From Desulfomonilia bacterium (GTDB taxonomy: Bacteria; Desulfobacterota; Desulfomonilia; UBA1062), in the NCBI GenBank assembly GCA_963664325.2, contig CAXXDQ010000007.1, positions 672,001-736,000 on the forward strand: DNA of 64,000 bases, in the 5' to 3' direction. A program made the position numbers and the translations under genes. The notes under the pieces were generated by a model. It ran no database searches. It had not been told where the DNA came from and saw only the letters and a program-made list of their open reading frames with translations. Below are positions 1 to 64,000 of this stretch, piece after piece; the stretch's first letter is position 1; each line of letters begins with the position of its first letter.

Positions 1-1
1 G

Positions 2-310
2 GCATGTCTCCCTCTTACCAGGGGATTCTGGGGTTTTCTTATTGTCGGTCTCATCTCGGCTTCTGGCGGAGCAATAGCAGGACCTGCGGCCAACGCCCTG
101 GTTATCAGAAGTACCAAAGAGATCGGACTTGGCTTTGCGGTGAGCTCTTTCGATTCTGTTCAGGCAGCAGCCTTTATAGCAGGGCCGCTGATTTCCGGTC
201 TGGTTATGGACGTCTTCGGACTCAACACAGTCTTCTTTTTCACAGCCGGGATCTATCTTCTGGGACTTGGAATATTTTATTACTATTCAAAAAGTGCTAG
301 AAAAATATAA
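2..310 (+). CDS. MFS transporter, C-terminal part (5'-truncated by window edge)
   Basis: Frame 2 (not in ORF track) reads ACLPLTRGFWGFLIVGLISASGGAIAGPAANALVIRSTKEIGLGFAVSSFDSVQAAAFIAGPLISGLVMDVFG...YYYSKSARKI*. It is hydrophobic and aligns by eye with the C-terminus of the MFS protein at 1463..2632. Confidence 0.85.
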   Translation, partial: ACLPLTRGFWGFLIVGLISASGGAIAGPAANALVIRSTKEIGLGFAVSSFDSVQAAAFIAGPLISGLVMDVFGLNTVFFFTAGIYLLGLGIFYYYSKSARKI

Positions 311-538
311 TATCCCAAAAGGTCGTCAAGATACGATCGTCCCGTTATTGGTTTTCATAGGGTACTCTGCAAATGACCTTTATAGGGGGTAATTATGAGA
401 AAGATAGCATTGTATTGCACCGATTAAATTGGTATGTAATATAAATATAAGACTTTGCGGTAAGATATCTTCGAAAAGAAAGACATGCTTCGGAGACCAA
501 GCCCGGGTTCACATCCAATAGCGAGGAGGAGTCGTGAA

Positions 539-1459
539 ATGCCTGACAAAGGGATAACTTTCTATCCGATTCTGATGAAGGAGCCCGTAAAACCGGAAGA
601 CGCGGGTAAAGTAGATGTTGCAGACCTTGTTTTAAACCAGTTCGAACTTCAGGACCGCGATATCATCATCGTGACCTCGAAGGTCGTAAGCATCCTTGAA
701 GGCCGGTGCATCAAACTTGATTCCGTAGTCCCTTCAAAGAAATCGCTGAAGATAGCCGAGGTCTATGGAAAGAACCCAGGGCTTATTGAACTCATAAACC
801 AGGAAGGCAAGGTGTTTTGCGTAAGCCCGGGAGGACGGTTGCTGAAAAAGAAACGTTACAGGGATATACTGCTTTCCCTTGCAAAACCGGGGCTCACCGA
901 AGAGGAAGCAAATAAAATCATGAATTTCTCATATTCCATGCGGTGGATGGTGAAGAAATTCGGATACTTTGCCGACAATGCCGGGATAGACTGCCAGAAT
1001 GTGCCGGAAGGCTATGCCGTACTGCTTCCCAAAGACCCGCGCAAATCTGCAGATACTATCAGGGAAAAGATATTTGAACGCACCGGAAAAAAGGTTGCGG
1101 TCATCATTACCGACAGTCTCGGCGGAGGCGTTGTTCTGGGCAACTGGGATGTGCCACTGGGATACAGCGGAATGGATCCGGTGGAAAGGAACTGGGGACA
1201 AGTAGATGTTTTCGGCAGGATTGGGACCGGAGGCGGCTCGAACTACATCATCCCCATTGCTTCCATGGGAGGCATAGTCATGGGTAACAGTGATGAGCGT
1301 ACCCCGATCACGGTGCTCAGAGGTTTTGCCTACAAGGACGAACGCCCCGAAGATATCGGCAAAAACATCCTTACTTTCCCTTCGAGCTACACATGGGAAG
1401 GGATGTTCTGGATAATCGTCGAAACAATACGCTATTTCTTTGTCCGGTGGAGGGCTTAA
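539..1459 (+). CDS. CofE-like (coenzyme F420-0:gamma-glutamyl ligase family) protein, divergent
   Basis: Motifs DIIIVTSKVVSILEGR, NAGIDxxN, LLPKDP, VAVIITDS, DVFGR, VMGNSDERTP; AGGAGG before ATG 539. Confidence 0.75.
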   Translation: MPDKGITFYPILMKEPVKPEDAGKVDVADLVLNQFELQDRDIIIVTSKVVSILEGRCIKLDSVVPSKKSLKIAEVYGKNPGLIELINQEGKVFCVSPGGRLLKKKRYRDILLSLAKPGLTEEEANKIMNFSYSMRWMVKKFGYFADNAGIDCQNVPEGYAVLLPKDPRKSADTIREKIFERTGKKVAVIITDSLGGGVVLGNWDVPLGYSGMDPVERNWGQVDVFGRIGTGGGSNYIIPIASMGGIVMGNSDERTPITVLRGFAYKDERPEDIGKNILTFPSSYTWEGMFWIIVETIRYFFVRWRA

Positions 1460-1462
1460 AAT

Positions 1463-2632
1463 TCATTTCCTGATTTTCGCAAAGTAATAAAACAGGACTG
1501 TGATAACGGCGTACAAGACAGCCATAAGACGGAATACGCTTGAGAGATTGAATTGATCCATAATAAGGCCTGAGACGATCGGACCCGCTATAAGCCCTGC
1601 CTCCTGGAAGGAAGAAATCATCCCGACAGAAGCGCCAAGGCCCGTCTCCCTGCATTTTTCGATGATAAGACCGGAAGCCGCAGGTGCCGACAGGGCCGTA
1701 CCAACCGCCACCATCATCCCGATGGCCAGAAAAGACCAGAAATTTTTGCATTCCGGCAGTAAAGCCAGACTTACCGCACCTATAATCCCTCCAACAAATA
1801 TGAATAAGACCTTGTCGTACCTGCCGGCAAGCTTTCCGAAAGGCAGCTGGAGAAAACCCGCAAGTATCATAACCACCGCAAGGAGAACGCCCACCTGAGT
1901 ATTCGAGAAATTGAGTGATTTGCACAGGAGCGGCATGAAGACGAAGAGGCCGCTGACGGCCATTGCGCTTACGGTGGTCGCAAGGGCAAGGCCCTTCATC
2001 AGGTTGGAGGAGAAAAGTTCTTTGAACGGCCGTTTGACAGGTTGAACTGTTATCCCATACTCAGTGTCTTTCGGCAGCAGGAACAGGGTGATCAAAAAGG
2101 CCACAAAAAGGAGAACAGCCTGGCCGATGAAAGCCATATCCTTATTGTACATATCTGCAAGGACGCCTCCTATAACCGGTCCGATGGCCATGCCAATACC
2201 CACAAAGAGGTTCAGGTTGGCCATGTAAAAGCTTTCTTCCCCTTTCGGAGACATACTCCCCATATAAGCAATCACGACTGGCATAACCATGGAGAAGGCA
2301 ATCCCGGCCGCCAGCCGTACGAAAAGGAGCTGATGCGGCGTGGAAACAAGGGTGTAGCTCAGCGCCACCCCTGTATAGGCAAAGAGGCCGGTTACGATAA
2401 ATACTTTACGCCCCCATTTGTCGGACAGTCTTCCGACCAAAGGGTTAAAGATAAGCTTCGAGATCGACAATCCCGAGAATATAAGCCCCAACATAAAGCC
2501 TGCCGCCTTCAAATCAGCGGCAAATATAGGCAGGATGGGCTGGATGATTCCGAAACCTAGATTGGTTACAAAGGTGGCGAACATGAGCGTTATGAGTTCA
2601 GAAGACCAGGCCATAAGCGTCCTCAATTTCAT
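1463..2632 (-). CDS. MFS transporter (DHA1/TetA-like)
   Basis: About 12 hydrophobic segments; motif A GRLSDKWGRK. Confidence 0.9.
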   Translation of the reverse strand: MKLRTLMAWSSELITLMFATFVTNLGFGIIQPILPIFAADLKAAGFMLGLIFSGLSISKLIFNPLVGRLSDKWGRKVFIVTGLFAYTGVALSYTLVSTPHQLLFVRLAAGIAFSMVMPVVIAYMGSMSPKGEESFYMANLNLFVGIGMAIGPVIGGVLADMYNKDMAFIGQAVLLFVAFLITLFLLPKDTEYGITVQPVKRPFKELFSSNLMKGLALATTVSAMAVSGLFVFMPLLCKSLNFSNTQVGVLLAVVMILAGFLQLPFGKLAGRYDKVLFIFVGGIIGAVSLALLPECKNFWSFLAIGMMVAVGTALSAPAASGLIIEKCRETGLGASVGMISSFQEAGLIAGPIVSGLIMDQFNLSSVFRLMAVLYAVITVLFYYFAKIRK

Positions 2633-2926
2633 TATTGTTTTTCGGGCTTCCGCCCGAAATGCTGTCCCTACAACATAACATGAATTCCAGGCAACACAAA
2701 AATAATTCGGGGCATACCCCGGCGGGTGTGCCTTAACATAATAGCAGAGGATCTACTGGTAAGAACACGCTTCCCCTTTTCTTCCCATTACCCTGCAACA
2801 GCCATCCGGAATCTCGTTGAAAATTATCTGTGCAGGAATACGGTCCTTCCCATAAGCGGCCAGGAGGACATTTTGCACTTGCAATTCACGGTTGCCGGCC
2901 ATAACAGATCAGGTAAAGGAGCGCTT

Positions 2927-3820
2927 ATGAAACCGACATGGGACATTCCGGACACTATGCTTGACAACGGCCGGGAATTCGACAGCGAATTCTACCGCCG
3001 CTTCACCCTGCGCAAGGCCCCCCGGCCTGTCGCACTGGCAGACAACATCACCAAGGACTACCTGTTCCCGACCTTCTACGGGGATGTGACCTGCGCCATG
3101 GCCATTTTTCTCTGTTCCTACGACAAGGCTGCGGCCCTTTTGCGTGAAAGACTGGGCAGGCCGGTCAGACCCGTCAGGATGACCAGGGGACGCTCCCTGA
3201 TTGCATTTTCATGCTATGAGTACAAACAGGTTATGGGGGTGCGGCCGTACAACGAAATAGCCATGGCCATCCCGGTCATGGTCAATGCTCGCTTCAACCC
3301 CCCTGTCCTGCCAATGATTATGGGCGGATTTAAACATTTTGGATATTACATCGCAGGCATGCCCGTGACATCCCACGAAAACACACTCCGGGGCAATAAG
3401 ATATGGGGCCTGCCCAAGGTGACCCAGGAGATAGACATTGAACGTGAAGGCGGCTGCTGTAAAGCCACTGCCAGGGATGAAAATGGAGTTGATTATCTGA
3501 CGCTGCGCATCCCCATGTCAGGGACGCCAACTGATTTCAACGTTTCGTCCTTCCTCTACACACGCCTAAATGGAAAATTTCTCAGGAGCGAGACCAACTT
3601 CAGGGCTAACTTCCTTGTAACAAAGAACATGAAACCCCTTCTTCACAAAGGAACCCAGCCGGACCGGACATACATGGAACTCGGTACAACATCTTTTGCC
3701 GGCATGCTGCAGGGTCTTGAGATCGAACCGAGTCCATTCCAGTTCAGGTATGCCGAGCACATGTCGGCCTGCTTTGACCTGCCGCAGGAAAAACTGCCGA
3801 CCTGGGCCGCCGCTGTCTGA
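2927..3820 (+). CDS. acetoacetate decarboxylase-like family protein
   Basis: PYNEIAMAIPV and GNKIWGLPK (Schiff-base Lys motif); AAAGGAG before ATG 2927. Confidence 0.75.
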   Translation: MKPTWDIPDTMLDNGREFDSEFYRRFTLRKAPRPVALADNITKDYLFPTFYGDVTCAMAIFLCSYDKAAALLRERLGRPVRPVRMTRGRSLIAFSCYEYKQVMGVRPYNEIAMAIPVMVNARFNPPVLPMIMGGFKHFGYYIAGMPVTSHENTLRGNKIWGLPKVTQEIDIEREGGCCKATARDENGVDYLTLRIPMSGTPTDFNVSSFLYTRLNGKFLRSETNFRANFLVTKNMKPLLHKGTQPDRTYMELGTTSFAGMLQGLEIEPSPFQFRYAEHMSACFDLPQEKLPTWAAAV

Positions 3821-3846
3821 GAAACAGCACAAAACGGAGTAATAAA

Positions 3847-4890
3847 ATGAAAACTACATCGGAAATGAAGATAGCGTTTTTCGGAACCGGGTCAATCGGA
3901 GCGTCCGTCGGGGGGTGGATAGTCCCCTCACACGAACAGGTCTGGTTCATCGACAGAGGAGAGGTTTCGCAGGCTCTGAAGGATGGGGGCATCACCCTCT
4001 ACCTCGGAGAGAGTAAAGAAGCCACCACGCAGACCGTCCCGGTCAAGGTGATGGATGACCTTGCCGGACTTGCCGATATGGATGTGATCGTTCTGGGCGT
4101 AAAAAACTACAGCCTGGACGGGGTCTCCCGCATCATCAGGGAAAAGGCCGGGGACAAGGCCCTGATAGTGTCCATGGCCAACGGAATTGAAAACCAGAAG
4201 ATACTGCCGCGATACTTCACAAAGGTAATCTATTGCGTCGTCAGCTACAATGCCTGGATGGACCGTCCCGTCGTGGTCGGGTATCAGAAAAAGGGCCCGC
4301 TTATCCTGGGCACCCCTGATAATTCTCTAAATGCCGAGATGGAATCCATCGCTGAGATATTCAACCGCGGGGTCGAGACCGTCATAACCGACCACCTGCA
4401 GGACGCGGTACACTCCAAGATCATCGTCAACCTTACCAACTCGCTGACGACCCTCATCGGACATGGCTTCCGCGAGATTTCCGATTTCGACGTGTTCCAG
4501 AGGCTTCTGACCAACACGCTCTACGAGGGAGTAAGGATCATAAAGGCTGCAGGTTACAGGGAATGCAAGCTGGGCGGCATGCCGTCCTGGGCCCTTATCA
4601 CAATCGGAGCAAGGCTTCCCCAGCTTTTCACTCGCGGTATGTTCAGGCGCAACGTCGCCAAAATGGTCATGTCGAGCATGAGCCAGGACATACTCCAGCG
4701 CGGGGGAACTGAGTCCGAGCTAGATTCACTTACCGGCTATATCCTCAGCCTGGCCGACAAGAGCGGGGTTAAGGCCCCTTTCAACCGTACCATATATGAA
4801 CTCAGCCATGAACGCTTCGGCAGGCCGGACTTCAAACCCCTTGACGTGCAGGAGGTCTGGGCCAAGGTCCAGGAAAAATTGCGGGGCTGA
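3847..4890 (+). CDS. ketopantoate reductase (PanE/ApbA) family oxidoreductase
   Basis: GTGSIG Rossmann motif, VK, NGIE, KIIVN, SSMSQD, ELDSLTGY. Confidence 0.8.
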   Translation: MKTTSEMKIAFFGTGSIGASVGGWIVPSHEQVWFIDRGEVSQALKDGGITLYLGESKEATTQTVPVKVMDDLAGLADMDVIVLGVKNYSLDGVSRIIREKAGDKALIVSMANGIENQKILPRYFTKVIYCVVSYNAWMDRPVVVGYQKKGPLILGTPDNSLNAEMESIAEIFNRGVETVITDHLQDAVHSKIIVNLTNSLTTLIGHGFREISDFDVFQRLLTNTLYEGVRIIKAAGYRECKLGGMPSWALITIGARLPQLFTRGMFRRNVAKMVMSSMSQDILQRGGTESELDSLTGYILSLADKSGVKAPFNRTIYELSHERFGRPDFKPLDVQEVWAKVQEKLRG

Positions 4891-5060
4891 AGGGATCAGA
4901 CAGTTACGGACCGATGGCTGGATATCGGCCCCGAATGATACAGTCTTAGGCCTGATATCTGAACCCGTAAGGCTTTCAAAGAATGCCCCGGAGGCTACAT
5001 CTCAGGCCCTTGCACAACTATTTTCTGTATGCTATTGCCCCGGAAACCATCGGAGGTAGA

Positions 5061-5516
5061 ATGGCCGGGAACAGTAATCTGAGGGATGTAAGCGCAGACA
5101 CCAGGATTCGCATTGATAAGGAAGGCCGGTGGTTTTATGAAGAAAGCGAGATAATACACCCGACGATTCTCAAGATATTCTGCGACGCACTTGAAACGGA
5201 TGGAGAAGGCAGATACCGAATCATTGTTGAAAATGAGCTCTGCTATATAGAAGTGGAGGATGCGCCTTTTATAGTGAGGACCATTAAGGGCGACTGTGAG
5301 TGCGGGCTTGAGCTCATCCTGAACAACCGGCGAACAGAGCCCCTCGACCCGGAAACAATATTTTTCGGCCGTGACAATATCATGTATGCAAGACTGGCTG
5401 ACGGCATCCCTGTCAAATTCAGCCGGGCAGCATATTATCAGATTGCCCTGATGATGGAGGAGAACAAAACCGGCGGCATATGCCTGAAGATAAAAGGAAA
5501 ATCCTATCCTTTTTAA
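5061..5516 (+). CDS. DUF1285-like protein
   Basis: IRIDKEGRWFYE...IEVEDAPF...FSRAAYYQI; GGAGG before ATG 5061. Confidence 0.7.
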   Translation: MAGNSNLRDVSADTRIRIDKEGRWFYEESEIIHPTILKIFCDALETDGEGRYRIIVENELCYIEVEDAPFIVRTIKGDCECGLELILNNRRTEPLDPETIFFGRDNIMYARLADGIPVKFSRAAYYQIALMMEENKTGGICLKIKGKSYPF

Positions 5517-5658
5517 AGGCGGTTCATCTGCCCTGATGTCATTTGCCAACCATTCGATTTGCTTTCCCGGTTGCCAAACTTGCTTTATCATAAAAACATA
5601 ATTATATTATAAAATAGTTATTTTAAGAGATTTTATTATATTCGCGAGGGGGGCACCG

Positions 5659-7428
5659 ATGAAATTTAATTCAAGATTGATATACTATTTGGCCCTAAGT
5701 TTTATATTCAGTCTTTTACTCAGTTCATGCGCTTCTTCAGGAGACGTTCAGGAAGAAGGCATCGCCTCCTCTCTTGGAACACCGGATGAGCAGATCCTTA
5801 TAAGGGACACTGGATCGGGCCTTATAAAAGGCCAGACCGATAACGGCACACTTTCATGGCTCGGCATCCCATATGCGAAGCCGCCGGTTGGAGACCTCCG
5901 GTGGCGAGCACCGAGAGATCCTGACTCATGGGAAGGCATAAGAGATGCTACGAGTTTCGGCAGCGCCTGCACACAGTACGGGACAATTCTTTATATACTG
6001 GATGAAAAACTTTACGGCAAACCTACGGGCTGCGAGGACTGCCTTTATCTGAATATATGGCGGCCGGCAACCGGGGAAACCAACCTTCCGGTATTCTTCT
6101 ACATACACGGCGGGGCGAATGTGATCGGCGCCTCAAGCCTGCCTGTGTACAACGGCGCAAACCTGAGCAGAAAAACAAACATGGTCGTAGTTACCGCGAA
6201 TTACCGTCTTGGGCTTATGGGGTGGTTCACCCATCCCTCATTGAGAAACGGCAACTCTCTTGACAGCTCGGGCAATTATGGAACCCTTGACCTGATAAAG
6301 GCCCTTGAATGGGTTCATAAAAACGCCGCATCATTCGGGGGAGACCCCGGCAACGTAACAGTCTGCGGCCAGTCGGCCGGAGCCATGAACATCCATTCGC
6401 TCCTTGTCTCCCCTCTTGCCGAAAACCTGTTCCAAAAGGCGATCATGCACAGCGGCTTTCCGGTTTCGACCACGGTTGAAACCGGCGATAAACGGGCCGC
6501 CAAGGTCATTACCAGGCTCTTGATCCAGGACGGGCTTGCATCCGACGAGGAATCCGCAAGCACGCTGATTATGGAAAGAGGAGATGTCTGGCTTGCCGGG
6601 TATTTAAGGGGCGTCCCCGCATATGAGATATACAATCCCGATGTTTCGACGGCATCGGGCAGCACAAAAGAAAGCGGTACGACTTCACTCGGAATATATG
6701 AAGACGGAACAGTGATTCCCCAAAATGTATCCGATTCCCTTAAACAAGGCCTCTATGCAAAGGTTCCGATAATCCTGGGCTGCATGTCCGAAGAGCTGAA
6801 ACTCTTTCTCATGATGCTTGGTGTGGAAACACACAAACTTCACGGGCTCATCAAACAGCATAAACCGGACAGTCCCAACCTTGAATTCAGTGATTTCTTC
6901 CCTGCTGTACTGAAACCTCTTTACAATTCTGTTGCCGATATCGGTCAGGTTGTCTTCCAGGGTAACGGCGTGGACATTACCGGCAGCTATCTAGCTGAAT
7001 ATCAGAATAATGTCTATGCCTACAGGATTGAATTTAAAGACGGCGCTCAGCCTTTTGATCATCTGCTGGGCTCATCGCATGCCCTTGATGTACCTCTGCT
7101 TTTCGGAAACTTCCTTGCACCCGGAATAAGCCTCGTAGGCTGTGAATGGAACACCGCAAACAAGAATGAACGCGAGGCGATGTCGGATATTATTATGACC
7201 TACTGGTCAAGCTTCGCGCGGTACGGTAACCCCAGTATGGGAAATTCGCTCCCTCACTGGCAGGAATTCTCGAACGGCACAGGCGGGAAGAACCGAATGA
7301 TCCTTGATACCGGAAGGGCCTACATGTCCTCAAATTCCCCTGAACAGACACAATCCCTTTCCTCTGAAGAATTGCTTAAGGGCATGTTCAACACTCTTGA
7401 AACTTTTGCCGCCCAATCGCAAAAATGA
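5659..7428 (+). CDS. carboxylesterase type B lipoprotein
   Basis: Lipobox LSSC; GIPYAKPPVGDLRW, EDCLYLNIW, HGG, GQSAG nucleophile, SHALD. Confidence 0.92.
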   Translation: MKFNSRLIYYLALSFIFSLLLSSCASSGDVQEEGIASSLGTPDEQILIRDTGSGLIKGQTDNGTLSWLGIPYAKPPVGDLRWRAPRDPDSWEGIRDATSFGSACTQYGTILYILDEKLYGKPTGCEDCLYLNIWRPATGETNLPVFFYIHGGANVIGASSLPVYNGANLSRKTNMVVVTANYRLGLMGWFTHPSLRNGNSLDSSGNYGTLDLIKALEWVHKNAASFGGDPGNVTVCGQSAGAMNIHSLLVSPLAENLFQKAIMHSGFPVSTTVETGDKRAAKVITRLLIQDGLASDEESASTLIMERGDVWLAGYLRGVPAYEIYNPDVSTASGSTKESGTTSLGIYEDGTVIPQNVSDSLKQGLYAKVPIILGCMSEELKLFLMMLGVETHKLHGLIKQHKPDSPNLEFSDFFPAVLKPLYNSVADIGQVVFQGNGVDITGSYLAEYQNNVYAYRIEFKDGAQPFDHLLGSSHALDVPLLFGNFLAPGISLVGCEWNTANKNEREAMSDIIMTYWSSFARYGNPSMGNSLPHWQEFSNGTGGKNRMILDTGRAYMSSNSPEQTQSLSSEELLKGMFNTLETFAAQSQK

Positions 7429-7431
7429 CAA

Positions 7432-7947
7432 TTACTTTTTGCCGGCATTTCCAACCGTTCCGGCAAGCTTGAAGCAGCAGTCCGAGCATCTTTTCTTCTT
7501 GGGTGCGCTGTCCGAACACCGGCCTGTGAATTTTTCAATCAGTTCGCTGCCCGCTCTGGGACATGAATCCATAAATGCTATGAACCTGACAAACCTCTGC
7601 ATGGCCTTTTCATCAACCGCGTGTTCCATGCGGCACGCGGTCTGTTCGGCGCTTTCTTCATCAAATTGAAGGACCCTTGAAAGAAAATCCTTCAGTATCG
7701 CATGGCGGTTTGAAATCTCAACGGCAATAGCCCTTCCCTTATCAGTAAGCGTGATGAAGCTGTAGGGCTGGTAGTTGATGAGAGCCTTTTCCTCCAGAAT
7801 CTTTAAAGCCCCTGTAACCGAGCCTCTCTGCACCCCAAGCTTGTCGGCAATATCCTTTGCCCGCGCCACCTTGCTCGCTTCCTCGAGTTCAAGGATGACC
7901 TCCAGGTAATCCTCAAGAGATTCAGATAGGGTATAGTTTTCCGTCAT
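7432..7947 (-). CDS. DtxR/MntR family metal-dependent repressor
   Basis: SLEDYLE, HTH, ACRMEH metal site; divergent from feoAB. Confidence 0.92.
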   Translation of the reverse strand: MTENYTLSESLEDYLEVILELEEASKVARAKDIADKLGVQRGSVTGALKILEEKALINYQPYSFITLTDKGRAIAVEISNRHAILKDFLSRVLQFDEESAEQTACRMEHAVDEKAMQRFVRFIAFMDSCPRAGSELIEKFTGRCSDSAPKKKRCSDCCFKLAGTVGNAGKK

Positions 7948-8034
7948 GAACTTCTCCGTTTTGAAAAGGTAACACCCGCACTTATGATAGTCAAATAAAT
8001 TTTCTCTTGATTAATTTATTAAGTGACATTAAAT

Positions 8035-8057
8035 ATTGTTTGTCTTAGCTAACTTTT
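8035..8057. promoter_or_regulatory. possible DtxR/MntR-type operator upstream of feoA
   Basis: Imperfect palindrome ATTGTTTG-TCTTAG-CTAACTTTT in the AT-rich regulator/feoA intergenic region. Confidence 0.35.
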
Positions 8058-8076
8058 ATAAGGAAAAGGTTCTATT

Positions 8077-8382
8077 ATGAGAAGAATACTACTGAGGCAG
8101 ATGAAGGACGATCAGTGCGGCACAATAGCCGCAATAAACGCGGGTGGAGAGCTTGGCAGAAGGATACGGGACATGGGCCTTGTACCGGGAAGTGAAATAA
8201 GGATACAGGGCCGTGCCCCTCTTTATGACCCGGTTGCAATAAGGCTTCAATGTCTTACTCTCACACTCAGAAACAGTGAGGCCGATTTCATTGAAGTTGA
8301 TGTCAACGACGACATAATGGACACTGAGCCCTCAGGAACGAGAAGGCAGGCCTGGCATCGCCATCGGGGGCGGCATGCATGA
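8077..8382 (+). CDS. feoA: ferrous iron transport protein A
   Basis: RRIRDMGLVPG...APLYDPV...LRNSEA; overlaps feoB start. Confidence 0.92.
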   Translation: MRRILLRQMKDDQCGTIAAINAGGELGRRIRDMGLVPGSEIRIQGRAPLYDPVAIRLQCLTLTLRNSEADFIEVDVNDDIMDTEPSGTRRQAWHRHRGRHA

Positions 8383-10466
8383 ATAAGCACCTTGTAATAG
8401 CCCTCGCAGGCAATCCCAATTCAGGAAAAACGACCATCTTCAACGAGCTGACAGGCTCGCGCCAGCATGTAGGAAACTATCCGGGCGTGACAGTGGAAAA
8501 GAAAGAAGGGGTCTGTTTTTACCATGGTGAAAAAGTCAACATTGTCGACCTTCCGGGAACCTATTCACTTTCCGCTTATTCCCTTGAAGAACAGGCTGCC
8601 CGAGATTTTATCGCCAAGGAAAAACCCGATGCGGTGGTGCAAATTGTCGATGCCTCCAACCTCGAACGCAATCTTTATCTCTGCGTCCAGCTCATGGAGA
8701 TGGGAATCAGCCTGGTAATAGCTCTCAATATGATGGATATGGCGAAAAACCGGGGCATGGAAATCGACGCGGAAAAGCTGTCCTCACTCCTTTCCGTCCC
8801 TGTTGTAGAAACCGTGGGCCGCAAAGGCAGCGGCCTGGACAAATTGATCGGAACCGCTGTCGGACTTGCAAAGTCACATGAAACGAAAGACCTTAAAATC
8901 AGCTATGGTGACGATACGGATCTGAGTCTTGACGTAATGGAGAAAATCATCTCGGGTTCGTCATTTTTAACCGGGATTTATCCCGCCAGGTGGATTGCGC
9001 TGAAATATCTTGAAAAAGACGAGGTGGTACGCACAGAGGGTGAAAAACACGATAAAAGCATATCCGCCAGGCTGGACGATATTACGGAAAAGCTGAACAG
9101 GCACCTTGAGGCTACGCTGAAAACATATCCAGAGGCGCTCATTTCAGACCACCGGTACGGCTACGTCAAATCAATTGTCAGACAGATCACAAAGTACAGG
9201 GACAACCTCGACAGACTTTACCTGACAGACAGGATAGACAGGGTTCTTACCCACAGGATGATCGGTCCATTAATAATGATAGCGGCAATATTTCTGCTCT
9301 ACAAGTTCACATTTACCGGCGGCAGCATCCCGGTTGGCTGGCTGGACAGCCTTTTCGGACGGTTTGCGGCTTTGACGGAAAAGCACCTGCCTGACAGCCT
9401 GATAAAATCACTTATAGTTTCAGGTATAATTGACGGTGTCGGCGGCGTGGTGAAATTCGTGCCGCTTATCATGCTCATGTTCATAGGTATTGCGGCCCTT
9501 GAAGACTCGGGCTACCTTGCCAGGATAGCCTTCATGCTTGACCGGGTTTTCAGGGTCTTCGGGCTTCACGGAAGTTCGGTAATGTCATATATAGTTTCAG
9601 GGGGTATAGCCGGGGGCTGTGCCGTACCCGGCATAATGGCAACGAGGACAATAAAAAGCCCCCATGAGAGACTGGCAACAATTCTCACGGCGCCTTTTAT
9701 GAACTGCGGTGCGAAACTGCCCGTATTCGCCGTCCTTGTCGGAGCTTTTTTTGCCCATGACAGGGCATTGGTAATGGTACTGATCACCCTCATCTCATGG
9801 ATAGGCGCCCTTACCGTGGCATGGTTCCTGCGCTCCACGGTCGTCCGGGGAGACTCGACCCCGTTTGTCATGGAACTGCCCCCTTATCGGCTGCCAACAA
9901 TCAAGGGGCTTATAATTCACTCGTGGGAAAGGACCTGGCAATACCTCAAGAAGGCGGGTACGATAATCCTGGCTATATCCATTGTCCTGTGGGCGTTAAT
10001 GACCTTTCCCGTTTTACACAAGGGTGAGGCCTTTCCAGACGAACCGACAAAGGCCGAGACGGCACTCAGGCACTCCATCGCTGGCAGGGTCGGAAGCTCC
10101 ATAGAGGGCATAAGCGGCCTGGCCGGTTTTGACTGGCGCATAAATATCGCCCTCATCGGAGGTTTTGCAGCCAAGGAAGTCATTGTCTCGACCCTGGGCA
10201 CGGCCTATTCCCTCGGCAAGACCGGACACGGAAAAGACCTGCCGCTGTCGAAGAGCCTGGCGTCATCGAAGGGTTTTTCGCCGCTCGCAGCATTGAGTCT
10301 TATAATCTTCATCATATTCTATTCACCGTGCTTTGCGACAATTGTCTGTATCGTGCGTGAATCGGGTTCATGGAAATGGGGGGTCTTTTCGATACTGTTC
10401 AACACCCTTCTGGCCTTCATGCTCGCTACAGCAGTCTATCAGACCGGCAGGCTTATAGGATATTGA
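8379..10466 (+). CDS. feoB: ferrous iron transport protein B
   Basis: GNPNSGKT, VGNYPGVTVE, DLPGTYSL, NMMD, then membrane domain with FMNCGAKLP and FVMELPPY. Confidence 0.96.
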   Translation: MNKHLVIALAGNPNSGKTTIFNELTGSRQHVGNYPGVTVEKKEGVCFYHGEKVNIVDLPGTYSLSAYSLEEQAARDFIAKEKPDAVVQIVDASNLERNLYLCVQLMEMGISLVIALNMMDMAKNRGMEIDAEKLSSLLSVPVVETVGRKGSGLDKLIGTAVGLAKSHETKDLKISYGDDTDLSLDVMEKIISGSSFLTGIYPARWIALKYLEKDEVVRTEGEKHDKSISARLDDITEKLNRHLEATLKTYPEALISDHRYGYVKSIVRQITKYRDNLDRLYLTDRIDRVLTHRMIGPLIMIAAIFLLYKFTFTGGSIPVGWLDSLFGRFAALTEKHLPDSLIKSLIVSGIIDGVGGVVKFVPLIMLMFIGIAALEDSGYLARIAFMLDRVFRVFGLHGSSVMSYIVSGGIAGGCAVPGIMATRTIKSPHERLATILTAPFMNCGAKLPVFAVLVGAFFAHDRALVMVLITLISWIGALTVAWFLRSTVVRGDSTPFVMELPPYRLPTIKGLIIHSWERTWQYLKKAGTIILAISIVLWALMTFPVLHKGEAFPDEPTKAETALRHSIAGRVGSSIEGISGLAGFDWRINIALIGGFAAKEVIVSTLGTAYSLGKTGHGKDLPLSKSLASSKGFSPLAALSLIIFIIFYSPCFATIVCIVRESGSWKWGVFSILFNTLLAFMLATAVYQTGRLIGY

Positions 10467-10477
10467 AGGAGCCATAT

Positions 10478-10624
10478 ATGGAACTTATCATTGCTTTCCT
10501 GATTACAGGTATTTCAGCCGCATATCTCATCACAGCCATATACGGCCGGCTCAAAAAACCTTCCTGTTCATGCGGGTGCGGACAGTGCCCTCTGGATAAG
10601 CAGCACACATGTGACAAGAAATAG
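10478..10624 (+). CDS. FeoB-associated Cys-rich small membrane protein
   Basis: MELIIAFLITGISAAYLI...CSCGCGQCP; AAGGAG before ATG 10478. Confidence 0.8.
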   Translation: MELIIAFLITGISAAYLITAIYGRLKKPSCSCGCGQCPLDKQHTCDKK

Positions 10625-10669
10625 GATTTCCCCTTTCACTGTAACTTAATTAAGGCCGTCATAACAAAA

Positions 10670-10701
10670 CAGGGCAGGCATCTTTGCCTACCCTGGATTT
10701 T
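10670..10701 (+). terminator. intrinsic terminator after feo operon
   Basis: CAGGGCAGGCA-TCTT-TGCCTACCCTG then GATTTT. Confidence 0.6.
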
Positions 10702-10710
10702 ATTCCGTGT

Positions 10711-10737
10711 AAAGGCTGCGGATTAGCCTGCAGCCTT
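10711..10737 (-). terminator. intrinsic terminator after OmpA/MotB gene
   Basis: AAGGCTGCGG-ATTAG-CCTGCAGCCTT hairpin. Confidence 0.55.
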
Positions 10738-10753
10738 CTCTAACATCTCATTG

Positions 10754-11449
10754 CTATTTTCTCTTGGGCATCAATATGATTTCCATGCGGCGGTTCTTTG
10801 CGCGGCCTTCAGGCGTTGCATTGTCGGCAACAGGCCTGTATTCACTGAATCCCGATGCGCACAGAAGGGCCGGGTCAACACCGTCGGCCTGCAATAACTT
10901 GACAACAGATATTGCGCGGGCCGCGGAGAGTTCCCAGTTGGTCGCGAACTTCTTTGCAAGCGATGCGCTCATCTGAACATTGTCGGTATAACCGGCTATG
11001 ACGACATCCTGATCCTTGACCTCTTTCAGGACGCCTGCGACCTTTTTAAGCGCTTCTTTCCCCTCCTTTTTCACATCCGCCCGGCCGGAATCGAACAGGA
11101 TAGCCTCAACCATTGTAAGCGTGAGCTTCCCTTCAAGCTCCTTCAGGGTGACTTCTTTGGAAGCGAGTTCCGCCTTCATGGCATCCTGCATCTGGGCAAA
11201 TGCCGCGCTCTGCTGTTTGACCTGGACTTCCTTTGTCTGGATCTCCTTTGCCTTTGCAGCCAAAGCCTTATCCTTGGCGGCTATATCATTCTTGGCGGCA
11301 TCCAATGCCTTGTTGCATGAATCCTTGTCCTGCTGCAACTGCGCCACTTCATTCGTTAGGTTGAGATTTGCCTTTTTCAATTTACCGCAGCATCCTGACA
11401 CCGAAAAAGCAACCAGGATAATAAACGTGGCGTAAAATAACCTCTTCAT
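10754..11449 (-). CDS. OmpA/MotB peptidoglycan-binding lipoprotein with coiled coil
   Basis: Lipobox VSGC, coiled coil, LFDSG, GYTD, NWELSAARA, NRRMEI. Confidence 0.9.
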   Translation of the reverse strand: MKRLFYATFIILVAFSVSGCCGKLKKANLNLTNEVAQLQQDKDSCNKALDAAKNDIAAKDKALAAKAKEIQTKEVQVKQQSAAFAQMQDAMKAELASKEVTLKELEGKLTLTMVEAILFDSGRADVKKEGKEALKKVAGVLKEVKDQDVVIAGYTDNVQMSASLAKKFATNWELSAARAISVVKLLQADGVDPALLCASGFSEYRPVADNATPEGRAKNRRMEIILMPKRK

Positions 11450-11658
11450 ACTGTACCCCCTTTGGATTTTAGATTTTTTGATGATTATCAGTTTTATATC
11501 GGCACTTAAAAAAATAATAATTAAACTTTCGTATCAAATATTTTCAGCATGAGCGATAATGCCATAAACCTAGCGGAACCGAGAGCCATTGCAAAGCCTT
11601 TTTCATTGGTGTCTGTACACTTTAACCGGTCCGTACACGTGCGGAAAATTCGATAAGC

Positions 11659-12669
11659 TCAGGTTTTTTCTTCTCCCTCCGCGTCGCTCAAGCCGGGTTC
11701 AATGCAACCGGCTTCCCGCAAAACCTCATCAACCCTGTTGTGATATCTCGGTGAAATATGCATAGGCACAATTTTCTTCGCCCTTATACACCTGGAAATC
11801 TCGCAGGCCTGCCTTGCTGTAAGGTGCGCTCTGGTGTAGGCCTCGTCCTTCATCTCATCAAGGAAAAACGCCTCTATAAACAGGGTGTCGGCCTCTTCTG
11901 CTATAGCCCTGAACCTTTCAATATTTTCCCGGGAATACCTGACATCCGCGAGATATGCTATTTTCTGACCTTTCGTTATCATTGCAATATCTTCTGCAAT
12001 CTCATCGGAACCAATTGCAATCTTTCCGCCGGCTGTTTCAATCTCGATGCCGCCTGACACGCCGGAAAGGATCATCTCTTTGAGCAGGCCGACCCACGGC
12101 CCGGGAATGAACCCCCTTTGTGAAATCATGTCGGGTCTTATGTTTACATGAAACTTCTCTCTTACCGCAAAGGCCAGGCACGGGATGTTGTGGTCAAGGA
12201 TTATGGCATCCACGATAAACCTCGGGTCGGCATATATCTCAACTCCTGATCTTTTCCCTTCAAGGACGCCTGCTTCGGCAAATCCCGCAGATGCACTGAG
12301 CGTAATGCTTTTGACTGAATCCTCCAGTATCTCGCTGACATTGATCGTCAGAGGGTATTCCGCAGTAAGGTTCCAGGTGTATGAACCGAGTTTTGCCATG
12401 AGCTTTTCGATTATGCCCCGGGGGCCGAAAACCTTCAGGGGCTTTTCCCTGTGCAGGATCACCCTCAGCAGGGAGTCAAAACCAACAAAATGATCCATGT
12501 GCATATGAGTTACGAACACGGCATCGAGCAGCAGCAGTTCCCTGTTTGAGAGTTCCAGAAATCTGCCGCAGTCGAACATCACGGCCCGGTTCTCGTTGAT
12601 AAGCCGCAGATATACTATGGGATCAAACAGCGGGCCGTTGACAAGCCTGACAATGAATGAGGACCTCAT
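11659..12669 (-). CDS. ribonuclease Z-like metallo-beta-lactamase fold hydrolase
   Basis: FDCG, THMHMDH, LDH, AHLT, PMHISPRY. Confidence 0.85.
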   Translation of the reverse strand: MRSSFIVRLVNGPLFDPIVYLRLINENRAVMFDCGRFLELSNRELLLLDAVFVTHMHMDHFVGFDSLLRVILHREKPLKVFGPRGIIEKLMAKLGSYTWNLTAEYPLTINVSEILEDSVKSITLSASAGFAEAGVLEGKRSGVEIYADPRFIVDAIILDHNIPCLAFAVREKFHVNIRPDMISQRGFIPGPWVGLLKEMILSGVSGGIEIETAGGKIAIGSDEIAEDIAMITKGQKIAYLADVRYSRENIERFRAIAEEADTLFIEAFFLDEMKDEAYTRAHLTARQACEISRCIRAKKIVPMHISPRYHNRVDEVLREAGCIEPGLSDAEGEEKT

Positions 12670-14717
12670 GAAACGCTGTCTGGAATATGATCAAGATCGG
12701 CGAGCCATGGCGTATCCTCGCTGTCGCTCGGCGCCCTGTAATCGCCCCGGGGAGACAGCGATCCGCCGGATCCTATCTTGGGGCTGTTCGGAACGCAGGT
12801 GCGCTTGAACTGGCTTTGCTTGAAAAATCTTTTGATAAAGACTCCCATCCATTTTTTAATTTCGGATATGCCGTAGCTGTTTCTGCTGCCCTCGGGCACG
12901 TCAGGCCATGTTCCGCCGGCCTTGTCATGCCAGGCGTTCCACGCCATGAATGCGATCTTGGTCGGGAGGTAGCCGAACCTCGTGAAGTAATAGAGGTTGA
13001 AGTCCTGGAGTTCATAGGGCCCAACCGTGTCCTCAGTGCGCTGGGCCGGCTGGCCGTTCACGGTTCCCGGTATCAGTTCCGGGCTTATCTCGGTATCAAG
13101 AATATCGGTAAGGCATGAGGAGGCCTCTGCCCCGAAGATGCCTTTCATAGCAACCCATCTGAGTATGTACTGTATCAGGGTCTTCGGCACGCTGGCGTTC
13201 ACGTTGTAATGCGACATATGGTCTCCTACCCCGTATGTGCACCAGCCCAGAGCCAGTTCGCTGAGATCGCCCGTGCCGACGACCAGGGCGTTTTCAAAGT
13301 TCGCAATCCTGAACAGGAGCGACGTCCTCTGCCCGGCCTGGATGTTTTCAAAGGTGATGTCATATACATTGCCGCCCTTGGCGAACGGGTGCCCTATGTC
13401 CTTCATCATCTGAAGACAGCCCTCTCTGATATCGATTTCCCGCGAATCCACGCCAAGTGCGGACATCAGCCTGAGCGAATTTTTATAGGTCTTGTCCGTA
13501 GTTGCAAATCCGGGGAGCGTATAAGCTTTAATATTTGTCCTCGGAAGCCCCAGAACATCCATTGTCCTTGCGCATACGATGAGGGCATTGGTCGAATCAA
13601 GCCCGCCTGAAACGCCTATGACAAGGTTCTTTATTTCTGAGGATTTCATGCGTTTTGTCAGGCCCTGGACCTGGATATTGTAAATCTCATAACATCTTTT
13701 ATCCCTTAAAGCCTGGTCTGCAGGCACATACGGAAACCTCGATATATCCCTTTTCAGGCCGATCTTTCCCTTGGGCAGGTTGATATTGAACGGCACTTCC
13801 CTGAAATTTCCGTAATTTTCCACCAACCTTTTTGCGCCATACGAAAAAGACTGTGTCCTCATCCTGTCATGGACCAGCCGGTCAAGGTCTATGTCCGCAA
13901 AAAGCACTCGAGAATCCCATGAGAATCTTTCCGATTCAGCCAGGAGAGTCCCGTTCTCGTAAATAATCGCATGGCCGTCCCAGGCAAGGTCGGTAGTCGA
14001 TTCGCCAGGGCCTGCTGCAGTGTAAATATATGCTGCAAGACATCTTGCGGATTGGTTCGATACAAGCGAATGCCGGTATTCATCCTTGCCCATCAGGATA
14101 TTTGAAGCGGACAGGTTGGCAATGACGGTGGCCCCTGACAATGCTGCGAATCCTGACGGGGGTACAGGTGTCCAGACATCTTCACATATTTCAGTAAACA
14201 GCCTGAATCCGGGGATGTTTTCGGCATTGAAAATAAGGTCGGCGCCGATCGGCACCCTCTGTCCGAGGAGGTCTGTCATATCGCAGGCCAGCTCAAGGGC
14301 AGGCCTGAAATGGCGCACCTCGTAAAATTCCCTGTAATTGGGGAGATAACTTTTAACAGCTATGCCCAGGATCTTGCCGTCCTGCATTACAATAGCACAG
14401 TTATACAGCGAATCTCCGACAACAAGCGGTGCACCGACAATGGCGACAAGCGGCAGGTTCTCGGTGGCAGCAAGGACCCTTTTCAGTGCCTCGTGAACCC
14501 CTTCAAGAAGCGCCTTCTGGAAAAAAAGGTCTTCATTTGTATAACCGGAAATCCCCAGTTCGGGAAAGACGGCAAGCAGGGCATTCCCTTCTGCCGCCCT
14601 GCCGAGAAGCCCGATTGTCTTCTCTGCATTAAACAGCGGGTCGGATACCTTCACTTCGGGGATGCAGGCAGCAACCTTTATAAATCCATGCGAGAACAGA
14701 TTGAAGAAATCCTTCAC
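12666..14717 (-). CDS. nadE: glutamine-dependent NAD+ synthetase
   Basis: Nitrilase domain (FPEL, K, EICED) plus SGGLDS synthetase domain. Confidence 0.95.
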   Translation of the reverse strand: MKDFFNLFSHGFIKVAACIPEVKVSDPLFNAEKTIGLLGRAAEGNALLAVFPELGISGYTNEDLFFQKALLEGVHEALKRVLAATENLPLVAIVGAPLVVGDSLYNCAIVMQDGKILGIAVKSYLPNYREFYEVRHFRPALELACDMTDLLGQRVPIGADLIFNAENIPGFRLFTEICEDVWTPVPPSGFAALSGATVIANLSASNILMGKDEYRHSLVSNQSARCLAAYIYTAAGPGESTTDLAWDGHAIIYENGTLLAESERFSWDSRVLFADIDLDRLVHDRMRTQSFSYGAKRLVENYGNFREVPFNINLPKGKIGLKRDISRFPYVPADQALRDKRCYEIYNIQVQGLTKRMKSSEIKNLVIGVSGGLDSTNALIVCARTMDVLGLPRTNIKAYTLPGFATTDKTYKNSLRLMSALGVDSREIDIREGCLQMMKDIGHPFAKGGNVYDITFENIQAGQRTSLLFRIANFENALVVGTGDLSELALGWCTYGVGDHMSHYNVNASVPKTLIQYILRWVAMKGIFGAEASSCLTDILDTEISPELIPGTVNGQPAQRTEDTVGPYELQDFNLYYFTRFGYLPTKIAFMAWNAWHDKAGGTWPDVPEGSRNSYGISEIKKWMGVFIKRFFKQSQFKRTCVPNSPKIGSGGSLSPRGDYRAPSDSEDTPWLADLDHIPDSVS

Positions 14718-14851
14718 ACGCCCTCCGGTACTATTTTATTTGCCGTATATACCATATCGGCAAAATATTTTCTTAAAGAAAACTTTTTATCGCTTTACAA
14801 AGAGGTATGATAAGAACATTATGCAGTCCGCATACAGGAGGTATTCATCAG

Positions 14852-15673
14852 ATGAAGCCCATTCATAAATTCCCTTCCACAACAACCAGCAAGCCGGCTG
14901 CTCAATCCATCAGACTGCTCAGCTATAACATTCAGGTAGGCATAAGCACAAAAAAAGGCATGGACTACTTCACCAGCAGTTGGAAGCATTTCATGCCGCA
15001 TACGAAAAGGATTGAAAACCTCAAGAGGCTCGCCATGCTCATAAGCGAATATGACATAGTAGGCCTTCAGGAGCTTGACAGCGGGAGCTTCCGTTCGGGG
15101 TTCGTGAACCAGAGCGAATACCTGGCAGCGGCCGGCGGTTTTGACTGCTGGTACGACAAGATAAACCGCAACATGGGCCCTGTAGCAAAACACAGCATGG
15201 GCATGCTCAGCAGATTTCAGCCTGACAACGTTGAGCGTCATGACCTGCCCGGGTTTCCGGGCCGCGGCTGTCTGGCCGTGACATACGGAAATGACAGGGA
15301 CCTCGGTATCATCATGACCCACCTGTCCCTTGGAAAAAGGGCCAGGCTGAAACAGGTGGATTTTCTGTGCGAGCTGATCGCGGATTTCTCGAATGTCGTA
15401 TTGATGGGGGACCTCAACTGTATTCCCAAGAGCGAAGAGATCGTGAAACTGAAGGAAAAAGCAGGCCTCAGGGATTATGGATCTTCAAATCCGAGCTATC
15501 CGAGCTGGGACCCGGTACAGAGGCTGGATCATATACTCGTTTCTTCGAACATGAACATCAGAAACACCAGAGTTCTGCCGTGGTCGCTCTCCGATCACCT
15601 GCCGATTTCAATGGAAATAGAACTCGGCGGAAATATCCTGCCCGCAGGGCTCAGGCTGAAAAAGGCTGCATAG
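14852..15673 (+). CDS. endonuclease/exonuclease/phosphatase family protein
   Basis: SYNIQ, LQE, THLSL, GDLN, LDHIL, SDHLP; AGGAGG upstream. Confidence 0.9.
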   Translation: MKPIHKFPSTTTSKPAAQSIRLLSYNIQVGISTKKGMDYFTSSWKHFMPHTKRIENLKRLAMLISEYDIVGLQELDSGSFRSGFVNQSEYLAAAGGFDCWYDKINRNMGPVAKHSMGMLSRFQPDNVERHDLPGFPGRGCLAVTYGNDRDLGIIMTHLSLGKRARLKQVDFLCELIADFSNVVLMGDLNCIPKSEEIVKLKEKAGLRDYGSSNPSYPSWDPVQRLDHILVSSNMNIRNTRVLPWSLSDHLPISMEIELGGNILPAGLRLKKAA

Positions 15674-15674
15674 G

Positions 15675-15706
15675 AAAAAATCCCGGCCTGGATAGGCCGG
15701 GGGTTT
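15675..15706. terminator. bidirectional terminator
   Basis: AAAAAAT-CCCGGCCT-GGAT-AGGCCGGG-GGTTT between convergent genes. Confidence 0.7.
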
Positions 15707-15714
15707 GGCAAAGC

Positions 15715-15879
15715 TTACAATTCCTTGTTTAGGACTTTTTCTTTGAGAATATCCCACTGCTCTCTTGTAAGCGTGCATATATTCTTGTCTTCACCGATGA
15801 CTACCCTTTCCCTTTCCACCCTGACTTCCGGACAGCATGACCCTTCCTTGCAAAGCTTAACAGTGATTTCTTTTTCCAT
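15715..15879 (-). CDS. small Cys-containing hypothetical protein (54 aa), not in ORF track
   Basis: MEKEITVKLCKEGSCCPEVRVERERVVIGEDKNICTLTREQWDILKEKVLNKEL*; AAGGAG RBS; ends at the terminator. Confidence 0.75.
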   Translation of the reverse strand: MEKEITVKLCKEGSCCPEVRVERERVVIGEDKNICTLTREQWDILKEKVLNKEL

Positions 15880-16165
15880 TTAGCATCTCCTTCAGGTTTA
15901 AATATTTTATAGAATCCTTATTAGTGTCATAAAAGTTTAAAATCAATACCCGGCATGATTTTTTTTGCCTGGTAACTGTGAACTGCGGCTAAGAAATTTT
16001 TTTGTTGGCCGAGGTCGGGCTGAATTTGTTTAATGAGACTGAAATTTACGGTAGAGGTCTCTTGAATTATAGACATATTTTCTAGTTTTACCCATGTATT
16101 AAAATTTGTTCTAAATATTGTCTTTTAAACTGACGATAAATTTAAAAATAAGAAAGGGAGGTATT

Positions 16166-16393
16166 ATGTCACAAAAACCTAGCGATAAACTGGAAAAGCT
16201 TTTTTCATTATTTAAGCAAGCAATTACAGATGAGCAAGGGGCACAGAAGCTTTATATGGAGATGTTGAAAAATACTGATGACCCGGACTTGAAAATAATA
16301 CTTTTAGAATTTATTCAACAGGAACAAGGCCACGAGAAAACGCTAGTTAGAAGGTACAACGCCTTAAGAAAATCAGGAAAGTTTGAGGGATAA
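16166..16393 (+). CDS. small ferritin/rubrerythrin-like protein
   Basis: AITDEQGAQKLY...QEQGHE (E...ExxH half diiron site); GGGAGG RBS. Confidence 0.75.
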   Translation: MSQKPSDKLEKLFSLFKQAITDEQGAQKLYMEMLKNTDDPDLKIILLEFIQQEQGHEKTLVRRYNALRKSGKFEG

Positions 16394-16403
16394 TAACTTC
16401 GCT

Positions 16404-16581
16404 TCATTTTAAAAGTTCTAATACTTCATCTATTGTCCACTCATGATCTGCAACCACTGCTTTCATTGCAGGTATAATCCTCAATGTCTGGTGAATCCTA
16501 CGGAAAATATAGGGATACAGTACAAGCCATATTGTACATCTTCTTGGAAAAACCATTTGTCAATTTTGTAAACTTTTTCAA
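16404..16581 (-). pseudogene. IS1-family-like transposase C-terminal remnant (frameshifted)
   Basis: Minus strand reads KKFTKLTNGFSKKMYNMACTVSLYF, then in another frame RIHQTLRIIPAMKAVVADHEWTIDEVL*. This matches the RFTRLTNxFSKK...RIHxTLRxTPAM...DHxW tail of IS1-like DDE transposases. Confidence 0.75.
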
Positions 16582-16622
16582 CCCGCTATTGAATTTCCCG
16601 TCGATTTGACTTTCAGACCCGC

Positions 16623-19067
16623 ATGCCTTACATATGCCCTATGAGTTTTTTCTTAAAACTATTCGGAATTAAAAAGGAAACGGCAAACGTCACGTCTCCG
16701 GCAAAACGCCTCAAGGTCCTGCCGGTTCTGCCTTTAAAGGATACCATCCTTGTTCCCGGTGCCCTTCTGCCTCTTCTGGTCTCAAATTCCGCATCGATAG
16801 AGCTTGTCAGGAGGTTTCACGAAAAGAATGAACCTTTCATAGCCGTCGGGATCAGGAATTCCAAATCCGCGAATACGGACATATGGGAGAGCATCTTCAG
16901 GACAGGCTGCCTGGCTTACATAGTAAAGCTCACCGAGAACGATAACGGGGAGGTCTCTATCATGGTCAGGGGAGACCACAAGGTCTTTCTTGAAAGCAAG
17001 GTCGAAACGTCACCTCTGCTCAAGGCCGGCGTGATATACTTTGATGATGACCTGGGCGTCACCCGTGATGTCCAGGCGCTGGTTCATTCAACCGTTCAGG
17101 CGCTCGATCAGCTTGCAAGGCTTTCCTACCATGGCATGGATTCGGCAATAGCAGGCATGGCTAAAATAAGAGACCCGCTTGTGCTGTTGAGCACGGTTAC
17201 AACAACCCTGCCTCTTCCTGTTGAAAAAAAACAGCAGGTGCTTGAGCTGAAGTCCCTTGCCGACAAGTTTTCCCTGCTCCATCAGGTGCTTAGGGATGAA
17301 CTGGACATACTCGAGACTTCCTCCCGCATAACGGAAAAGGCAAAAGGCGACATCAGCCATGCCCAGAGGGAGTATTATTTAAAACAGCAGATGAAGGCCA
17401 TCAAGAAAGAGCTGGGAGAATCGCCCGAGACTGAAAACGAGATCGAGGATCTGAAAAAGGAGATCGAGGCCAAAAACCTGCCCGAGGCTGTCAAAAAGGA
17501 CGTTGACAAGGATATAAAGCGCCTTGCCCGGATGCAGCCGGGTTCCGCCGAATATGTGACGGTCCGTACATACATGGATTGGATACTCGAACTTCCGTGG
17601 CACGAACAGAGCGAAGACGAACTTGACATAGCACGCGTCGAATCCATTTTGAACGAAGACCATTTCGATTTGAAGCGCCCCAAGAAACGCATCATGGAGT
17701 ATCTGTCCGTAAAGAAACTGAAGAACGACATGAAAGGCCCCATCCTCTGCTTCACGGGTCCGCCGGGGGTTGGCAAGACATCACTGGGCCGTTCGATAGC
17801 GCGGGCCATGGGCAGAAAATTCGTCCGCATTTCCCTTGGCGGCATACGCGACGAGGCTGAAATACGCGGACACAGGCGGACCTACATAGGGGCCCTGCCC
17901 GGACGGATCATCAACGGCATGAAGACCTCGGGCACGACAAATCCCGTTTTCATGCTTGACGAGATAGACAAGCTTACGAGGGACATGCACGGGGACCCTG
18001 CTTCCGCTTTGCTTGAGGCGCTCGACCCCGAACAGAACTCTCATTTCACCGACCACTATCTCAATGTGCCCTACGACCTTTCCAAGGTTTTGTTCATCAC
18101 GACTGCAAACGTGACCGATTCGATTCCCGAGGCCCTCAGGGATAGGATGGAAATCGTCGAAATAGAAGGCTATACGCAGGAAGACAAGCTCAGGATCGCG
18201 AACGGATACCTGCTTCCCAAGGAACTCGAGGCGAACGGCCTTTCGCAGTTCGGCATAAGTTTCGATGACGAGGCCATCACTCACATAATAAGACATTACA
18301 CTAGGGAATCGGGAGTGCGCAACCTGCAGCGTGAAATAGCATCGGTGCTCAGGGCCATCGCATCCCGGATCGCCAGGGGCGGCGAACCAGTAAAAAAAGT
18401 GGACATCCCATTTATTGAAGAGTCATTGGGAGCGATAAAATACCTGCCAGACGCAAGAAAGCGTACGCGGATACCCGGTATATCAACCGGCCTTGCCTGG
18501 ACGCCGTACGGCGGAGAAGTCCTTTATGTCGAATCCGCGCTGGTTGACGGAAAAGACGAGATGATCCTCACCGGACAGATCGGGGATGTCATGAAGGAGT
18601 CGGCCCGCATCGGCCTCAGCCTTATTAGAGGCATGGGGATTGTCCTGCCCAAGGAAAAAACCCTGCACATCCATGTGCCCGCCGGGGCCATACCCAAAGA
18701 CGGCCCTTCCGCAGGCGTCACCATCGTGTCTTCCCTCTACTCGCTGCTGACAGGCCATGTGGCTGCAAACAACCTGGCCATGACCGGCGAGGTCACACTG
18801 AGGGGAATCGTCCTGCCTGTAGGCGGTATCAAGGAAAAGGTGCTTGCGGCAAAAAGGGCCGGCATAAGCACGGTCATCCTGCCGAAGATGAACGAAAAGG
18901 ATATTCTTGAGATTGAGCCTGAAGTGCTGGGAGATATTCAGACTGTATATGTCGAATGCATAGAGGACGTGCTCAACATAGCCTTTGAAGGGAATTGCCA
19001 GCCCGGACGAGGTCACCTTCCCGGGCAAGATGACAAGACGGCAAACAGTACTGTCGGGGTTTCCTGA
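16623..19067 (+). CDS. lon: ATP-dependent Lon protease
   Basis: LON N-domain, GPPGVGKTS, DEIDK, PKDGPSAG catalytic Ser, KEK. Confidence 0.96.
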   Translation: MPYICPMSFFLKLFGIKKETANVTSPAKRLKVLPVLPLKDTILVPGALLPLLVSNSASIELVRRFHEKNEPFIAVGIRNSKSANTDIWESIFRTGCLAYIVKLTENDNGEVSIMVRGDHKVFLESKVETSPLLKAGVIYFDDDLGVTRDVQALVHSTVQALDQLARLSYHGMDSAIAGMAKIRDPLVLLSTVTTTLPLPVEKKQQVLELKSLADKFSLLHQVLRDELDILETSSRITEKAKGDISHAQREYYLKQQMKAIKKELGESPETENEIEDLKKEIEAKNLPEAVKKDVDKDIKRLARMQPGSAEYVTVRTYMDWILELPWHEQSEDELDIARVESILNEDHFDLKRPKKRIMEYLSVKKLKNDMKGPILCFTGPPGVGKTSLGRSIARAMGRKFVRISLGGIRDEAEIRGHRRTYIGALPGRIINGMKTSGTTNPVFMLDEIDKLTRDMHGDPASALLEALDPEQNSHFTDHYLNVPYDLSKVLFITTANVTDSIPEALRDRMEIVEIEGYTQEDKLRIANGYLLPKELEANGLSQFGISFDDEAITHIIRHYTRESGVRNLQREIASVLRAIASRIARGGEPVKKVDIPFIEESLGAIKYLPDARKRTRIPGISTGLAWTPYGGEVLYVESALVDGKDEMILTGQIGDVMKESARIGLSLIRGMGIVLPKEKTLHIHVPAGAIPKDGPSAGVTIVSSLYSLLTGHVAANNLAMTGEVTLRGIVLPVGGIKEKVLAAKRAGISTVILPKMNEKDILEIEPEVLGDIQTVYVECIEDVLNIAFEGNCQPGRGHLPGQDDKTANSTVGVS

Positions 19068-19089
19068 TAACCAGATCCGTGTTCCAGGA

Positions 19090-19674
19090 CTACCACAATA
19101 TTCCGAATGAGGCAGCGGCCCCGACCTTATTGTCATAGCCTACCTGCATGGTGTAATTTTTGAGGAAATAGCCGATCCCGCCTCCGACAAAGACACCGGG
19201 CTCGTTCATCTGATTGTTTGCAGGACCCTCATCGCCGTTCAATTCTACACCGCCCGAGGCCAGAAGGAATATACCGGAGTCCTTTTCAGCTTCTATTCCG
19301 CTCTTTATGTAAAGACCGTTATTGGGGGTTTTAAAATTCTGAATACTCTCATTGCTGTCAAAACTCTTTATAAATGACAGCTTCCTGGGCAGGGAACACC
19401 CCATCGAATTGACGTATTTCATTATTGCACTGTCAGAATAACCGCTTATCTTTACCAGCAGGTGGCCGTCGTTAATCCGGGTTACACCGTTGTCACCGAT
19501 CTCCAGGCCTCCCAGAATTCCCGAACCGCCGGCAGTAACCAGCTTTTCAATCAACAAAGTATTCGGCTTGTCAGGGACGACGTTATCCGATTGAGCGGAC
19601 ATGTCCACACCCGATGCAAACAGCGTCACCGGGAAACAGATAAAAATCAGAAGAACCAGGTATATTCTGTTCAT
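19090..19674 (-). CDS. secreted/outer-membrane hypothetical protein
   Basis: Signal peptide; C-terminal amphipathic beta strands ending ...ASFGILW. Confidence 0.6.
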   Translation of the reverse strand: MNRIYLVLLIFICFPVTLFASGVDMSAQSDNVVPDKPNTLLIEKLVTAGGSGILGGLEIGDNGVTRINDGHLLVKISGYSDSAIMKYVNSMGCSLPRKLSFIKSFDSNESIQNFKTPNNGLYIKSGIEAEKDSGIFLLASGGVELNGDEGPANNQMNEPGVFVGGGIGYFLKNYTMQVGYDNKVGAAASFGILW

Positions 19675-19689
19675 ATGGTCTTATAATTG

Positions 19690-19705
19690 AGCAAATACAG
19701 TGCCA
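19690..19705 (-). promoter_or_regulatory. sigma-54 (-24/-12) promoter
   Basis: Minus strand TGGCAC-TGTAT-TTGCT, exact consensus spacing. Confidence 0.7.
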
Positions 19706-19768
19706 TAATATTAAGCCTGTCAATTCAATGCATTATGGATAATCCGGGGTTCTCGAAGCTGCCTGGTA

Positions 19769-19804
19769 TGTAATTCTTTTCACAGGAATGTAAAGATGGT
19801 TACA
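19769..19804. promoter_or_regulatory. tandem enhancer-binding-protein sites (TGT-N10-ACA x2)
   Basis: TGTAATTCTTTTCACA and TGTAAAGATGGTTACA, starts 20 bp apart, 65-100 bp upstream of the -24 element. Confidence 0.6.
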
Positions 19805-19941
19805 ATAAATACGTGTTTGTTCTGCCTCTTGATTACAATAATGTCACCTGCCCGTTTTCCATGCGGCTGGGACCTTCAGGAGGCAGGCATGTGGAAGCAT
19901 GGAATATGATATTCCAAACAGCATTCACATCATCGGGCGAA

Positions 19942-20433
19942 TTATTCCCAAATCCCCTGCGTCATTTCACCGCATGAAACTGGTTCGAAAGAATCAAAAG
20001 AAATGTCCCTGACCGTTTGCATATCCTTCCACAGCAGGTCATGTCCTTTTGTCCCGCGGGCAAGCTTTACATGATCCTGCCACATTAAAATTTCGCTTTC
20101 TGTCGCCTTTCTCTTTTTCCCGGCTGAACCCATGAGCCTTACGGCGGGAGGCGCCGCAAATCTTCCTGCAAAAAGCGATTGCTGCCAGAATGCCAGATTG
20201 TTGTTTACCACGAGGATGCAGACCCTGGAGGTCCGCTTGATATTTTTTGACAGGCTGACAGGAAACTCGTCGAAGAAGAAACCCGTCTTATCATCACGGA
20301 GAAACAGGGCCCCGATAGGTGTTATATGGGGAGTGCCGTCTTCGTTAACGGTTGCGACAGCAAAATACAGAGAATTGCCCCTGCTCTCCCTGAACAAGGC
20401 CTGTATCGTTTCCCAGTTATTACCGATTTCCAT
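19942..20433 (-). CDS. pyridoxamine 5'-phosphate oxidase-like FMN-binding protein
   Basis: VATVNEDGTPHITPIG split-barrel motif; AGGAGG RBS. Confidence 0.8.
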   Translation of the reverse strand: MEIGNNWETIQALFRESRGNSLYFAVATVNEDGTPHITPIGALFLRDDKTGFFFDEFPVSLSKNIKRTSRVCILVVNNNLAFWQQSLFAGRFAAPPAVRLMGSAGKKRKATESEILMWQDHVKLARGTKGHDLLWKDMQTVRDISFDSFEPVSCGEMTQGIWE

Positions 20434-20801
20434 AACTCACCTCCTGTTGATCTGTCACATTTAAAGACCTGCAACCAATCCCGGAATTACAGGTAAGGAA
20501 TCCAGGGCTCCAGCCGGTCAGGTTTATTTTTATCTCCGTTAAAACAAGTTATTATAACGGCTGTAAAGAGACAATAGCATATATGTCCCGCATAAACAAC
20601 GCAGCAGGGCATTTTCACAGACAGCCGGCCAGAGTCTGGCGTTTCTTATAATCGACTGGCTGCCTTGTAATAATCCTGTTCCGTCTCAAGGAAAAACTTC
20701 CGCAGGAAAGCCCCGTTTCCACTGGATTTAAACTTTTCTATCCAATATAATTCCAATCACCTAAATTTTTAACCGGATCGACAGCAGAAAGGAGGTTTCC
20801 A

Positions 20802-21788
20802 GTGACGTTACCTAAAAGTGAAGCCAGAACATTCGGGAAACAAGCGTGGGATACCGGAAAATTCACAGTGCAGATGTCATTCGCCGGAAACTCAGGCGCC
20901 ATGAAGATGATGGCTCTTCTGGCATTGATTGCGTTCATCATGTTTGCGGCCGGCTGCGGGGGCGGCAAATACTACAAGATCACCCAGACCGAAACGGGCA
21001 AAACCTATTATTCAAAAGAAGTGAAAATGAAGAAAGACGGCATGGTCATTTTCAATGTCGCAGGGACCGACAAGGAAATGAAACTGAACAAGGCCAATGT
21101 CGAGACCATTTCCAAAAAGGAATTCATTGAAGGTCTGTCCTTTGGAACTTCCGCCGGGGCGCCGGTGCCTGACATATGCAGTTCCGCAACAGGTGTAAAC
21201 TTTGTCGTAACCAACAACTGCGGGACCACCCGGACCGTACTTGTCAGCAGCAATGAACAGCAGTATTCACCCGCCTGCCTGCAGAATATCGGGCCTGGGA
21301 AAACAACAAAAATCATCATGCTTCCAACAGACAACAACTATGCATTCTGGGTTGGGGATTACGGCTCGGCGACATTATGCGAGCTGACTCTCCAATCCAA
21401 CTGGCAGAGCTACAATATTTCCTTTAACCAGGGTTTCAATATAGGCATGACGCTTGTTGCACCTGTTGGAATGGTAGTCCCTAGGATCGTCGCAAAAACA
21501 AGCAAGGCTTATGGCGCATACCCACTGGAGGCAACGCTCCCGAAATGCTATACAGCACCCTGCTATCAGCCGAATTACGGGGCACCGCCGATGGGTGGAA
21601 CCTACCATCTGTATCTTTGCAACAGGCCTGAAGACAAGGCCAGCACGCCAGGGCCTTACGGGTGCAAACTGAACGGGTGCCCGCCGGATGGAGATATGAG
21701 CAAATGTCCGGACTGGCAATCGCTGCCATGTCAGGGGACTCCGAAACTGACGGGCGGGGATTGCGCAGAGTCGTGCCCCGGAACTTAG
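20802..21788 (+). CDS. lipoprotein: small N-terminal module plus thaumatin-like Cys-rich domain
   Basis: Lipobox AAGC; FVVTNNC...ATLCELTL...YNISFNQGFNIGM...AY...YHLYLC; strong AGGAGG before GTG 20802 (alternative start ATG 20901). Confidence 0.7.
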   Translation: MTLPKSEARTFGKQAWDTGKFTVQMSFAGNSGAMKMMALLALIAFIMFAAGCGGGKYYKITQTETGKTYYSKEVKMKKDGMVIFNVAGTDKEMKLNKANVETISKKEFIEGLSFGTSAGAPVPDICSSATGVNFVVTNNCGTTRTVLVSSNEQQYSPACLQNIGPGKTTKIIMLPTDNNYAFWVGDYGSATLCELTLQSNWQSYNISFNQGFNIGMTLVAPVGMVVPRIVAKTSKAYGAYPLEATLPKCYTAPCYQPNYGAPPMGGTYHLYLCNRPEDKASTPGPYGCKLNGCPPDGDMSKCPDWQSLPCQGTPKLTGGDCAESCPGT

Positions 21789-21795
21789 GCCCGGG

Positions 21796-22593
21796 ATGAA
21801 TCCGGTGAACGGCGCCATGAGAACCAGAATTATTGCTCTTCCGGTATTGCTGGCGTTCCTGTGGGCTTTGGCGGGCTGCGGGGGCGGAAACTATTACAAG
21901 GTCACCCAGAACGATACCGGCAGAATCTATTATTCAAAAGATGTCAAAATGAGGGACGACGGCAGGGTGGTTTTCAATGAAGAAGGCAGCGGCAAAAAGG
22001 TAAAGCTGGAAAAAGCCAGTGTCCAGACCGTTTCCAGAGAGGAATTCAACTATGCCCTGTCCAGCAGCATTTATATCGACAATCAGATCGCCAAAAGCAG
22101 CGCCTCTCCCTGTATATACGCAAGATCAGATGGAGTCGTGTCGTTGTTTAACCCCAACCGTCTTGATTTGAGCCCGGGCAAGACCGGGCCTTATACAATT
22201 CCGGGCGGGCAGTTCGGTTTGCAGGTAAACTTCTGGTACTGGGCCCAGGACCGGTACATGAATCATGCCGTCGGCACATGGGACTGCTCGGATATCGGAA
22301 AGGGCACATGCAATAATCCCGACAACTCGGGAGGACAGTTCGTCATGGGAAAGAACTGCACAATTGCATCGATGAGCCCGCCCGTGTTCGGGGTCGGCAA
22401 GGAGACATACATCATAGCCGACATCTCGGCCGGGATGGACGGCGGCGGCCACTGCGTGGTCACCATCAAACCGAATCAGCATACCTCATGCGTTACCCCG
22501 GGATGCTGCGACTACGGCCTGTCGTCGCAGGGCAAGTGCAAAGAGGGTTCGCAGGGATCGTATGGTCCGGGATGCAAGTCGCCGCCACCCTGA
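21796..22593 (+). CDS. lipoprotein paralog with same N-terminal module and unrelated Cys-rich C-terminus
   Basis: Lipobox LAGC; 36/62 identities to the upstream protein after the lipidated Cys (counted by eye); 10 Cys in C-terminal part. Confidence 0.75.
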   Translation: MNPVNGAMRTRIIALPVLLAFLWALAGCGGGNYYKVTQNDTGRIYYSKDVKMRDDGRVVFNEEGSGKKVKLEKASVQTVSREEFNYALSSSIYIDNQIAKSSASPCIYARSDGVVSLFNPNRLDLSPGKTGPYTIPGGQFGLQVNFWYWAQDRYMNHAVGTWDCSDIGKGTCNNPDNSGGQFVMGKNCTIASMSPPVFGVGKETYIIADISAGMDGGGHCVVTIKPNQHTSCVTPGCCDYGLSSQGKCKEGSQGSYGPGCKSPPP

Positions 22594-22617
22594 GGCATAA
22601 GCGGACATCAGTTAGTA

Positions 22618-23649
22618 TCAGCCCGGAATTCCCCATGAACAATAATATCTTTTAATCGCGGTCACTGCCTTTAGCGTGATCCATTTGCTGGGCTTTCCCT
22701 TCTCTTCGACATCGGCTTGAAAACGGCCGTTGAATGTGCTCTCAAGCAGCCATCTCCCATTCCCGTCCTGCTTTGAAATTGTAAGATCGACGGCCTCCTG
22801 CATTCTCTCATCGCGGCATCCGAGCTTTGTCAGAATTCCGAGAATCTCCAGGACGTCCGTCTGATACATCAGCGGGAAACCGAACTTTGTCCATCCGGGC
22901 CTGGATATTTTTGCAGGGTTGCTGCTCCTTTTATGGATGCGGTGCTTCAGCAGGTATTCTGCGCCCCTTTCGATTGCGGCTTTTGCTTCTGGAGTTCTCA
23001 TGCCGCCGGGTATTTCAGAAAGCGCCTTCATCGCCTTGACAACGCCCATGTGGCACGTGTGCCTTCCCCAGCACATCTCGTATTTGTCGTATGGCCAGCC
23101 CTGAGGTGGATTAGCAGTCCTGTCGTCGAACCTCTGATACCGCGTGATCCATTCGATTCCATGGCGAACTCTCGGGTCATTTAAATATCCCAATCTGATA
23201 AGGCTCCACACCATGTTTCCGGTCAGGCAGGGAATTACCTCGCTGTGTCTTCCCCCGCCAGTCTTTGCGGCGCGATGCATTGAAAACCCGCCGCTGCCCC
23301 TGTCCTGTGAGTTTTCGATGATGAACTCGCAAGCGCTTTTGATCCGCTCGTCTTCCGGATCGGCCATGAGCTCCGCAAGTATGATCAGCTGCCAGACGCT
23401 CCCCTTGTATTTGGCCGTGTAAAAACTGTCGGGCTTGTCCCAGTATCCGCCTTTCTCCTGCCTCGCCAATATCTTGGGGGCAATGCCGGTTTTCATGATA
23501 TCGGCCTTTGCTTTTTTTACTTCGGGGTCCGTGGCAGACATTCCGAGCAGATCCGTCACGGTCAGGAATCTTACTGAAGGATTATCTTCTTCCAAAAGCC
23601 AATCCGTGGGATCGGCCTTTAAATACTTTTCCCATTCGCTGCAACTCAT
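22618..23649 (-). CDS. prenyltransferase/squalene-cyclase repeat (alpha/alpha toroid) protein
   Basis: QxxxGxW repeats (QEKGGYW, QDGNGRW), KFGFPLMYQTD, PSKWIT. Confidence 0.7.
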   Translation of the reverse strand: MSCSEWEKYLKADPTDWLLEEDNPSVRFLTVTDLLGMSATDPEVKKAKADIMKTGIAPKILARQEKGGYWDKPDSFYTAKYKGSVWQLIILAELMADPEDERIKSACEFIIENSQDRGSGGFSMHRAAKTGGGRHSEVIPCLTGNMVWSLIRLGYLNDPRVRHGIEWITRYQRFDDRTANPPQGWPYDKYEMCWGRHTCHMGVVKAMKALSEIPGGMRTPEAKAAIERGAEYLLKHRIHKRSSNPAKISRPGWTKFGFPLMYQTDVLEILGILTKLGCRDERMQEAVDLTISKQDGNGRWLLESTFNGRFQADVEEKGKPSKWITLKAVTAIKRYYCSWGIPG

Positions 23650-24104
23650 TCAGCCGCTTTTTCCCCGGCAAGGATTCTTCTTTTCATTGCAAGAAGTTTC
23701 CTGATGTCTGCAAGGGTCGTTTCTTTATCGGCATGCAATTTAAGCCATTTCCCGTCGTGGTAGGTCTTTGCGTCGTCATATGATCTCATTGTCAAAGCGG
23801 ATATTTCTTTTCTGATCGTCTCCACCTTCAGCCTTTCATCGGCGCCGAAAACAATGAGAACCACAAGCCTGCCTTTTTCAGGAATGAGCGTGCAGAAGGA
23901 CTTGCTCTTTTTGTACCTCAGCGACCACCCGTGCTTTTTCCCGCCATATAGCCATTCCGGGTTGAAAATGCCAGGATAGCTCCGGCTTATCCAAACAGAC
24001 ATTTCAAGCCAGTATTTGTAAGCTTTCCTCCCCAGCCACGCCTCGATAACTTCGGGCGTCGGCGGTGTCCCCGGCCCGGTCAGGCGCACGGCATCGTCAC
24101 TCAT
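23646..24104 (-). CDS. DUF3788-like protein
   Basis: GWSLRYKKSKSFCTLIP...YHDGKWL. Confidence 0.75.
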   Translation of the reverse strand: MSDDAVRLTGPGTPPTPEVIEAWLGRKAYKYWLEMSVWISRSYPGIFNPEWLYGGKKHGWSLRYKKSKSFCTLIPEKGRLVVLIVFGADERLKVETIRKEISALTMRSYDDAKTYHDGKWLKLHADKETTLADIRKLLAMKRRILAGEKAAE

Positions 24105-24116
24105 GTCATCCCCTTA

Positions 24117-24587
24117 TCAGCTTTTGAGATCGCAGGCCATAGGCACGAATATGATGCCGTTCTTCTTCTGTGCAGGTCCGGTTGGCATGAATCCCATCCT
24201 TGAATAAACGGGCTCGGCGAACGGCGACGAATTGACGGTAATCGTTTTTATGTCAGGACGTCTTTTCAAGCAAACCTTTACGGCCCTTTTAAACAGCCCC
24301 TTTGCAATCCCCTCGCCCTGATTGCCGACAAAAAGCATCGCTATATGGTTGGTGGAGCGCATCTCGATGACACCCACGATATCCGCCCCCTTTTCAGCCA
24401 CTATGGCGACCTGTTCGGGCCCCCTGCGTCCGGCCATGGCCGCCGGATTCGCGAACTTGAAGAATTCATCGACGCCTTCCTGCCCGTAATCCGGCGCAAC
24501 AAATTCGTTGAACACCTTCTCGATCAGGGCACATGCCCTTCCCTCTTCCCCCTTCTTCATGAACCTATATTTAATGTCCATGTCCAT
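24117..24587 (-). CDS. GNAT N-acetyltransferase
   Basis: HIAMLFV..QGEGIAK, TVNSSPFAEPVYSRMGF. Confidence 0.88.
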   Translation of the reverse strand: MDMDIKYRFMKKGEEGRACALIEKVFNEFVAPDYGQEGVDEFFKFANPAAMAGRRGPEQVAIVAEKGADIVGVIEMRSTNHIAMLFVGNQGEGIAKGLFKRAVKVCLKRRPDIKTITVNSSPFAEPVYSRMGFMPTGPAQKKNGIIFVPMACDLKS

Positions 24588-24641
24588 TCCTTAAATACAG
24601 CCAAGCTAATTATTTATGAGCGTCCCTTCCTGTTCTCTCTT

Positions 24642-25256
24642 TTAAAACTGTGCGTTTACTATCGGGAGAAACGGGATTTTTCCTTTCTCTATGACATTGA
24701 CCAGTCCGATTTGTATGCCCTTCAACTCAATGCAGTAGTTGACGAGACCGATCTGAAGACCCTGCATTGATTCAGCCTGATTATAAATTACGCATGCCTG
24801 CAATCCTTTAACGTTCTTTGCGACGTTGACGCCCAGCAACAGACCCGATACCTGTGCGCCTGTCACATCACCGGCATAGTTGATGCCGGCAACCATTCCC
24901 GAAACCTGGATCCCGACGGTTTTGCCGTCAGCAATATTGACCCCTCCGAAAAAGCCGGCCAGCTGCAATCCGGAAAGCTCTTTTGTGATATTTACCCCGC
25001 CGAACGGGTATGCGCCTATTTGCGCACCTTTGAACCTGTTCGTGACCTGGTTGGCTACCCCGATATCAAGGCCGCTGACATTCTCGTTTAATCCATAAAG
25101 GAGGTTGATCCTTAGTCCCCGGACATCCGTCTTTTCAGGAAACACCTGTACCGGATTGACAAGTGCCAGCTGGACGGGCGTCCAATCTGACCCGTAAGCC
25201 GACGAGAATGCAGCGAAAGTAAGCACCATAAATATAAAAACCAGTATTTTTTTCAT
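24642..25256 (-). CDS. secreted GxQ(I/L)G repeat protein (LA_2272-like)
   Basis: Signal peptide, ~15-18 aa GxQxG..N repeats, C-terminal FLPIVNAQF. Confidence 0.7.
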   Translation of the reverse strand: MKKILVFIFMVLTFAAFSSAYGSDWTPVQLALVNPVQVFPEKTDVRGLRINLLYGLNENVSGLDIGVANQVTNRFKGAQIGAYPFGGVNITKELSGLQLAGFFGGVNIADGKTVGIQVSGMVAGINYAGDVTGAQVSGLLLGVNVAKNVKGLQACVIYNQAESMQGLQIGLVNYCIELKGIQIGLVNVIEKGKIPFLPIVNAQF

Positions 25257-25436
25257 ACGCGTCTCCCATTCATTATTTCATCCCTTGTCTTTCTATATCA
25301 GGATTTGCCGTAAGACAGTAGCTGTTTCAGTAGGTGTAAAGTTCGGGTCTGAACAATGGATGATCATAACTTTACCAATGCTGCGGCCTTACTTGTTAAT
25401 GCTCATTCGACTGTCTTCCGGCCGAGTTTTCCCGAT

Positions 25437-25838
25437 TCAATCTTTCCAGTCTTCGATCTTCAAGTTGCTGATTCTGGAGAATTCACTTGTATTATTGGTT
25501 ACAAGGGTGAGGTCTCTAGCCATTGCCTGTGCGGCGATCAGCATGTCATAAGGCCCGATAAGCTTCCCTTCCCTTTTCAATTGGGCCCGTATAACGCCGA
25601 AATATTCCGCATCGATACCATCGAAATCAATTAGCTCGAAAGGCGCCAGGAGCTCTGTCAGTGATATCCTGTTTTTCTCAATATTCCGGCTGTTGTAGAC
25701 ACCGAACTGCAATTCAGCAACCGTTATGCTGGAGATACATACGTTGTCCTCTATAACGCTCTCAAGCCTTTTAAGCACATTGAGAGGTTTCCTGTTTATT
25801 ATGTAAATGCAGATGTTTGTATCTAGCAGATACATCAC
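25437..25838 (-). CDS. vapC: VapC PIN-domain toxin
   Basis: YLLDTNICI, ITVAEL, DMLIAAQA, VTNNTSEF. Confidence 0.93.
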   Translation of the reverse strand: MMYLLDTNICIYIINRKPLNVLKRLESVIEDNVCISSITVAELQFGVYNSRNIEKNRISLTELLAPFELIDFDGIDAEYFGVIRAQLKREGKLIGPYDMLIAAQAMARDLTLVTNNTSEFSRISNLKIEDWKD

Positions 25839-26065
25839 AGACCTTTTCTTTTCTGCATTCCGGGCTGCTTTCTTCCATCCTCCATGAAATCGCCGGTAAA
25901 GCTGTCAAGCCCGTGAAGGAATGTTTCCCAAACCTTGTCTCTTGGAAATATGATTACCGCATCCCCTACTTTCTGAACCAGTACGTCATTTCCTTCGAAC
26001 TTGCATTCTTTAGGCAAACGCACCGCCTGGCTGCGCCCGTTCTGAAATAATTTCGCTGTCAGCAT
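25835..26065 (-). CDS. vapB: VapB (AbrB/MazE-type) antitoxin
   Basis: AKLFQNGRSQAVRLPKE; GGAGG RBS; 4-nt overlap with vapC. Confidence 0.93.
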   Translation of the reverse strand: MLTAKLFQNGRSQAVRLPKECKFEGNDVLVQKVGDAVIIFPRDKVWETFLHGLDSFTGDFMEDGRKQPGMQKRKGL

Positions 26066-26081
26066 ATCCACCTCCGGTTTG

Positions 26082-26110
26082 GATATATACCTCGGTATAT
26101 ATCTTGTCAA
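26082..26110 (-). promoter_or_regulatory. vapBC promoter with autoregulatory operator
   Basis: Perfect 10-bp inverted repeat GATATATACC-TC-GGTATATATC directly next to a minus-strand TTGACA. Confidence 0.8.
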
Positions 26111-26412
26111 TACAAACACCACGGCTTGCCTTACGAGTAAAGCAAGAATTGAATCTTGCTGGTTCAAAAACCTCAATGCGTCATAACAAGATATTTTTTT
26201 GCAGTTTTGCCAGAAAGGCTTTTAGTGCAAATTTGAGGAAGAGACCTAAAAATTTATTTGCAGGTTTAAGTTATGTAGTTAGGAACGTTCCTACATTGCT
26301 TCCCAAATAGAGTAGAGTATGGACCAAAATGTGTAAGGCCTTGAAATGCGCTCAATGTCTACATCCCGGGAGAAACTTACTTCTTCTTCAGGAACTGCCT
26401 TTTAGATGATTA

Positions 26413-26463
26413 TCAGGCCTTGAAATGGGACAATTGGTTGATTTGTCAAGGTTAAAGGCCTGA
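26413..26463. repeat. REP-like imperfect hairpin
   Basis: TCAGGCCTT...GACAA / TTGTC...AAGGCCTGA; AGGCCTTGAAATG also at 26336; AAGGTCTGACCC at 26507. Confidence 0.55.
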
Positions 26464-26535
26464 CACCTTTAGGTCTGTTGGGGAAAGGTCAAGTACCGTT
26501 CACGTCAAGGTCTGACCCGTTTGGTTCTTGAGTTA

Positions 26536-27558
26536 TCATGAATCTAACTTTATTTTAATTTGAGTATTCTTGCTATATATCTTTACCTGTAGCCAAGATT
26601 CTAAACTACTACATTTTTTTTCTAAATCATTAATGTTTAGCTTCGAACCAGATGCAACAGATAATTTTATTTCGTCTTTGGAACAGTCAAACAAAATATT
26701 CTTTAATATTTTTAAATTGGAGTATCCTTTAGCACCATATAGTTTTATTGGGTCAATTGTATCGACTAATCCAAGTAAAAATAAAAGAGGAGCCTCTTCT
26801 GAAGAAATAGGCATGTGATTAATTAAGCAATCAAGATTATATCCCTCATAAATTTTCTTCATATTACTACCAGCAAACCATATATTATGAGTTGCAATGG
26901 TAGCTCCTGCTAAGGCATATTCGTCGTCTAAATCATCTCCCCAGTAGAAAACATTATCATTTCCATTCCTTCGAAAAAGTCTATTTTTTACAAGCATGTC
27001 ATATAAGTACATCCCAGCGACTATTCCATGATCAATTTCTTTGCGTTCAGTTAGTTTATATAAAAAATAGTTGCTGATATTCTTATAAAGATCTTTTGGA
27101 ATGTTATTAGGATTTTTATCTAATAAATAATGTTCTACTTCAAAATATCTTCTAAGACTATCAATATCCTTTATTTTTGATGAATATTTTCTACTATTCT
27201 TTTCATAATCGTACCCAAAATCATGAAAAAGACAAGTTAGAAACCACAGAAATGGAAAATCAATTCTATTCAGGTTTCTTCCCCCACACATTTTTTGTTT
27301 AATTATTGAGTTATGATAAATAAGTATGCCAATAAAAAAAATGGAAACTGTATGTTTACTTCTATGCAAAAGGCTATTCTTGATAGTAAAATATTCTTTA
27401 AAAATACCCCCTTTCCCTCCTCTTTTAAAATAGTTTTTTATAAATTCTCCTTGATTACTGTTTTTTAAGATTGGGTTATCTAAACTAATAGAAGGGTTAT
27501 AATAGTAATTCCATTGGTTCGATGGAATTTCACTGATTCTATCAAAAAGACTTTTCAT
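26536..27558 (-). CDS. HD-domain phosphohydrolase-like protein (AT-rich)
   Basis: HRSKH, LFHDFG, DHG, ATHN, LVDTID metal-ligand pattern. Confidence 0.7.
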   Translation of the reverse strand: MKSLFDRISEIPSNQWNYYYNPSISLDNPILKNSNQGEFIKNYFKRGGKGGIFKEYFTIKNSLLHRSKHTVSIFFIGILIYHNSIIKQKMCGGRNLNRIDFPFLWFLTCLFHDFGYDYEKNSRKYSSKIKDIDSLRRYFEVEHYLLDKNPNNIPKDLYKNISNYFLYKLTERKEIDHGIVAGMYLYDMLVKNRLFRRNGNDNVFYWGDDLDDEYALAGATIATHNIWFAGSNMKKIYEGYNLDCLINHMPISSEEAPLLFLLGLVDTIDPIKLYGAKGYSNLKILKNILFDCSKDEIKLSVASGSKLNINDLEKKCSSLESWLQVKIYSKNTQIKIKLDS

Positions 27559-27625
27559 AATTTAATAGGATACCTTCAACTTCTTCCAATTAATTTAGTA
27601 AACTTTAAAACATAGAACCATAGGT

Positions 27626-27687
27626 GGCACTGATGCTTAAATTACTTATCTGCTAAAATTAATTAAGCTATATGTTTATCAATGCCC
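27626..27687. repeat. REP-like imperfect hairpin
   Basis: GGCACTGAT-GCTTAAATTA...TAATTAAGC...ATCAATGCC. Confidence 0.5.
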
Positions 27688-27702
27688 TTTCATTTCTCCC
27701 TG

Positions 27703-28605
27703 TTAGGACATTAGCGACGCTAAGGTCGGTAAATATGGAGCTACAATAGGACCAAATATCTGTATATGATCTGCCAAAAGCGAGATAAACTTTTGGTAGT
27801 GCTCCTTGAAACCTTCAGTACCCTGAGTTGACCTCATTTCTTCAACAGTCGCCGCAAATTTTGATATTATTGTTTTATCTTCACTAGATTCAGTCAGAGA
27901 GTTTAACAAGCCTGTAAACAATTTTTCATTTTCAGTTTTGCTTATTGCCTTCTGCTTTACGTTGGTGTTACCTGTGGCAACATTTTGCACATTCCCTGCA
28001 ATATAGGTATTAAATATTTGATGAACTTTTTCTTGTGGCACTGGATTTGAATTGACAGGAGCTTCACCAGCAGTGGGTGATTCTGTCTCGATTTCTAGTA
28101 CAAAATTTAAAACTCTATTTCTTACTGCATCAAGCGCTGCAACAATTGCAGATTTAGGAATAACTTTCCATGCCTGCATGCAGTTCATTCCTTCATATAT
28201 ATTTTGACCTACATACAAAACTAAATCTGGATTCCATTGTTCTTGAAGAGTACCAGTACCACTTTCGGAATCTCTTATAAGCGACTCCATAGAGGCTATA
28301 GGTTGAGTTAAATATGAATGGGATAGTTTCTTATGGAACTCTTTGGGAATGCAGGACAAAGGAATATCCGCATTACGTAACCCAGATTGAAATGGGCCAG
28401 AAAAATGTCCTTTGGAATTAACATTCAAAATACGATAATCCGGCAAGTTTTCAATATCGGCATATCCGCTTAATTCATTTTCCACCCATTGTTTAAACTC
28501 CGGGTTTCCTAAACGAGCTGCAAGGACTTTGCATTTCCTGAGCAATAACGCCAAATCTGTATTTGAATCAATCGCAGCATTCTGTATTTCTCGTAATAGA
28601 GACAT
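27703..28605 (-). CDS. AbiTii-domain protein
   Basis: N-terminus SLLREIQ..AID....LLRKCKVLAARL...FKQWVENELSGY.....LPDYR typical of AbiTii. Confidence 0.8.
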   Translation of the reverse strand: MSLLREIQNAAIDSNTDLALLLRKCKVLAARLGNPEFKQWVENELSGYADIENLPDYRILNVNSKGHFSGPFQSGLRNADIPLSCIPKEFHKKLSHSYLTQPIASMESLIRDSESGTGTLQEQWNPDLVLYVGQNIYEGMNCMQAWKVIPKSAIVAALDAVRNRVLNFVLEIETESPTAGEAPVNSNPVPQEKVHQIFNTYIAGNVQNVATGNTNVKQKAISKTENEKLFTGLLNSLTESSEDKTIISKFAATVEEMRSTQGTEGFKEHYQKFISLLADHIQIFGPIVAPYLPTLASLMS

Positions 28606-28641
28606 ATTATCTTTCCTTTAAGCTATATTATTTCTATATTG

Positions 28642-28704
28642 ATTATATGGAAACTTGAAAAGGAAACTCAAGTCAAGTTTCAAAACATATAGTAGTTCCA
28701 TAAT
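28642..28704. repeat. imperfect hairpin upstream of AbiTii gene
   Basis: ATTATATGGAAACTTGA...TCAAGTTTC...TTCCATAAT. Confidence 0.45.
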
Positions 28705-28994
28705 TGTCTTTATAAACAGAAGAGGAATTTCTCTTATTTTGACTTGAGAAATTGAATATAAGAACATGATATTTGTTTTCTCCCATTAATTACATCGGTT
28801 TCTAATAAAATAAATGCAACTATCGGTTGTGAAGCCTCTTGCAGGGCGGCAGAACAAATTTTATCTACGCCTTCGGCTTTAGCAGCCAAACAAGATGTTT
28901 GTGATCCCATTTTCGCATCATAAAAATTTACGAATCGAAGATGCGCCTGTATCGAAACAATTCAAAGGCATTTAATAATCTCAAACAGTGAATT

Positions 28995-29119
28995 ATTCCG
29001 GCTTGCATTCGAGATGATGCCGCGAAGGCCAGGAGGAAGCGACGCAGGCATACTTTAACGTATGTTGAGGAGCATTTCGACGCAGCCGACAACGGCAGGG
29101 CTTGAATGCGAGCCGGAAT
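28995..29119. repeat. 125-bp structured element with 19-bp terminal inverted repeats (MITE-like or structured RNA)
   Basis: ATTCCGGCTTGCATTCGAG ... CTTGAATGCGAGCCGGAAT (2 mismatches, both G-U compatible); inner GCATAC-TTTAAC-GTATGT. Confidence 0.65.
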
Positions 29120-31020
29120 CAGCAGAACTTGCTGAGGAGGATTTGAGTTGATATGATGCCTACAAACGCACTATTATCCCGCCACCCCAACCTTGACGAC
29201 TCCGCACATTTTTTTATGAGCGTCTCCACCATCTTCGGCTCGAACAGGCCTGAGCTTTCGATTGCCGAGGTATCGAGATAAGGCGCGATGTTTGCGCGCG
29301 GTAAGCCGCCTTCGAAGAAGCCCTCCTTGTTCGGCGCGCCGTAGGGCTGCTTTGTGCGGGAAAATATCTCACGCGGCAGTTCGTCCATAAAGGCCTTCTT
29401 GAGGATATACTTTTCTGTAAGGCCCTTGAGCTTCAGCTTAGGGTCAATCCTGTTGGCGAATTCCGCGACATTATGATCAAGGAAGGGATAGCGGCCTTCC
29501 ACGCTGTGCGCCATTGTCATGCGCTCGCCCTGGGAGCAGAGCAGGTATCCTGCCAGCAGGAGCTTTATCTCGATATACTGGGCCTGATTGAGCGGATGCC
29601 ACCTTTTGAAGTCATCAGGTATCAGGGTTTCCAGTTCAAGGACAGGGTCGTACCCGGCAAGCTCCTCCTTCAGCTTCGATGTAAAGTAGGCCTGGATGCC
29701 GGAGGTATTCCTCCACGTGGGCAGGTGCGAATACCCGAAATGCCCGGTTTGGGCGATGTCCTTCTTGTAAAACGATATGAGCATGGCGCCCGAGCGCTTC
29801 ATCTGCACAGGCGAATACGGGTAAAGCCTGAAAAGGAGCTGCGGCCTTAATTTTGAATCGGGATACTTCGACCAGAACCTGCGTATCCTGTTTTCCTTGA
29901 ATATGTCATAGCCGCCGAAGAGCTCGTCGGAACCCTCGCCCGTAAGCACCACCTTGATCCCGTGGCTTCTCGTGAGTCCGGAAAGACGGTGCATCGGCGC
30001 AGGGGCGGACCGCAGCACGGGCGTCTCGGCATGCCAGACAACATCCTCGAAGACATTCCCGATATCAGAGTAGTCAATCTTTTCCACATGGTGATTCGTG
30101 CCGAGCGCCTTGCCCATCATCTCCTGGAAGGGCGCCTCGTCATATGCAGCATCGGCAAAGCTTACTGAAAAAGTTTCCATGTGCTGGGCGTGTTTCCTGA
30201 CAAGCAGGCAGAGTATGCTGGAATCCAGGCCGCCGCTCAGATATGCGCCCACAGGCACGTCGGCCCTGAGCCTTATGAATGCAGAATAGTCGAGCCGCTC
30301 CCTTATGCCTTCGACGGCTGTCTTCTCGTTGGTAATGTCGTGGCCGTCCGCATCAGGGAATGTGATATCCCAGTAGATCTGCTTTCTCACCCCGGACCCG
30401 TCGGCCACCATGAATTCTCCGGGCCTCAATTGGCTTACGCCTTCGAAAACAGTCCTCGGCGCAACCGTGTTCCAGAACGTGAACACCTGCGACAGGCCCT
30501 TGCTGTCGAGGCTTAATCTTCCCAGAACCGGCAGCATGGCCTTTACTTCGGATGAAAATATCAGGCTGTCACCCTTGAAAGCATAGAATAAGGGCGAAAT
30601 CCCGAACCGGTCGCGGGCCAGCACCAGCCGCTTGTTCCTGGTGTCCCACAGCGCAAAGGCAAACTGGCCGTTCATGTGTTCGAACATGTTAAGCCCGTAT
30701 TCGTCGTAGAGGTGCGGGATCAGCTCGATGTCACAGTCGGTGCGGAAGACGTGGCCTTTTTTTTTGAGTTCCTCGCGAAGTTCGATGTAATTGAAGATCT
30801 CGCCGTTGGCCGAGACAACTATGCTGCCGTCATTGTTGGACATGGGCTGTCTGCCGGTGGATACGCCGATAATGGATAGCCTTTTGTGGCCGAGCAGCAG
30901 CCCGCCATCCGCCCATGTGCCGTACTCGTCGGGCCCCCTGTGGTTCATGGTGGAGAGCATCCTTTCGATGTCCTCCAGAGAGAATCCGGCCGGATTATAT
31001 ATTCCAGCTACACCGCACAC
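29119..31020 (-). CDS. asnB: asparagine synthase (glutamine-hydrolysing) family amidotransferase
   Basis: GTG start then CGVAG (Ntn Cys), HRGPD, NGEIFN, SGGLDSS, GEGSDE. Confidence 0.9.
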   Translation of the reverse strand: MCGVAGIYNPAGFSLEDIERMLSTMNHRGPDEYGTWADGGLLLGHKRLSIIGVSTGRQPMSNNDGSIVVSANGEIFNYIELREELKKKGHVFRTDCDIELIPHLYDEYGLNMFEHMNGQFAFALWDTRNKRLVLARDRFGISPLFYAFKGDSLIFSSEVKAMLPVLGRLSLDSKGLSQVFTFWNTVAPRTVFEGVSQLRPGEFMVADGSGVRKQIYWDITFPDADGHDITNEKTAVEGIRERLDYSAFIRLRADVPVGAYLSGGLDSSILCLLVRKHAQHMETFSVSFADAAYDEAPFQEMMGKALGTNHHVEKIDYSDIGNVFEDVVWHAETPVLRSAPAPMHRLSGLTRSHGIKVVLTGEGSDELFGGYDIFKENRIRRFWSKYPDSKLRPQLLFRLYPYSPVQMKRSGAMLISFYKKDIAQTGHFGYSHLPTWRNTSGIQAYFTSKLKEELAGYDPVLELETLIPDDFKRWHPLNQAQYIEIKLLLAGYLLCSQGERMTMAHSVEGRYPFLDHNVAEFANRIDPKLKLKGLTEKYILKKAFMDELPREIFSRTKQPYGAPNKEGFFEGGLPRANIAPYLDTSAIESSGLFEPKMVETLIKKCAESSRLGWRDNSAFVGIISTQILLSKFC

Positions 31021-31199
31021 ATACGACTCCTGAAAACTTTTATTAAATAATACATCGGCTGAAAAGAATGAAACCTGCAACTTAAAATCATACGCCGATG
31101 CATAATCGGAACATATTCTTTTTTTTAAAGTATTGCCCTGCCTCGGACTTTCTTCAAAAAACCAATGACATTTTTATCATATGCCTATAAATAACCGGT

Positions 31200-31862
31200 A
31201 TGAAAAAGACAGCCGGATTTATCGCAATACTGTTTGCGCTCCTGTTGCAAATGGGATGCTCCATGCCCCTGAGCATTCTGAACAGTGCCGACAGCGCGGA
31301 TATTTACAAGGCGTGGGGCGGAAGATACTGCACGGGTGACATGTATCTCGCGGGCAACTCTGAGATAATCCTGAGATTGGGAAATTACAAGCTTTATGGT
31401 GACAGCGTCCTTAGCAAGGCTCCCAAGCTGCCCTCATGCAGATATTATCTCATGCTGGTTTCCTCCGGGTATTCAAGGAGCGTCTTCCAGACGCCTTCAA
31501 CCCTGGTTGTCGTTATCGATGATGAGGCGGTAATCCCGCTCAGCATCTCGGGGGCCACCACAAGCGGGGCAAAAGGCAAATATCTGCTGTCCAATGCGCA
31601 GGACTCTCCGGCAACCCCCAATGCGGATGTGTACGAAATGCAGCCTTTCTACAAAAAAATTGTCTATTACGGCATTGACGCCAGGGTTATAAAGAGCATG
31701 GCCGAATCGAAAAAGCTTTACCTGAAAACGGAAAACAATATTTATGATCTCATGAAGCTAGACGACAAAAAGAAGTATGCCCCCCGGACGTTTATCGAAG
31801 GGTGCAGAAAGTTTTATTATGACGTGGTTTTAAGCCAGTGCGGCCCCATGAATGAAAAATAA
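31200..31862 (+). CDS. hypothetical lipoprotein
   Basis: Signal peptide with lipobox-like QMGC; no recognised domain. Confidence 0.65.
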   Translation: MKKTAGFIAILFALLLQMGCSMPLSILNSADSADIYKAWGGRYCTGDMYLAGNSEIILRLGNYKLYGDSVLSKAPKLPSCRYYLMLVSSGYSRSVFQTPSTLVVVIDDEAVIPLSISGATTSGAKGKYLLSNAQDSPATPNADVYEMQPFYKKIVYYGIDARVIKSMAESKKLYLKTENNIYDLMKLDDKKKYAPRTFIEGCRKFYYDVVLSQCGPMNEK

Positions 31863-31948
31863 GGGCCAAAATCCCGGGATTATTGAAACATTTTTCCGGG
31901 GACAGTGAAAATATCAATCAGGCGATATTTACCTGCGGCGCAGCTGAT

Positions 31949-31989
31949 AAAAAAGGCCTCGACAGTATTACCTGTTGAGGCCCCTTTTT
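31949..31989. terminator. bidirectional terminator
   Basis: A6-GGCCTCGACAG-TATTAC-CTGTTGAGGCC-CCTTTTT. Confidence 0.75.
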
Positions 31990-32058
31990 CTTCCGGGAAG
32001 AGCGTCAGAGGTCTTGATTAACCTTGCCGGTCGATCCCCTTAACTACTCATTCGGTTC

Positions 32059-32850
32059 CTACTTTTTCTTCGGGGGCATCAGCATATCCTGGATGCGCAT
32101 CATGAAGCTGCCCATAACGCCGGCATATTCAGGAGAGCCTTCCAGCTTGATGTCGCCGTCGGATGTCGCACTGACCGTATCCTTGCTTTCGCCCAGAACC
32201 TTGTAGGCGCCTTCGATGCCGTTAAATCTCATGTGCACAAACGGGGCCTTCCGTGCATATTTGCCGTGGCCGGCCTTTGTCTTTCCGGCTTTGATCCTCA
32301 AATAAGCGGCAGGGCCGTCAGGGTCCACCGACATCTGGTAAATCCTGTCGGGCTGCTTGCCGGTCCAGACCATCATATCCTCGTCACCGCCCTTGTTGAG
32401 CTGTGAAAGAGCATTGGTGATCATGTACATGATCATCTTCACCTTCAGTTCGCGCTTGGCGGGGTCCTTGGGATTCATGTTCGGCATCAGCAGCAAAAGA
32501 CCGAGCATAAGGAGCAGAAGCTTCCCGACAAGGGTGATCTTCGTAAGTCCCTTTGGAAAACCTGCCAGCACGGGAACCCCGCCCGTGAAAAGCGCGTTCA
32601 TGCCCGCTGCGTGCTTGAATGCAAGCGCCAGGTCGGGATTCGGGTGTATGCCCTGCAGGACATCGAGTTTTCCATCCTTGAATTCTAGGTACGCACCGGT
32701 ATCAGTCCCCTTGATGCAGAACTGGATCACGCCGTCATACTTGCCAAGAAGCTTCCTCACCGACATGTAGTCGGCCTCGTAAAGCACCTTGAACAACGGC
32801 ATGATCGACCGGAGCGCAATCCGGTTTGTCAGCATTACCTTATCAGCCAT
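32059..32850 (-). CDS. tandem SCP2 (sterol/lipid carrier)-like protein
   Basis: IQF...AYLEFKDGKL...PDLALAF and second repeat AYLRIKAGK...GDIKLEG. Confidence 0.6.
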   Translation of the reverse strand: MADKVMLTNRIALRSIMPLFKVLYEADYMSVRKLLGKYDGVIQFCIKGTDTGAYLEFKDGKLDVLQGIHPNPDLALAFKHAAGMNALFTGGVPVLAGFPKGLTKITLVGKLLLLMLGLLLLMPNMNPKDPAKRELKVKMIMYMITNALSQLNKGGDEDMMVWTGKQPDRIYQMSVDPDGPAAYLRIKAGKTKAGHGKYARKAPFVHMRFNGIEGAYKVLGESKDTVSATSDGDIKLEGSPEYAGVMGSFMMRIQDMLMPPKKK

Positions 32851-32862
32851 GAGAGTTCTCCT

Positions 32863-33870
32863 TTATGCCTCGTCTTCCCAGTTTTCGTCCTCTTCGATCT
32901 CCATCTTCAGAAGTGCGCCGACCGTCTCTACTATGCCGTCGGCATCGAACTTGTAGTGGTGATAGAGGTCTTCAGGGTAACCGACTATCGCAAAGATATC
33001 AGGTACTCCAAGACGCTTGAATGCACATGCCTTGCCGCTTTCGACGATCACTTCTGCGACTGCAGAACCAAGACCGCCCATAATGCTGTGGTCTTCGACC
33101 GTTACAATGCGGCGGGTTTCGGTGACAGCCTCAAGGATTGCATCCTTGTCTATCGGCTTTATCGTATGCATATTGATAACCCTTGCCTCCAGGCCCTGGG
33201 ATTTCAATACCTCGGCAGCCCTCATGCATTGAAGCACACCTACTCCGCAGGCGATAAGGGTGATGTCCTTGCCGTCCCTCATCTTTATGGCCTTGCCGAT
33301 CCTGTAGTCATAGTCCTGGGATTTATAAACAGGGGGCTCAAAACCGCGCCCGATCCTTATGTAAACAGGACCCTCAATCCCCATTGCCGCAACAACCGCA
33401 TTGCCCGTCTCAAAACCGTCGGCTGGCGCTATAACCGTCATGTTCGGGAAAGAGCGCATTATCGCCAGGTCTTCCGTGCAGTGATGGGTCGAACCAGCCT
33501 GGCCGAATGAAATCCCCGCATGGGTCGCTATGATTTTTACATTCAGCTTCTGGTAACAGATATCGGTCCTGACCTGCTCCGCACTCCTCAAGGAAGCAAA
33601 AGCCGCCATTGTAGAAACAACAGGGATCATGCCCGCCTGTGCAAGTCCAGCGGCCATTCCGAACATCGTGTTTTCTGCAATGCCTACATTTATAAACCTT
33701 TCGGAATACTTCTTTCCGAAGCGCCCGATCTTCGTAGAGCTTGCAAGGTCTGCGGTTATCGCTATGATATTGGGATACCTGTCACCTAATTGAGCAAGAA
33801 CTTCTCCATATATTTCCGCCTGTGTTAACTTATCGCCATCGGTTACCGACCAGCTCATACCTTCAGCCAT
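32863..33870 (-). CDS. transketolase, C-terminal (pyrimidine-binding) subunit
   Basis: ADLASST, GIAE, EQVR, GSTHH, GPVYIR, TIKPID, VEDH. Confidence 0.92.
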   Translation of the reverse strand: MAEGMSWSVTDGDKLTQAEIYGEVLAQLGDRYPNIIAITADLASSTKIGRFGKKYSERFINVGIAENTMFGMAAGLAQAGMIPVVSTMAAFASLRSAEQVRTDICYQKLNVKIIATHAGISFGQAGSTHHCTEDLAIMRSFPNMTVIAPADGFETGNAVVAAMGIEGPVYIRIGRGFEPPVYKSQDYDYRIGKAIKMRDGKDITLIACGVGVLQCMRAAEVLKSQGLEARVINMHTIKPIDKDAILEAVTETRRIVTVEDHSIMGGLGSAVAEVIVESGKACAFKRLGVPDIFAIVGYPEDLYHHYKFDADGIVETVGALLKMEIEEDENWEDEA

Positions 33871-33887
33871 GACTTACCTCCTCATCC

Positions 33888-34730
33888 TTATATTTCGCAA
33901 TAGCACTTGTCCAGACATGCGAGCGCCTGATCCCTGAGGTCGCTGTTGATCCCGCCGTAGTGCCACTGTGACTGGTTCTCAAACATTTCAACCCCTTTAC
34001 CCTTAACGGTATTGCATATGATCACCGTCGGCTTACCCTTGGTGGCCTGTGCCTTTTCGATCGCATCGCCGATCTGGGCAAAGTCATGACCGTCAATAGT
34101 TATGGTTTCCCATCCGAAGGCCTGGAATTTTGCATCCAGCGGTTCGAGGGATGTAATGTTCTCGGTCGGACCGTCAATCATGAGCTTGTTGCGGTCAACA
34201 AATAGCGTCAGATTGTCAAGTTTATGATGCGTTGCAATAATGGCTGCTTCCCAGTTTGTGCCTTCGCACAGTTCGCCGTCTCCCACCATGCAGTATGTCC
34301 TGTATGATTTTTTATTGAGTTTGGCCCCGACGGCAAGCCCTACCGCGATTGCAAGTCCGTGCCCCAGAGACCCTGTTGATGCATCGCAGCCTTTGACTTT
34401 AAGGGAATCAAGGTGCATGCCGAACGGGGAACCAGTCTTGTTGAAGTTCTTCAGCAGGTCTTTGTCGAAATACCCTTTTTCCCCCAGTACCGCGGCCCAG
34501 CCAACCCCGCCATGGCCTTTGCTCAGAATGAACCTGTCGCGATCGGCCCAGGCCGGATTTGCCGGATCGATATTCATATACTTCCAGTACAGGGCGACAA
34601 GCACGTCTGTCTGTGAAAGCGACCCTCCGAGGTGAGATCCGCCGCAGGTAAATGTGGTTTCGACAATCAGTTTCCTGATATCCCACGCCTTCTTTCCTAA
34701 TCCCTTGATTTCCTCTTTTGTTAACGGCAT
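33888..34730 (-). CDS. transketolase, N-terminal ThDP-binding subunit
   Basis: HLGGSLS, RDRFILSKGH, STGSLGHG, GDGE...N, TVKGKG. Confidence 0.92.
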   Translation of the reverse strand: MPLTKEEIKGLGKKAWDIRKLIVETTFTCGGSHLGGSLSQTDVLVALYWKYMNIDPANPAWADRDRFILSKGHGGVGWAAVLGEKGYFDKDLLKNFNKTGSPFGMHLDSLKVKGCDASTGSLGHGLAIAVGLAVGAKLNKKSYRTYCMVGDGELCEGTNWEAAIIATHHKLDNLTLFVDRNKLMIDGPTENITSLEPLDAKFQAFGWETITIDGHDFAQIGDAIEKAQATKGKPTVIICNTVKGKGVEMFENQSQWHYGGINSDLRDQALACLDKCYCEI

Positions 34731-34772
34731 TAAAACCTCCTTCCCCCGCCTTCCGGGGATCGATTTTTCGTT

Positions 34773-35411
34773 TCAGGGCTTTGCCCCGAAAATTTTCTTG
34801 CAGACCCATACCGTATCATCTATCAATTCCTCGGGTGATTTCCTGCCTTCGAGAAACGTCTCCTGCCTGATCTTCAGATAAAGCGAAATCTGTGAAAAAG
34901 TAAACATCATCAGATTATTGTCCAGGAAATAATTTGCGGCGTCAATATCCACGTCCGGGTGTATGTGGCCGGTAGCGATTCCGTCCTGCACGATCTTCTT
35001 GAAAAAAGTGTGCCCGACTTCCTCGATCGTCTTTGCATACTTTCTTGAGAAGTCGTCCATGCTGGATGACAATAGAGACATGTACAGCTGCAGGGCCTGA
35101 GGATTTTCCTTCGAAAATGAAAGCGCAGCCAGGAATATGGATTTTATTTTTTCAAAAGGGTCATCCCCCTTGTCGAGCCTGCTCGTGAACGTATCACCGA
35201 GAACGCCGATGCCCATTTCCAGGGTATCGCAGAAAAGTTCTTCCTTGCTGGTAAAATATTTGTACATTGCCCCGATGGATATTCCGGCTTTAGAGGCAAT
35301 AGTATTGATATTCGCTTTATAATAACCGTGTTCTGCAAATTCTCTCGTGGCAATGTCAAGGATCATCTGTTGTTTTTCGGGTGTTATCCGCCGGAATGTG
35401 CCTCTTGCCAT
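34773..35411 (-). CDS. TetR/AcrR family regulator
   Basis: FAEHGY...IASKAGISIGAMYKYFTSKEELF. Confidence 0.93.
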   Translation of the reverse strand: MARGTFRRITPEKQQMILDIATREFAEHGYYKANINTIASKAGISIGAMYKYFTSKEELFCDTLEMGIGVLGDTFTSRLDKGDDPFEKIKSIFLAALSFSKENPQALQLYMSLLSSSMDDFSRKYAKTIEEVGHTFFKKIVQDGIATGHIHPDVDIDAANYFLDNNLMMFTFSQISLYLKIRQETFLEGRKSPEELIDDTVWVCKKIFGAKP

Positions 35412-35452
35412 GTCTTGGTCTTCCCCGTAATTAATTCTTATTTTTAAATGAT

Positions 35453-35470
35453 AGCGAGCGACTGCTCGCT
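35453..35470. promoter_or_regulatory. probable TetR operator
   Basis: Perfect inverted repeat AGCGAGC-GACT-GCTCGCT between tetR and aor; TTGACA on both strands nearby (35493-35498 minus, 35531-35536 plus). Confidence 0.65.
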
Positions 35471-35629
35471 GACTACATGATGCTGTATTTATTGTCAAGA
35501 ACAATATTGTTCATAACTATTCATAATCAATTGACAGTCTTCAGGTCTTATCCTAATGATTATAGTCTTGGAAAAATCAGCCGCCAATTACTGCGGATGC
35601 ATTAAACAGCATGGAGGTTATTTAAATTT

Positions 35630-37819
35630 ATGCACTATACAAAGCAGCAGCTCAGGCATGGATATTCGAACCAGTATCTTGAAATTGATCTTAACAGCAA
35701 CGACATGATCATAAAACCTGTTGATCCAGCCGTAAGGGATTTTTTCATTGGAGGCAGAGGGCTGGGACTTTATTACCTCCACAAACTTACAGAACCAGGA
35801 ATGAGCGCTTATGATCCCCAAAACCCGCTCATCTTTTCCCCCGGGCCGCTTGGCGGCGTCCCCCAGTTTCCAGGGACAGCAAAATGCATGGCTGTTTCAC
35901 TATCTCCGCTTACCCATGTTCCCGGGGTATCCAATTTCGGAGGACATTTTGGTGCATATCTCAAATATGCGGGCTTCGATGCACTGCTTTTTACAGGCAA
36001 GGCGGATACGAATTCCATAATCATCATTGATGGATTCAAGAATGAGATATCAATCCAGGTTTCACCGTCCTGCGACCTTGTTTTCGACCTTGAGAAACAC
36101 CTCGTCGGGATGTTCACAGGTCAGGGTTATGAAAAAAAGCACATAGTGTTTCTTTCGACAGGGATCGGCGCGGCAAATACCACCTACGGCTGCATCAACA
36201 GCCATTATTTCGATCTCACAAAACCTGCAATGGATGGAACCAAAGGAATATGGAGGGTCAAGCAGGCAGGCCGGACCGGGCTGGGCACCGTCATGATGGA
36301 TAAAAAAATCAGGGCTGTCGTTGTTCTGGCCGACTACCCCAAGGGCGAAAACCCTTACGGTGCGGCTGACTGGGAAAAAGTAAAAGAATCCGGGCAAAAA
36401 CTCGGCAAGGTCGTACATGATGTTGACCCCCACTCTCTTCAGATGCACAGGAAAGGAAGCGCGGGACTTATTTCATTTATGAACAGGGATTCCTATTGCT
36501 CGCTTCCCGTAAGAAACTACCAGTTCGGCTCAGATGTCCAGGCCGAAAAAATCTGCGGCAAATACTATGCAGAGCATCTTTTTGATCACAGGGGCAACGA
36601 CGGCTGTTTTCCCGGTTGCAATCTGAGATGCACAAAAGGCGGATGTGTAACGCTAAAATCCGGCCGGAAAAAGGGCTTGCGGGTATGGGTTGACGGCCCG
36701 GAATATGAAACAGCCGCAGGTTTCGGCTCGAACCTGGGAATCTTCGATCCCGAGTTTATAATGGAGGCCAACTGGTATTGTGATGATTACGGCATCGACA
36801 CGATAACAGTTTCAGTTATCATGGCTTTTATCATGGAATGCTTCCAGAGGGGCTATCTTGCAAAAGACGACACCGGAGGTTTCGAACTCAACTGGGGGGA
36901 CGTGGCAGCCTCAGCCGCATTCATACACAATGTGGGCCGGCAGGAAACCGAACTCGCCAGGATAGCGGGAAAGGGCATGCTCGAACTTATCGACTGGGTT
37001 GCGGAAAAGTATATGCGGAGAACAGGAGAAAAAGATCCAAGGCCTGATCTCGAGCTGTTTGCGATGCACTCGAAAGGACTTCCGTTTTCTCTTTACAGGA
37101 CTCACCGCTCCCTTTCCATGCAGGGTTCTTATGCCGCCGCCAGCGACATAGGGGCACACCATGCCGCAGCATGGCTTATCAAAGCGGACCTGCTCGGCGC
37201 TTTTCCAAGCTTCGAGGACAAGGCGCGCGCGCTCATTACATATCCGCGCGTCAGGCTTGGGAATGACAACCTGGGGCTATGCAAACTTCCCTGGGTGGAT
37301 GTTTTCAATCCGGATTCAGAAAAATATACAAATACTGATATCTATATAAATCCCGCATCACAGGAGTTTTATGCAGGCTTCTATAACGGGATGCTGGGCA
37401 CAGACATGACCTGGGAACAGATTTTCGAGCAGACCGACAGGGATATAAACCTGCAACGTGTAATGAATGTCATGGTCTACGGGAGGGAAACCGGGTCACA
37501 TGACTGGATACCCGACCGTGCAATAGGCCCCACCACCGACAGCCTGTATGAAGCGGAAAAAGATTATAATGATGAAGAGGTTTCCCGAATAACAGGCAAA
37601 GACATTCCCGTTGTCAGACACATGAATATACCTGAAAAGAGGGAACTCCTTATGAAAAGCAGGAAAGACCGCCTGAAAAATCTGGTCCGGTCATATTATG
37701 AAGCCAGGGGATGGACTGCAGAGGGCATACCCCCAATAGAAACACTTGAAAAGCTCGGCCTCTGGCAATTCATCAGCGATGGAACAAAGGAGAGGCTTGC
37801 AGAACTTTTAAGCTCGTGA
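35630..37819 (+). CDS. tungsten-dependent aldehyde:ferredoxin oxidoreductase family
   Basis: FIGGRGLG, SPLT, AGRTGLGTVM, CxxxCxxxC, GPEYET, DDYGIDTI, YYEARGW. Confidence 0.9.
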   Translation: MHYTKQQLRHGYSNQYLEIDLNSNDMIIKPVDPAVRDFFIGGRGLGLYYLHKLTEPGMSAYDPQNPLIFSPGPLGGVPQFPGTAKCMAVSLSPLTHVPGVSNFGGHFGAYLKYAGFDALLFTGKADTNSIIIIDGFKNEISIQVSPSCDLVFDLEKHLVGMFTGQGYEKKHIVFLSTGIGAANTTYGCINSHYFDLTKPAMDGTKGIWRVKQAGRTGLGTVMMDKKIRAVVVLADYPKGENPYGAADWEKVKESGQKLGKVVHDVDPHSLQMHRKGSAGLISFMNRDSYCSLPVRNYQFGSDVQAEKICGKYYAEHLFDHRGNDGCFPGCNLRCTKGGCVTLKSGRKKGLRVWVDGPEYETAAGFGSNLGIFDPEFIMEANWYCDDYGIDTITVSVIMAFIMECFQRGYLAKDDTGGFELNWGDVAASAAFIHNVGRQETELARIAGKGMLELIDWVAEKYMRRTGEKDPRPDLELFAMHSKGLPFSLYRTHRSLSMQGSYAAASDIGAHHAAAWLIKADLLGAFPSFEDKARALITYPRVRLGNDNLGLCKLPWVDVFNPDSEKYTNTDIYINPASQEFYAGFYNGMLGTDMTWEQIFEQTDRDINLQRVMNVMVYGRETGSHDWIPDRAIGPTTDSLYEAEKDYNDEEVSRITGKDIPVVRHMNIPEKRELLMKSRKDRLKNLVRSYYEARGWTAEGIPPIETLEKLGLWQFISDGTKERLAELLSS

Positions 37820-37832
37820 TTATATCCTGATC

Positions 37833-38735
37833 ATGCCCCATACCGATGAGATCCTGACAATACTTTTCGCCGACATATCCGGCAGCACGGGCCTTTATGA
37901 ATCGCTGGGCAATGAGGCTGCCCACAGCATAATCAGGGAATGCCTTTCAATGCTCGGGGTCACGGCCCGTTTGCACGACGGTGAAGTCATCAAAACCATG
38001 GGTGACGGAATCATGTGCTCTTTTCACGATGCAGCAAACGCAACGGATGCGGCTATCGCAATGAACCAGGTAATCGATCAGATTGCAGGCAGACAGGCTG
38101 ACAAGCATATCGTTCCGAATATAAGAACCGGATTTCATACAGGTCCGGTTATACGCCGGGAAAACGACATATTCGGCGATGCGGTAAACGTTGCCGCCAG
38201 AATGGCTTCCCTTGCCAAACCGAGGCAGATAGTGACAACGAAATCAACTGTCGATAGCCTCCCGGATTTTTTCAAGGAGAAGACCGGATTTTTTGACAGG
38301 ACGACCATCAGGGGCAAAGGCGGGGAATTCGACATTTATGAAGTCATCTGGGAGGAAGGCAACCAGACCGTCATCATTAAGACCGAGCAGCCACAACAGG
38401 AACTTGAAAGCTTTATGAATGTCGTATCCGGTGAAAAAAAAGTCAGTGTAGACAAATCGAACCCGGCAATCACCATAGGCCGCCAGGAGCATAATACAAT
38501 TGTCATCGACGACAACATGGTATCCCGCTCCCACTGCAAAATCGAGTATCACAAGGGAAAATTCATATTCATCGATCAGAGTTCGAACGGCTCTTACATA
38601 CATGATGAAGACGGGCATGCCGTTTACGTTCACAACGACGAATCCGTCCTCGGTGAAAAGGGTTTTATAAGCCTCGGGCGTGACGGCATGCAGAATTCCA
38701 TGCTTTCCATCTCATTCAAGAAAAAACTGCGGTAG
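37833..38735 (+). CDS. class III adenylate cyclase with C-terminal FHA domain
   Basis: LFADISGST, IKTMGDG, DIFGDAVNVAAR; FHA GR...VSRSH...SSNG. Confidence 0.9.
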   Translation: MPHTDEILTILFADISGSTGLYESLGNEAAHSIIRECLSMLGVTARLHDGEVIKTMGDGIMCSFHDAANATDAAIAMNQVIDQIAGRQADKHIVPNIRTGFHTGPVIRRENDIFGDAVNVAARMASLAKPRQIVTTKSTVDSLPDFFKEKTGFFDRTTIRGKGGEFDIYEVIWEEGNQTVIIKTEQPQQELESFMNVVSGEKKVSVDKSNPAITIGRQEHNTIVIDDNMVSRSHCKIEYHKGKFIFIDQSSNGSYIHDEDGHAVYVHNDESVLGEKGFISLGRDGMQNSMLSISFKKKLR

Positions 38736-38754
38736 TATAAGGGCATACTGTTCT

Positions 38755-39894
38755 ATGATACTTTTCTTCCTGATATATCTTACTTTTTACGGCTCTATGC
38801 ATACCTATGCATTTTTCAAGGCCAGGGCAGCGCTGAAGTTCGGCAGAAAAAGAGGCATGCTGATAGCAATTTTCATGTTATTCATGATGTTCGCTCCAAT
38901 TATCACAAGGACACTCGAACATTCAGGCCATGAAACTGCTGCGCTGATTGTCGCTTATACCGGGTATATATGGATGGGGACACTTTCGATATTCATCATA
39001 TTTGCAATCCTGATCGGGATATACAGGCTGATTGCATTTGCCGCAGGAAATTTTTTCATGAAAGATACCGATGCATATATTCCCTCTGCTTTCAGCGCCT
39101 TCATTATCCCTGTTTTTCTGGCTGTTATTCTCGCCGGATACGGTATTTACGAAGCGCTGAATATAAAAACCGAACATATTGCAATAAATACCGCAAAGAT
39201 CCCGCCATCAGCGGGCAGGATAAGGATTGTCCAGATATCAGATGTCCACCTCGGTCTTATGGCGGGAAGGCACCGGCTGGAAAATATTATCAAATCAGTC
39301 GAGGCTGCCAATCCGGATGTTCTTGTCTCAACTGGTGATCTTATCGATGGCCAGCTTGATGACATTGAAGGCAATATAAAATTGTTAAACCGGATAAATC
39401 CGAGGCTTGGAAAATTTGCCGTTACCGGCAATCACGAGGTTTATGCAGGTTTATGGGTTTCAATAAAACTGACTCAGTCCGCGGGATTCAGGATGCTGAG
39501 AGATGAAGCAGTGGCTGCTGGTGACTCGCTCGCCATCGCAGGCTTTGATGACAAGGGGCACTCTCAACCCAAGATATCGGATATACAGGTGGAAAAAGAC
39601 ATCCTTTCAAAGCTCCCTCATACCAGGTTCATTATAGTCCTAAAGCATAAACCTGAAGTTGCAAAAGAGATATACGGGCTCTTTGATCTTCAGCTTTCAG
39701 GCCACCTCCATGGCGGACAGATTTTCACTTTTATCCCGCTTCTCAGGATCGCCTACCCCTATATTTCCGGACTTCATGAACTTCCTGACAGGAGCAAGCT
39801 CTATATAAGCCGAGGGACCGGGTTGTGGGGCCCGCCAATGCGTGTTTTCGCACCTCCCGAGATAACTGTAATCGATCTGATTCCCCTTAAGTAG
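38755..39894 (+). CDS. membrane-anchored metallophosphoesterase (YkuE-like)
   Basis: 4 TM segments then SDVH, GDLID, GNHE, GHLHGGQ. Confidence 0.9.
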   Translation: MILFFLIYLTFYGSMHTYAFFKARAALKFGRKRGMLIAIFMLFMMFAPIITRTLEHSGHETAALIVAYTGYIWMGTLSIFIIFAILIGIYRLIAFAAGNFFMKDTDAYIPSAFSAFIIPVFLAVILAGYGIYEALNIKTEHIAINTAKIPPSAGRIRIVQISDVHLGLMAGRHRLENIIKSVEAANPDVLVSTGDLIDGQLDDIEGNIKLLNRINPRLGKFAVTGNHEVYAGLWVSIKLTQSAGFRMLRDEAVAAGDSLAIAGFDDKGHSQPKISDIQVEKDILSKLPHTRFIIVLKHKPEVAKEIYGLFDLQLSGHLHGGQIFTFIPLLRIAYPYISGLHELPDRSKLYISRGTGLWGPPMRVFAPPEITVIDLIPLK

Positions 39895-40083
39895 CCATTC
39901 ACGGCTATGAACTACGAGTTGCAAAAGGCAGTATGACGGGTTGATAACGCTTATTGTTTATTATTCCTATTTATTGTTCGTTTGCAAATGCTCACGAAGG
40001 TTTTTCGCGATGCCAATGTTTACCTTGACATGCCTGATAAGTTTGTCCAAACATATCGGGAAACGGATAACAGCGGAGGGTCT

Positions 40084-41073
40084 ATGATCAAAACAGCCAT
40101 TACCGAGATGTTCGGGATAAAATACCCGATAATATGCGGGGCAATGATGTGGCTATGCAAGCCGCAGTTATGCGCCGCCATTTCAGAAGCCGGAGGCATG
40201 GGCAATATCACGGCAGCAAATTACGAGACCGAGCAGGACTTCAGGAATGCAATAGCGGAAGTCAGGGAACTTACAAATAAACCTTTCGTAATCGGACTGA
40301 CACTGCTCCCTTCAATCAGAATTACAGCGGAACACCATCAGATGTATATAAAGGTCTGTGAAGAAGAAAAGGTGCCGGCGATTGAGGTATCAGGCACCCC
40401 TCTTGACAAGGTGGTAGGAATGGAAGGCGTAAAAAAGCTTAAAAAGGCCGGAGTCAGGCTGTTTCACAAACTGGGATCAGTCAGGCATGCAATCCATGCG
40501 GAAAAAGCCGGGTACGACGGAGTCTATGCCGCCGGCCTCGAAGAAGGCGGGCATCCGCTGAGTGACGATGTTACAACAATGGTTCTGACACCCCGCATTG
40601 CAGAAACAGTCAAGATTCCTGTTGTGACGGTCGGCGGGATTGCAGACGGAAGGAGTATGGCCGCCGCCCTCACGCTTGGGGCACAGGGCGTCATGATGGC
40701 GAGCCGTTTCATTGCCACCAAGGAATGTACCGTCCATGAAAAAATAAAACAGGAACTTATTAACCGCCAGGAAAACGACACCCGCATATTCGGCAGATCA
40801 ATAGGACTTCAGGGCAGAGCCCTAATTAACAGGGTCATCGGAGAGGTCTTGAAAATCGAATCCGAGGGGGGCGGGCTCGACAAGCTTATACCGCTCATTG
40901 CCGGTCCCCGAATCAAGCAGGCATGGGACGAAGGCGATGTCGAAATGGCGCCTTTAATGGTAGGCCAGTCCATCGGGCTTATTCACGACATCCTCTCATG
41001 TAAGGAACTGCTGAATAAAATGCATGATGAGGCAGTTGCCTGTTTGAATAAGACAACCGCCCTTATTAATTAG
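40084..41073 (+). CDS. nitronate monooxygenase / FabK-like FMN oxidoreductase
   Basis: IKYPIICGAM, EEGGH, GGIADGR, GQSIG; GGAGG RBS. Confidence 0.88.
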   Translation: MIKTAITEMFGIKYPIICGAMMWLCKPQLCAAISEAGGMGNITAANYETEQDFRNAIAEVRELTNKPFVIGLTLLPSIRITAEHHQMYIKVCEEEKVPAIEVSGTPLDKVVGMEGVKKLKKAGVRLFHKLGSVRHAIHAEKAGYDGVYAAGLEEGGHPLSDDVTTMVLTPRIAETVKIPVVTVGGIADGRSMAAALTLGAQGVMMASRFIATKECTVHEKIKQELINRQENDTRIFGRSIGLQGRALINRVIGEVLKIESEGGGLDKLIPLIAGPRIKQAWDEGDVEMAPLMVGQSIGLIHDILSCKELLNKMHDEAVACLNKTTALIN

Positions 41074-41112
41074 ATTGCTGCGCGTTTAAATTTATATTTC
41101 AAGATAATCAGG

Positions 41113-41152
41113 AAAGGGGCTTGCCGGAATATCCTGCAAGCCCTTTATTTTT
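41113..41152. terminator. terminator between convergent NMO/FabK paralogs
   Basis: GGGCTTGC-CGGAATATCCT-GCAAGCCC flanked by A and T tracts. Confidence 0.65.
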
Positions 41153-42199
41153 CTACTTCATCATCTTTGAAAGCTTTGTGGAAACTTCTTCAGCCTCTTT
41201 GACCATCCTGTCAAACAGTTCGGCGACACTCGGCAGATCTTTAATCAACCCCGTGTCCTGGCCCACCGGAAGTACCCCGGTTTTTATATCTCCGGCCTCG
41301 GTAGCATCCTTTATCGCCTTAAAGGCATTGGCCATATATGCAAGCTGAAGCGCATTCTTCATGCCCGACGCCAGCACACCTATAAACAGTTTGATATAGG
41401 GCAGGTGTATCTGTTTGGCTATGTCGGCCGAATTGAAAAGCGCTTCGATCATTTTCTTGACATTAAGACCGTTGCGGATGGCAGTATGCGCCGCCGGCGT
41501 ATCAAGCACGCGGCAGCCCAAGCCGTCGAACCTTGTTGAATATAGAGTATCATAGACGTCTTTTTCAATGGAAAGCTTCTTGAAATTATCGTGAAGCGGG
41601 CTCTCTTTCGTTGACATCAGGCGTGTACCCAATGCAACTCCTTCGGCGCCAAGGGCAAGAGCTGCGGCCAGCCCGCGCCCGTCAGCTACACCTCCTGCCG
41701 CAATGACAGGAATCTGTACAGCAGAGGCAATTGTCGGAATGAGCACGAATGTTGTAACATCGCCGCCGTGAGCTGCCGCTTCATGGCCCGTCACTATAAC
41801 GCCGTCTACGCCGTAATCCTGCGCACGTCCGGCATGCCTGTGGTTTACTACGGTCGCCAGCACCTTGCCGCCGTACTGATGAGCCTCTTTAACTATCCAG
41901 TCGCCTTTGCCCAGGGCAAAGTTTATAACCGGAACCCTCTCAGCAAGGGCGACCTTCGCATTGTCCGAAGCCCCTGGGAAAAGCAGAGATGCATTTATGC
42001 CAAACGGCTTGTCGGTGAGAGCCCTAATCTTCTTGATTGAAACCCTGGTCTGTTCGGCATCCAGAGGACCTGTCGCAAGGATTCCAAGACCGCCCGCATT
42101 TGATACGGCGGCAACCATTTCAGGTACGCTTATCCAGCTCATGCCGGAAAGCAATATCGGGTATTTTATGCCCAGTGCTTCGGTGATACGCGTCTTCAT
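41153..42199 (-). CDS. nitronate monooxygenase / FabK-like FMN oxidoreductase
   Basis: IKYPILLSGM, EAAAH, AAGGVADGRG, GTR; AAGGAG RBS before ATG 42199. Confidence 0.88.
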   Translation of the reverse strand: MKTRITEALGIKYPILLSGMSWISVPEMVAAVSNAGGLGILATGPLDAEQTRVSIKKIRALTDKPFGINASLLFPGASDNAKVALAERVPVINFALGKGDWIVKEAHQYGGKVLATVVNHRHAGRAQDYGVDGVIVTGHEAAAHGGDVTTFVLIPTIASAVQIPVIAAGGVADGRGLAAALALGAEGVALGTRLMSTKESPLHDNFKKLSIEKDVYDTLYSTRFDGLGCRVLDTPAAHTAIRNGLNVKKMIEALFNSADIAKQIHLPYIKLFIGVLASGMKNALQLAYMANAFKAIKDATEAGDIKTGVLPVGQDTGLIKDLPSVAELFDRMVKEAEEVSTKLSKMMK

Positions 42200-42251
42200 A
42201 ACGGCTCCTTCAAGTATTTTCAAAACATTATATACTAAAGACCCGATCTTG

Positions 42252-43221
42252 TCAGCGCTTGATATTCCCGGGCAGTATATACGGATACGGCTTGTTGAAA
42301 ACCTTCAAGTGCAGGAACCTGTCAAATTTCCTGAAAGCCAGATACAGCCGCCAGATGAGCGCGTCTTCCTTATAATAATCATCGATTTCATCAACCGTAA
42401 GCGGGGTGATGCCCAGAGCGGAACATTCTTCGACGAAGAAACGGTTTGCCTTATCGACAAGCCCGGGTATCAACTCGCTCCTCTGTTCCTTGTGAAAGTT
42501 TGCAATCAGGTCGATAGCCACTTTCCTGAAATCATAATACCGGTTCATTACTTCGCTAAGGAAAAAGAGCCTTATCACCCATCTTAAAAATGATGGTGTG
42601 CTTCTGAGGAAGAGCTCCGGGTTTAAGCGCTCCTTGCCGCTTCGCCTCATCAGCGGAGTGCTGGTATCAAGGTAAAAAAGCCCTGTTCTGTCGTTGATCT
42701 CAATTCCGTCGCGCCATCCTGAAACCGCCCAGTTCGAAATCTGCCCGTCAATGCCGACCTCGTCACCGGGATGCGCTGCATTAAAGTCAAAGACTTTTTT
42801 CATTTCCCTCAAGACCATAAGGATAAGCGTATTCACGGAAGCAGCATCTATGTTGTGTATCAGGGTATTGCAGATCGATCCCGAAGGCAGTCTTTTCTGT
42901 GCGTTGTAAATTACCAGATTGCCCTTCTCTGGTATGACCATAACCGAGGCAAATGCAGGGATATCCAGGCCGATGGAACTCAGGAGTGTGTTATATTCGT
43001 TGAAAAGAAGCTCATATTCCTGCATTTCCTGACTGTTCAAGAAAATAGGCATTCTTTTATAGGCAAGACCCTCCTGCCCTGGCTCGTCAATTACGAATAT
43101 GGTGCTCATTTCGCCGTAGCCTATTATCTTAGCTGGGGATCAGGCTCCTGTCCGGGTAAAGCGGATTCAAGCCTTTTTCAAATTTCGAGATATGGTTGTT
43201 GTCTATCTGTTCTTTTATCAT
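42252..43221 (-). pseudogene. DUF6206-like kinase-fold protein with a 1-nt frameshift near the 5' end
   Basis: RBS-preceded ATG 43221 reads MIKEQID...FEKGLNP...LIPS* (ATC CCC AGC TAA). The +1 frame continues AKIIGYGEMSTIF into ORF 42252..43109. Confidence 0.65.
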
Positions 43222-43232
43222 GGAGTCTCCCT

Positions 43233-44492
43233 CTATATCAGTCCAAGTAATTTTTCAGCATCTGAAAGCGACAGATCAACCCTGTCAAGAATTTCATCAG
43301 CCAATGCGGCATCTGCAATCAGCGGCGGCAGGAGCTGGCTGATCCGTTTGTCGTTATTTGCATAGATGCTCAGGACGCCGTTGTCATAGCATGTCCTCGT
43401 CATTACCGGTCCGCACATGTCATTTGCCATTTCAATACCCATCATCAGACCAAGTCTTCGCAGTCTTACAAGGATTCCGGGGTGTCTTTTCATAAGTTCA
43501 TCAAAACCTTTTGCTATCCGGTCTGAAATGCTCGCAACGTTTTCAAGGAATCCGGCCTGTGATGAAATATCCAGCACCTTCATGGCAACAGGGCACCCGA
43601 CCTCGGCGCCTCCGAACGTAGATATATGGATAAACGGATTCGCGTGGAAGAACGTCTGGAGCTCTTTAGTGAAGCAGGTGGCGCTCATGGGATATATACC
43701 GCCTGAAAGGCCTTTGCCTATGACCATGATGTCGGGTGAAACACCGAAATGTTGAATTCCCCAGAGTTTTCCCGTCCGTCCAAGACCCGTCTGAACCTCA
43801 TCCATTATAAGCAGTGCCCTCTTCTTTTCGCACATATCCTTTACATAAGAAAAATAATCGGCATCAGGAACCGGCATTCCCAGCGTTGCGGGTATTGTTT
43901 CGAATATGACGGCAGCCGTGTTTTCATCAACAGCAAAGTCAATGGCCCTTTTGTCATTGAAAGGAATCTGTATGAAACCGGGCTGATTGGGGCCGAACGG
44001 CGCCCTGTACTGTTCATCGCCGGTTGCGATTGCAAATCCAGTATGGCCATGGTAACCGCCGTTTGCTGAAATTATCTTCTGCCTGCCCGTGTAGCCTCTC
44101 GCAAGCTTGATGGCCAGGTCGATCGCCTCCCCTCCTCCCGAGCCGAAGACCGTATAGGTGAGCCCTTCAGGTGTAAGCCCGGCCAGCTTTTCGGCGAGAA
44201 TTGCCCTCTGCTCGCTTATGAGGTGATGATTGCCTATATCGAGTTCATCAAGCGCACCCTTCAGCGCTTCGATAATCTCCGGGTTTCTGTGCCCCAGGTT
44301 GAATACGCCGCCGTTGGAATGGCAGTTGATAAGCCTTTTGCCGCTCACTGCATCCCAGATAAAGGGCCCCTGCCTTTTGCCAAAGACAAAGTCAATGCCA
44401 ACGCTTTTGAAAAATTCAGCCTTGCCCGAAGAAACATAAGCTGCAAACCGGTTTATAATACCTTCTTTTGAATCCGTCCCGATATGACTCAT
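43233..44492 (-). CDS. class III PLP aminotransferase
   Basis: GGEAIDLAIKLAR, YHGHT, DEVQTGLGRTG, GKGLSGG, STFGG. Confidence 0.92.
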   Translation of the reverse strand: MSHIGTDSKEGIINRFAAYVSSGKAEFFKSVGIDFVFGKRQGPFIWDAVSGKRLINCHSNGGVFNLGHRNPEIIEALKGALDELDIGNHHLISEQRAILAEKLAGLTPEGLTYTVFGSGGGEAIDLAIKLARGYTGRQKIISANGGYHGHTGFAIATGDEQYRAPFGPNQPGFIQIPFNDKRAIDFAVDENTAAVIFETIPATLGMPVPDADYFSYVKDMCEKKRALLIMDEVQTGLGRTGKLWGIQHFGVSPDIMVIGKGLSGGIYPMSATCFTKELQTFFHANPFIHISTFGGAEVGCPVAMKVLDISSQAGFLENVASISDRIAKGFDELMKRHPGILVRLRRLGLMMGIEMANDMCGPVMTRTCYDNGVLSIYANNDKRISQLLPPLIADAALADEILDRVDLSLSDAEKLLGLI

Positions 44493-44599
44493 ACACTCTC
44501 CGTTTTATGTGATAAAATATGTTAAATAATATCTTTAAAATTGAGTGAATCAAGTGCTGGAAAGCATTTTCCGATAGCAGTCATTATGAAAACATCCAT

Positions 44600-45376
44600 T
44601 CATTCATCCTTCCATTTATATCCGCTGAGCGCCCATAAAACGACGTTGGTTCCGTAAAACACCCAGACCAGCCTGAACATGATTTCGGAAATGTTGCCAA
44701 GGCCCAGATTGTATATTTCTCCGAATATCTCCGTCAGGTACCAGCAGGTGGCTGCGATAGAGACCATCCATGCATTTATTTTCGGATAAAGTCTGTTGCG
44801 CAGCGTTTCCCATGCAAACCACATTGTGGTGCAGAAAAATGCGGTATAAACAGGCGCAATTGCTGCATGCCCTACACGTACAATATCTGTCCATAGTATT
44901 AATATGACAGCAACCGCCGAGCCGTATATTGCAAGAGGCAACCAGAAACGGGAAATTCCGCCCGCACCCTTTTTCAGATATGGCAAACCCCGGCTGATAC
45001 GTATAATTAGAAAAATATGGGCTATAATTGACAGAACCCCGCCCAGCATAAAAACCCATGATCCGACGCTCAGGGAAGGGCTAACAACAACCACGCTCAT
45101 GAGAATATCTGTGGGAAGCATGCAGCAGAAAGCGGCGAGAAGGAGCCTGAAATCCCTGTCGTTCAAACGGTCCCTGCCGGTAATCAAAACTATAACCATT
45201 GATAACAGTGTAATAACTGGCTTGCCAACGGCCGGATAAAGAAACTTTGTGTTTTCAAAATAATTCATCCAGTCTACGCCGAATACAGACCCTGCCAGGA
45301 TAAGAATCAGTCCAAGAATGCTGAAAACAAAAATACGTTTATGCCCGGAAAATGATCCCCTGTTTTGCTCCGTCAT
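44600..45376 (-). CDS. YhhN/lysoplasmalogenase-like membrane protein
   Basis: 7-8 TM segments; KP, TDILM, AH, WYLTE, WVFY pattern. Confidence 0.5.
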   Translation of the reverse strand: MTEQNRGSFSGHKRIFVFSILGLILILAGSVFGVDWMNYFENTKFLYPAVGKPVITLLSMVIVLITGRDRLNDRDFRLLLAAFCCMLPTDILMSVVVVSPSLSVGSWVFMLGGVLSIIAHIFLIIRISRGLPYLKKGAGGISRFWLPLAIYGSAVAVILILWTDIVRVGHAAIAPVYTAFFCTTMWFAWETLRNRLYPKINAWMVSIAATCWYLTEIFGEIYNLGLGNISEIMFRLVWVFYGTNVVLWALSGYKWKDE

Positions 45377-45419
45377 GCCTTTCCTCCTTCAAGATATTTT
45401 GCAGATCAGGACGTCCAAA

Positions 45420-47459
45420 TCATTCAAGCCTTTCTTGAAGTTCAATCCTGAACCTGAATTTGCAGTCGTCTTCGAACCACATCGGGAAATTTGTCCCCCA
45501 GATGTTATTGTGAAGATTGAAGTGCAGGCCTTTGCCTGCATCGGGAATCAGGTTGTGAAAGTCTAGGAGTGAAGGGCTGTCAAATGCAACAAGGTGGGCA
45601 TCTGGACTTTCTATAATAATACCTTCTTCGTTTGAGTCATAATAAACGCCTTTACTTATTGCCGACAGTGAACGGTTCCCTTTTGATACAACATCTTTAG
45701 GCGACACTCGGGTACCTAGTTTATCCATATACCAACAAACGGAAGCGGTCCTGTCAAACTGGAAAGTAAACCATGAAGCCTCGGCAATCCTGCAGGCGCT
45801 TTTATTAAACCATTGCAGGGTTATCTCAAGTTCAGGTTTTTCATCCGGGAAGTTGTACAATATCTGAAGCATTCCCGGTGCACCAAGCCTTTTAACGGCG
45901 TAATAGGGCATCTCAATTTCGGTAATGATCGAATCATCTTTAGAATAAATTCCCGCCACATGAGGGAAACACCTTTTGTGTTTTAGCCCCAGCCTTCCCA
46001 TGCCCGGTTTGCTGTAATCGTCTATCGACCAGTAAAAATTATTTCCAAAGTTTTTGATAAATTGTCTGAAAAACCGGCGGTAATCTCCTGATGAAAAATT
46101 CTCGTACATGAAAAGCCCTATCCTGTTGCTGCCGGAACACCATACACGCCCTGTTTTTCTGTGCCTCAGGTAACATATTGAGCCATTAACTGTATCAATC
46201 TCAATATCGAAATGCCTTGTGCTTATTCCTGCCGGTTTTAGCTTTTTAAAGTCTCTTGTGTCAAACAGTACCGGCTCCAATTCCTTGATCGCTGATGTTG
46301 TTTTTTCTGCTAAAGGGGTATTTCCCAGTATCTTAACGGAATCTTCAATATAGCCCCTCTGCTCCATCCAGGATGTCTCGAACTTTCTGCATTTTTCTTT
46401 TTTTCTGAGCTCGGTCAGCCCCTCTTTTGAATAGTGCCAGTAATTCCTGAGATGTGTCTTCTCATCCATGCCCCACGTATGCTCTGCAACACAGATAAGG
46501 TTGTCCCTGACCTTTTCCAGAACAGGCTCTTTCCCCCCTTCGATCAGGCGTAATAGTGCTCTCATTCGTGTTGTTTTCCAGGGGTCGGTTTCTGTACCAT
46601 GAATCCAGGTATCACCGATTTCTTCTCTTACAACAGGAAGTTTTTCCTTTCTGGCAACCGCGGCAGCGGCAAAATCGTTCAGATTTGCAGCTTTTACAGA
46701 ATCCGGATTGAACTTTTTCCTCGCCTTCTCAAAAGCAATCCTGACGCCTTCAGGAGATTGAGGTCCTATATTGTCCAGTGTATGGGCGAACATGAAAAGA
46801 GAATCTCCCAGGATTGTCTGTCCGCCATAACCTTTCTTGTCATAGACAACAATGACTTCAGCGCCATTCTGATGTCGCCATATAAAACTTTCCGGTACAC
46901 CAGGCGGAGTCGATGCATTGTTGACGCCTATATGAAGCATTTGTATCCCTGCCTCGGCAAGAAACGGAACCATCCCTATTGTGTGTCCGGGCACATCGGT
47001 CATCTTGGCACCAATCGTTTTTTTATCGAACCTTTCATCGAGTTTTCTTGATATACTCAAACCATATCTAATCAGGTCGGGGGTCAGTAACTCTGTATGG
47101 GTAGTAAAAGGAAGTCCGTGCCACACAATATCGCCTTCAGCCAACGCTCGTTCAATGTCCGAAAGAGCCTTTCCTGAGGCAATTTCAAGATAATGCCATA
47201 TTATCCATGATCCCAGTGTCCAGATAAACCGGGCTTCGCCTGATTCGGATTTCAGTTGGTTTGCAGTCCTTATTGCCTTTGGTATGAAATCCTCGAAATA
47301 CTGTTTAAGAACATTAGCAGCCAAATCTGTAAAACCCATATCAAGATGCGTTTTAAAAATAATGAACACCCTGTCAGGTTCAGGGAATGTTTCATTCTTT
47401 TCCGTTTTTCTTTCCTTATCAGACATATATCTTGACATATCTTCCCATGTCTTTATCAA
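45420..47459 (-). CDS. DUF5054-like glycoside hydrolase (GH38/57-like fold)
   Basis: KTHLDMGFTD, MTDVPGHT, EIGDTWIHG, EHTWGMD, NNIWGTNFPMW. Confidence 0.75.
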   Translation of the reverse strand: MIKTWEDMSRYMSDKERKTEKNETFPEPDRVFIIFKTHLDMGFTDLAANVLKQYFEDFIPKAIRTANQLKSESGEARFIWTLGSWIIWHYLEIASGKALSDIERALAEGDIVWHGLPFTTHTELLTPDLIRYGLSISRKLDERFDKKTIGAKMTDVPGHTIGMVPFLAEAGIQMLHIGVNNASTPPGVPESFIWRHQNGAEVIVVYDKKGYGGQTILGDSLFMFAHTLDNIGPQSPEGVRIAFEKARKKFNPDSVKAANLNDFAAAAVARKEKLPVVREEIGDTWIHGTETDPWKTTRMRALLRLIEGGKEPVLEKVRDNLICVAEHTWGMDEKTHLRNYWHYSKEGLTELRKKEKCRKFETSWMEQRGYIEDSVKILGNTPLAEKTTSAIKELEPVLFDTRDFKKLKPAGISTRHFDIEIDTVNGSICYLRHRKTGRVWCSGSNRIGLFMYENFSSGDYRRFFRQFIKNFGNNFYWSIDDYSKPGMGRLGLKHKRCFPHVAGIYSKDDSIITEIEMPYYAVKRLGAPGMLQILYNFPDEKPELEITLQWFNKSACRIAEASWFTFQFDRTASVCWYMDKLGTRVSPKDVVSKGNRSLSAISKGVYYDSNEEGIIIESPDAHLVAFDSPSLLDFHNLIPDAGKGLHFNLHNNIWGTNFPMWFEDDCKFRFRIELQERLE

Positions 47460-47787
47460 TGCAACTACAATATTATTCGAAATATTGCAGCGTCAAGGAT
47501 TGTTCCTTCATTATGTTTAATGATGACAAGATAACGAAAACAATAAAATAAACTCCGGTTACAACAGCCCTGGCAAGCCATGACAATACAAACATTATAT
47601 TCTTGACAATCCTTCATTGCTGTCGTAATGCTCCCATGCAACTGAGATTCGAGTAATCCAATACCGAAAATGACCTTCAACAACATCTCGATGATCCTAT
47701 TCGGCAATTGAAATAAATCGTTTTTCAGAAATACAAAACAGTTTGTATTCCCTTTTCCTGAGACTACAAACAAGACACGAGGTAGAA

Positions 47788-47991
47788 ATGGCTAACGGAA
47801 CAGTAAAATGGTTTAATGAACAGAAGGGTTTTGGATTTATTACCGCGGAAAACGGTCAGGATGTTTTTGTACATTTCTCGGCCATTAAAGCTGAGGGTTT
47901 CAAATCACTCAACGAAGGCGACCGTGTATCTTTTGAGATAACCAACGGTCCAAAAGGGCCTCAGGCAACTAATGTAACAAAGGCAAAATAG
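47788..47991 (+). CDS. cold-shock protein (CspA family)
   Basis: [29 protein letters not shown]. Confidence 0.97.
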
Positions 47992-48001
47992 TTTTTCCAA
48001 C

Positions 48002-48025
48002 GGCGGCTTGCTGCCGCCCTTTTTT
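48002..48025 (+). terminator. intrinsic terminator after csp
   Basis: GGCGGC-TTGCT-GCCGCC-CTTTTTT. Confidence 0.75.
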
Positions 48026-48032
48026 GAAATTT

Positions 48033-48227
48033 ATGGGAAATAAATCACATCACACTTTTAAAAAAAACGAGCGTGAAAAGATTAAACGCCAGAAAAAGGC
48101 AGACAAGCTCGCAAAAAAAATCGAACTTAAAAAATCCAAACCTGAAATCCTTCCCCGAGAGGACGGATTTGATCCCGACATCGCAGACATAATCCCTGGA
48201 CCTCAAGCGCGACCGGATGAAGTATAA
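48033..48227 (+). CDS. small basic hypothetical protein
   Basis: Lys-rich helix then DPDIADIIPGPQ; no clear RBS. Confidence 0.5.
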   Translation: MGNKSHHTFKKNEREKIKRQKKADKLAKKIELKKSKPEILPREDGFDPDIADIIPGPQARPDEV

Positions 48228-48349
48228 CTCTTAAAAAAAAGACAGATAACCGGCTTACTATAATCAGATATTTTTGAATCGCTGCAAGTCGTATTTCAAA
48301 ATAAGAAAACCATTATTACGAGTATAATCGTAGTGTTGAATTCCTGAAT

Positions 48350-48382
48350 AAAAAACCCTCAGGTAAAAGTATATCTGAGGGT
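48350..48382 (-). terminator. terminator of alpha operon
   Basis: ACCCTCAGGTA-AAAGTA-TATCTGAGGGT with U-tract on minus strand. Confidence 0.75.
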
Positions 48383-48406
48383 CTTATTAAAAAAGATGAT
48401 TATTTT

Positions 48407-48793
48407 TTAGGATTTTTTCTCTATTGAAGCAGCTTTCGCGCGATCGACCCATTCCATAATCACCATGGGCGCATTGTCACCCTTGCGATTTGAAGATCGG
48501 ATAATTCTTGTATAACCCCCGTTCCTCTCGGCAAACCTCGGTCCGAGATCCTTGAACAGTTTTCCAAGAGCTTCCTTGGTTTTAACTGTCACTGAAGCCT
48601 GGCGGACTGCGGCAAGATTCCCTTTCTTCCCGAGCGTTATCATATGATCGGCTACTTTTCTAAGTTCTTTGGCCCTTGTTACTGTAGTCATGATTCTTTC
48701 ATGGAGTATCAGTGAAGTAACCATGTTCTTCAGCATGGCTTCTCTGATGTCTGTCTTCATTCCTAGTTTTCTTCCAGATATACGGTGGTACAT
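48407..48793 (-). CDS. rplQ: 50S ribosomal protein L17
   Basis: RKLG...TTVTRAKE...RNGGYTRI. Confidence 0.97.
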   Translation of the reverse strand: MYHRISGRKLGMKTDIREAMLKNMVTSLILHERIMTTVTRAKELRKVADHMITLGKKGNLAAVRQASVTVKTKEALGKLFKDLGPRFAERNGGYTRIIRSSNRKGDNAPMVIMEWVDRAKAASIEKKS

Positions 48794-48802
48794 GGCTTCC
48801 CC

Positions 48803-49840
48803 CTACTTGCTCTCCTCTTCTTCCATCCTTTTTCTTCTTGCCTCGATCTCATCACGGCTTGGCAGATCAGGCAGCTTTATTCCGATGTGTAATCCCATTT
48901 TGGCTAGCTTTTCCTTTATTTCTTCAAGTGACTTACGACCGAAATTTTTTGTTCTAAGCAGTTCAACTTCAGTCTTTTGAACCAGTTCATATATATATGT
49001 CATATTTGCGTTTTTAAGGCAGTTTGCAGATCTTACAGACAATTCGAGTTCCTCAACGGTCCTGAACAGGTTTTCATTAAGCCCCTTATCTGCCTTCTCC
49101 GCCTCAATCTTCCTCTCGATCTCTTCTTCCTGGAAGTTGATAAACACATTCATATACTCTTTTTGTATCTTGGCAGCAAAAGCAAGGGCATCTTCAGGCT
49201 TGACGACGCCATTGGTCCATATTTCAAGCGAAAGCCTGTCATAGTCAGTTCTTCGACCGACAATAGTAGGAGTTACATTGAACGCGACCCTTCTTACAGG
49301 CGAGAATACGGCATCAATTGCAATCCATCCTGCCGTATCAATTTTCTCTTTGTTGAGTTCAGCCTGTACATAGCCTCTTCCATACTCAATACGCATTTCC
49401 AGTTTCAGTACAGTATTGTTCTCTATTGTTGCAATTATCTGATCCGGATTGATCACATCTATATTTGCCCCGGTATCTATGTCACCAGCTGTAACGACAC
49501 AGGGGCCTTGTTTCTCAAGCGTAACCAGCTGAGGCTTTTCCGAGTGCATCCTCAGCACAACTTTCTTGAGATTAAGAATAATATTAGTTACGTCCTCAAG
49601 AACCCCTGGGATGCTGCAGAATTCATGCACCACATTCAGAGAATCATCGAATTTTACTCCGATAATTGCCGAACCATAGATTGAAGATAGAAGTATTCTT
49701 CTCAACGAATTACCAATGGTAACGCCAAAACCTCTTTCAAGCGGCTGGGCATTAAAGCGGGCGTATGTCTCTGAATGTGTTGATTCTACTATCTCAAGCC
49801 TGCCGGGTTGAACGATTTCTTTCCAGTTCTTTTCTATCAT
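48803..49840 (-). CDS. rpoA: RNA polymerase alpha subunit
   Basis: [38 protein letters not shown]. Confidence 0.98.
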
Positions 49841-49860
49841 CCCTTATATCCCGCCTTTAA

Positions 49861-50487
49861 TTATTTTGAGTAGTACTCAACAATTAATGTTTCCTGGACT
49901 TCCATAGGCATATCTTTTCTTTCCGGTATCGCCTTTATTGTCCCTTTCTTCGCTTCCTTGTCAACATCAAGCCATTCCACCCTGCCCCTCGACTCGCTCA
50001 TTTCAAGAGCATTCTCGATAGTTGCAAGTTTCTTGCTTTTCTCTTTTACTTCGACGACGTCACCTGATTTTATCTGATAAGATGCAATGTCCGTCTTTCT
50101 GCCGTTAACACGGAAATGTCCATGATTGATCAGCTGTCTTGCTTCATTCCTGGATGATGCAAAACCCATTCTGAACACTATATTGTCAAGCCTGCCTTCG
50201 AGAAGTTGAAGAAGCAATTCACCAGTCTGTCCGGTTTGGCTCTTTGCAATGTCGTAATAATGCTTAAACTGTGCTTCACTTACTCCATATGAACTTCTGA
50301 CTTTTTGCTTTTCCCTGAGATGAATCCTGTATTCACTGCTTCGAATTCTGCCCTGACCATGCTGCCCTGGAGCATAATTCCTGTGCTCAATAGCACATTT
50401 ATCCGTATAACACCTCTGACCTTTCAGGAAGAGCTTCGTTCCTTCCCTGCGACAAATCTTGCAAACTGGGCCTGTATACCTAGACAA
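49861..50487 (-). CDS. rpsD: 30S ribosomal protein S4
   Basis: CKICRREG, PGQHG, RLDNIVFRMG, IVEYYSK. Confidence 0.98.
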   Translation of the reverse strand: MSRYTGPVCKICRREGTKLFLKGQRCYTDKCAIEHRNYAPGQHGQGRIRSSEYRIHLREKQKVRSSYGVSEAQFKHYYDIAKSQTGQTGELLLQLLEGRLDNIVFRMGFASSRNEARQLINHGHFRVNGRKTDIASYQIKSGDVVEVKEKSKKLATIENALEMSESRGRVEWLDVDKEAKKGTIKAIPERKDMPMEVQETLIVEYYSK

Positions 50488-50499
50488 GACACTCCTCCT

Positions 50500-50892
50500 T
50501 TATACCCTGCGTTTCTTTGGTGGTCTGCAACCGTTGTGAGGGATAGGCGTAATATCCCTTATGCCTGAAATCCTTATTCCACTTGCATAAATCGCTCTAA
50601 GTGCCGATTCTCTGCCGCTGCCCGGACCTTTAATATATGCGTAAACACTTTTTATACCGGTCTCAAGTGCTTTCTTGCATGCTTCTTGCGCTGCGACCTG
50701 AGCAGCAAACGGTGTGCTCTTCCGGGATCCCTTGAACCCCTGTGAACCTGCACTCGACCAAGCTATTGTATTCCCCTGCAGGTCGGTTATAGTAATGACT
50801 GTGTTGTTGAATGTTGCCTGAATATGTGCGGCGCCTTCAGAAATATCCTTCTTTAATTTCTTTTTAACTGTTCTCTGTCTTGGATTTGCCAT
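50500..50892 (-). CDS. rpsK: 30S ribosomal protein S11
   Basis: [25 protein letters not shown]. Confidence 0.98.
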
Positions 50893-50909
50893 TGCAATTA
50901 CCCCTTAGG

Positions 50910-51278
50910 CTACTTCTTTTTACCGACAACAAGGCGTCTCGGGCCTTTTCTTGTCCTGGCATTATTATGCGTATGCTGTCCCCTGCTCGGCAACCCTTTA
51001 CGATGGCGGATTCCCCTGTATGAAGCGATATCCATAAGTCTTCTGATGTTCATAGACACATCACGTCTCAGATCGCCTTCCACAACCAGGTTGGCTCCTA
51101 TATAATCTCTTATAACGGCCACTTCATGTTCCGACAGATCATCACTCTTTTTGCCTGGGTCAACTTTTGCTGCTTTCAGGATTTCCAGGGCACTTGTTCT
51201 GCCTATACCGTAAATATAGGTAAGTGCGATCTCAATCCTCTTGTTCCTCGGTAAATCCACACCTGCAATTCTTGCCAA
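50910..51278 (-). CDS. rpsM: 30S ribosomal protein S13
   Basis: [22 protein letters not shown]. Confidence 0.98.
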
Positions 51279-51289
51279 TTGCCGCCTCC

Positions 51290-51403
51290 TTAACCTTGTC
51301 TCTGATTATGTCTGGGATTTGTACAAATTACACGAATAATCCCGCTTCGTTTAATTATTTTACAATTCCTGCATCTTTTTTTTATTGATGCTTTGACTTT
51401 CAT
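51290..51403 (-). CDS. rpmJ: 50S ribosomal protein L36 (Zn-binding), not in ORF track
   Basis: [37 protein letters not shown]. Confidence 0.97.
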
Positions 51404-51415
51404 ATAACACCTACC

Positions 51416-51631
51416 TTACTTTGTTCTGTAAACAATTCGTCCCTTACCAGGATCATATGGTGATATTTCAACCTGCACCTTATCTCCGGGAAGTATTCTG
51501 ATATAATGCATTCTCATCTTTCCCGAGATGTGGGCCAGTATCTTATGTCCATTACTCAGTTCCACCAGAAACATTGCATTCGGCAGCGGCTCTATCACTA
51601 CTCCTTCGGTTTCAATTACGTCTTTTCCCAT
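51416..51631 (-). CDS. infA: translation initiation factor IF-1
   Basis: [18 protein letters not shown]. Confidence 0.98.
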
Positions 51632-51640
51632 AAAAACGTA

Positions 51641-52291
51641 TTATGCCCCTATTGCTGCTGTAATAGCCTTCTCAACTGCTTCCATGGAGCCGGTTCCGTC
51701 AACTTTTCTTACAATCCCCTTTGCTGAGTAATATTCAATAAGAGGTGACGTCTGATTATGATAATTTGTGAGTCTCTGTCTGATAGTCGCTTCCTTATCG
51801 TCATCTCTTATATATAATTCGCTTCCGCATTTATCGCATTTACCTTCAACCTTTGGCTTAAATGTTACCACGTGATGCATGTTGCCGCATGCGCTGTTAC
51901 GGCATGTCAATCTTCCGGTCAGCCTGCTTACCAGAAAATCATCCGGAACGTCAATCACTACAACATGGTCCAGCTTTGATGTTGACTTTGCCAGCAGTTC
52001 ATCAAGAGCCCTAGCCTGTTCAAGTGTTCTCGGAAAACCATCAAGTACATATCCTTTTTTGCAATCGTCTTTTTTAAGCCTTTCCCCAACAACGCCAATT
52101 ACGACCTCATCAGGAACAAGACCGCCTTTATCCATATATTCTTTTGCTTTAAGGCCCATTGGTGTACCTTCCTTCACTGCTGCCCTGAACATATCTCCGG
52201 TTGATATCTGTGGCACGCCAAGACGGTCTATCATTCTTTTTGCCTGTGTTCCTTTTCCTGCCCCCGGTGGTCCGATCAGAATTATATTCAT
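51641..52291 (-). CDS. adk: adenylate kinase
   Basis: GPPGAGKGTQ, STGDMFR, LDGFPR, Cys-rich LID. Confidence 0.98.
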   Translation of the reverse strand: MNIILIGPPGAGKGTQAKRMIDRLGVPQISTGDMFRAAVKEGTPMGLKAKEYMDKGGLVPDEVVIGVVGERLKKDDCKKGYVLDGFPRTLEQARALDELLAKSTSKLDHVVVIDVPDDFLVSRLTGRLTCRNSACGNMHHVVTFKPKVEGKCDKCGSELYIRDDDKEATIRQRLTNYHNQTSPLIEYYSAKGIVRKVDGTGSMEAVEKAITAAIGA

Positions 52292-52311
52292 AAGTCCTCC
52301 TGTTATATTTA

Positions 52312-53625
52312 TCAGCGCCTGGATTTTATGCGGCCCATCTTAAGCAGACCTTCGTAATTCCTTGATATCATATGAGATTCAATCTGGCTCATGGTATCAA
52401 GTGCAACTCCGACAACAATCAAGAGGGAAGTCCCTCCGAAATAGAACGGTACGTTAGCCCATGATGTAAGTATTGACGGCAACACGCATACAATGCTCAA
52501 ATATAAAGCACCAACGAGGGTGAGCCTTGATAAAACCTTGTCAAGATAATCTGATGTGGCTTTGCCCGGCCTGATTCCAGGAATATATCCGCCATATTTT
52601 TTCAGGTTCTCTGAAACATCAATAGGGTTGAAAACAACCGCCGTATAAAAATAGGTAAAGAATATGATTAAAACAACATATATCAGGTTGTAAATAATAT
52701 TCCCCCTTGTGAGAATGTGGGAAAAAGTCTTCATCCACGATACATTCGGGAAGAATTGCGCAATAGTGGCAGGAAATACTATCAGTGACGAAGCAAATAT
52801 CGGAGGTATAACACCTGAAACGTTTAGCTTTAGCGGCAAGTGGGTATTCTGACCGCCATAAACACGCCTTCCTCGAATCTGTTTTGGGTACTGAATAGGA
52901 ATCCTGCGCTGCGATGTTTCCATAAACACAATGCCTGCTATAGCGGCTACCGCAACTATTATAACAGCGAGCAGTGCAAAGAGTGAGAGCTCACCTGTCC
53001 ATGCAAGTCTCCCGGTATTTATAATAGCCAGAGGAAGCCTTGCTACGATTCCGGCAAATATAATCAGAGAAATCCCATTCCCGATTCCCCGCTCTGTTAT
53101 CTGCTCCCCGAGCCACATCAGAAAACACGTTCCTGCTGTAAGAGTAAGCGTTGAAATTATTCTAAATGCAAATCCCGGATTGTATGCGACTGTATCGCCC
53201 CCAGGACCTGTCATGGATTCTATACCCATTGTCATGAAGTATCCCTGCACAAGGCAAAGGGCTACAGTTAAATATTTTGTATACTGGCTTAATTTCTGCC
53301 TTCCTGAAGGCCCTTCCTTCTGTAACTGTTCGAATCTGGGGTATACCATTCCAAGCAATTGAACGATGATCGAGGCACTGATATATGGCATGATCCCCAA
53401 TGCAAAGATAGACAGGGTCCTCAAACCGCCACCTGAAAACATGTCAAACATTCCAAGAAGGGTGCCTGCCTGAGCTTCGAACCATTCCTGCATCATGGCG
53501 ACATTGATTCCCGGTGTAGGTATATGGATGCCAATACGATACACAAGCAGCATCGTAAGTGTAAAAACAATCCTCCTGGTCAATTCAGACATGTTATCTT
53601 TAACATTTTCAATTGCTGAGGCCAC
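52312..53625 (-). CDS. secY: preprotein translocase SecY
   Basis: ALGIMPYISASII, GIGNGISL, IPGIRPG, GGTSLLIVV. Confidence 0.98.
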   Translation of the reverse strand: MASAIENVKDNMSELTRRIVFTLTMLLVYRIGIHIPTPGINVAMMQEWFEAQAGTLLGMFDMFSGGGLRTLSIFALGIMPYISASIIVQLLGMVYPRFEQLQKEGPSGRQKLSQYTKYLTVALCLVQGYFMTMGIESMTGPGGDTVAYNPGFAFRIISTLTLTAGTCFLMWLGEQITERGIGNGISLIIFAGIVARLPLAIINTGRLAWTGELSLFALLAVIIVAVAAIAGIVFMETSQRRIPIQYPKQIRGRRVYGGQNTHLPLKLNVSGVIPPIFASSLIVFPATIAQFFPNVSWMKTFSHILTRGNIIYNLIYVVLIIFFTYFYTAVVFNPIDVSENLKKYGGYIPGIRPGKATSDYLDKVLSRLTLVGALYLSIVCVLPSILTSWANVPFYFGGTSLLIVVGVALDTMSQIESHMISRNYEGLLKMGRIKSRR

Positions 53626-53636
53626 TTATTACTCCT

Positions 53637-54077
53637 TTATAGAGTTTCGAATTTTCCGCCAGCTTTTTCTATCTTCTCGATTGCGGCCTTTGATGCCCTG
53701 TCCAGCTTTACTGTGAGCGCAATATTGATATCGCCTTCTGCAAGGAGTTTTACCATTCCTTGCTTTCTTAAAATCCCATTTTCAATCAGAGCAGCTTTAT
53801 CTACAATACTTCCAGGTTCAAACCCTGAAAGGTCTTTAATATTTACAGCAACAAATTCTTTTCTGAATGGATTCTTAAATCCACGTTTCGGAAGCCTTCT
53901 GTAAATGGGCATCTGCCCGCCTTCAAACCATCCGGGTATTGATGCTCCGGACCTTGCCTTCTGTCCTTTATGGCCCTTGCCTGAAGTGCCTCCTGTACCG
54001 GATGCATCTCCCCTGCCCAGCCTCTTGGAATTCTTTCTTGAGCCTGCCGCCGGAGTCAGATTGGATAAATTCAACAT
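53637..54077 (-). CDS. rplO: 50S ribosomal protein L15
   Basis: GHKGQKARSG, FEGGQMP, RRLPKRGF; start ATG 54077. Confidence 0.97.
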   Translation of the reverse strand: MLNLSNLTPAAGSRKNSKRLGRGDASGTGGTSGKGHKGQKARSGASIPGWFEGGQMPIYRRLPKRGFKNPFRKEFVAVNIKDLSGFEPGSIVDKAALIENGILRKQGMVKLLAEGDINIALTVKLDRASKAAIEKIEKAGGKFETL

Positions 54078-54079
54078 GA

Positions 54080-54262
54080 TTATACCTCCTCGCAATCAAC
54101 AAGATGGCCAACTATCTTTAAGGCACCTTTTGCTGCGGGTAAATCCTCAAGTATTTTCGTACTTCCGCGTTTTCTCAATCCGAGTGATTTTACGGTTTCC
54201 TTCTGCTTTTTCGTGCAGCCGATTACCGAACCTTTCAATGTTACTTTTATCTGAGCAGCCAC
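54080..54262 (-). CDS. rpmD: 50S ribosomal protein L30
   Basis: IKVTL..S.IG...TVKSLGLRK; position between rpsE and rplO. Confidence 0.95.
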   Translation of the reverse strand: MAAQIKVTLKGSVIGCTKKQKETVKSLGLRKRGSTKILEDLPAAKGALKIVGHLVDCEEV

Positions 54263-54291
54263 TGTCTCTACCTCTTTATTGTATTTTTGCC

Positions 54292-54789
54292 CTATCCGAT
54301 TTCCTTGCCGCGTTTCTCAGCAACTTTATCTTTTGTCTGGAGACGCAGCAGCGCATCAAATGTGGCCTGAATAACATTGTGATGGTTCCTTGATCCCAGC
54401 GTTTTGGCAACCACATTATGAATACCTGCTGCTTCCATAACGGCGCGGACTGCATTTCCCGCAATTATGCCTGTACCTGTAGGTGCCGGCTTGAGTAATA
54501 CCCTGCCCGCTCCGCTGATACCGATGATGGTATGGGGAATAGTTCCTTCAACAATGGGAACATCAATCATAGCTTTCTTGGCGACCTCTACTCCCTTGCG
54601 GATACTGATCGATACTTCCCTTGCTTTTCCGATTCCATGTCCAACTTTACCGTTGCCGTTACCGACAACAGTAAGTGCACTGAACCTGAATCTTTTTCCG
54701 CCTTTGACAACCTTTGAAACCCTGTTTACAAAGACCACTTTGTCTATGAATTGCTCGCCGTTTTCTTCAAGTATTTCGTAATTAGCCAA
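54292..54789 (-). CDS. rpsE: 30S ribosomal protein S5
   Basis: VNRVSKVVKGG, PAPTGTGIIAG. Confidence 0.98.
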   Translation of the reverse strand: MANYEILEENGEQFIDKVVFVNRVSKVVKGGKRFRFSALTVVGNGNGKVGHGIGKAREVSISIRKGVEVAKKAMIDVPIVEGTIPHTIIGISGAGRVLLKPAPTGTGIIAGNAVRAVMEAAGIHNVVAKTLGSRNHHNVIQATFDALLRLQTKDKVAEKRGKEIG

Positions 54790-54804
54790 AAGACTTCTCC
54801 TTGT

Positions 54805-55167
54805 TTAGAACTTCAGGCCGCCTTCACGTGCCGCCTCGGCCAGTGCCTTTATCTTCCCATGATATCTATAACCGCTACGGTCAAATATGACCTGCTCTAT
54901 ACCCTTTCCCTTGGCTTTTTCCGCAAGTAGAAGACCAACCTGTTTCGCTGTCTCTTTTGTCAAGCCTTTTACTTTGTCCTTTAATTCTACGCTCAAACTT
55001 GAAGCTGATGCCAGTGTATGTCCATGTGTATCATCAATAATCTGAGAATAAATATGCCTGTTTCCCCTGTATACGCTAAGCCGCGGTCTCTCAGGTGTCC
55101 CGTCTATTTTCCTTCTTACCCTGGACTTCCTTAACAGAAGCGCTTCTTTCGGTGCTATTTTACTCAC
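54805..55167 (-). CDS. rplR: 50S ribosomal protein L18
   Basis: [26 protein letters not shown]; GTG start with AAGGAG. Confidence 0.97.
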
Positions 55168-55177
55168 TTTATTCTCC

Positions 55178-55723
55178 TTATTTGCCCTTAGCCGCACTCT
55201 TGCCTGGTTTAATTCTGACATTTTCATCAAGATACCTGATACCTTTTCCCTTATAGGAATCAGGCGGCCTGATTTTTCTTATCTGGGAGGCAACGTCACC
55301 TAAAAGTTCATTGTCAATCCCCATCAAATCGATAACGCCTTCTTTAGAAACAGAAGCTTTTATCCCCTTCGGTAAAGCATACTCTACCGGATGTGAATAA
55401 CCAACGTTAAGGATTAATGAATCGCCCTTTGTTTCCCCACGGTATCCAATACCGACTATTCTGAGCCTCTTCGCAAAGCCTTCGGAAACTCCTTTTACCA
55501 TATTGTTTGTCAGGGCCCTCATCATTCCGTGAAAGGCTAATGTCTGTCTCATTTCATCGAGAGGCAAAAAGGTTAGAGTGTTTCCGTCAATCTTCATTTC
55601 CATATTGCCAATCAGCTGTTTAGACAATTCACCTTTAGGTCCCTTAACTTTGATTACATCGCCGTTTAATGTTACCTTAACTCCATCCGGGATTATGATG
55701 GGCATTTTGCCAATTCGTGACAT
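55178..55723 (-). CDS. rplF: 50S ribosomal protein L6
   Basis: [20 protein letters not shown]. Confidence 0.98.
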
Positions 55724-55734
55724 CTTAAATCTCC

Positions 55735-56127
55735 TTACCAGACCTTAATCAGAAGTTCTCCGCCAATGTTCATGTCTTTTGCCTTGCTGTCGGTCATAAT
55801 ACCTTTTGACGTGCTTAATATTGATATGCCAAGACCATCCATTACACTGGGGATCTCATCAGCACCTATATATACTCTTCTTCCCGGCTTTGATATCCGA
55901 TCCATACCGGTTACAACATGCTTTGAATTATGATACTTCAGGTTGACTCTGAGTAAACCTTGTTTTGAATCTTCAATGAATTTGTAGCCCTTGATATATC
56001 CTTCCCTCAGGAGAATATCGGCAACGGCGAGCTTAACCTTTGACGCAGGAATATCAACACTTTCAAGCATTACCCCTGCACCGTTTTTTATTCTTGTTAT
56101 CATGTCTGCTATTGGATCGGTTACCAT
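55735..56127 (-). CDS. rpsH: 30S ribosomal protein S8
   Basis: DPIADMITRI, ISKPGRRVY, STSKG. Confidence 0.98.
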   Translation of the reverse strand: MVTDPIADMITRIKNGAGVMLESVDIPASKVKLAVADILLREGYIKGYKFIEDSKQGLLRVNLKYHNSKHVVTGMDRISKPGRRVYIGADEIPSVMDGLGISILSTSKGIMTDSKAKDMNIGGELLIKVW

Positions 56128-56137
56128 TTTGCTCCCC

Positions 56138-56323
56138 TTACCAGCTTGATTTTTTCATGCCGGGTATCTCGCCCTTCATGGCCATATTACGCAAACATAT
56201 CCTGCACATCCCAAACTTTCTGTAATATGCCCTCGGCCTTCCGCATATCTGGCAGCGGTTGTACTTTCTTACCCTGAACGCCGGCGTCCTTTTGGCCTTT
56301 GCTATTATCGATTTTTTGGCCAT
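56138..56323 (-). CDS. rpsN: 30S ribosomal protein S14, Zn-binding type
   Basis: RCQICGR...CRIC...SSW. Confidence 0.98.
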
Positions 56324-56328
56324 TTCTA

Positions 56329-56868
56329 CTACCTCCTGAACGGCATGCCGAAAGCGGTAAGAAGACTTTTTCCTTCCTCATCCGATTCCGCGGTTGTAAC
56401 AACTGTTATGTTCATGCCCCGAGCTTTATCAATTTTATCATATGGTATCTCAGGAAATACGCCCTGATCTTTCAAACCGAGTGTATAGTTGCCCCTTCCA
56501 TCAAATCCGTTGGGCGAGATCCCTCTAAAATCTCTGAGACGTGGCAGAACTGCATTAACGAGTCTATCAAGAAACTCATACATTCGCGCACCCCTAAGAG
56601 TAACTGCGCACCCTATGGACATACCTTCTCTAAGCTTGAATGATGCAATAGATTTACGTGCCTTGGTTACCACAGGTTTCTGTCCTGTTATGAGTGAAAG
56701 CTCTTCCAATGCCTTGTCTATTATTTTTACATCCTGGACAGCATCACCAAGCCCCATGTTTATAGTAATTTTTTTCAAAGACGGTACCTGGTTGATGTTC
56801 TTATACCCGAACTCTTTTATAAGTGCAGGTACCACTTGTTTTCTATAATGTTCAATAAGTCTGGCCAT
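56329..56868 (-). CDS. rplE: 50S ribosomal protein L5
   Basis: [19 protein letters not shown]. Confidence 0.98.
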
Positions 56869-56877
56869 AATACCCTC

Positions 56878-57210
56878 TTACTTTGTTTCAAGCTCTTCGC
56901 CGCAACTCTTGCACACTCTGACCTTAACCCCGTCATCATGAACCTTGTGCCCAATGCGGACACCCTTGTTGCACTTTGTACAGAAAAGAGCAACGTTTGA
57001 GATGCTTATTCCTGCTTCTTTCTCCACAATGCCGCCCTGAGAATTCTTTGCGGGCTTCTGATGTTTCTTTATCATGTTAACCCGCTCAACAAGAACTCTG
57101 TTCTTTTTTGTTTGCATCTTGATAACCTTGCCGCGCTTGCCTGCATTTTTACCAGCGAGGACGACTATGGCATCTCCTTTTTTAATCTTTGCTGACTCAT
57201 GTTTCGGCAT
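56878..57210 (-). CDS. rplX: 50S ribosomal protein L24
   Basis: IKKGD.IVVLAGK KOW motif, GGIVEKEA; start ATG 57210. Confidence 0.97.
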   Translation of the reverse strand: MPKHESAKIKKGDAIVVLAGKNAGKRGKVIKMQTKKNRVLVERVNMIKKHQKPAKNSQGGIVEKEAGISISNVALFCTKCNKGVRIGHKVHDDGVKVRVCKSCGEELETK

Positions 57211-57220
57211 TTCCGTCCCC

Positions 57221-57589
57221 CTAAAGAACCTCTGGTGCCAGAGAAACAATCTTCATGAATTTCTTAGCCCTTAATTCTCTGGCAACAGGCCCGAATATGC
57301 GTGTTCCTACAGGTTCATTCTGGTTGTTCAATATCACGGCAGAATTTTCATCAAACCTGATGCATGAACCATCAGAACGTTTAAATGTCTTTGCCGTCCT
57401 GACAACTACGGCTTTATGCACATCGCCTTTTTTGACTTTTGAATTGGGCATCGCATCTTTCACACTGACAACAATAATGTCACCAAGTGATGCATATCTT
57501 CTCCTTGTCCCGCCAAGAACTTTGATGCACATTAATTCTTTGGCACCGGAGTTATCTGCAACCTTAAGCCTTGTCTGCTGCTGTATCAT
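57221..57589 (-). CDS. rplN: 50S ribosomal protein L14
   Basis: [21 protein letters not shown]. Confidence 0.98.
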
Positions 57590-57607
57590 AAAGAGCCTCC
57601 GCTATTC

Positions 57608-57862
57608 CTAGTCCTGCCGCTCAACAATCTTTACAACCCTCCAGCATTTATCTTTGCTCAAAGGTTTGCATTCACGTATCCTTACACGATCACCAGCTTT
57701 GCATTCATTTTTTTCATCATGGGCCATGAATTTGCGTCTCCTGCGGATGTATTTCTTGAATACAGGGTGTTTTTCAAGTCTTTCGATTGTTACAACAACA
57801 GTTTTTTCCATCCTGTCACTGGAGACAATCCCTTCAAGCTCCATTTTCCTGGATTTTTCCAT
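57608..57862 (-). CDS. rpsQ: 30S ribosomal protein S17
   Basis: KTVVV, AHDE, PLSK. Confidence 0.98.
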
Positions 57863-58047
57863 TACTGCCTCTCCCTGATGATAGTGTTGATCCTTGCCAT
57901 ATCTCGACGGAGTTTAACCAGCTGGCTTTTGTCATTTAACTGGGACATTGTATTTTTAAACTTCCCATCCATGATGTCCCTCTTCATCTTCTCCATCATC
58001 ACACTGAGTTCCTGATTCGTTTTTTCCCTTATTTTACTGGCCTTCAT
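57862..58047 (-). CDS. rpmC: 50S ribosomal protein L29
   Basis: [10 protein letters not shown]; position. Confidence 0.95.
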
Positions 58048-58459
58048 TTAGACCCTCCCTGAAAGCAAATTTTGTCTTTAGGGGAAGCTTATGTGATGCA
58101 AGCCTGAAAGCCTCTTTAGCCTGGTCTATTGTAACACCGTCAATCTCAAACATGATTCTGCCGGGTTTGACAACAGCTACCCATTCCTCCGGTGCACCTT
58201 TTCCTTTTCCCATTCTTGTTTCAGCCGGCTTTTTGGTTATCGGTTTGTCAGGGAATATTCTTATCCAGGTCTGACCGCCTCTTTTAACATACCTGTTTAT
58301 TGCAATACGGGCTGCCTCAATCTGTCTTGCAGTAATCCAATGCGGTTCAATAGCCTGAAGCCCGTAGCTCCCAAAAGAAACCTTTGAGCCTTTCTCCGGA
58401 CTCCCTTTCATGCGCCCCCGCATCTGTTTCCTGTGTTTAACCTTGCTTGGCATTAACAT
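58034..58459 (-). CDS. rplP: 50S ribosomal protein L16
   Basis: [16 protein letters not shown]. Confidence 0.98.
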
Positions 58460-58477
58460 GGCCTGATTTCTCCTCTT

Positions 58478-59125
58478 CTAAGCTTTTGCTTCTTCTCTTC
58501 CTTTTATTATTTCGCCATGATACACCCACACTTTCACACCGATCACTCCATAAACCGTATTTGCTTCAGAGAATCCGTAATCGATATCAGCCCTGAGTGT
58601 TTGAAGCGGCACCCTGCCTTCGCGGTACCATTCACGGCGTGCAATTTCAGCACCCGCCAGTCTTCCTGAGCAGGCAACTTTGATTCCTTGTGCACCGAGT
58701 CTTAGCGCTTGTGAAACGGCTTTTTTCATTGCCCTTCTGAAGGCAACTCGTCTTTCAAGCTGGTTCGCAATACCTTCGGAAACTATCTGTGCATCCGCCT
58801 CAGGTCTTCTGACTTCTTTTATTTCAAGCATTATCTCTTTGTTAACAAGTTTTGCCAAATTGCTTCTCAGTTCTTCAGTGCCCTGGCCTTTTCTTCCAAT
58901 TACCAACCCTGGTCTGCCTGTATGGATTATTACCTTAACCTTGTTTGCAGCTCTTTCAATTGAGATGCTTGATATACCTGTTCTTTTTAATTTATTTGAA
59001 ATGAACTTACGTATCTTGTTGTCCTCAAGAAGTAGTTCACTGTAGTTTTTCTCGGCAAACCATTTTGCCTTCCACTCCTTTGTGATTCCCAGCCTGTATC
59101 CGTATGGATGTATTTTCTGTCCCAC
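58478..59125 (-). CDS. rpsC: 30S ribosomal protein S3
   Basis: [26 protein letters not shown]. Confidence 0.98.
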
Positions 59126-59139
59126 GAATTGCCCCTTTC

Positions 59140-59472
59140 CTATAACTCGTCAAGCACAACCGAAATATGGCTTGTTCTTTTCAATATTCTGGTTGCCCTT
59201 CCTTGTGCCCTCGGCATAAATCTTTTCAAGGTTACACCTCCATCAATCTGAATCGATTTGACAAACAGATTGTCCACATCCACCATTCCTGACTGCAGGG
59301 CATTTGCTACTGCAGAATTGATGACTTTCGCAACAATACCTGAGCGTTTATTCTGCATCAGTTTAAGCATTGTAAGTGCATCGGAAACAGGTTTTCCTCT
59401 CACTTCATCCACAATCAGTCTTGCCTTACGCGGCGAAACTCTTGTATGCCTCAATACTGCTTTGGATTCCAT
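59140..59472 (-). CDS. rplV: 50S ribosomal protein L22
   Basis: SPRKARL, PRAQGRA. Confidence 0.98.
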
Positions 59473-59475
59473 AGC

Positions 59476-59757
59476 TTACCCCTTCTTCTGCGCTTTCCTG
59501 TCTGCGGCATGGCCATAGAACGTCCTGGTAGGTGAAAATTCACCAAGTTTGTGTCCGACCATTTCCTCCGTAACATATACAGGAATGAATTTACGTCCGT
59601 TATAAACTGCAAGTGTCAATCCAACGAATTCGGGTAGAATGGTTGATCTTCTTGACCATGTTTTTATAACCTTGTTCGTGCCGCTTTCCTTGGCCTCGAG
59701 CACCTTTTTCAAAAGGTGATCATCAATGAAGGGCCCTTTTTTTAATGAACGGCTCAC
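59476..59757 (-). CDS. rpsS: 30S ribosomal protein S19
   Basis: [21 protein letters not shown]. Confidence 0.98.
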
Positions 59758-59760
59758 GTT

Positions 59761-60582
59761 TTAGTTCCTCCTCTTAACAATATCCTTGTTTGAACCCTTT
59801 GATTTTTTTCTGGTCTTATGTCCTTTAGTTGATATACCCCATGGAGTTACCGGATGATTTCCTTTTACACGTCCTTCTCCCCCTCCATGCGGATGATCAA
59901 CCGGATTCATTGCAACACCTCTGACAGTTGGCCTTATACCCAGCCACCTGCTGCGCCCGGCTTTTCCGACTGTTATATTAGAGTGACTTGAGTTTCCGAC
60001 CTGACCAATCGTTGCTTTGCAGACTGCCGATACCTTGCGAACTTCTCCGGATGGCATTTTGAGATGTATCTGACCGCCTTCCTTCGCCAGCACCTGCGCA
60101 TATGCACCAGCAGAACGCACCATCTGCCCGCCTTTTCCCGGCCTCATTTCAATATTATGAACGAATGTGCCAAGAGGGATCATCTGAAGCATCATCGAAT
60201 TACCCGGTTTAATATCGGCATCATCACTCGCTATTATCGTACTTCCCACCTGAAGTCCTTCCGGCCAGATAATGTATCTCTTCTCCCCGTCTGCATACTG
60301 TATCAGAGATATCCATGCAGAACGGTTCGGATCGTATTCGATTGTTTTAACCTTGCCCGGAATCCCTGCTTTGTCTCTTTTAAAATCTATGATTCTGTAA
60401 AGCTTCTTATTTCCTCCACCCTGGTGCCTTACAGTAACTCTTCCAAGATTATTACGGCCGCTGCTTCTCTTTAATCTTACAGTTAATGACCTTTCAGGAT
60501 CTGTTGCCGTGATTTCTTCAAAAGTGTTAACGGTCATGAACCGTCTTCCGGCAGATGTAGGTTTAAATCCACGTATGCCCAT
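59761..60582 (-). CDS. rplB: 50S ribosomal protein L2
   Basis: [21 protein letters not shown]. Confidence 0.98.
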
Positions 60583-60584
60583 GA

Positions 60585-60875
60585 TTATACCCCTTCATAG
60601 AACTCGATGGTGTCACCCTGTTTCAGGGTAACAACAGCCTTTTTCCAGTCCGAACGCAGGTTTTCCCAGCGACCGAAACGTTTCTTTTTGCCTTTGACAA
60701 GTATAGTCCTTACATCTTCAACGTGAACCTTGAAGAGTTTTTCAACAGCCAGCTTTATTTCAATCTTGTTGGCATTTCTATCAACTGCAAAAATGACCTG
60801 ATTGTTGTCCTGCCTGAGCATAGTCCCTTTTTCCGTTATCAAGGGCTTTTTTATGATTGTCGTAATGTCCTTCAT
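60585..60875 (-). CDS. rplW: 50S ribosomal protein L23
   Basis: [21 protein letters not shown]. Confidence 0.98.
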
Positions 60876-61495
60876 CAGCTCAACCTCTCTTCAATTATCT
60901 TAACTGCATCAAGGTCAAGCACCAGGCCTTTGTATTTAAGTATGTCATAGACATTGAGTCCCCTGACATCAAGCACCTTGCTTGTTGCATGGTTTCTGGA
61001 GATAAGTGATGTATCAGGCGACATGGAACCTGTAACAACCAGGGCATTATCCATGCCGAGCTTTTCAAGAGCCTTGACATAGTTTTTTGTCTTTATTTCA
61101 TCAAATATTATCTTGTCCACCACCTTAAGTACTGTTTCTCCCGTTTTCATGCTCAGAGCACTTTTTAGAGCCTCTTCTCTGACCTTTTTGGGCAGACCCT
61201 GTTTATATGTTCTCCCATTTGGTCCAAACGTTACTCCGCCCTTTCTCCATAATGGCGAACGGTTTGTACCGGAACGTGCGCGACCAGTGCCTTTCTGTTT
61301 CCAGGGTTTTGTCCCACCGCCAGAAATTTCTGAGCGTGTTTTTGTCTTTGCTGTCGCCAGACGCCTGTTTGATAACTGCCACACAACAGCATCATGAAGA
61401 AGATGCGGTTTGACAACACTTCCAAAAATGCTTTCTGAAAGGATCACCTGGCTTACTTTTTCCCCTGCCAAATTGAATACATCGACCGTAGGCAT
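60875..61495 (-). CDS. rplD: 50S ribosomal protein L4
   Basis: KPWKQKGTGRARSG. Confidence 0.98.
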   Translation of the reverse strand: MPTVDVFNLAGEKVSQVILSESIFGSVVKPHLLHDAVVWQLSNRRLATAKTKTRSEISGGGTKPWKQKGTGRARSGTNRSPLWRKGGVTFGPNGRTYKQGLPKKVREEALKSALSMKTGETVLKVVDKIIFDEIKTKNYVKALEKLGMDNALVVTGSMSPDTSLISRNHATSKVLDVRGLNVYDILKYKGLVLDLDAVKIIEERLS

Positions 61496-61499
61496 AACT

Positions 61500-62129
61500 C
61501 TACACCTCTTGCTTCTTGAGGATTAAAAGCTGTCCTCTTGCACCGGGTACAGCTCCTCTGATGACAACTATGTTCTTATCATCATTGACATCTACAACTT
61601 CAAGCCCGATGACCGTTACTCTCTTTGCTCCCAGATGACCGGCCATACGTTTCCCTTTAACAACCTTGCTGGGATCGGCAGATGATCCTATAGAACCTGC
61701 AGTTCTATGTATCTTTGCACCATGGCTTGCACGATGGCCGCCGAAATGATACCTTTTAACAACACCGGCGAAACCTTTTCCTTTTGAAATCCCGGTAATT
61801 TTTATTATTTCACCGGCAGTAAATATTGTTGACGGTTTTATTTCATCGCCTTCATTTACAGTTGCCAGATCATCACATGCAACTTCTCTGAGATGATAAA
61901 AACAGCCCTTGCCTGCTTTGCTAATATGTCCCTTTTCAGGCTTGTTTACCCTGGATTCCTTCTTAGGTTCGATAGCCAGCTGAACCGCATCATATCCATC
62001 CCGTTCAATTGTCTTTTTTTGTATGACGTAACATGGTCCTGTCTGTATCAGAGTAACGGGAATCATTTCACCATCTTCCCTGAACAGCTGAGACATTCCC
62101 AGTTTTTTCCCAATTATGCCCTTAATCAT
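61500..62129 (-). CDS. rplC: 50S ribosomal protein L3
   Basis: GKKLGMSQ, SKGKGFAG, GAVPG. Confidence 0.98.
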   Translation of the reverse strand: MIKGIIGKKLGMSQLFREDGEMIPVTLIQTGPCYVIQKKTIERDGYDAVQLAIEPKKESRVNKPEKGHISKAGKGCFYHLREVACDDLATVNEGDEIKPSTIFTAGEIIKITGISKGKGFAGVVKRYHFGGHRASHGAKIHRTAGSIGSSADPSKVVKGKRMAGHLGAKRVTVIGLEVVDVNDDKNIVVIRGAVPGARGQLLILKKQEV

Positions 62130-62147
62130 AATGTCTCTCCGGTATCC

Positions 62148-62456
62148 TTAAAGCTTGATTTCGACATCAACGCCTGCAGACAGATCAAGTTTCATAAGCT
62201 GGTCAACCGTCTGCTGGGTTGGATCAAGTATGTCGAGCAATCTTTTATATGTCCTTATTTCATACTGGTCCCGGGATTTCTTGTCCACATGCGGAGACCT
62301 TAATACGCAGAACTTCTCGATTTTTGTCGGAAGAGGTATTGGTCCTGCAACCCTGGCCCCGGTTCTCCTGGCCGCATCGACTATCTCCTGTACACTCTGA
62401 TCTATGAGCTTGTGGTCATAGCCTTTGAGCTTTATGCGTATTCTTTGTGTCTCCAT
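62148..62456 (-). CDS. rpsJ: 30S ribosomal protein S10
   Basis: [17 protein letters not shown]. Confidence 0.98.
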
Positions 62457-62470
62457 GTCTATTTAACTCC

Positions 62471-63664
62471 TTACTCGATAACCTTGACTATGACGCCTGC
62501 GCCTACTGTTCTCCCACCCTCTCGTATAGCAAACCGAAGTCCTTCCTCCATCGCTATCGGATGTATCAGGCTCACCTGCATCGTTATGTTGTCCCCAGGT
62601 ATTACCATCTCTACCCCTTCCGGAAGCTTGATGTCTCCGGTTATGTCCGTCGTACGAAAATAAAACTGCGGCCGGTATCCCGTGAAAAACGGCGTATGAC
62701 GCCCTCCTTCCTCCTTCTTCAATACGTATACCTCCGCCATGAACTTCGTGTGCGGCGTTATCGAACCTGGCTTCGCTACCACCTGCCCCCTCTCAACTTC
62801 CTCACGCTTCGTCCCTCGTATAAGTATACCTATATTATCTCCAGCACGGCCTTCATCCAATGTCTTCCTGAACATCTCAACTCCCGTGCACACCGTCTTT
62901 ATCGTCGGACGTATACCTATTATCTCTACCTCGTCCCCAGTCTTTATTACCCCGCGCTCGCAACGCCCCGTCACAACCGTCCCGCGACCGGATATCGTAA
63001 ACACATCCTCTACCGGCATCAAAAACGGCTTGTCTATCTCCCGCACAGGCTCCGGTATGTACGAATCCACCGCATCCATAAGCTCAAATATGCACTTTAC
63101 ATCAGGACTGTTTACATCCTCCGCTTCCATCGCCTTCAACGCACTCCCGCGAATTATCGGTATGTCGTCCCCAGGAAAATCATATGACGTAAGCAGCTCC
63201 CTTAGCTCCAACTCTACCAACTCCAAAAGCTCGGGATCATCCACCTGGTCCACCTTGTTCATGAACACTACCATCGCAGGTACGTTAACCTGCTTCGCCA
63301 ACAGTATATGCTCCCTCGTCTGGGGCATAGGACCATCCGACGCCGCTACAACCAGCACCGCCCCGTCCATCTGCGCCGCCCCAGTTATCATGTTCTTGAT
63401 ATAGTCAGCATGCCCCGGACAGTCTATGTGCGCATAATGCCTGTTCACTGTCTCATACTCAACATGCGCCGTGTTGATCGTTATTCCCCTCTCCTTCTCC
63501 TCCGGCGCCTTGTCTATCTGATCATACGCTACATACTCGGCCATCCCCTTCTTCGCCAAATGCTTCGTTATCGCCGCCGTCAACGTCGTCTTACCATGAT
63601 CTATGTGCCCTATCGTACCTATATTAACATGCGGCTTCGTCCTCTCAAACTTACCCTTGGCCAT
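62471..63664 (-). CDS. tuf: elongation factor Tu
   Basis: [26 protein letters not shown]. Confidence 0.99.
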
Positions 63665-63666
63665 AA

Positions 63667-64000
63667 TTAAATCCCCCTGCCTGTCTTAAGGTTCTCTGAA
63701 ATGTTGCCCGGTACCGGTTCATAATGGGATACCTGCATGGTGTAGGTGGCCCTTCCCTGCGATAATGAACGTACGCTTGTTGCATATCCGAACATTTCTG
63801 CAAGCGGTACCTGCGCTGCTATTACTCTCACGTCTGAACGTGTATCCATCCCCAGTATCTTGCCCCTTCTGGAAGAAAGATCACTGATAAGATCCCCTAT
63901 GTAATCATCAGGGCTAACGACTTCAACATCCATAATCGGTTCGAGCATGATCGGGGCACCTTTTTTTGCTGCATTTTTTAGCGCCATCGAAGCTGCTATT
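63667..64000 (-). CDS. fusA: elongation factor G, C-terminal part (truncated by window)
   Basis: [26 protein letters not shown]. Confidence 0.97.

Follow-up and report, generated by a model that had tools for sequence, protein, structure and literature searches.

The genome examined here, that of a Desulfomonilia bacterium, contains a TetR–TK-N–TK-C–tandem SCP2 gene core that marks a transketolase clade. A shared predicted repressor site links this cassette with a FumI-like aminotransferase and an alanine dehydrogenase encoded elsewhere in the genome, which suggests that deamination followed by chain cleavage of sphingosine-like fatty amino alcohols is a likely activity of this anaerobe. On comparative grounds we find it somewhat probable that the amino group of a long-chain amino alcohol would be passed to pyruvate and the product cleaved in a thiamine-dependent reaction to a fatty aldehyde, with both the direction and the substrate being predicted.

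A split transketolase clade with its own SCP2 protein

Within the window, the 64,000-nucleotide stretch of DNA that was analysed, all genes named in the original prediction were found in positions 32059..47459; G000 denotes the genome under study and C2, C3 and C7 are its contig labels. The cassette lies on the minus strand and comprises the tandem SCP2-fold protein SCP2a (32059..32850), the transketolase's partner gene; the C-terminal subunit TK-C (32863..33870); the N-terminal, ThDP-binding subunit TK-N (33888..34730); and a TetR-family regulator (34773..35411) that heads the operon and is core in the host's family. The SCP2 alpha/beta fold of SCP2a is indicated by a Pfam match above cut-off (PF02036, E 6.6e-7), by a model of pLDDT 91 in which the same order of elements appears twice, and by Foldseek, whose top matches are nearly all SCP2 proteins or alkylsulfatases. 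Among 301 sampled genomes, clade TK-C, delimited at a score of at least 574 bits and followed by a gap down to 438, is present in 14, and SCP2a occurs in precisely these genomes and in no others. Across 80 SCP2 loci, TK-C lies inside the fetched flank in 72 and a TetR orthologue in 13, while TK-C was not in the flank at five SCP2a loci with Planctomycetota record titles, three of which had 10 kb flanks.

The best solved relative of both transketolase subunits is the split sugar transketolase of Carboxydothermus hydrogenoformans (PDB 6YAJ/6YAK; PMC7661550), with E-values of 5e-82 and 4.8e-74. Compared with that enzyme, the cofactor and catalytic residues are retained, but the pocket Arg and Asp are Ala and the gene order is tied to SCP2. 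His33, His73, His106, His257, the GDGE motif and Asn181 of TK-N are invariant in 63/63 rows, and the ThDP/metal motif and the catalytic His/Glu set are invariant in all 63 TK-N and all 69 TK-C rows. In TK-C, Ala18 and Ala125 replace the Arg and Asp of ordinary split transketolases, to which it is 45-50% identical; a second, ordinary-looking split transketolase is found in the same genome at C7:602937-604694. We take the Asp of the GEDG motif to be E. coli Asp469 and the Arg of the REAYG motif to be Arg358, with its presumed phosphate role. The Asp469 equivalent is Ala in 69/69 TK-C rows (Asp in 6YAJ) and the Arg358 equivalent is Ala in 61 of the 69 and Arg in 5, whereas the 16 next-ranked ordinary split transketolases, used as the outgroup, all keep both. 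These are positions that engineers mutate for non-sugar aldehydes (PMC7661550, 10.1101/719906), and changes at Asp469 increase activity toward aliphatic aldehydes (10.1101/719906). However, both residues are also missing from a sister transketolase clade that has neither SCP2 nor aminotransferase, and therefore the Ala substitutions alone do not imply a lipid substrate.

A predicted regulon with a FumI-like aminotransferase

The candidate operator proposed in the original prediction (35453..35470, no strand assigned) is a perfect 7-4-7 inverted repeat located 42 bp upstream of the TetR start. Of 12 loci with the orthologous TetR, 11 have a similar site upstream of it, and the remaining one is truncated by a contig end. 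Scoring the 4.3 Mb genome with a matrix built from 9 sites of other genomes gave as the top three sites one upstream of an SCP2b-aminotransferase gene pair (G000:C2:148384, score 24.1), that of the window (20.8) and one upstream of an alanine dehydrogenase gene (G000:C3:495092, 18.2), the first and the last each 24 bp upstream of their genes. Among related genomes, the site is found 23-31 bp upstream of SCP2b in 12/16 family loci and 24 bp upstream of alanine dehydrogenase in all four genomes of the genus, compared to 6 of 841 control windows, all of them for genes divergent from TetR. It was absent upstream of SCP2b in 11 of 19 intact operons and upstream of alanine dehydrogenase in 3/3 loci of two other genera. 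Two of ten shuffled genomes likewise gave two sites scoring at least 20, and sites scoring at least 16 number 5 in the genome against a mean of 3.2 in shuffled ones, so the regulon claim rests on site position and not on score alone. The window operon is likely to be one of several dispersed parts of a regulon with predicted repressor sites.

The transaminase of the cassette had been sought in the window, which was the wrong gene: the FumI-like partner sits on another contig, at G000:C2:146362-147594, paired with a second tandem SCP2 (SCP2b) that is a full-length paralogue of SCP2a (probability 99.8). SCP2b occurs in 14/14 cassette genomes and is directly followed by a FumI-like gene in all 13 others. 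A FumI-like gene adjoins the transketolase genes themselves in 22/80 SCP2 loci, the record titles of which include Desulfobacterales, Hydrogenedentes, Verrucomicrobia, Myxococcales and Leptospirales, and alanine dehydrogenase is found at 13/80 SCP2 loci and at 9/9 transketolase loci of another family. FumI-family genes also occur without the clade transketolase in 16 sampled genomes, two of which have SCP2b and 72-73% identity.

By far the best solved relative of the cassette aminotransferase is FumI of Sphingopyxis sp. MTA144 (PDB 6HBS; PMC3136697), at E 2.5e-105 with the next at 3e-49; for the C2 copy the values are 3.8e-98, over residues 10-410, and 4.7e-47, and its identity to FumI is about 40% (161/401, counted by hand). 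In PMC3136697, FumI uses pyruvate to remove the amino group of a 2-amino-3-hydroxy long chain: 2-amino-icosane-3,5,10,14,15-pentol becomes the 2-keto compound, and alanine is formed. The linked alanine dehydrogenase fits, because this reaction yields alanine. The passages of PMC3136697 consulted describe no sphinganine assay and no step beyond the 2-keto product, and mention no transketolase or SCP2 partner, unlike the cassette of G000. Further enzymes shown to be active on hydrolysed fumonisin share 61-74% identity, above the roughly 40% of the G000 enzyme (PMC9858248).

The other genes of the window

The divergent AOR-family oxidoreductase (35630..37819, plus strand) is accessory at most. 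Of the tungsten AOR originally described, the family assignment stood, with AFOR_N (E 1.8e-41) and AFOR_C (E 1.2e-80) domains, while tungsten and an aldehyde substrate are putative; its solved relatives are all distant (best E 1.5e-48). The subfamily occurs in 3 of 24 family members, one same-genus genome lacks it yet keeps the operator, and at 7/80 SCP2 loci a member of a different AOR subfamily is encoded close to the cassette. Since the operator stays with the TetR-transketolase side whichever gene is divergent, the palindrome provides no evidence for control of the AOR, and the idea that it governs that gene is not supported.

Downstream, an adenylate-cyclase/FHA gene and a metallophosphoesterase gene (37833..39894, plus strand) are same-genus neighbours outside the system. 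The FabK/NMO flavoenzyme is present as two convergent genes (39982-41073, plus; 41153-42223, minus) and not the single one described; they adjoin the genes around them in the same genus only. The next four genes, all on the minus strand, encode the DUF6206 protein (42252..43221; E 1.4e-21), a class III aminotransferase-fold protein (43233..44492), a remote YhhN-like membrane protein (44600..45376) and a DUF5054 protein (45420..47459; E 3.6e-46), and apart from YhhN these assignments, like NMO/FabK, were confirmed. For the YhhN-like protein only a remote likeness held: its Atlas language-model likeness is 0.93, with 28 of 30 matches being YhhN, but no Pfam family matched at E of at most 0.01, and the YhhN family (PF07947) was detected neither in the window protein nor in the 120 homologues listed of 244. 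Its gene is absent at the corresponding position in 3/3 same-genus genomes, and the DUF5054 protein, used as query, was not found in any of 40 relatives. DUF5054, the YhhN-like gene and the window AOR are local passengers.

The window aminotransferase and DUF6206 form a separate two-gene module that is not the transketolase's partner. The aminotransferase is 24% identical to the FumI-like group, and a quick tree of 40 rows places it in a clade apart from that group; its nearest solved relative is putrescine aminotransferase, and FumI is not among its 29 PDB matches at 1e-40. In place of PatA Glu243 and Arg426, to which we ascribe roles in 2-oxoacid binding, it has Thr203 and Gln386, and neither Glu nor Arg occurs at these columns in 7/7 aligned members. 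The kinase-like character described for DUF6206 agrees with the protein-kinase-like fold in the model of a 92% identical homologue, although its Foldseek matches are weak (E about 1e-4, TM 0.3-0.4). As a model for this module we assume pairs of an amino-alcohol kinase and a class-III-fold phospho-lyase, of the ethanolamine-phosphate phospho-lyase type. Here, too, a class III fold protein, without the two transamination residues, is immediately followed by the kinase-fold DUF6206, but a PDB search found no close match of that protein to a characterised lyase, and DUF6206, which starts at 43221, carries a +1 frameshift in this assembly (one extra base near 43133-43137 relative to 3/3 same-genus genomes).

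A proposed route and its alternatives

The reactions proposed here build on direct observations: the gene set, its co-occurrence, the common palindrome and the altered active-site residues. We propose that the regulon removes the amino group from a sphingoid-type long-chain vicinal amino alcohol and then cleaves the carbon chain. The C2 FumI-like aminotransferase, with its own tandem SCP2, would transfer the 2-amino group to pyruvate and leave a 2-keto-3-hydroxy lipid, and the C3 alanine dehydrogenase would return alanine to pyruvate and ammonia. The thiamine diphosphate of the split transketolase would then attack the keto group of a lipid held or delivered by SCP2a, breaking C2-C3 so that a fatty aldehyde is released and the two-carbon head passes to an acceptor. 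An aldehyde oxidoreductase might finally convert the aldehyde to a fatty acid; G000 has six AOR-family matches. The earlier idea of transaminating a lipid amino-diol and cleaving it by an SCP2-assisted transketolase agrees with the comparisons between genomes, although the genes are different ones. Neutral-ceramidase family matches occur in 5/14 cassette genomes compared to 8/287 others, although nine of the 14 lack one, many matches are partial and related genomes are not independent. D-erythro bases give a 3R ketol. Both split transketolases (PMC13663882) and Asp469 variants (10.1101/719906) stay S-selective, and this stereochemistry is a real objection to sphingoid-base cleavage by a transketolase.

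The same two reactions acting on another lipophilic amine, such as a steroid or hopanoid amino-polyol side chain or a secondary metabolite, in a steroid-17,20-desmolase-like cut, would be an unlikely alternative in which the 3R problem vanishes. Sterols, like acyl chains, are ligands of SCP2 folds, and the SCP2a fold matches agree with this. At 11/80 loci a short-chain dehydrogenase is encoded close to the cassette, and the steroid-17,20-desmolase DesAB of the anaerobe Clostridium scindens (PMC3735941, PMC12065433, PMC12876203) is a split transketolase from an inducible operon that anaerobically cleaves a steroid, and thus lipophilic, ketol (PMC12065433), removing two carbons; it is likened here by description and not by sequence, no DesAB chain being among the PDB matches of either cassette subunit. 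However, DesAB is described as distant from other transketolases (34%), whereas TK-C is close to ordinary split enzymes. DesAB shares its operon with 20-hydroxysteroid dehydrogenases and a transporter, whereas the companions of the cassette transketolase are an aminotransferase, the SCP2 pair and alanine dehydrogenase; the desC/desE plus desD arrangement is not conserved around the cassette, and no desC- or desD-like family is among the recurrent neighbours scanned. The partner aminotransferase belongs instead to the FumI family, with a linear C20 amino-polyol as known substrate. Transketolase and aminotransferase reactions are both reversible, which would permit a biosynthetic route, improbable in our view, in which the transketolase would extend a fatty aldehyde by two carbons and the aminotransferase would then introduce the amino group into the ketol, giving sphingoid-like lipids without serine palmitoyltransferase. 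Wild-type split transketolases do add hydroxypyruvate-derived units to pentanal (PMC13663882), and alanine dehydrogenase could provide alanine. Yet the candidate operator lies immediately 3' of a promoter-like site, suggesting inducible repression, in one family the operon is bordered by amino-acid permease genes, the recurrent neighbours scanned include no acyltransferase or glycosyltransferase family, and the distribution is patchy (14/301 genomes).

Those permeases, together with putrescine-aminotransferase-like genes in the same family's operon, could also point to a substrate that is small and water-soluble, either an amino polyol or an amine, with the SCP2 proteins as structural subunits without lipid. 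Ser45, His117 and Arg172, which we take to be three of the transketolase phosphate-contact residues, are likewise invariant. We consider this quite improbable: where the operon is divided, a tandem SCP2 still accompanies each enzyme, the SCP2 fold resembles lipid-binding domains and the FumI family has a C20 chain as its substrate. Least probable is a single pathway across the whole 15 kb, in which DUF5054 and the YhhN-like protein would release the base or the aldehyde, deamination would fall to the window aminotransferase and the AOR would oxidise the product under the same TetR. Both clusters do lie within about 10 kb in 2/3 same-genus genomes, DUF6206 occurs across the phylum in 5/13 other cassette genomes vs 10/287, the YhhN-like protein's 6/6 genomes also carry the cassette, and the putrescine-aminotransferase-like genes noted above encode relatives of the window enzyme (41-44% identity for those copies that are intact). 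But the co-occurrence and synteny check failed for the second cluster: an aminotransferase of the window type and DUF6206 were each found at one of the 80 SCP2 loci, in a same-genus genome, the YhhN-like and DUF5054 genes at none, and the window AOR subfamily at one. Within the family, the cassette and DUF6206 occur together in 11/24 genomes against 12 expected by chance. No operator-like site exists in 42200-48420 (best score 1.8), the window aminotransferase lacks the Glu and Arg equivalents, and YhhN-like genes elsewhere have unrelated neighbours. The locus counts thus already largely refute the whole-15-kb pathway; the earlier caveat that the two clusters may be unrelated was justified, as 32059..47459 holds unrelated units.

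Deamination followed by thiamine-dependent cleavage would yield the same kind of product as sphingosine kinase and sphingosine-1-phosphate lyase, a fatty aldehyde two carbons shorter from C2-C3 cleavage; as given in a figure legend of PMC8954241, that route consumes ATP, depends on a PLP lyase and releases phosphoethanolamine, whereas the proposed one would use transamination and thiamine diphosphate. The literature searched describes sphingoid catabolism as kinase plus phosphate-dependent lyase, and sphingolipids enter sediments, digesters and guts in bulk. Tentatively, and with less conviction than for the reactions in G000, we suggest that anaerobes of several phyla degrade sphingoid bases free of kinase and oxygen, a carrier-paired FumI-type aminotransferase giving a 2-keto-1,3-diol and a carrier-paired transketolase a fatty aldehyde, with one TetR regulon uniting the scattered parts. 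If so, the cassette clade would be a natural catalyst for long-chain aldehydes and a second natural lipid-cleaving transketolase beside DesAB, and FumI would be a recruit from sphingolipid catabolism. The regulon gives five proteins, one regulator and three DNA sites, and the cassette has a cultured carrier; sphingoid-base use by strict anaerobes is therefore directly testable. That carrier is Desulfatibacillum alkenivorans DSM 16219 (locus L093; NZ_FQZU01000005.1).

Transketolase, lipid carrier and aminotransferase

The genes named in the original prediction were all found at the places it gave them. TetR starts at 35411 and is followed leftward by the subunits of a split transketolase, TK-N (33888-34730, minus strand) and TK-C (32863-33870, minus strand), and by the tandem SCP2-fold gene SCP2a (32059-32850, minus strand); about 40, 20 and 10 bases separate successive genes. 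The AOR is transcribed to the right, starting at 35630. Where close homologues are named, their labels are Desulfomonilia or Deltaproteobacteria. The SCP2a product was modelled with confidence (pLDDT 91) as two repeats, and a structure search ranks SCP2 proteins and alkylsulfatases highest.

The transketolase and SCP2a form the core unit. A genome scan gave 275 SCP2a relatives, and among the best 80 of these, fetched as loci, 72 have TK-C in the fetched flank; of the remaining eight, three have the gene near a contig start and five are Planctomycetota-titled, two of these records being short. The Planctomycetota-titled loci (L055, L063, L065, L069 and L084) hold SCP2a with no transketolase in the flank, and in two of them a DUF255 thioredoxin-like gene adjoins it. 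When 301 evenly sampled genomes of the phylum were searched with a transketolase profile and for SCP2a matches, 14 scored at least 574 bits with the profile, followed by a gap down to 438, and the same 14 hold a strong SCP2a match. The predicted co-occurrence stands for the transketolase and SCP2, and fails for the genes of the second cluster.

In 22 of the best 80 loci the transketolase genes adjoin a gene for a class III aminotransferase; where 3 kb or more of sequence is available upstream of TK-N, the figure is 20 of 52. The intact operon reads SCP2b-aminotransferase-TK-N-TK-C-SCP2a, SCP2b being a full-length paralogue of SCP2a. The best solved relative of this aminotransferase is FumI (E 2.5e-105; next 3e-49), which deaminates a C20 amino-pentol at C2 with pyruvate as acceptor, so that alanine and a 2-keto compound are formed (PMC3136697). 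The aminotransferase shares only about 40% identity with FumI, less than the 61-74% of the tested homologues (PMC9858248). In the window's own genome the SCP2b-aminotransferase pair is on contig C2 (146362-148359), and in the other cassette genomes of the phylum sample SCP2b is followed directly by a FumI-like gene in 13/13, in 12 of them apart from the transketolase. Each enzyme thus stays with a carrier gene of its own where the operon has come apart. The reverse association is less strict: a FumI-family gene occurs in 30 of the 301 genomes, 16 of which lack the transketolase of the cassette lineage, and in two of these 16 SCP2b is present together with an aminotransferase that is very similar. 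Alanine dehydrogenase, found on contig C3 (from 495134) in the window's genome, is present in 13 of the best 80 loci and in 9/9 transketolase loci of another family, f14.

In f14 (L123-L133) an enoyl-CoA hydratase gene precedes the SCP2b-aminotransferase pair, and nearby lies a gene for either a transketolase of full length or an E1 dehydrogenase in fused form. The window's genome has a second FumI-like aminotransferase (C3:813919 onward; L120:9911-12342), which is preceded by an MFS gene, a GntR gene and two genes for flavoproteins and is followed directly by an acetolactate-synthase-type thiamine enzyme; these genes may serve a second, parallel route for amino alcohols that relies on a different thiamine enzyme. 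A thiamine enzyme in the Sphingopyxis fum cluster could not be confirmed in the literature and does not count as evidence here.

The candidate operator and the AOR

The palindrome before TetR (35453-35470) is perfect, and a similar site precedes the orthologous TetR in 11/12 loci. Its proposed role as operator of the AOR is not supported, as the gene divergent from TetR varies among relatives and one same-genus genome without a window-type AOR keeps the site. The window AOR has both AOR domains and only distant solved relatives, and its subfamily is found in 3/24 family members. An AOR of another subfamily lies near the cassette (the transketolase-SCP2 set) in 7 of the best 80 loci. This fits an aldehyde product, though weakly, since all but one of these seven records are Spirochaete-titled and related to each other.

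A matrix was built from nine of the TetR-upstream sites; those of the window and of the two relatives nearest to it were excluded. In the 4.3-Mb genome its top three sites precede SCP2b on C2 (C2:148384; score 24.1), which a strict palindrome search had missed, the window TetR (20.8) and alanine dehydrogenase (C3:495092; 18.2). Two sites scoring at least 20 also occurred in 2/10 block-shuffled genomes, and five sites score at least 16 compared with a shuffled mean of 3.2, so that the matrix score alone is modest evidence for a regulon; where the sites lie counts for more. In 12/16 family loci (12/15 genomes) SCP2b is preceded by the site at a distance of 23-31 bp, and in 4/4 genomes of the genus alanine dehydrogenase is preceded by it at 24 bp. 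Of the control upstream windows 6/841 score, all six belonging to genes divergent from TetR. The site also precedes SCP2b in 8/19 intact operons, and TK-N in seven Spirochaete-titled loci. It was absent before alanine dehydrogenase in the three loci of two other genera, and from two genomes that hold SCP2b and no transketolase of this lineage. The window TetR is predicted to bind the sites before TetR, SCP2b and alanine dehydrogenase, and the operator would then join the scattered parts of the cassette.

The fourth-best site (C7:59128, score 17.8) has a TetR-like gene on one side and a DUF362 paralogue on the other, and its score is within the shuffled range. Elsewhere on C7 (15100-21700; L114:7118-13697), an orthologue (~50%) of the TetR that accompanies intact operons adjoins phospholipase A1, a further class III aminotransferase, FGGY kinase and endonuclease/exonuclease/phosphatase genes.

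The proposed route and its stereochemistry

In the route that we propose, deamination would yield a 2-keto-3-hydroxy lipid, the alanine formed would be recycled, thiamine-dependent cleavage between C2 and C3 would release a fatty aldehyde, and this would be oxidised to the acid. In the alignment, the cofactor and catalytic residues of the cassette transketolase lineage are all invariant, whereas Ala replaces the GEDG-motif Asp in 69/69 rows and the REAYG-motif Arg in 61/69; both residues are retained in 16/16 of the ordinary split transketolases that rank next. By motif mapping we take these residues to be E. coli Asp469 and Arg358. Both positions are described as specificity sites (PMC7661550), and changes at Asp469 are reported to raise activity on aliphatic aldehydes (10.1101/719906). 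These losses should not be over-read, because a sister clade of split transketolases without SCP2 has also lost both residues. It was found in three genomes (L205-L207: G187:C5:41836, G275:C5:175923 and G125:C69:147012; 54% to the window TK-C), near glycyl-radical-enzyme-like genes, which are upstream of the transketolase in 2/3 loci.

A match to the ceramidase family occurs in 5/14 cassette genomes, the window's included, compared with 8/287 others, and this distribution leans towards sphingolipids. In the window's genome the neutral-ceramidase-family gene (C7:586281-587925; L215:1318-3508) is split over two frames in the assembly. D-erythro bases give a 3R ketol. This is the main objection to the route, since ten split transketolases are reported to have kept S-selectivity (PMC13663882). 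The objection might be avoided if the substrate were threo or 1-deoxy, if the pocket had changed, or if glyoxalase-fold and dehydrogenase genes served to epimerise the ketol. Such genes precede the transketolase genes in three relatives, and a row of TetR, glyoxalase-fold, short-chain dehydrogenase and DUF362 genes that stands directly before them in some relatives is on C4 (471855-475352; L121:6856-10611) in the window's genome, where the glyoxalase-fold and dehydrogenase genes occupy 473213-474595.

Each half of the proposed route has a known model. DesAB, a split transketolase, can cleave a lipophilic ketol in the absence of oxygen (PMC3735941, PMC12065433, PMC12876203). PMC8954241 gives the kinase-lyase route and, for fumonisin, stops at the 2-keto compound. 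No description of the cassette or the route was found among the top results of searches in mostly open-access literature; Table S1 of PMC13663882 may bear on this.

The second cluster and the assembly

The original prediction took the aminotransferase of the second cluster (43233-44492) as the partner of the transketolase. We reject this on its 24% identity to the FumI-like group, its place in a separate clade of a quick tree (whose long branches allow only this broad split to be used), its residues and its distribution among loci. Its nearest solved relative is putrescine aminotransferase; Glu243 and Arg426 of PatA, which have roles in 2-oxoacid binding, are replaced by Thr and Gln; neither is kept in 7/7 aligned members. 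A matrix search found no operator-like site in the window from 42200 to 48420. The enzyme lies directly before DUF6206 in 11/12 family loci, and the kinase-like nature claimed for DUF6206 agrees with the fold modelled for a 92% identical homologue, on weak fold matches. The two are likely a predicted kinase and phospho-lyase for an amino alcohol. Within the family of 24 genomes, the cassette occurs in 18 and DUF6206 in 16; they are found together in 11, compared with 12 expected by chance; in the phylum, DUF6206 is in 5/13 other cassette genomes versus 10/287, indicating some overlap. The original prediction gains one point from f14, because relatives of the window aminotransferase sit in its transketolase operons: putrescine-aminotransferase-like genes and permeases are in the operon in 7/9 loci, the other two being cut short, and two aligned proteins keep both Glu and Arg. 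In the window's genome a putrescine-aminotransferase-like gene, a 119-aa ORF without a Pfam match and an amino-acid permease gene (C3:521384 onward; L116:11385-14787) stand alone; in f14 (L140-L147) this set is inside the transketolase-SCP2a operon.

Distribution also removes the other proposed members. DUF5054 was not found in 40 relatives. Three genomes of the same genus lack the YhhN-like gene at this position, and its neighbours differ in other genomes, although all six genomes that hold the protein also hold the cassette. The NMO/FabK flavoenzyme is present as two convergent genes instead of the single one described, and these too are rejected on distribution.

The start of DUF6206 was corrected to 43221, with one extra base near 43133-43137 relative to three same-genus genomes. 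This frameshift may be an assembly error or real, and other genes of the assembly also look frameshifted. A second split transketolase (C7:602937-604694; L117:7935-9752) has frameshifts in its C subunit, which together with those in DUF6206 and the ceramidase gene suggests indel errors in the assembly. At 29119-31862, genes for an asparagine-synthetase-like amidotransferase and a 220-aa protein without a Pfam match lie beside the TetR-transketolase-SCP2a operon, an arrangement seen in the same genus only.
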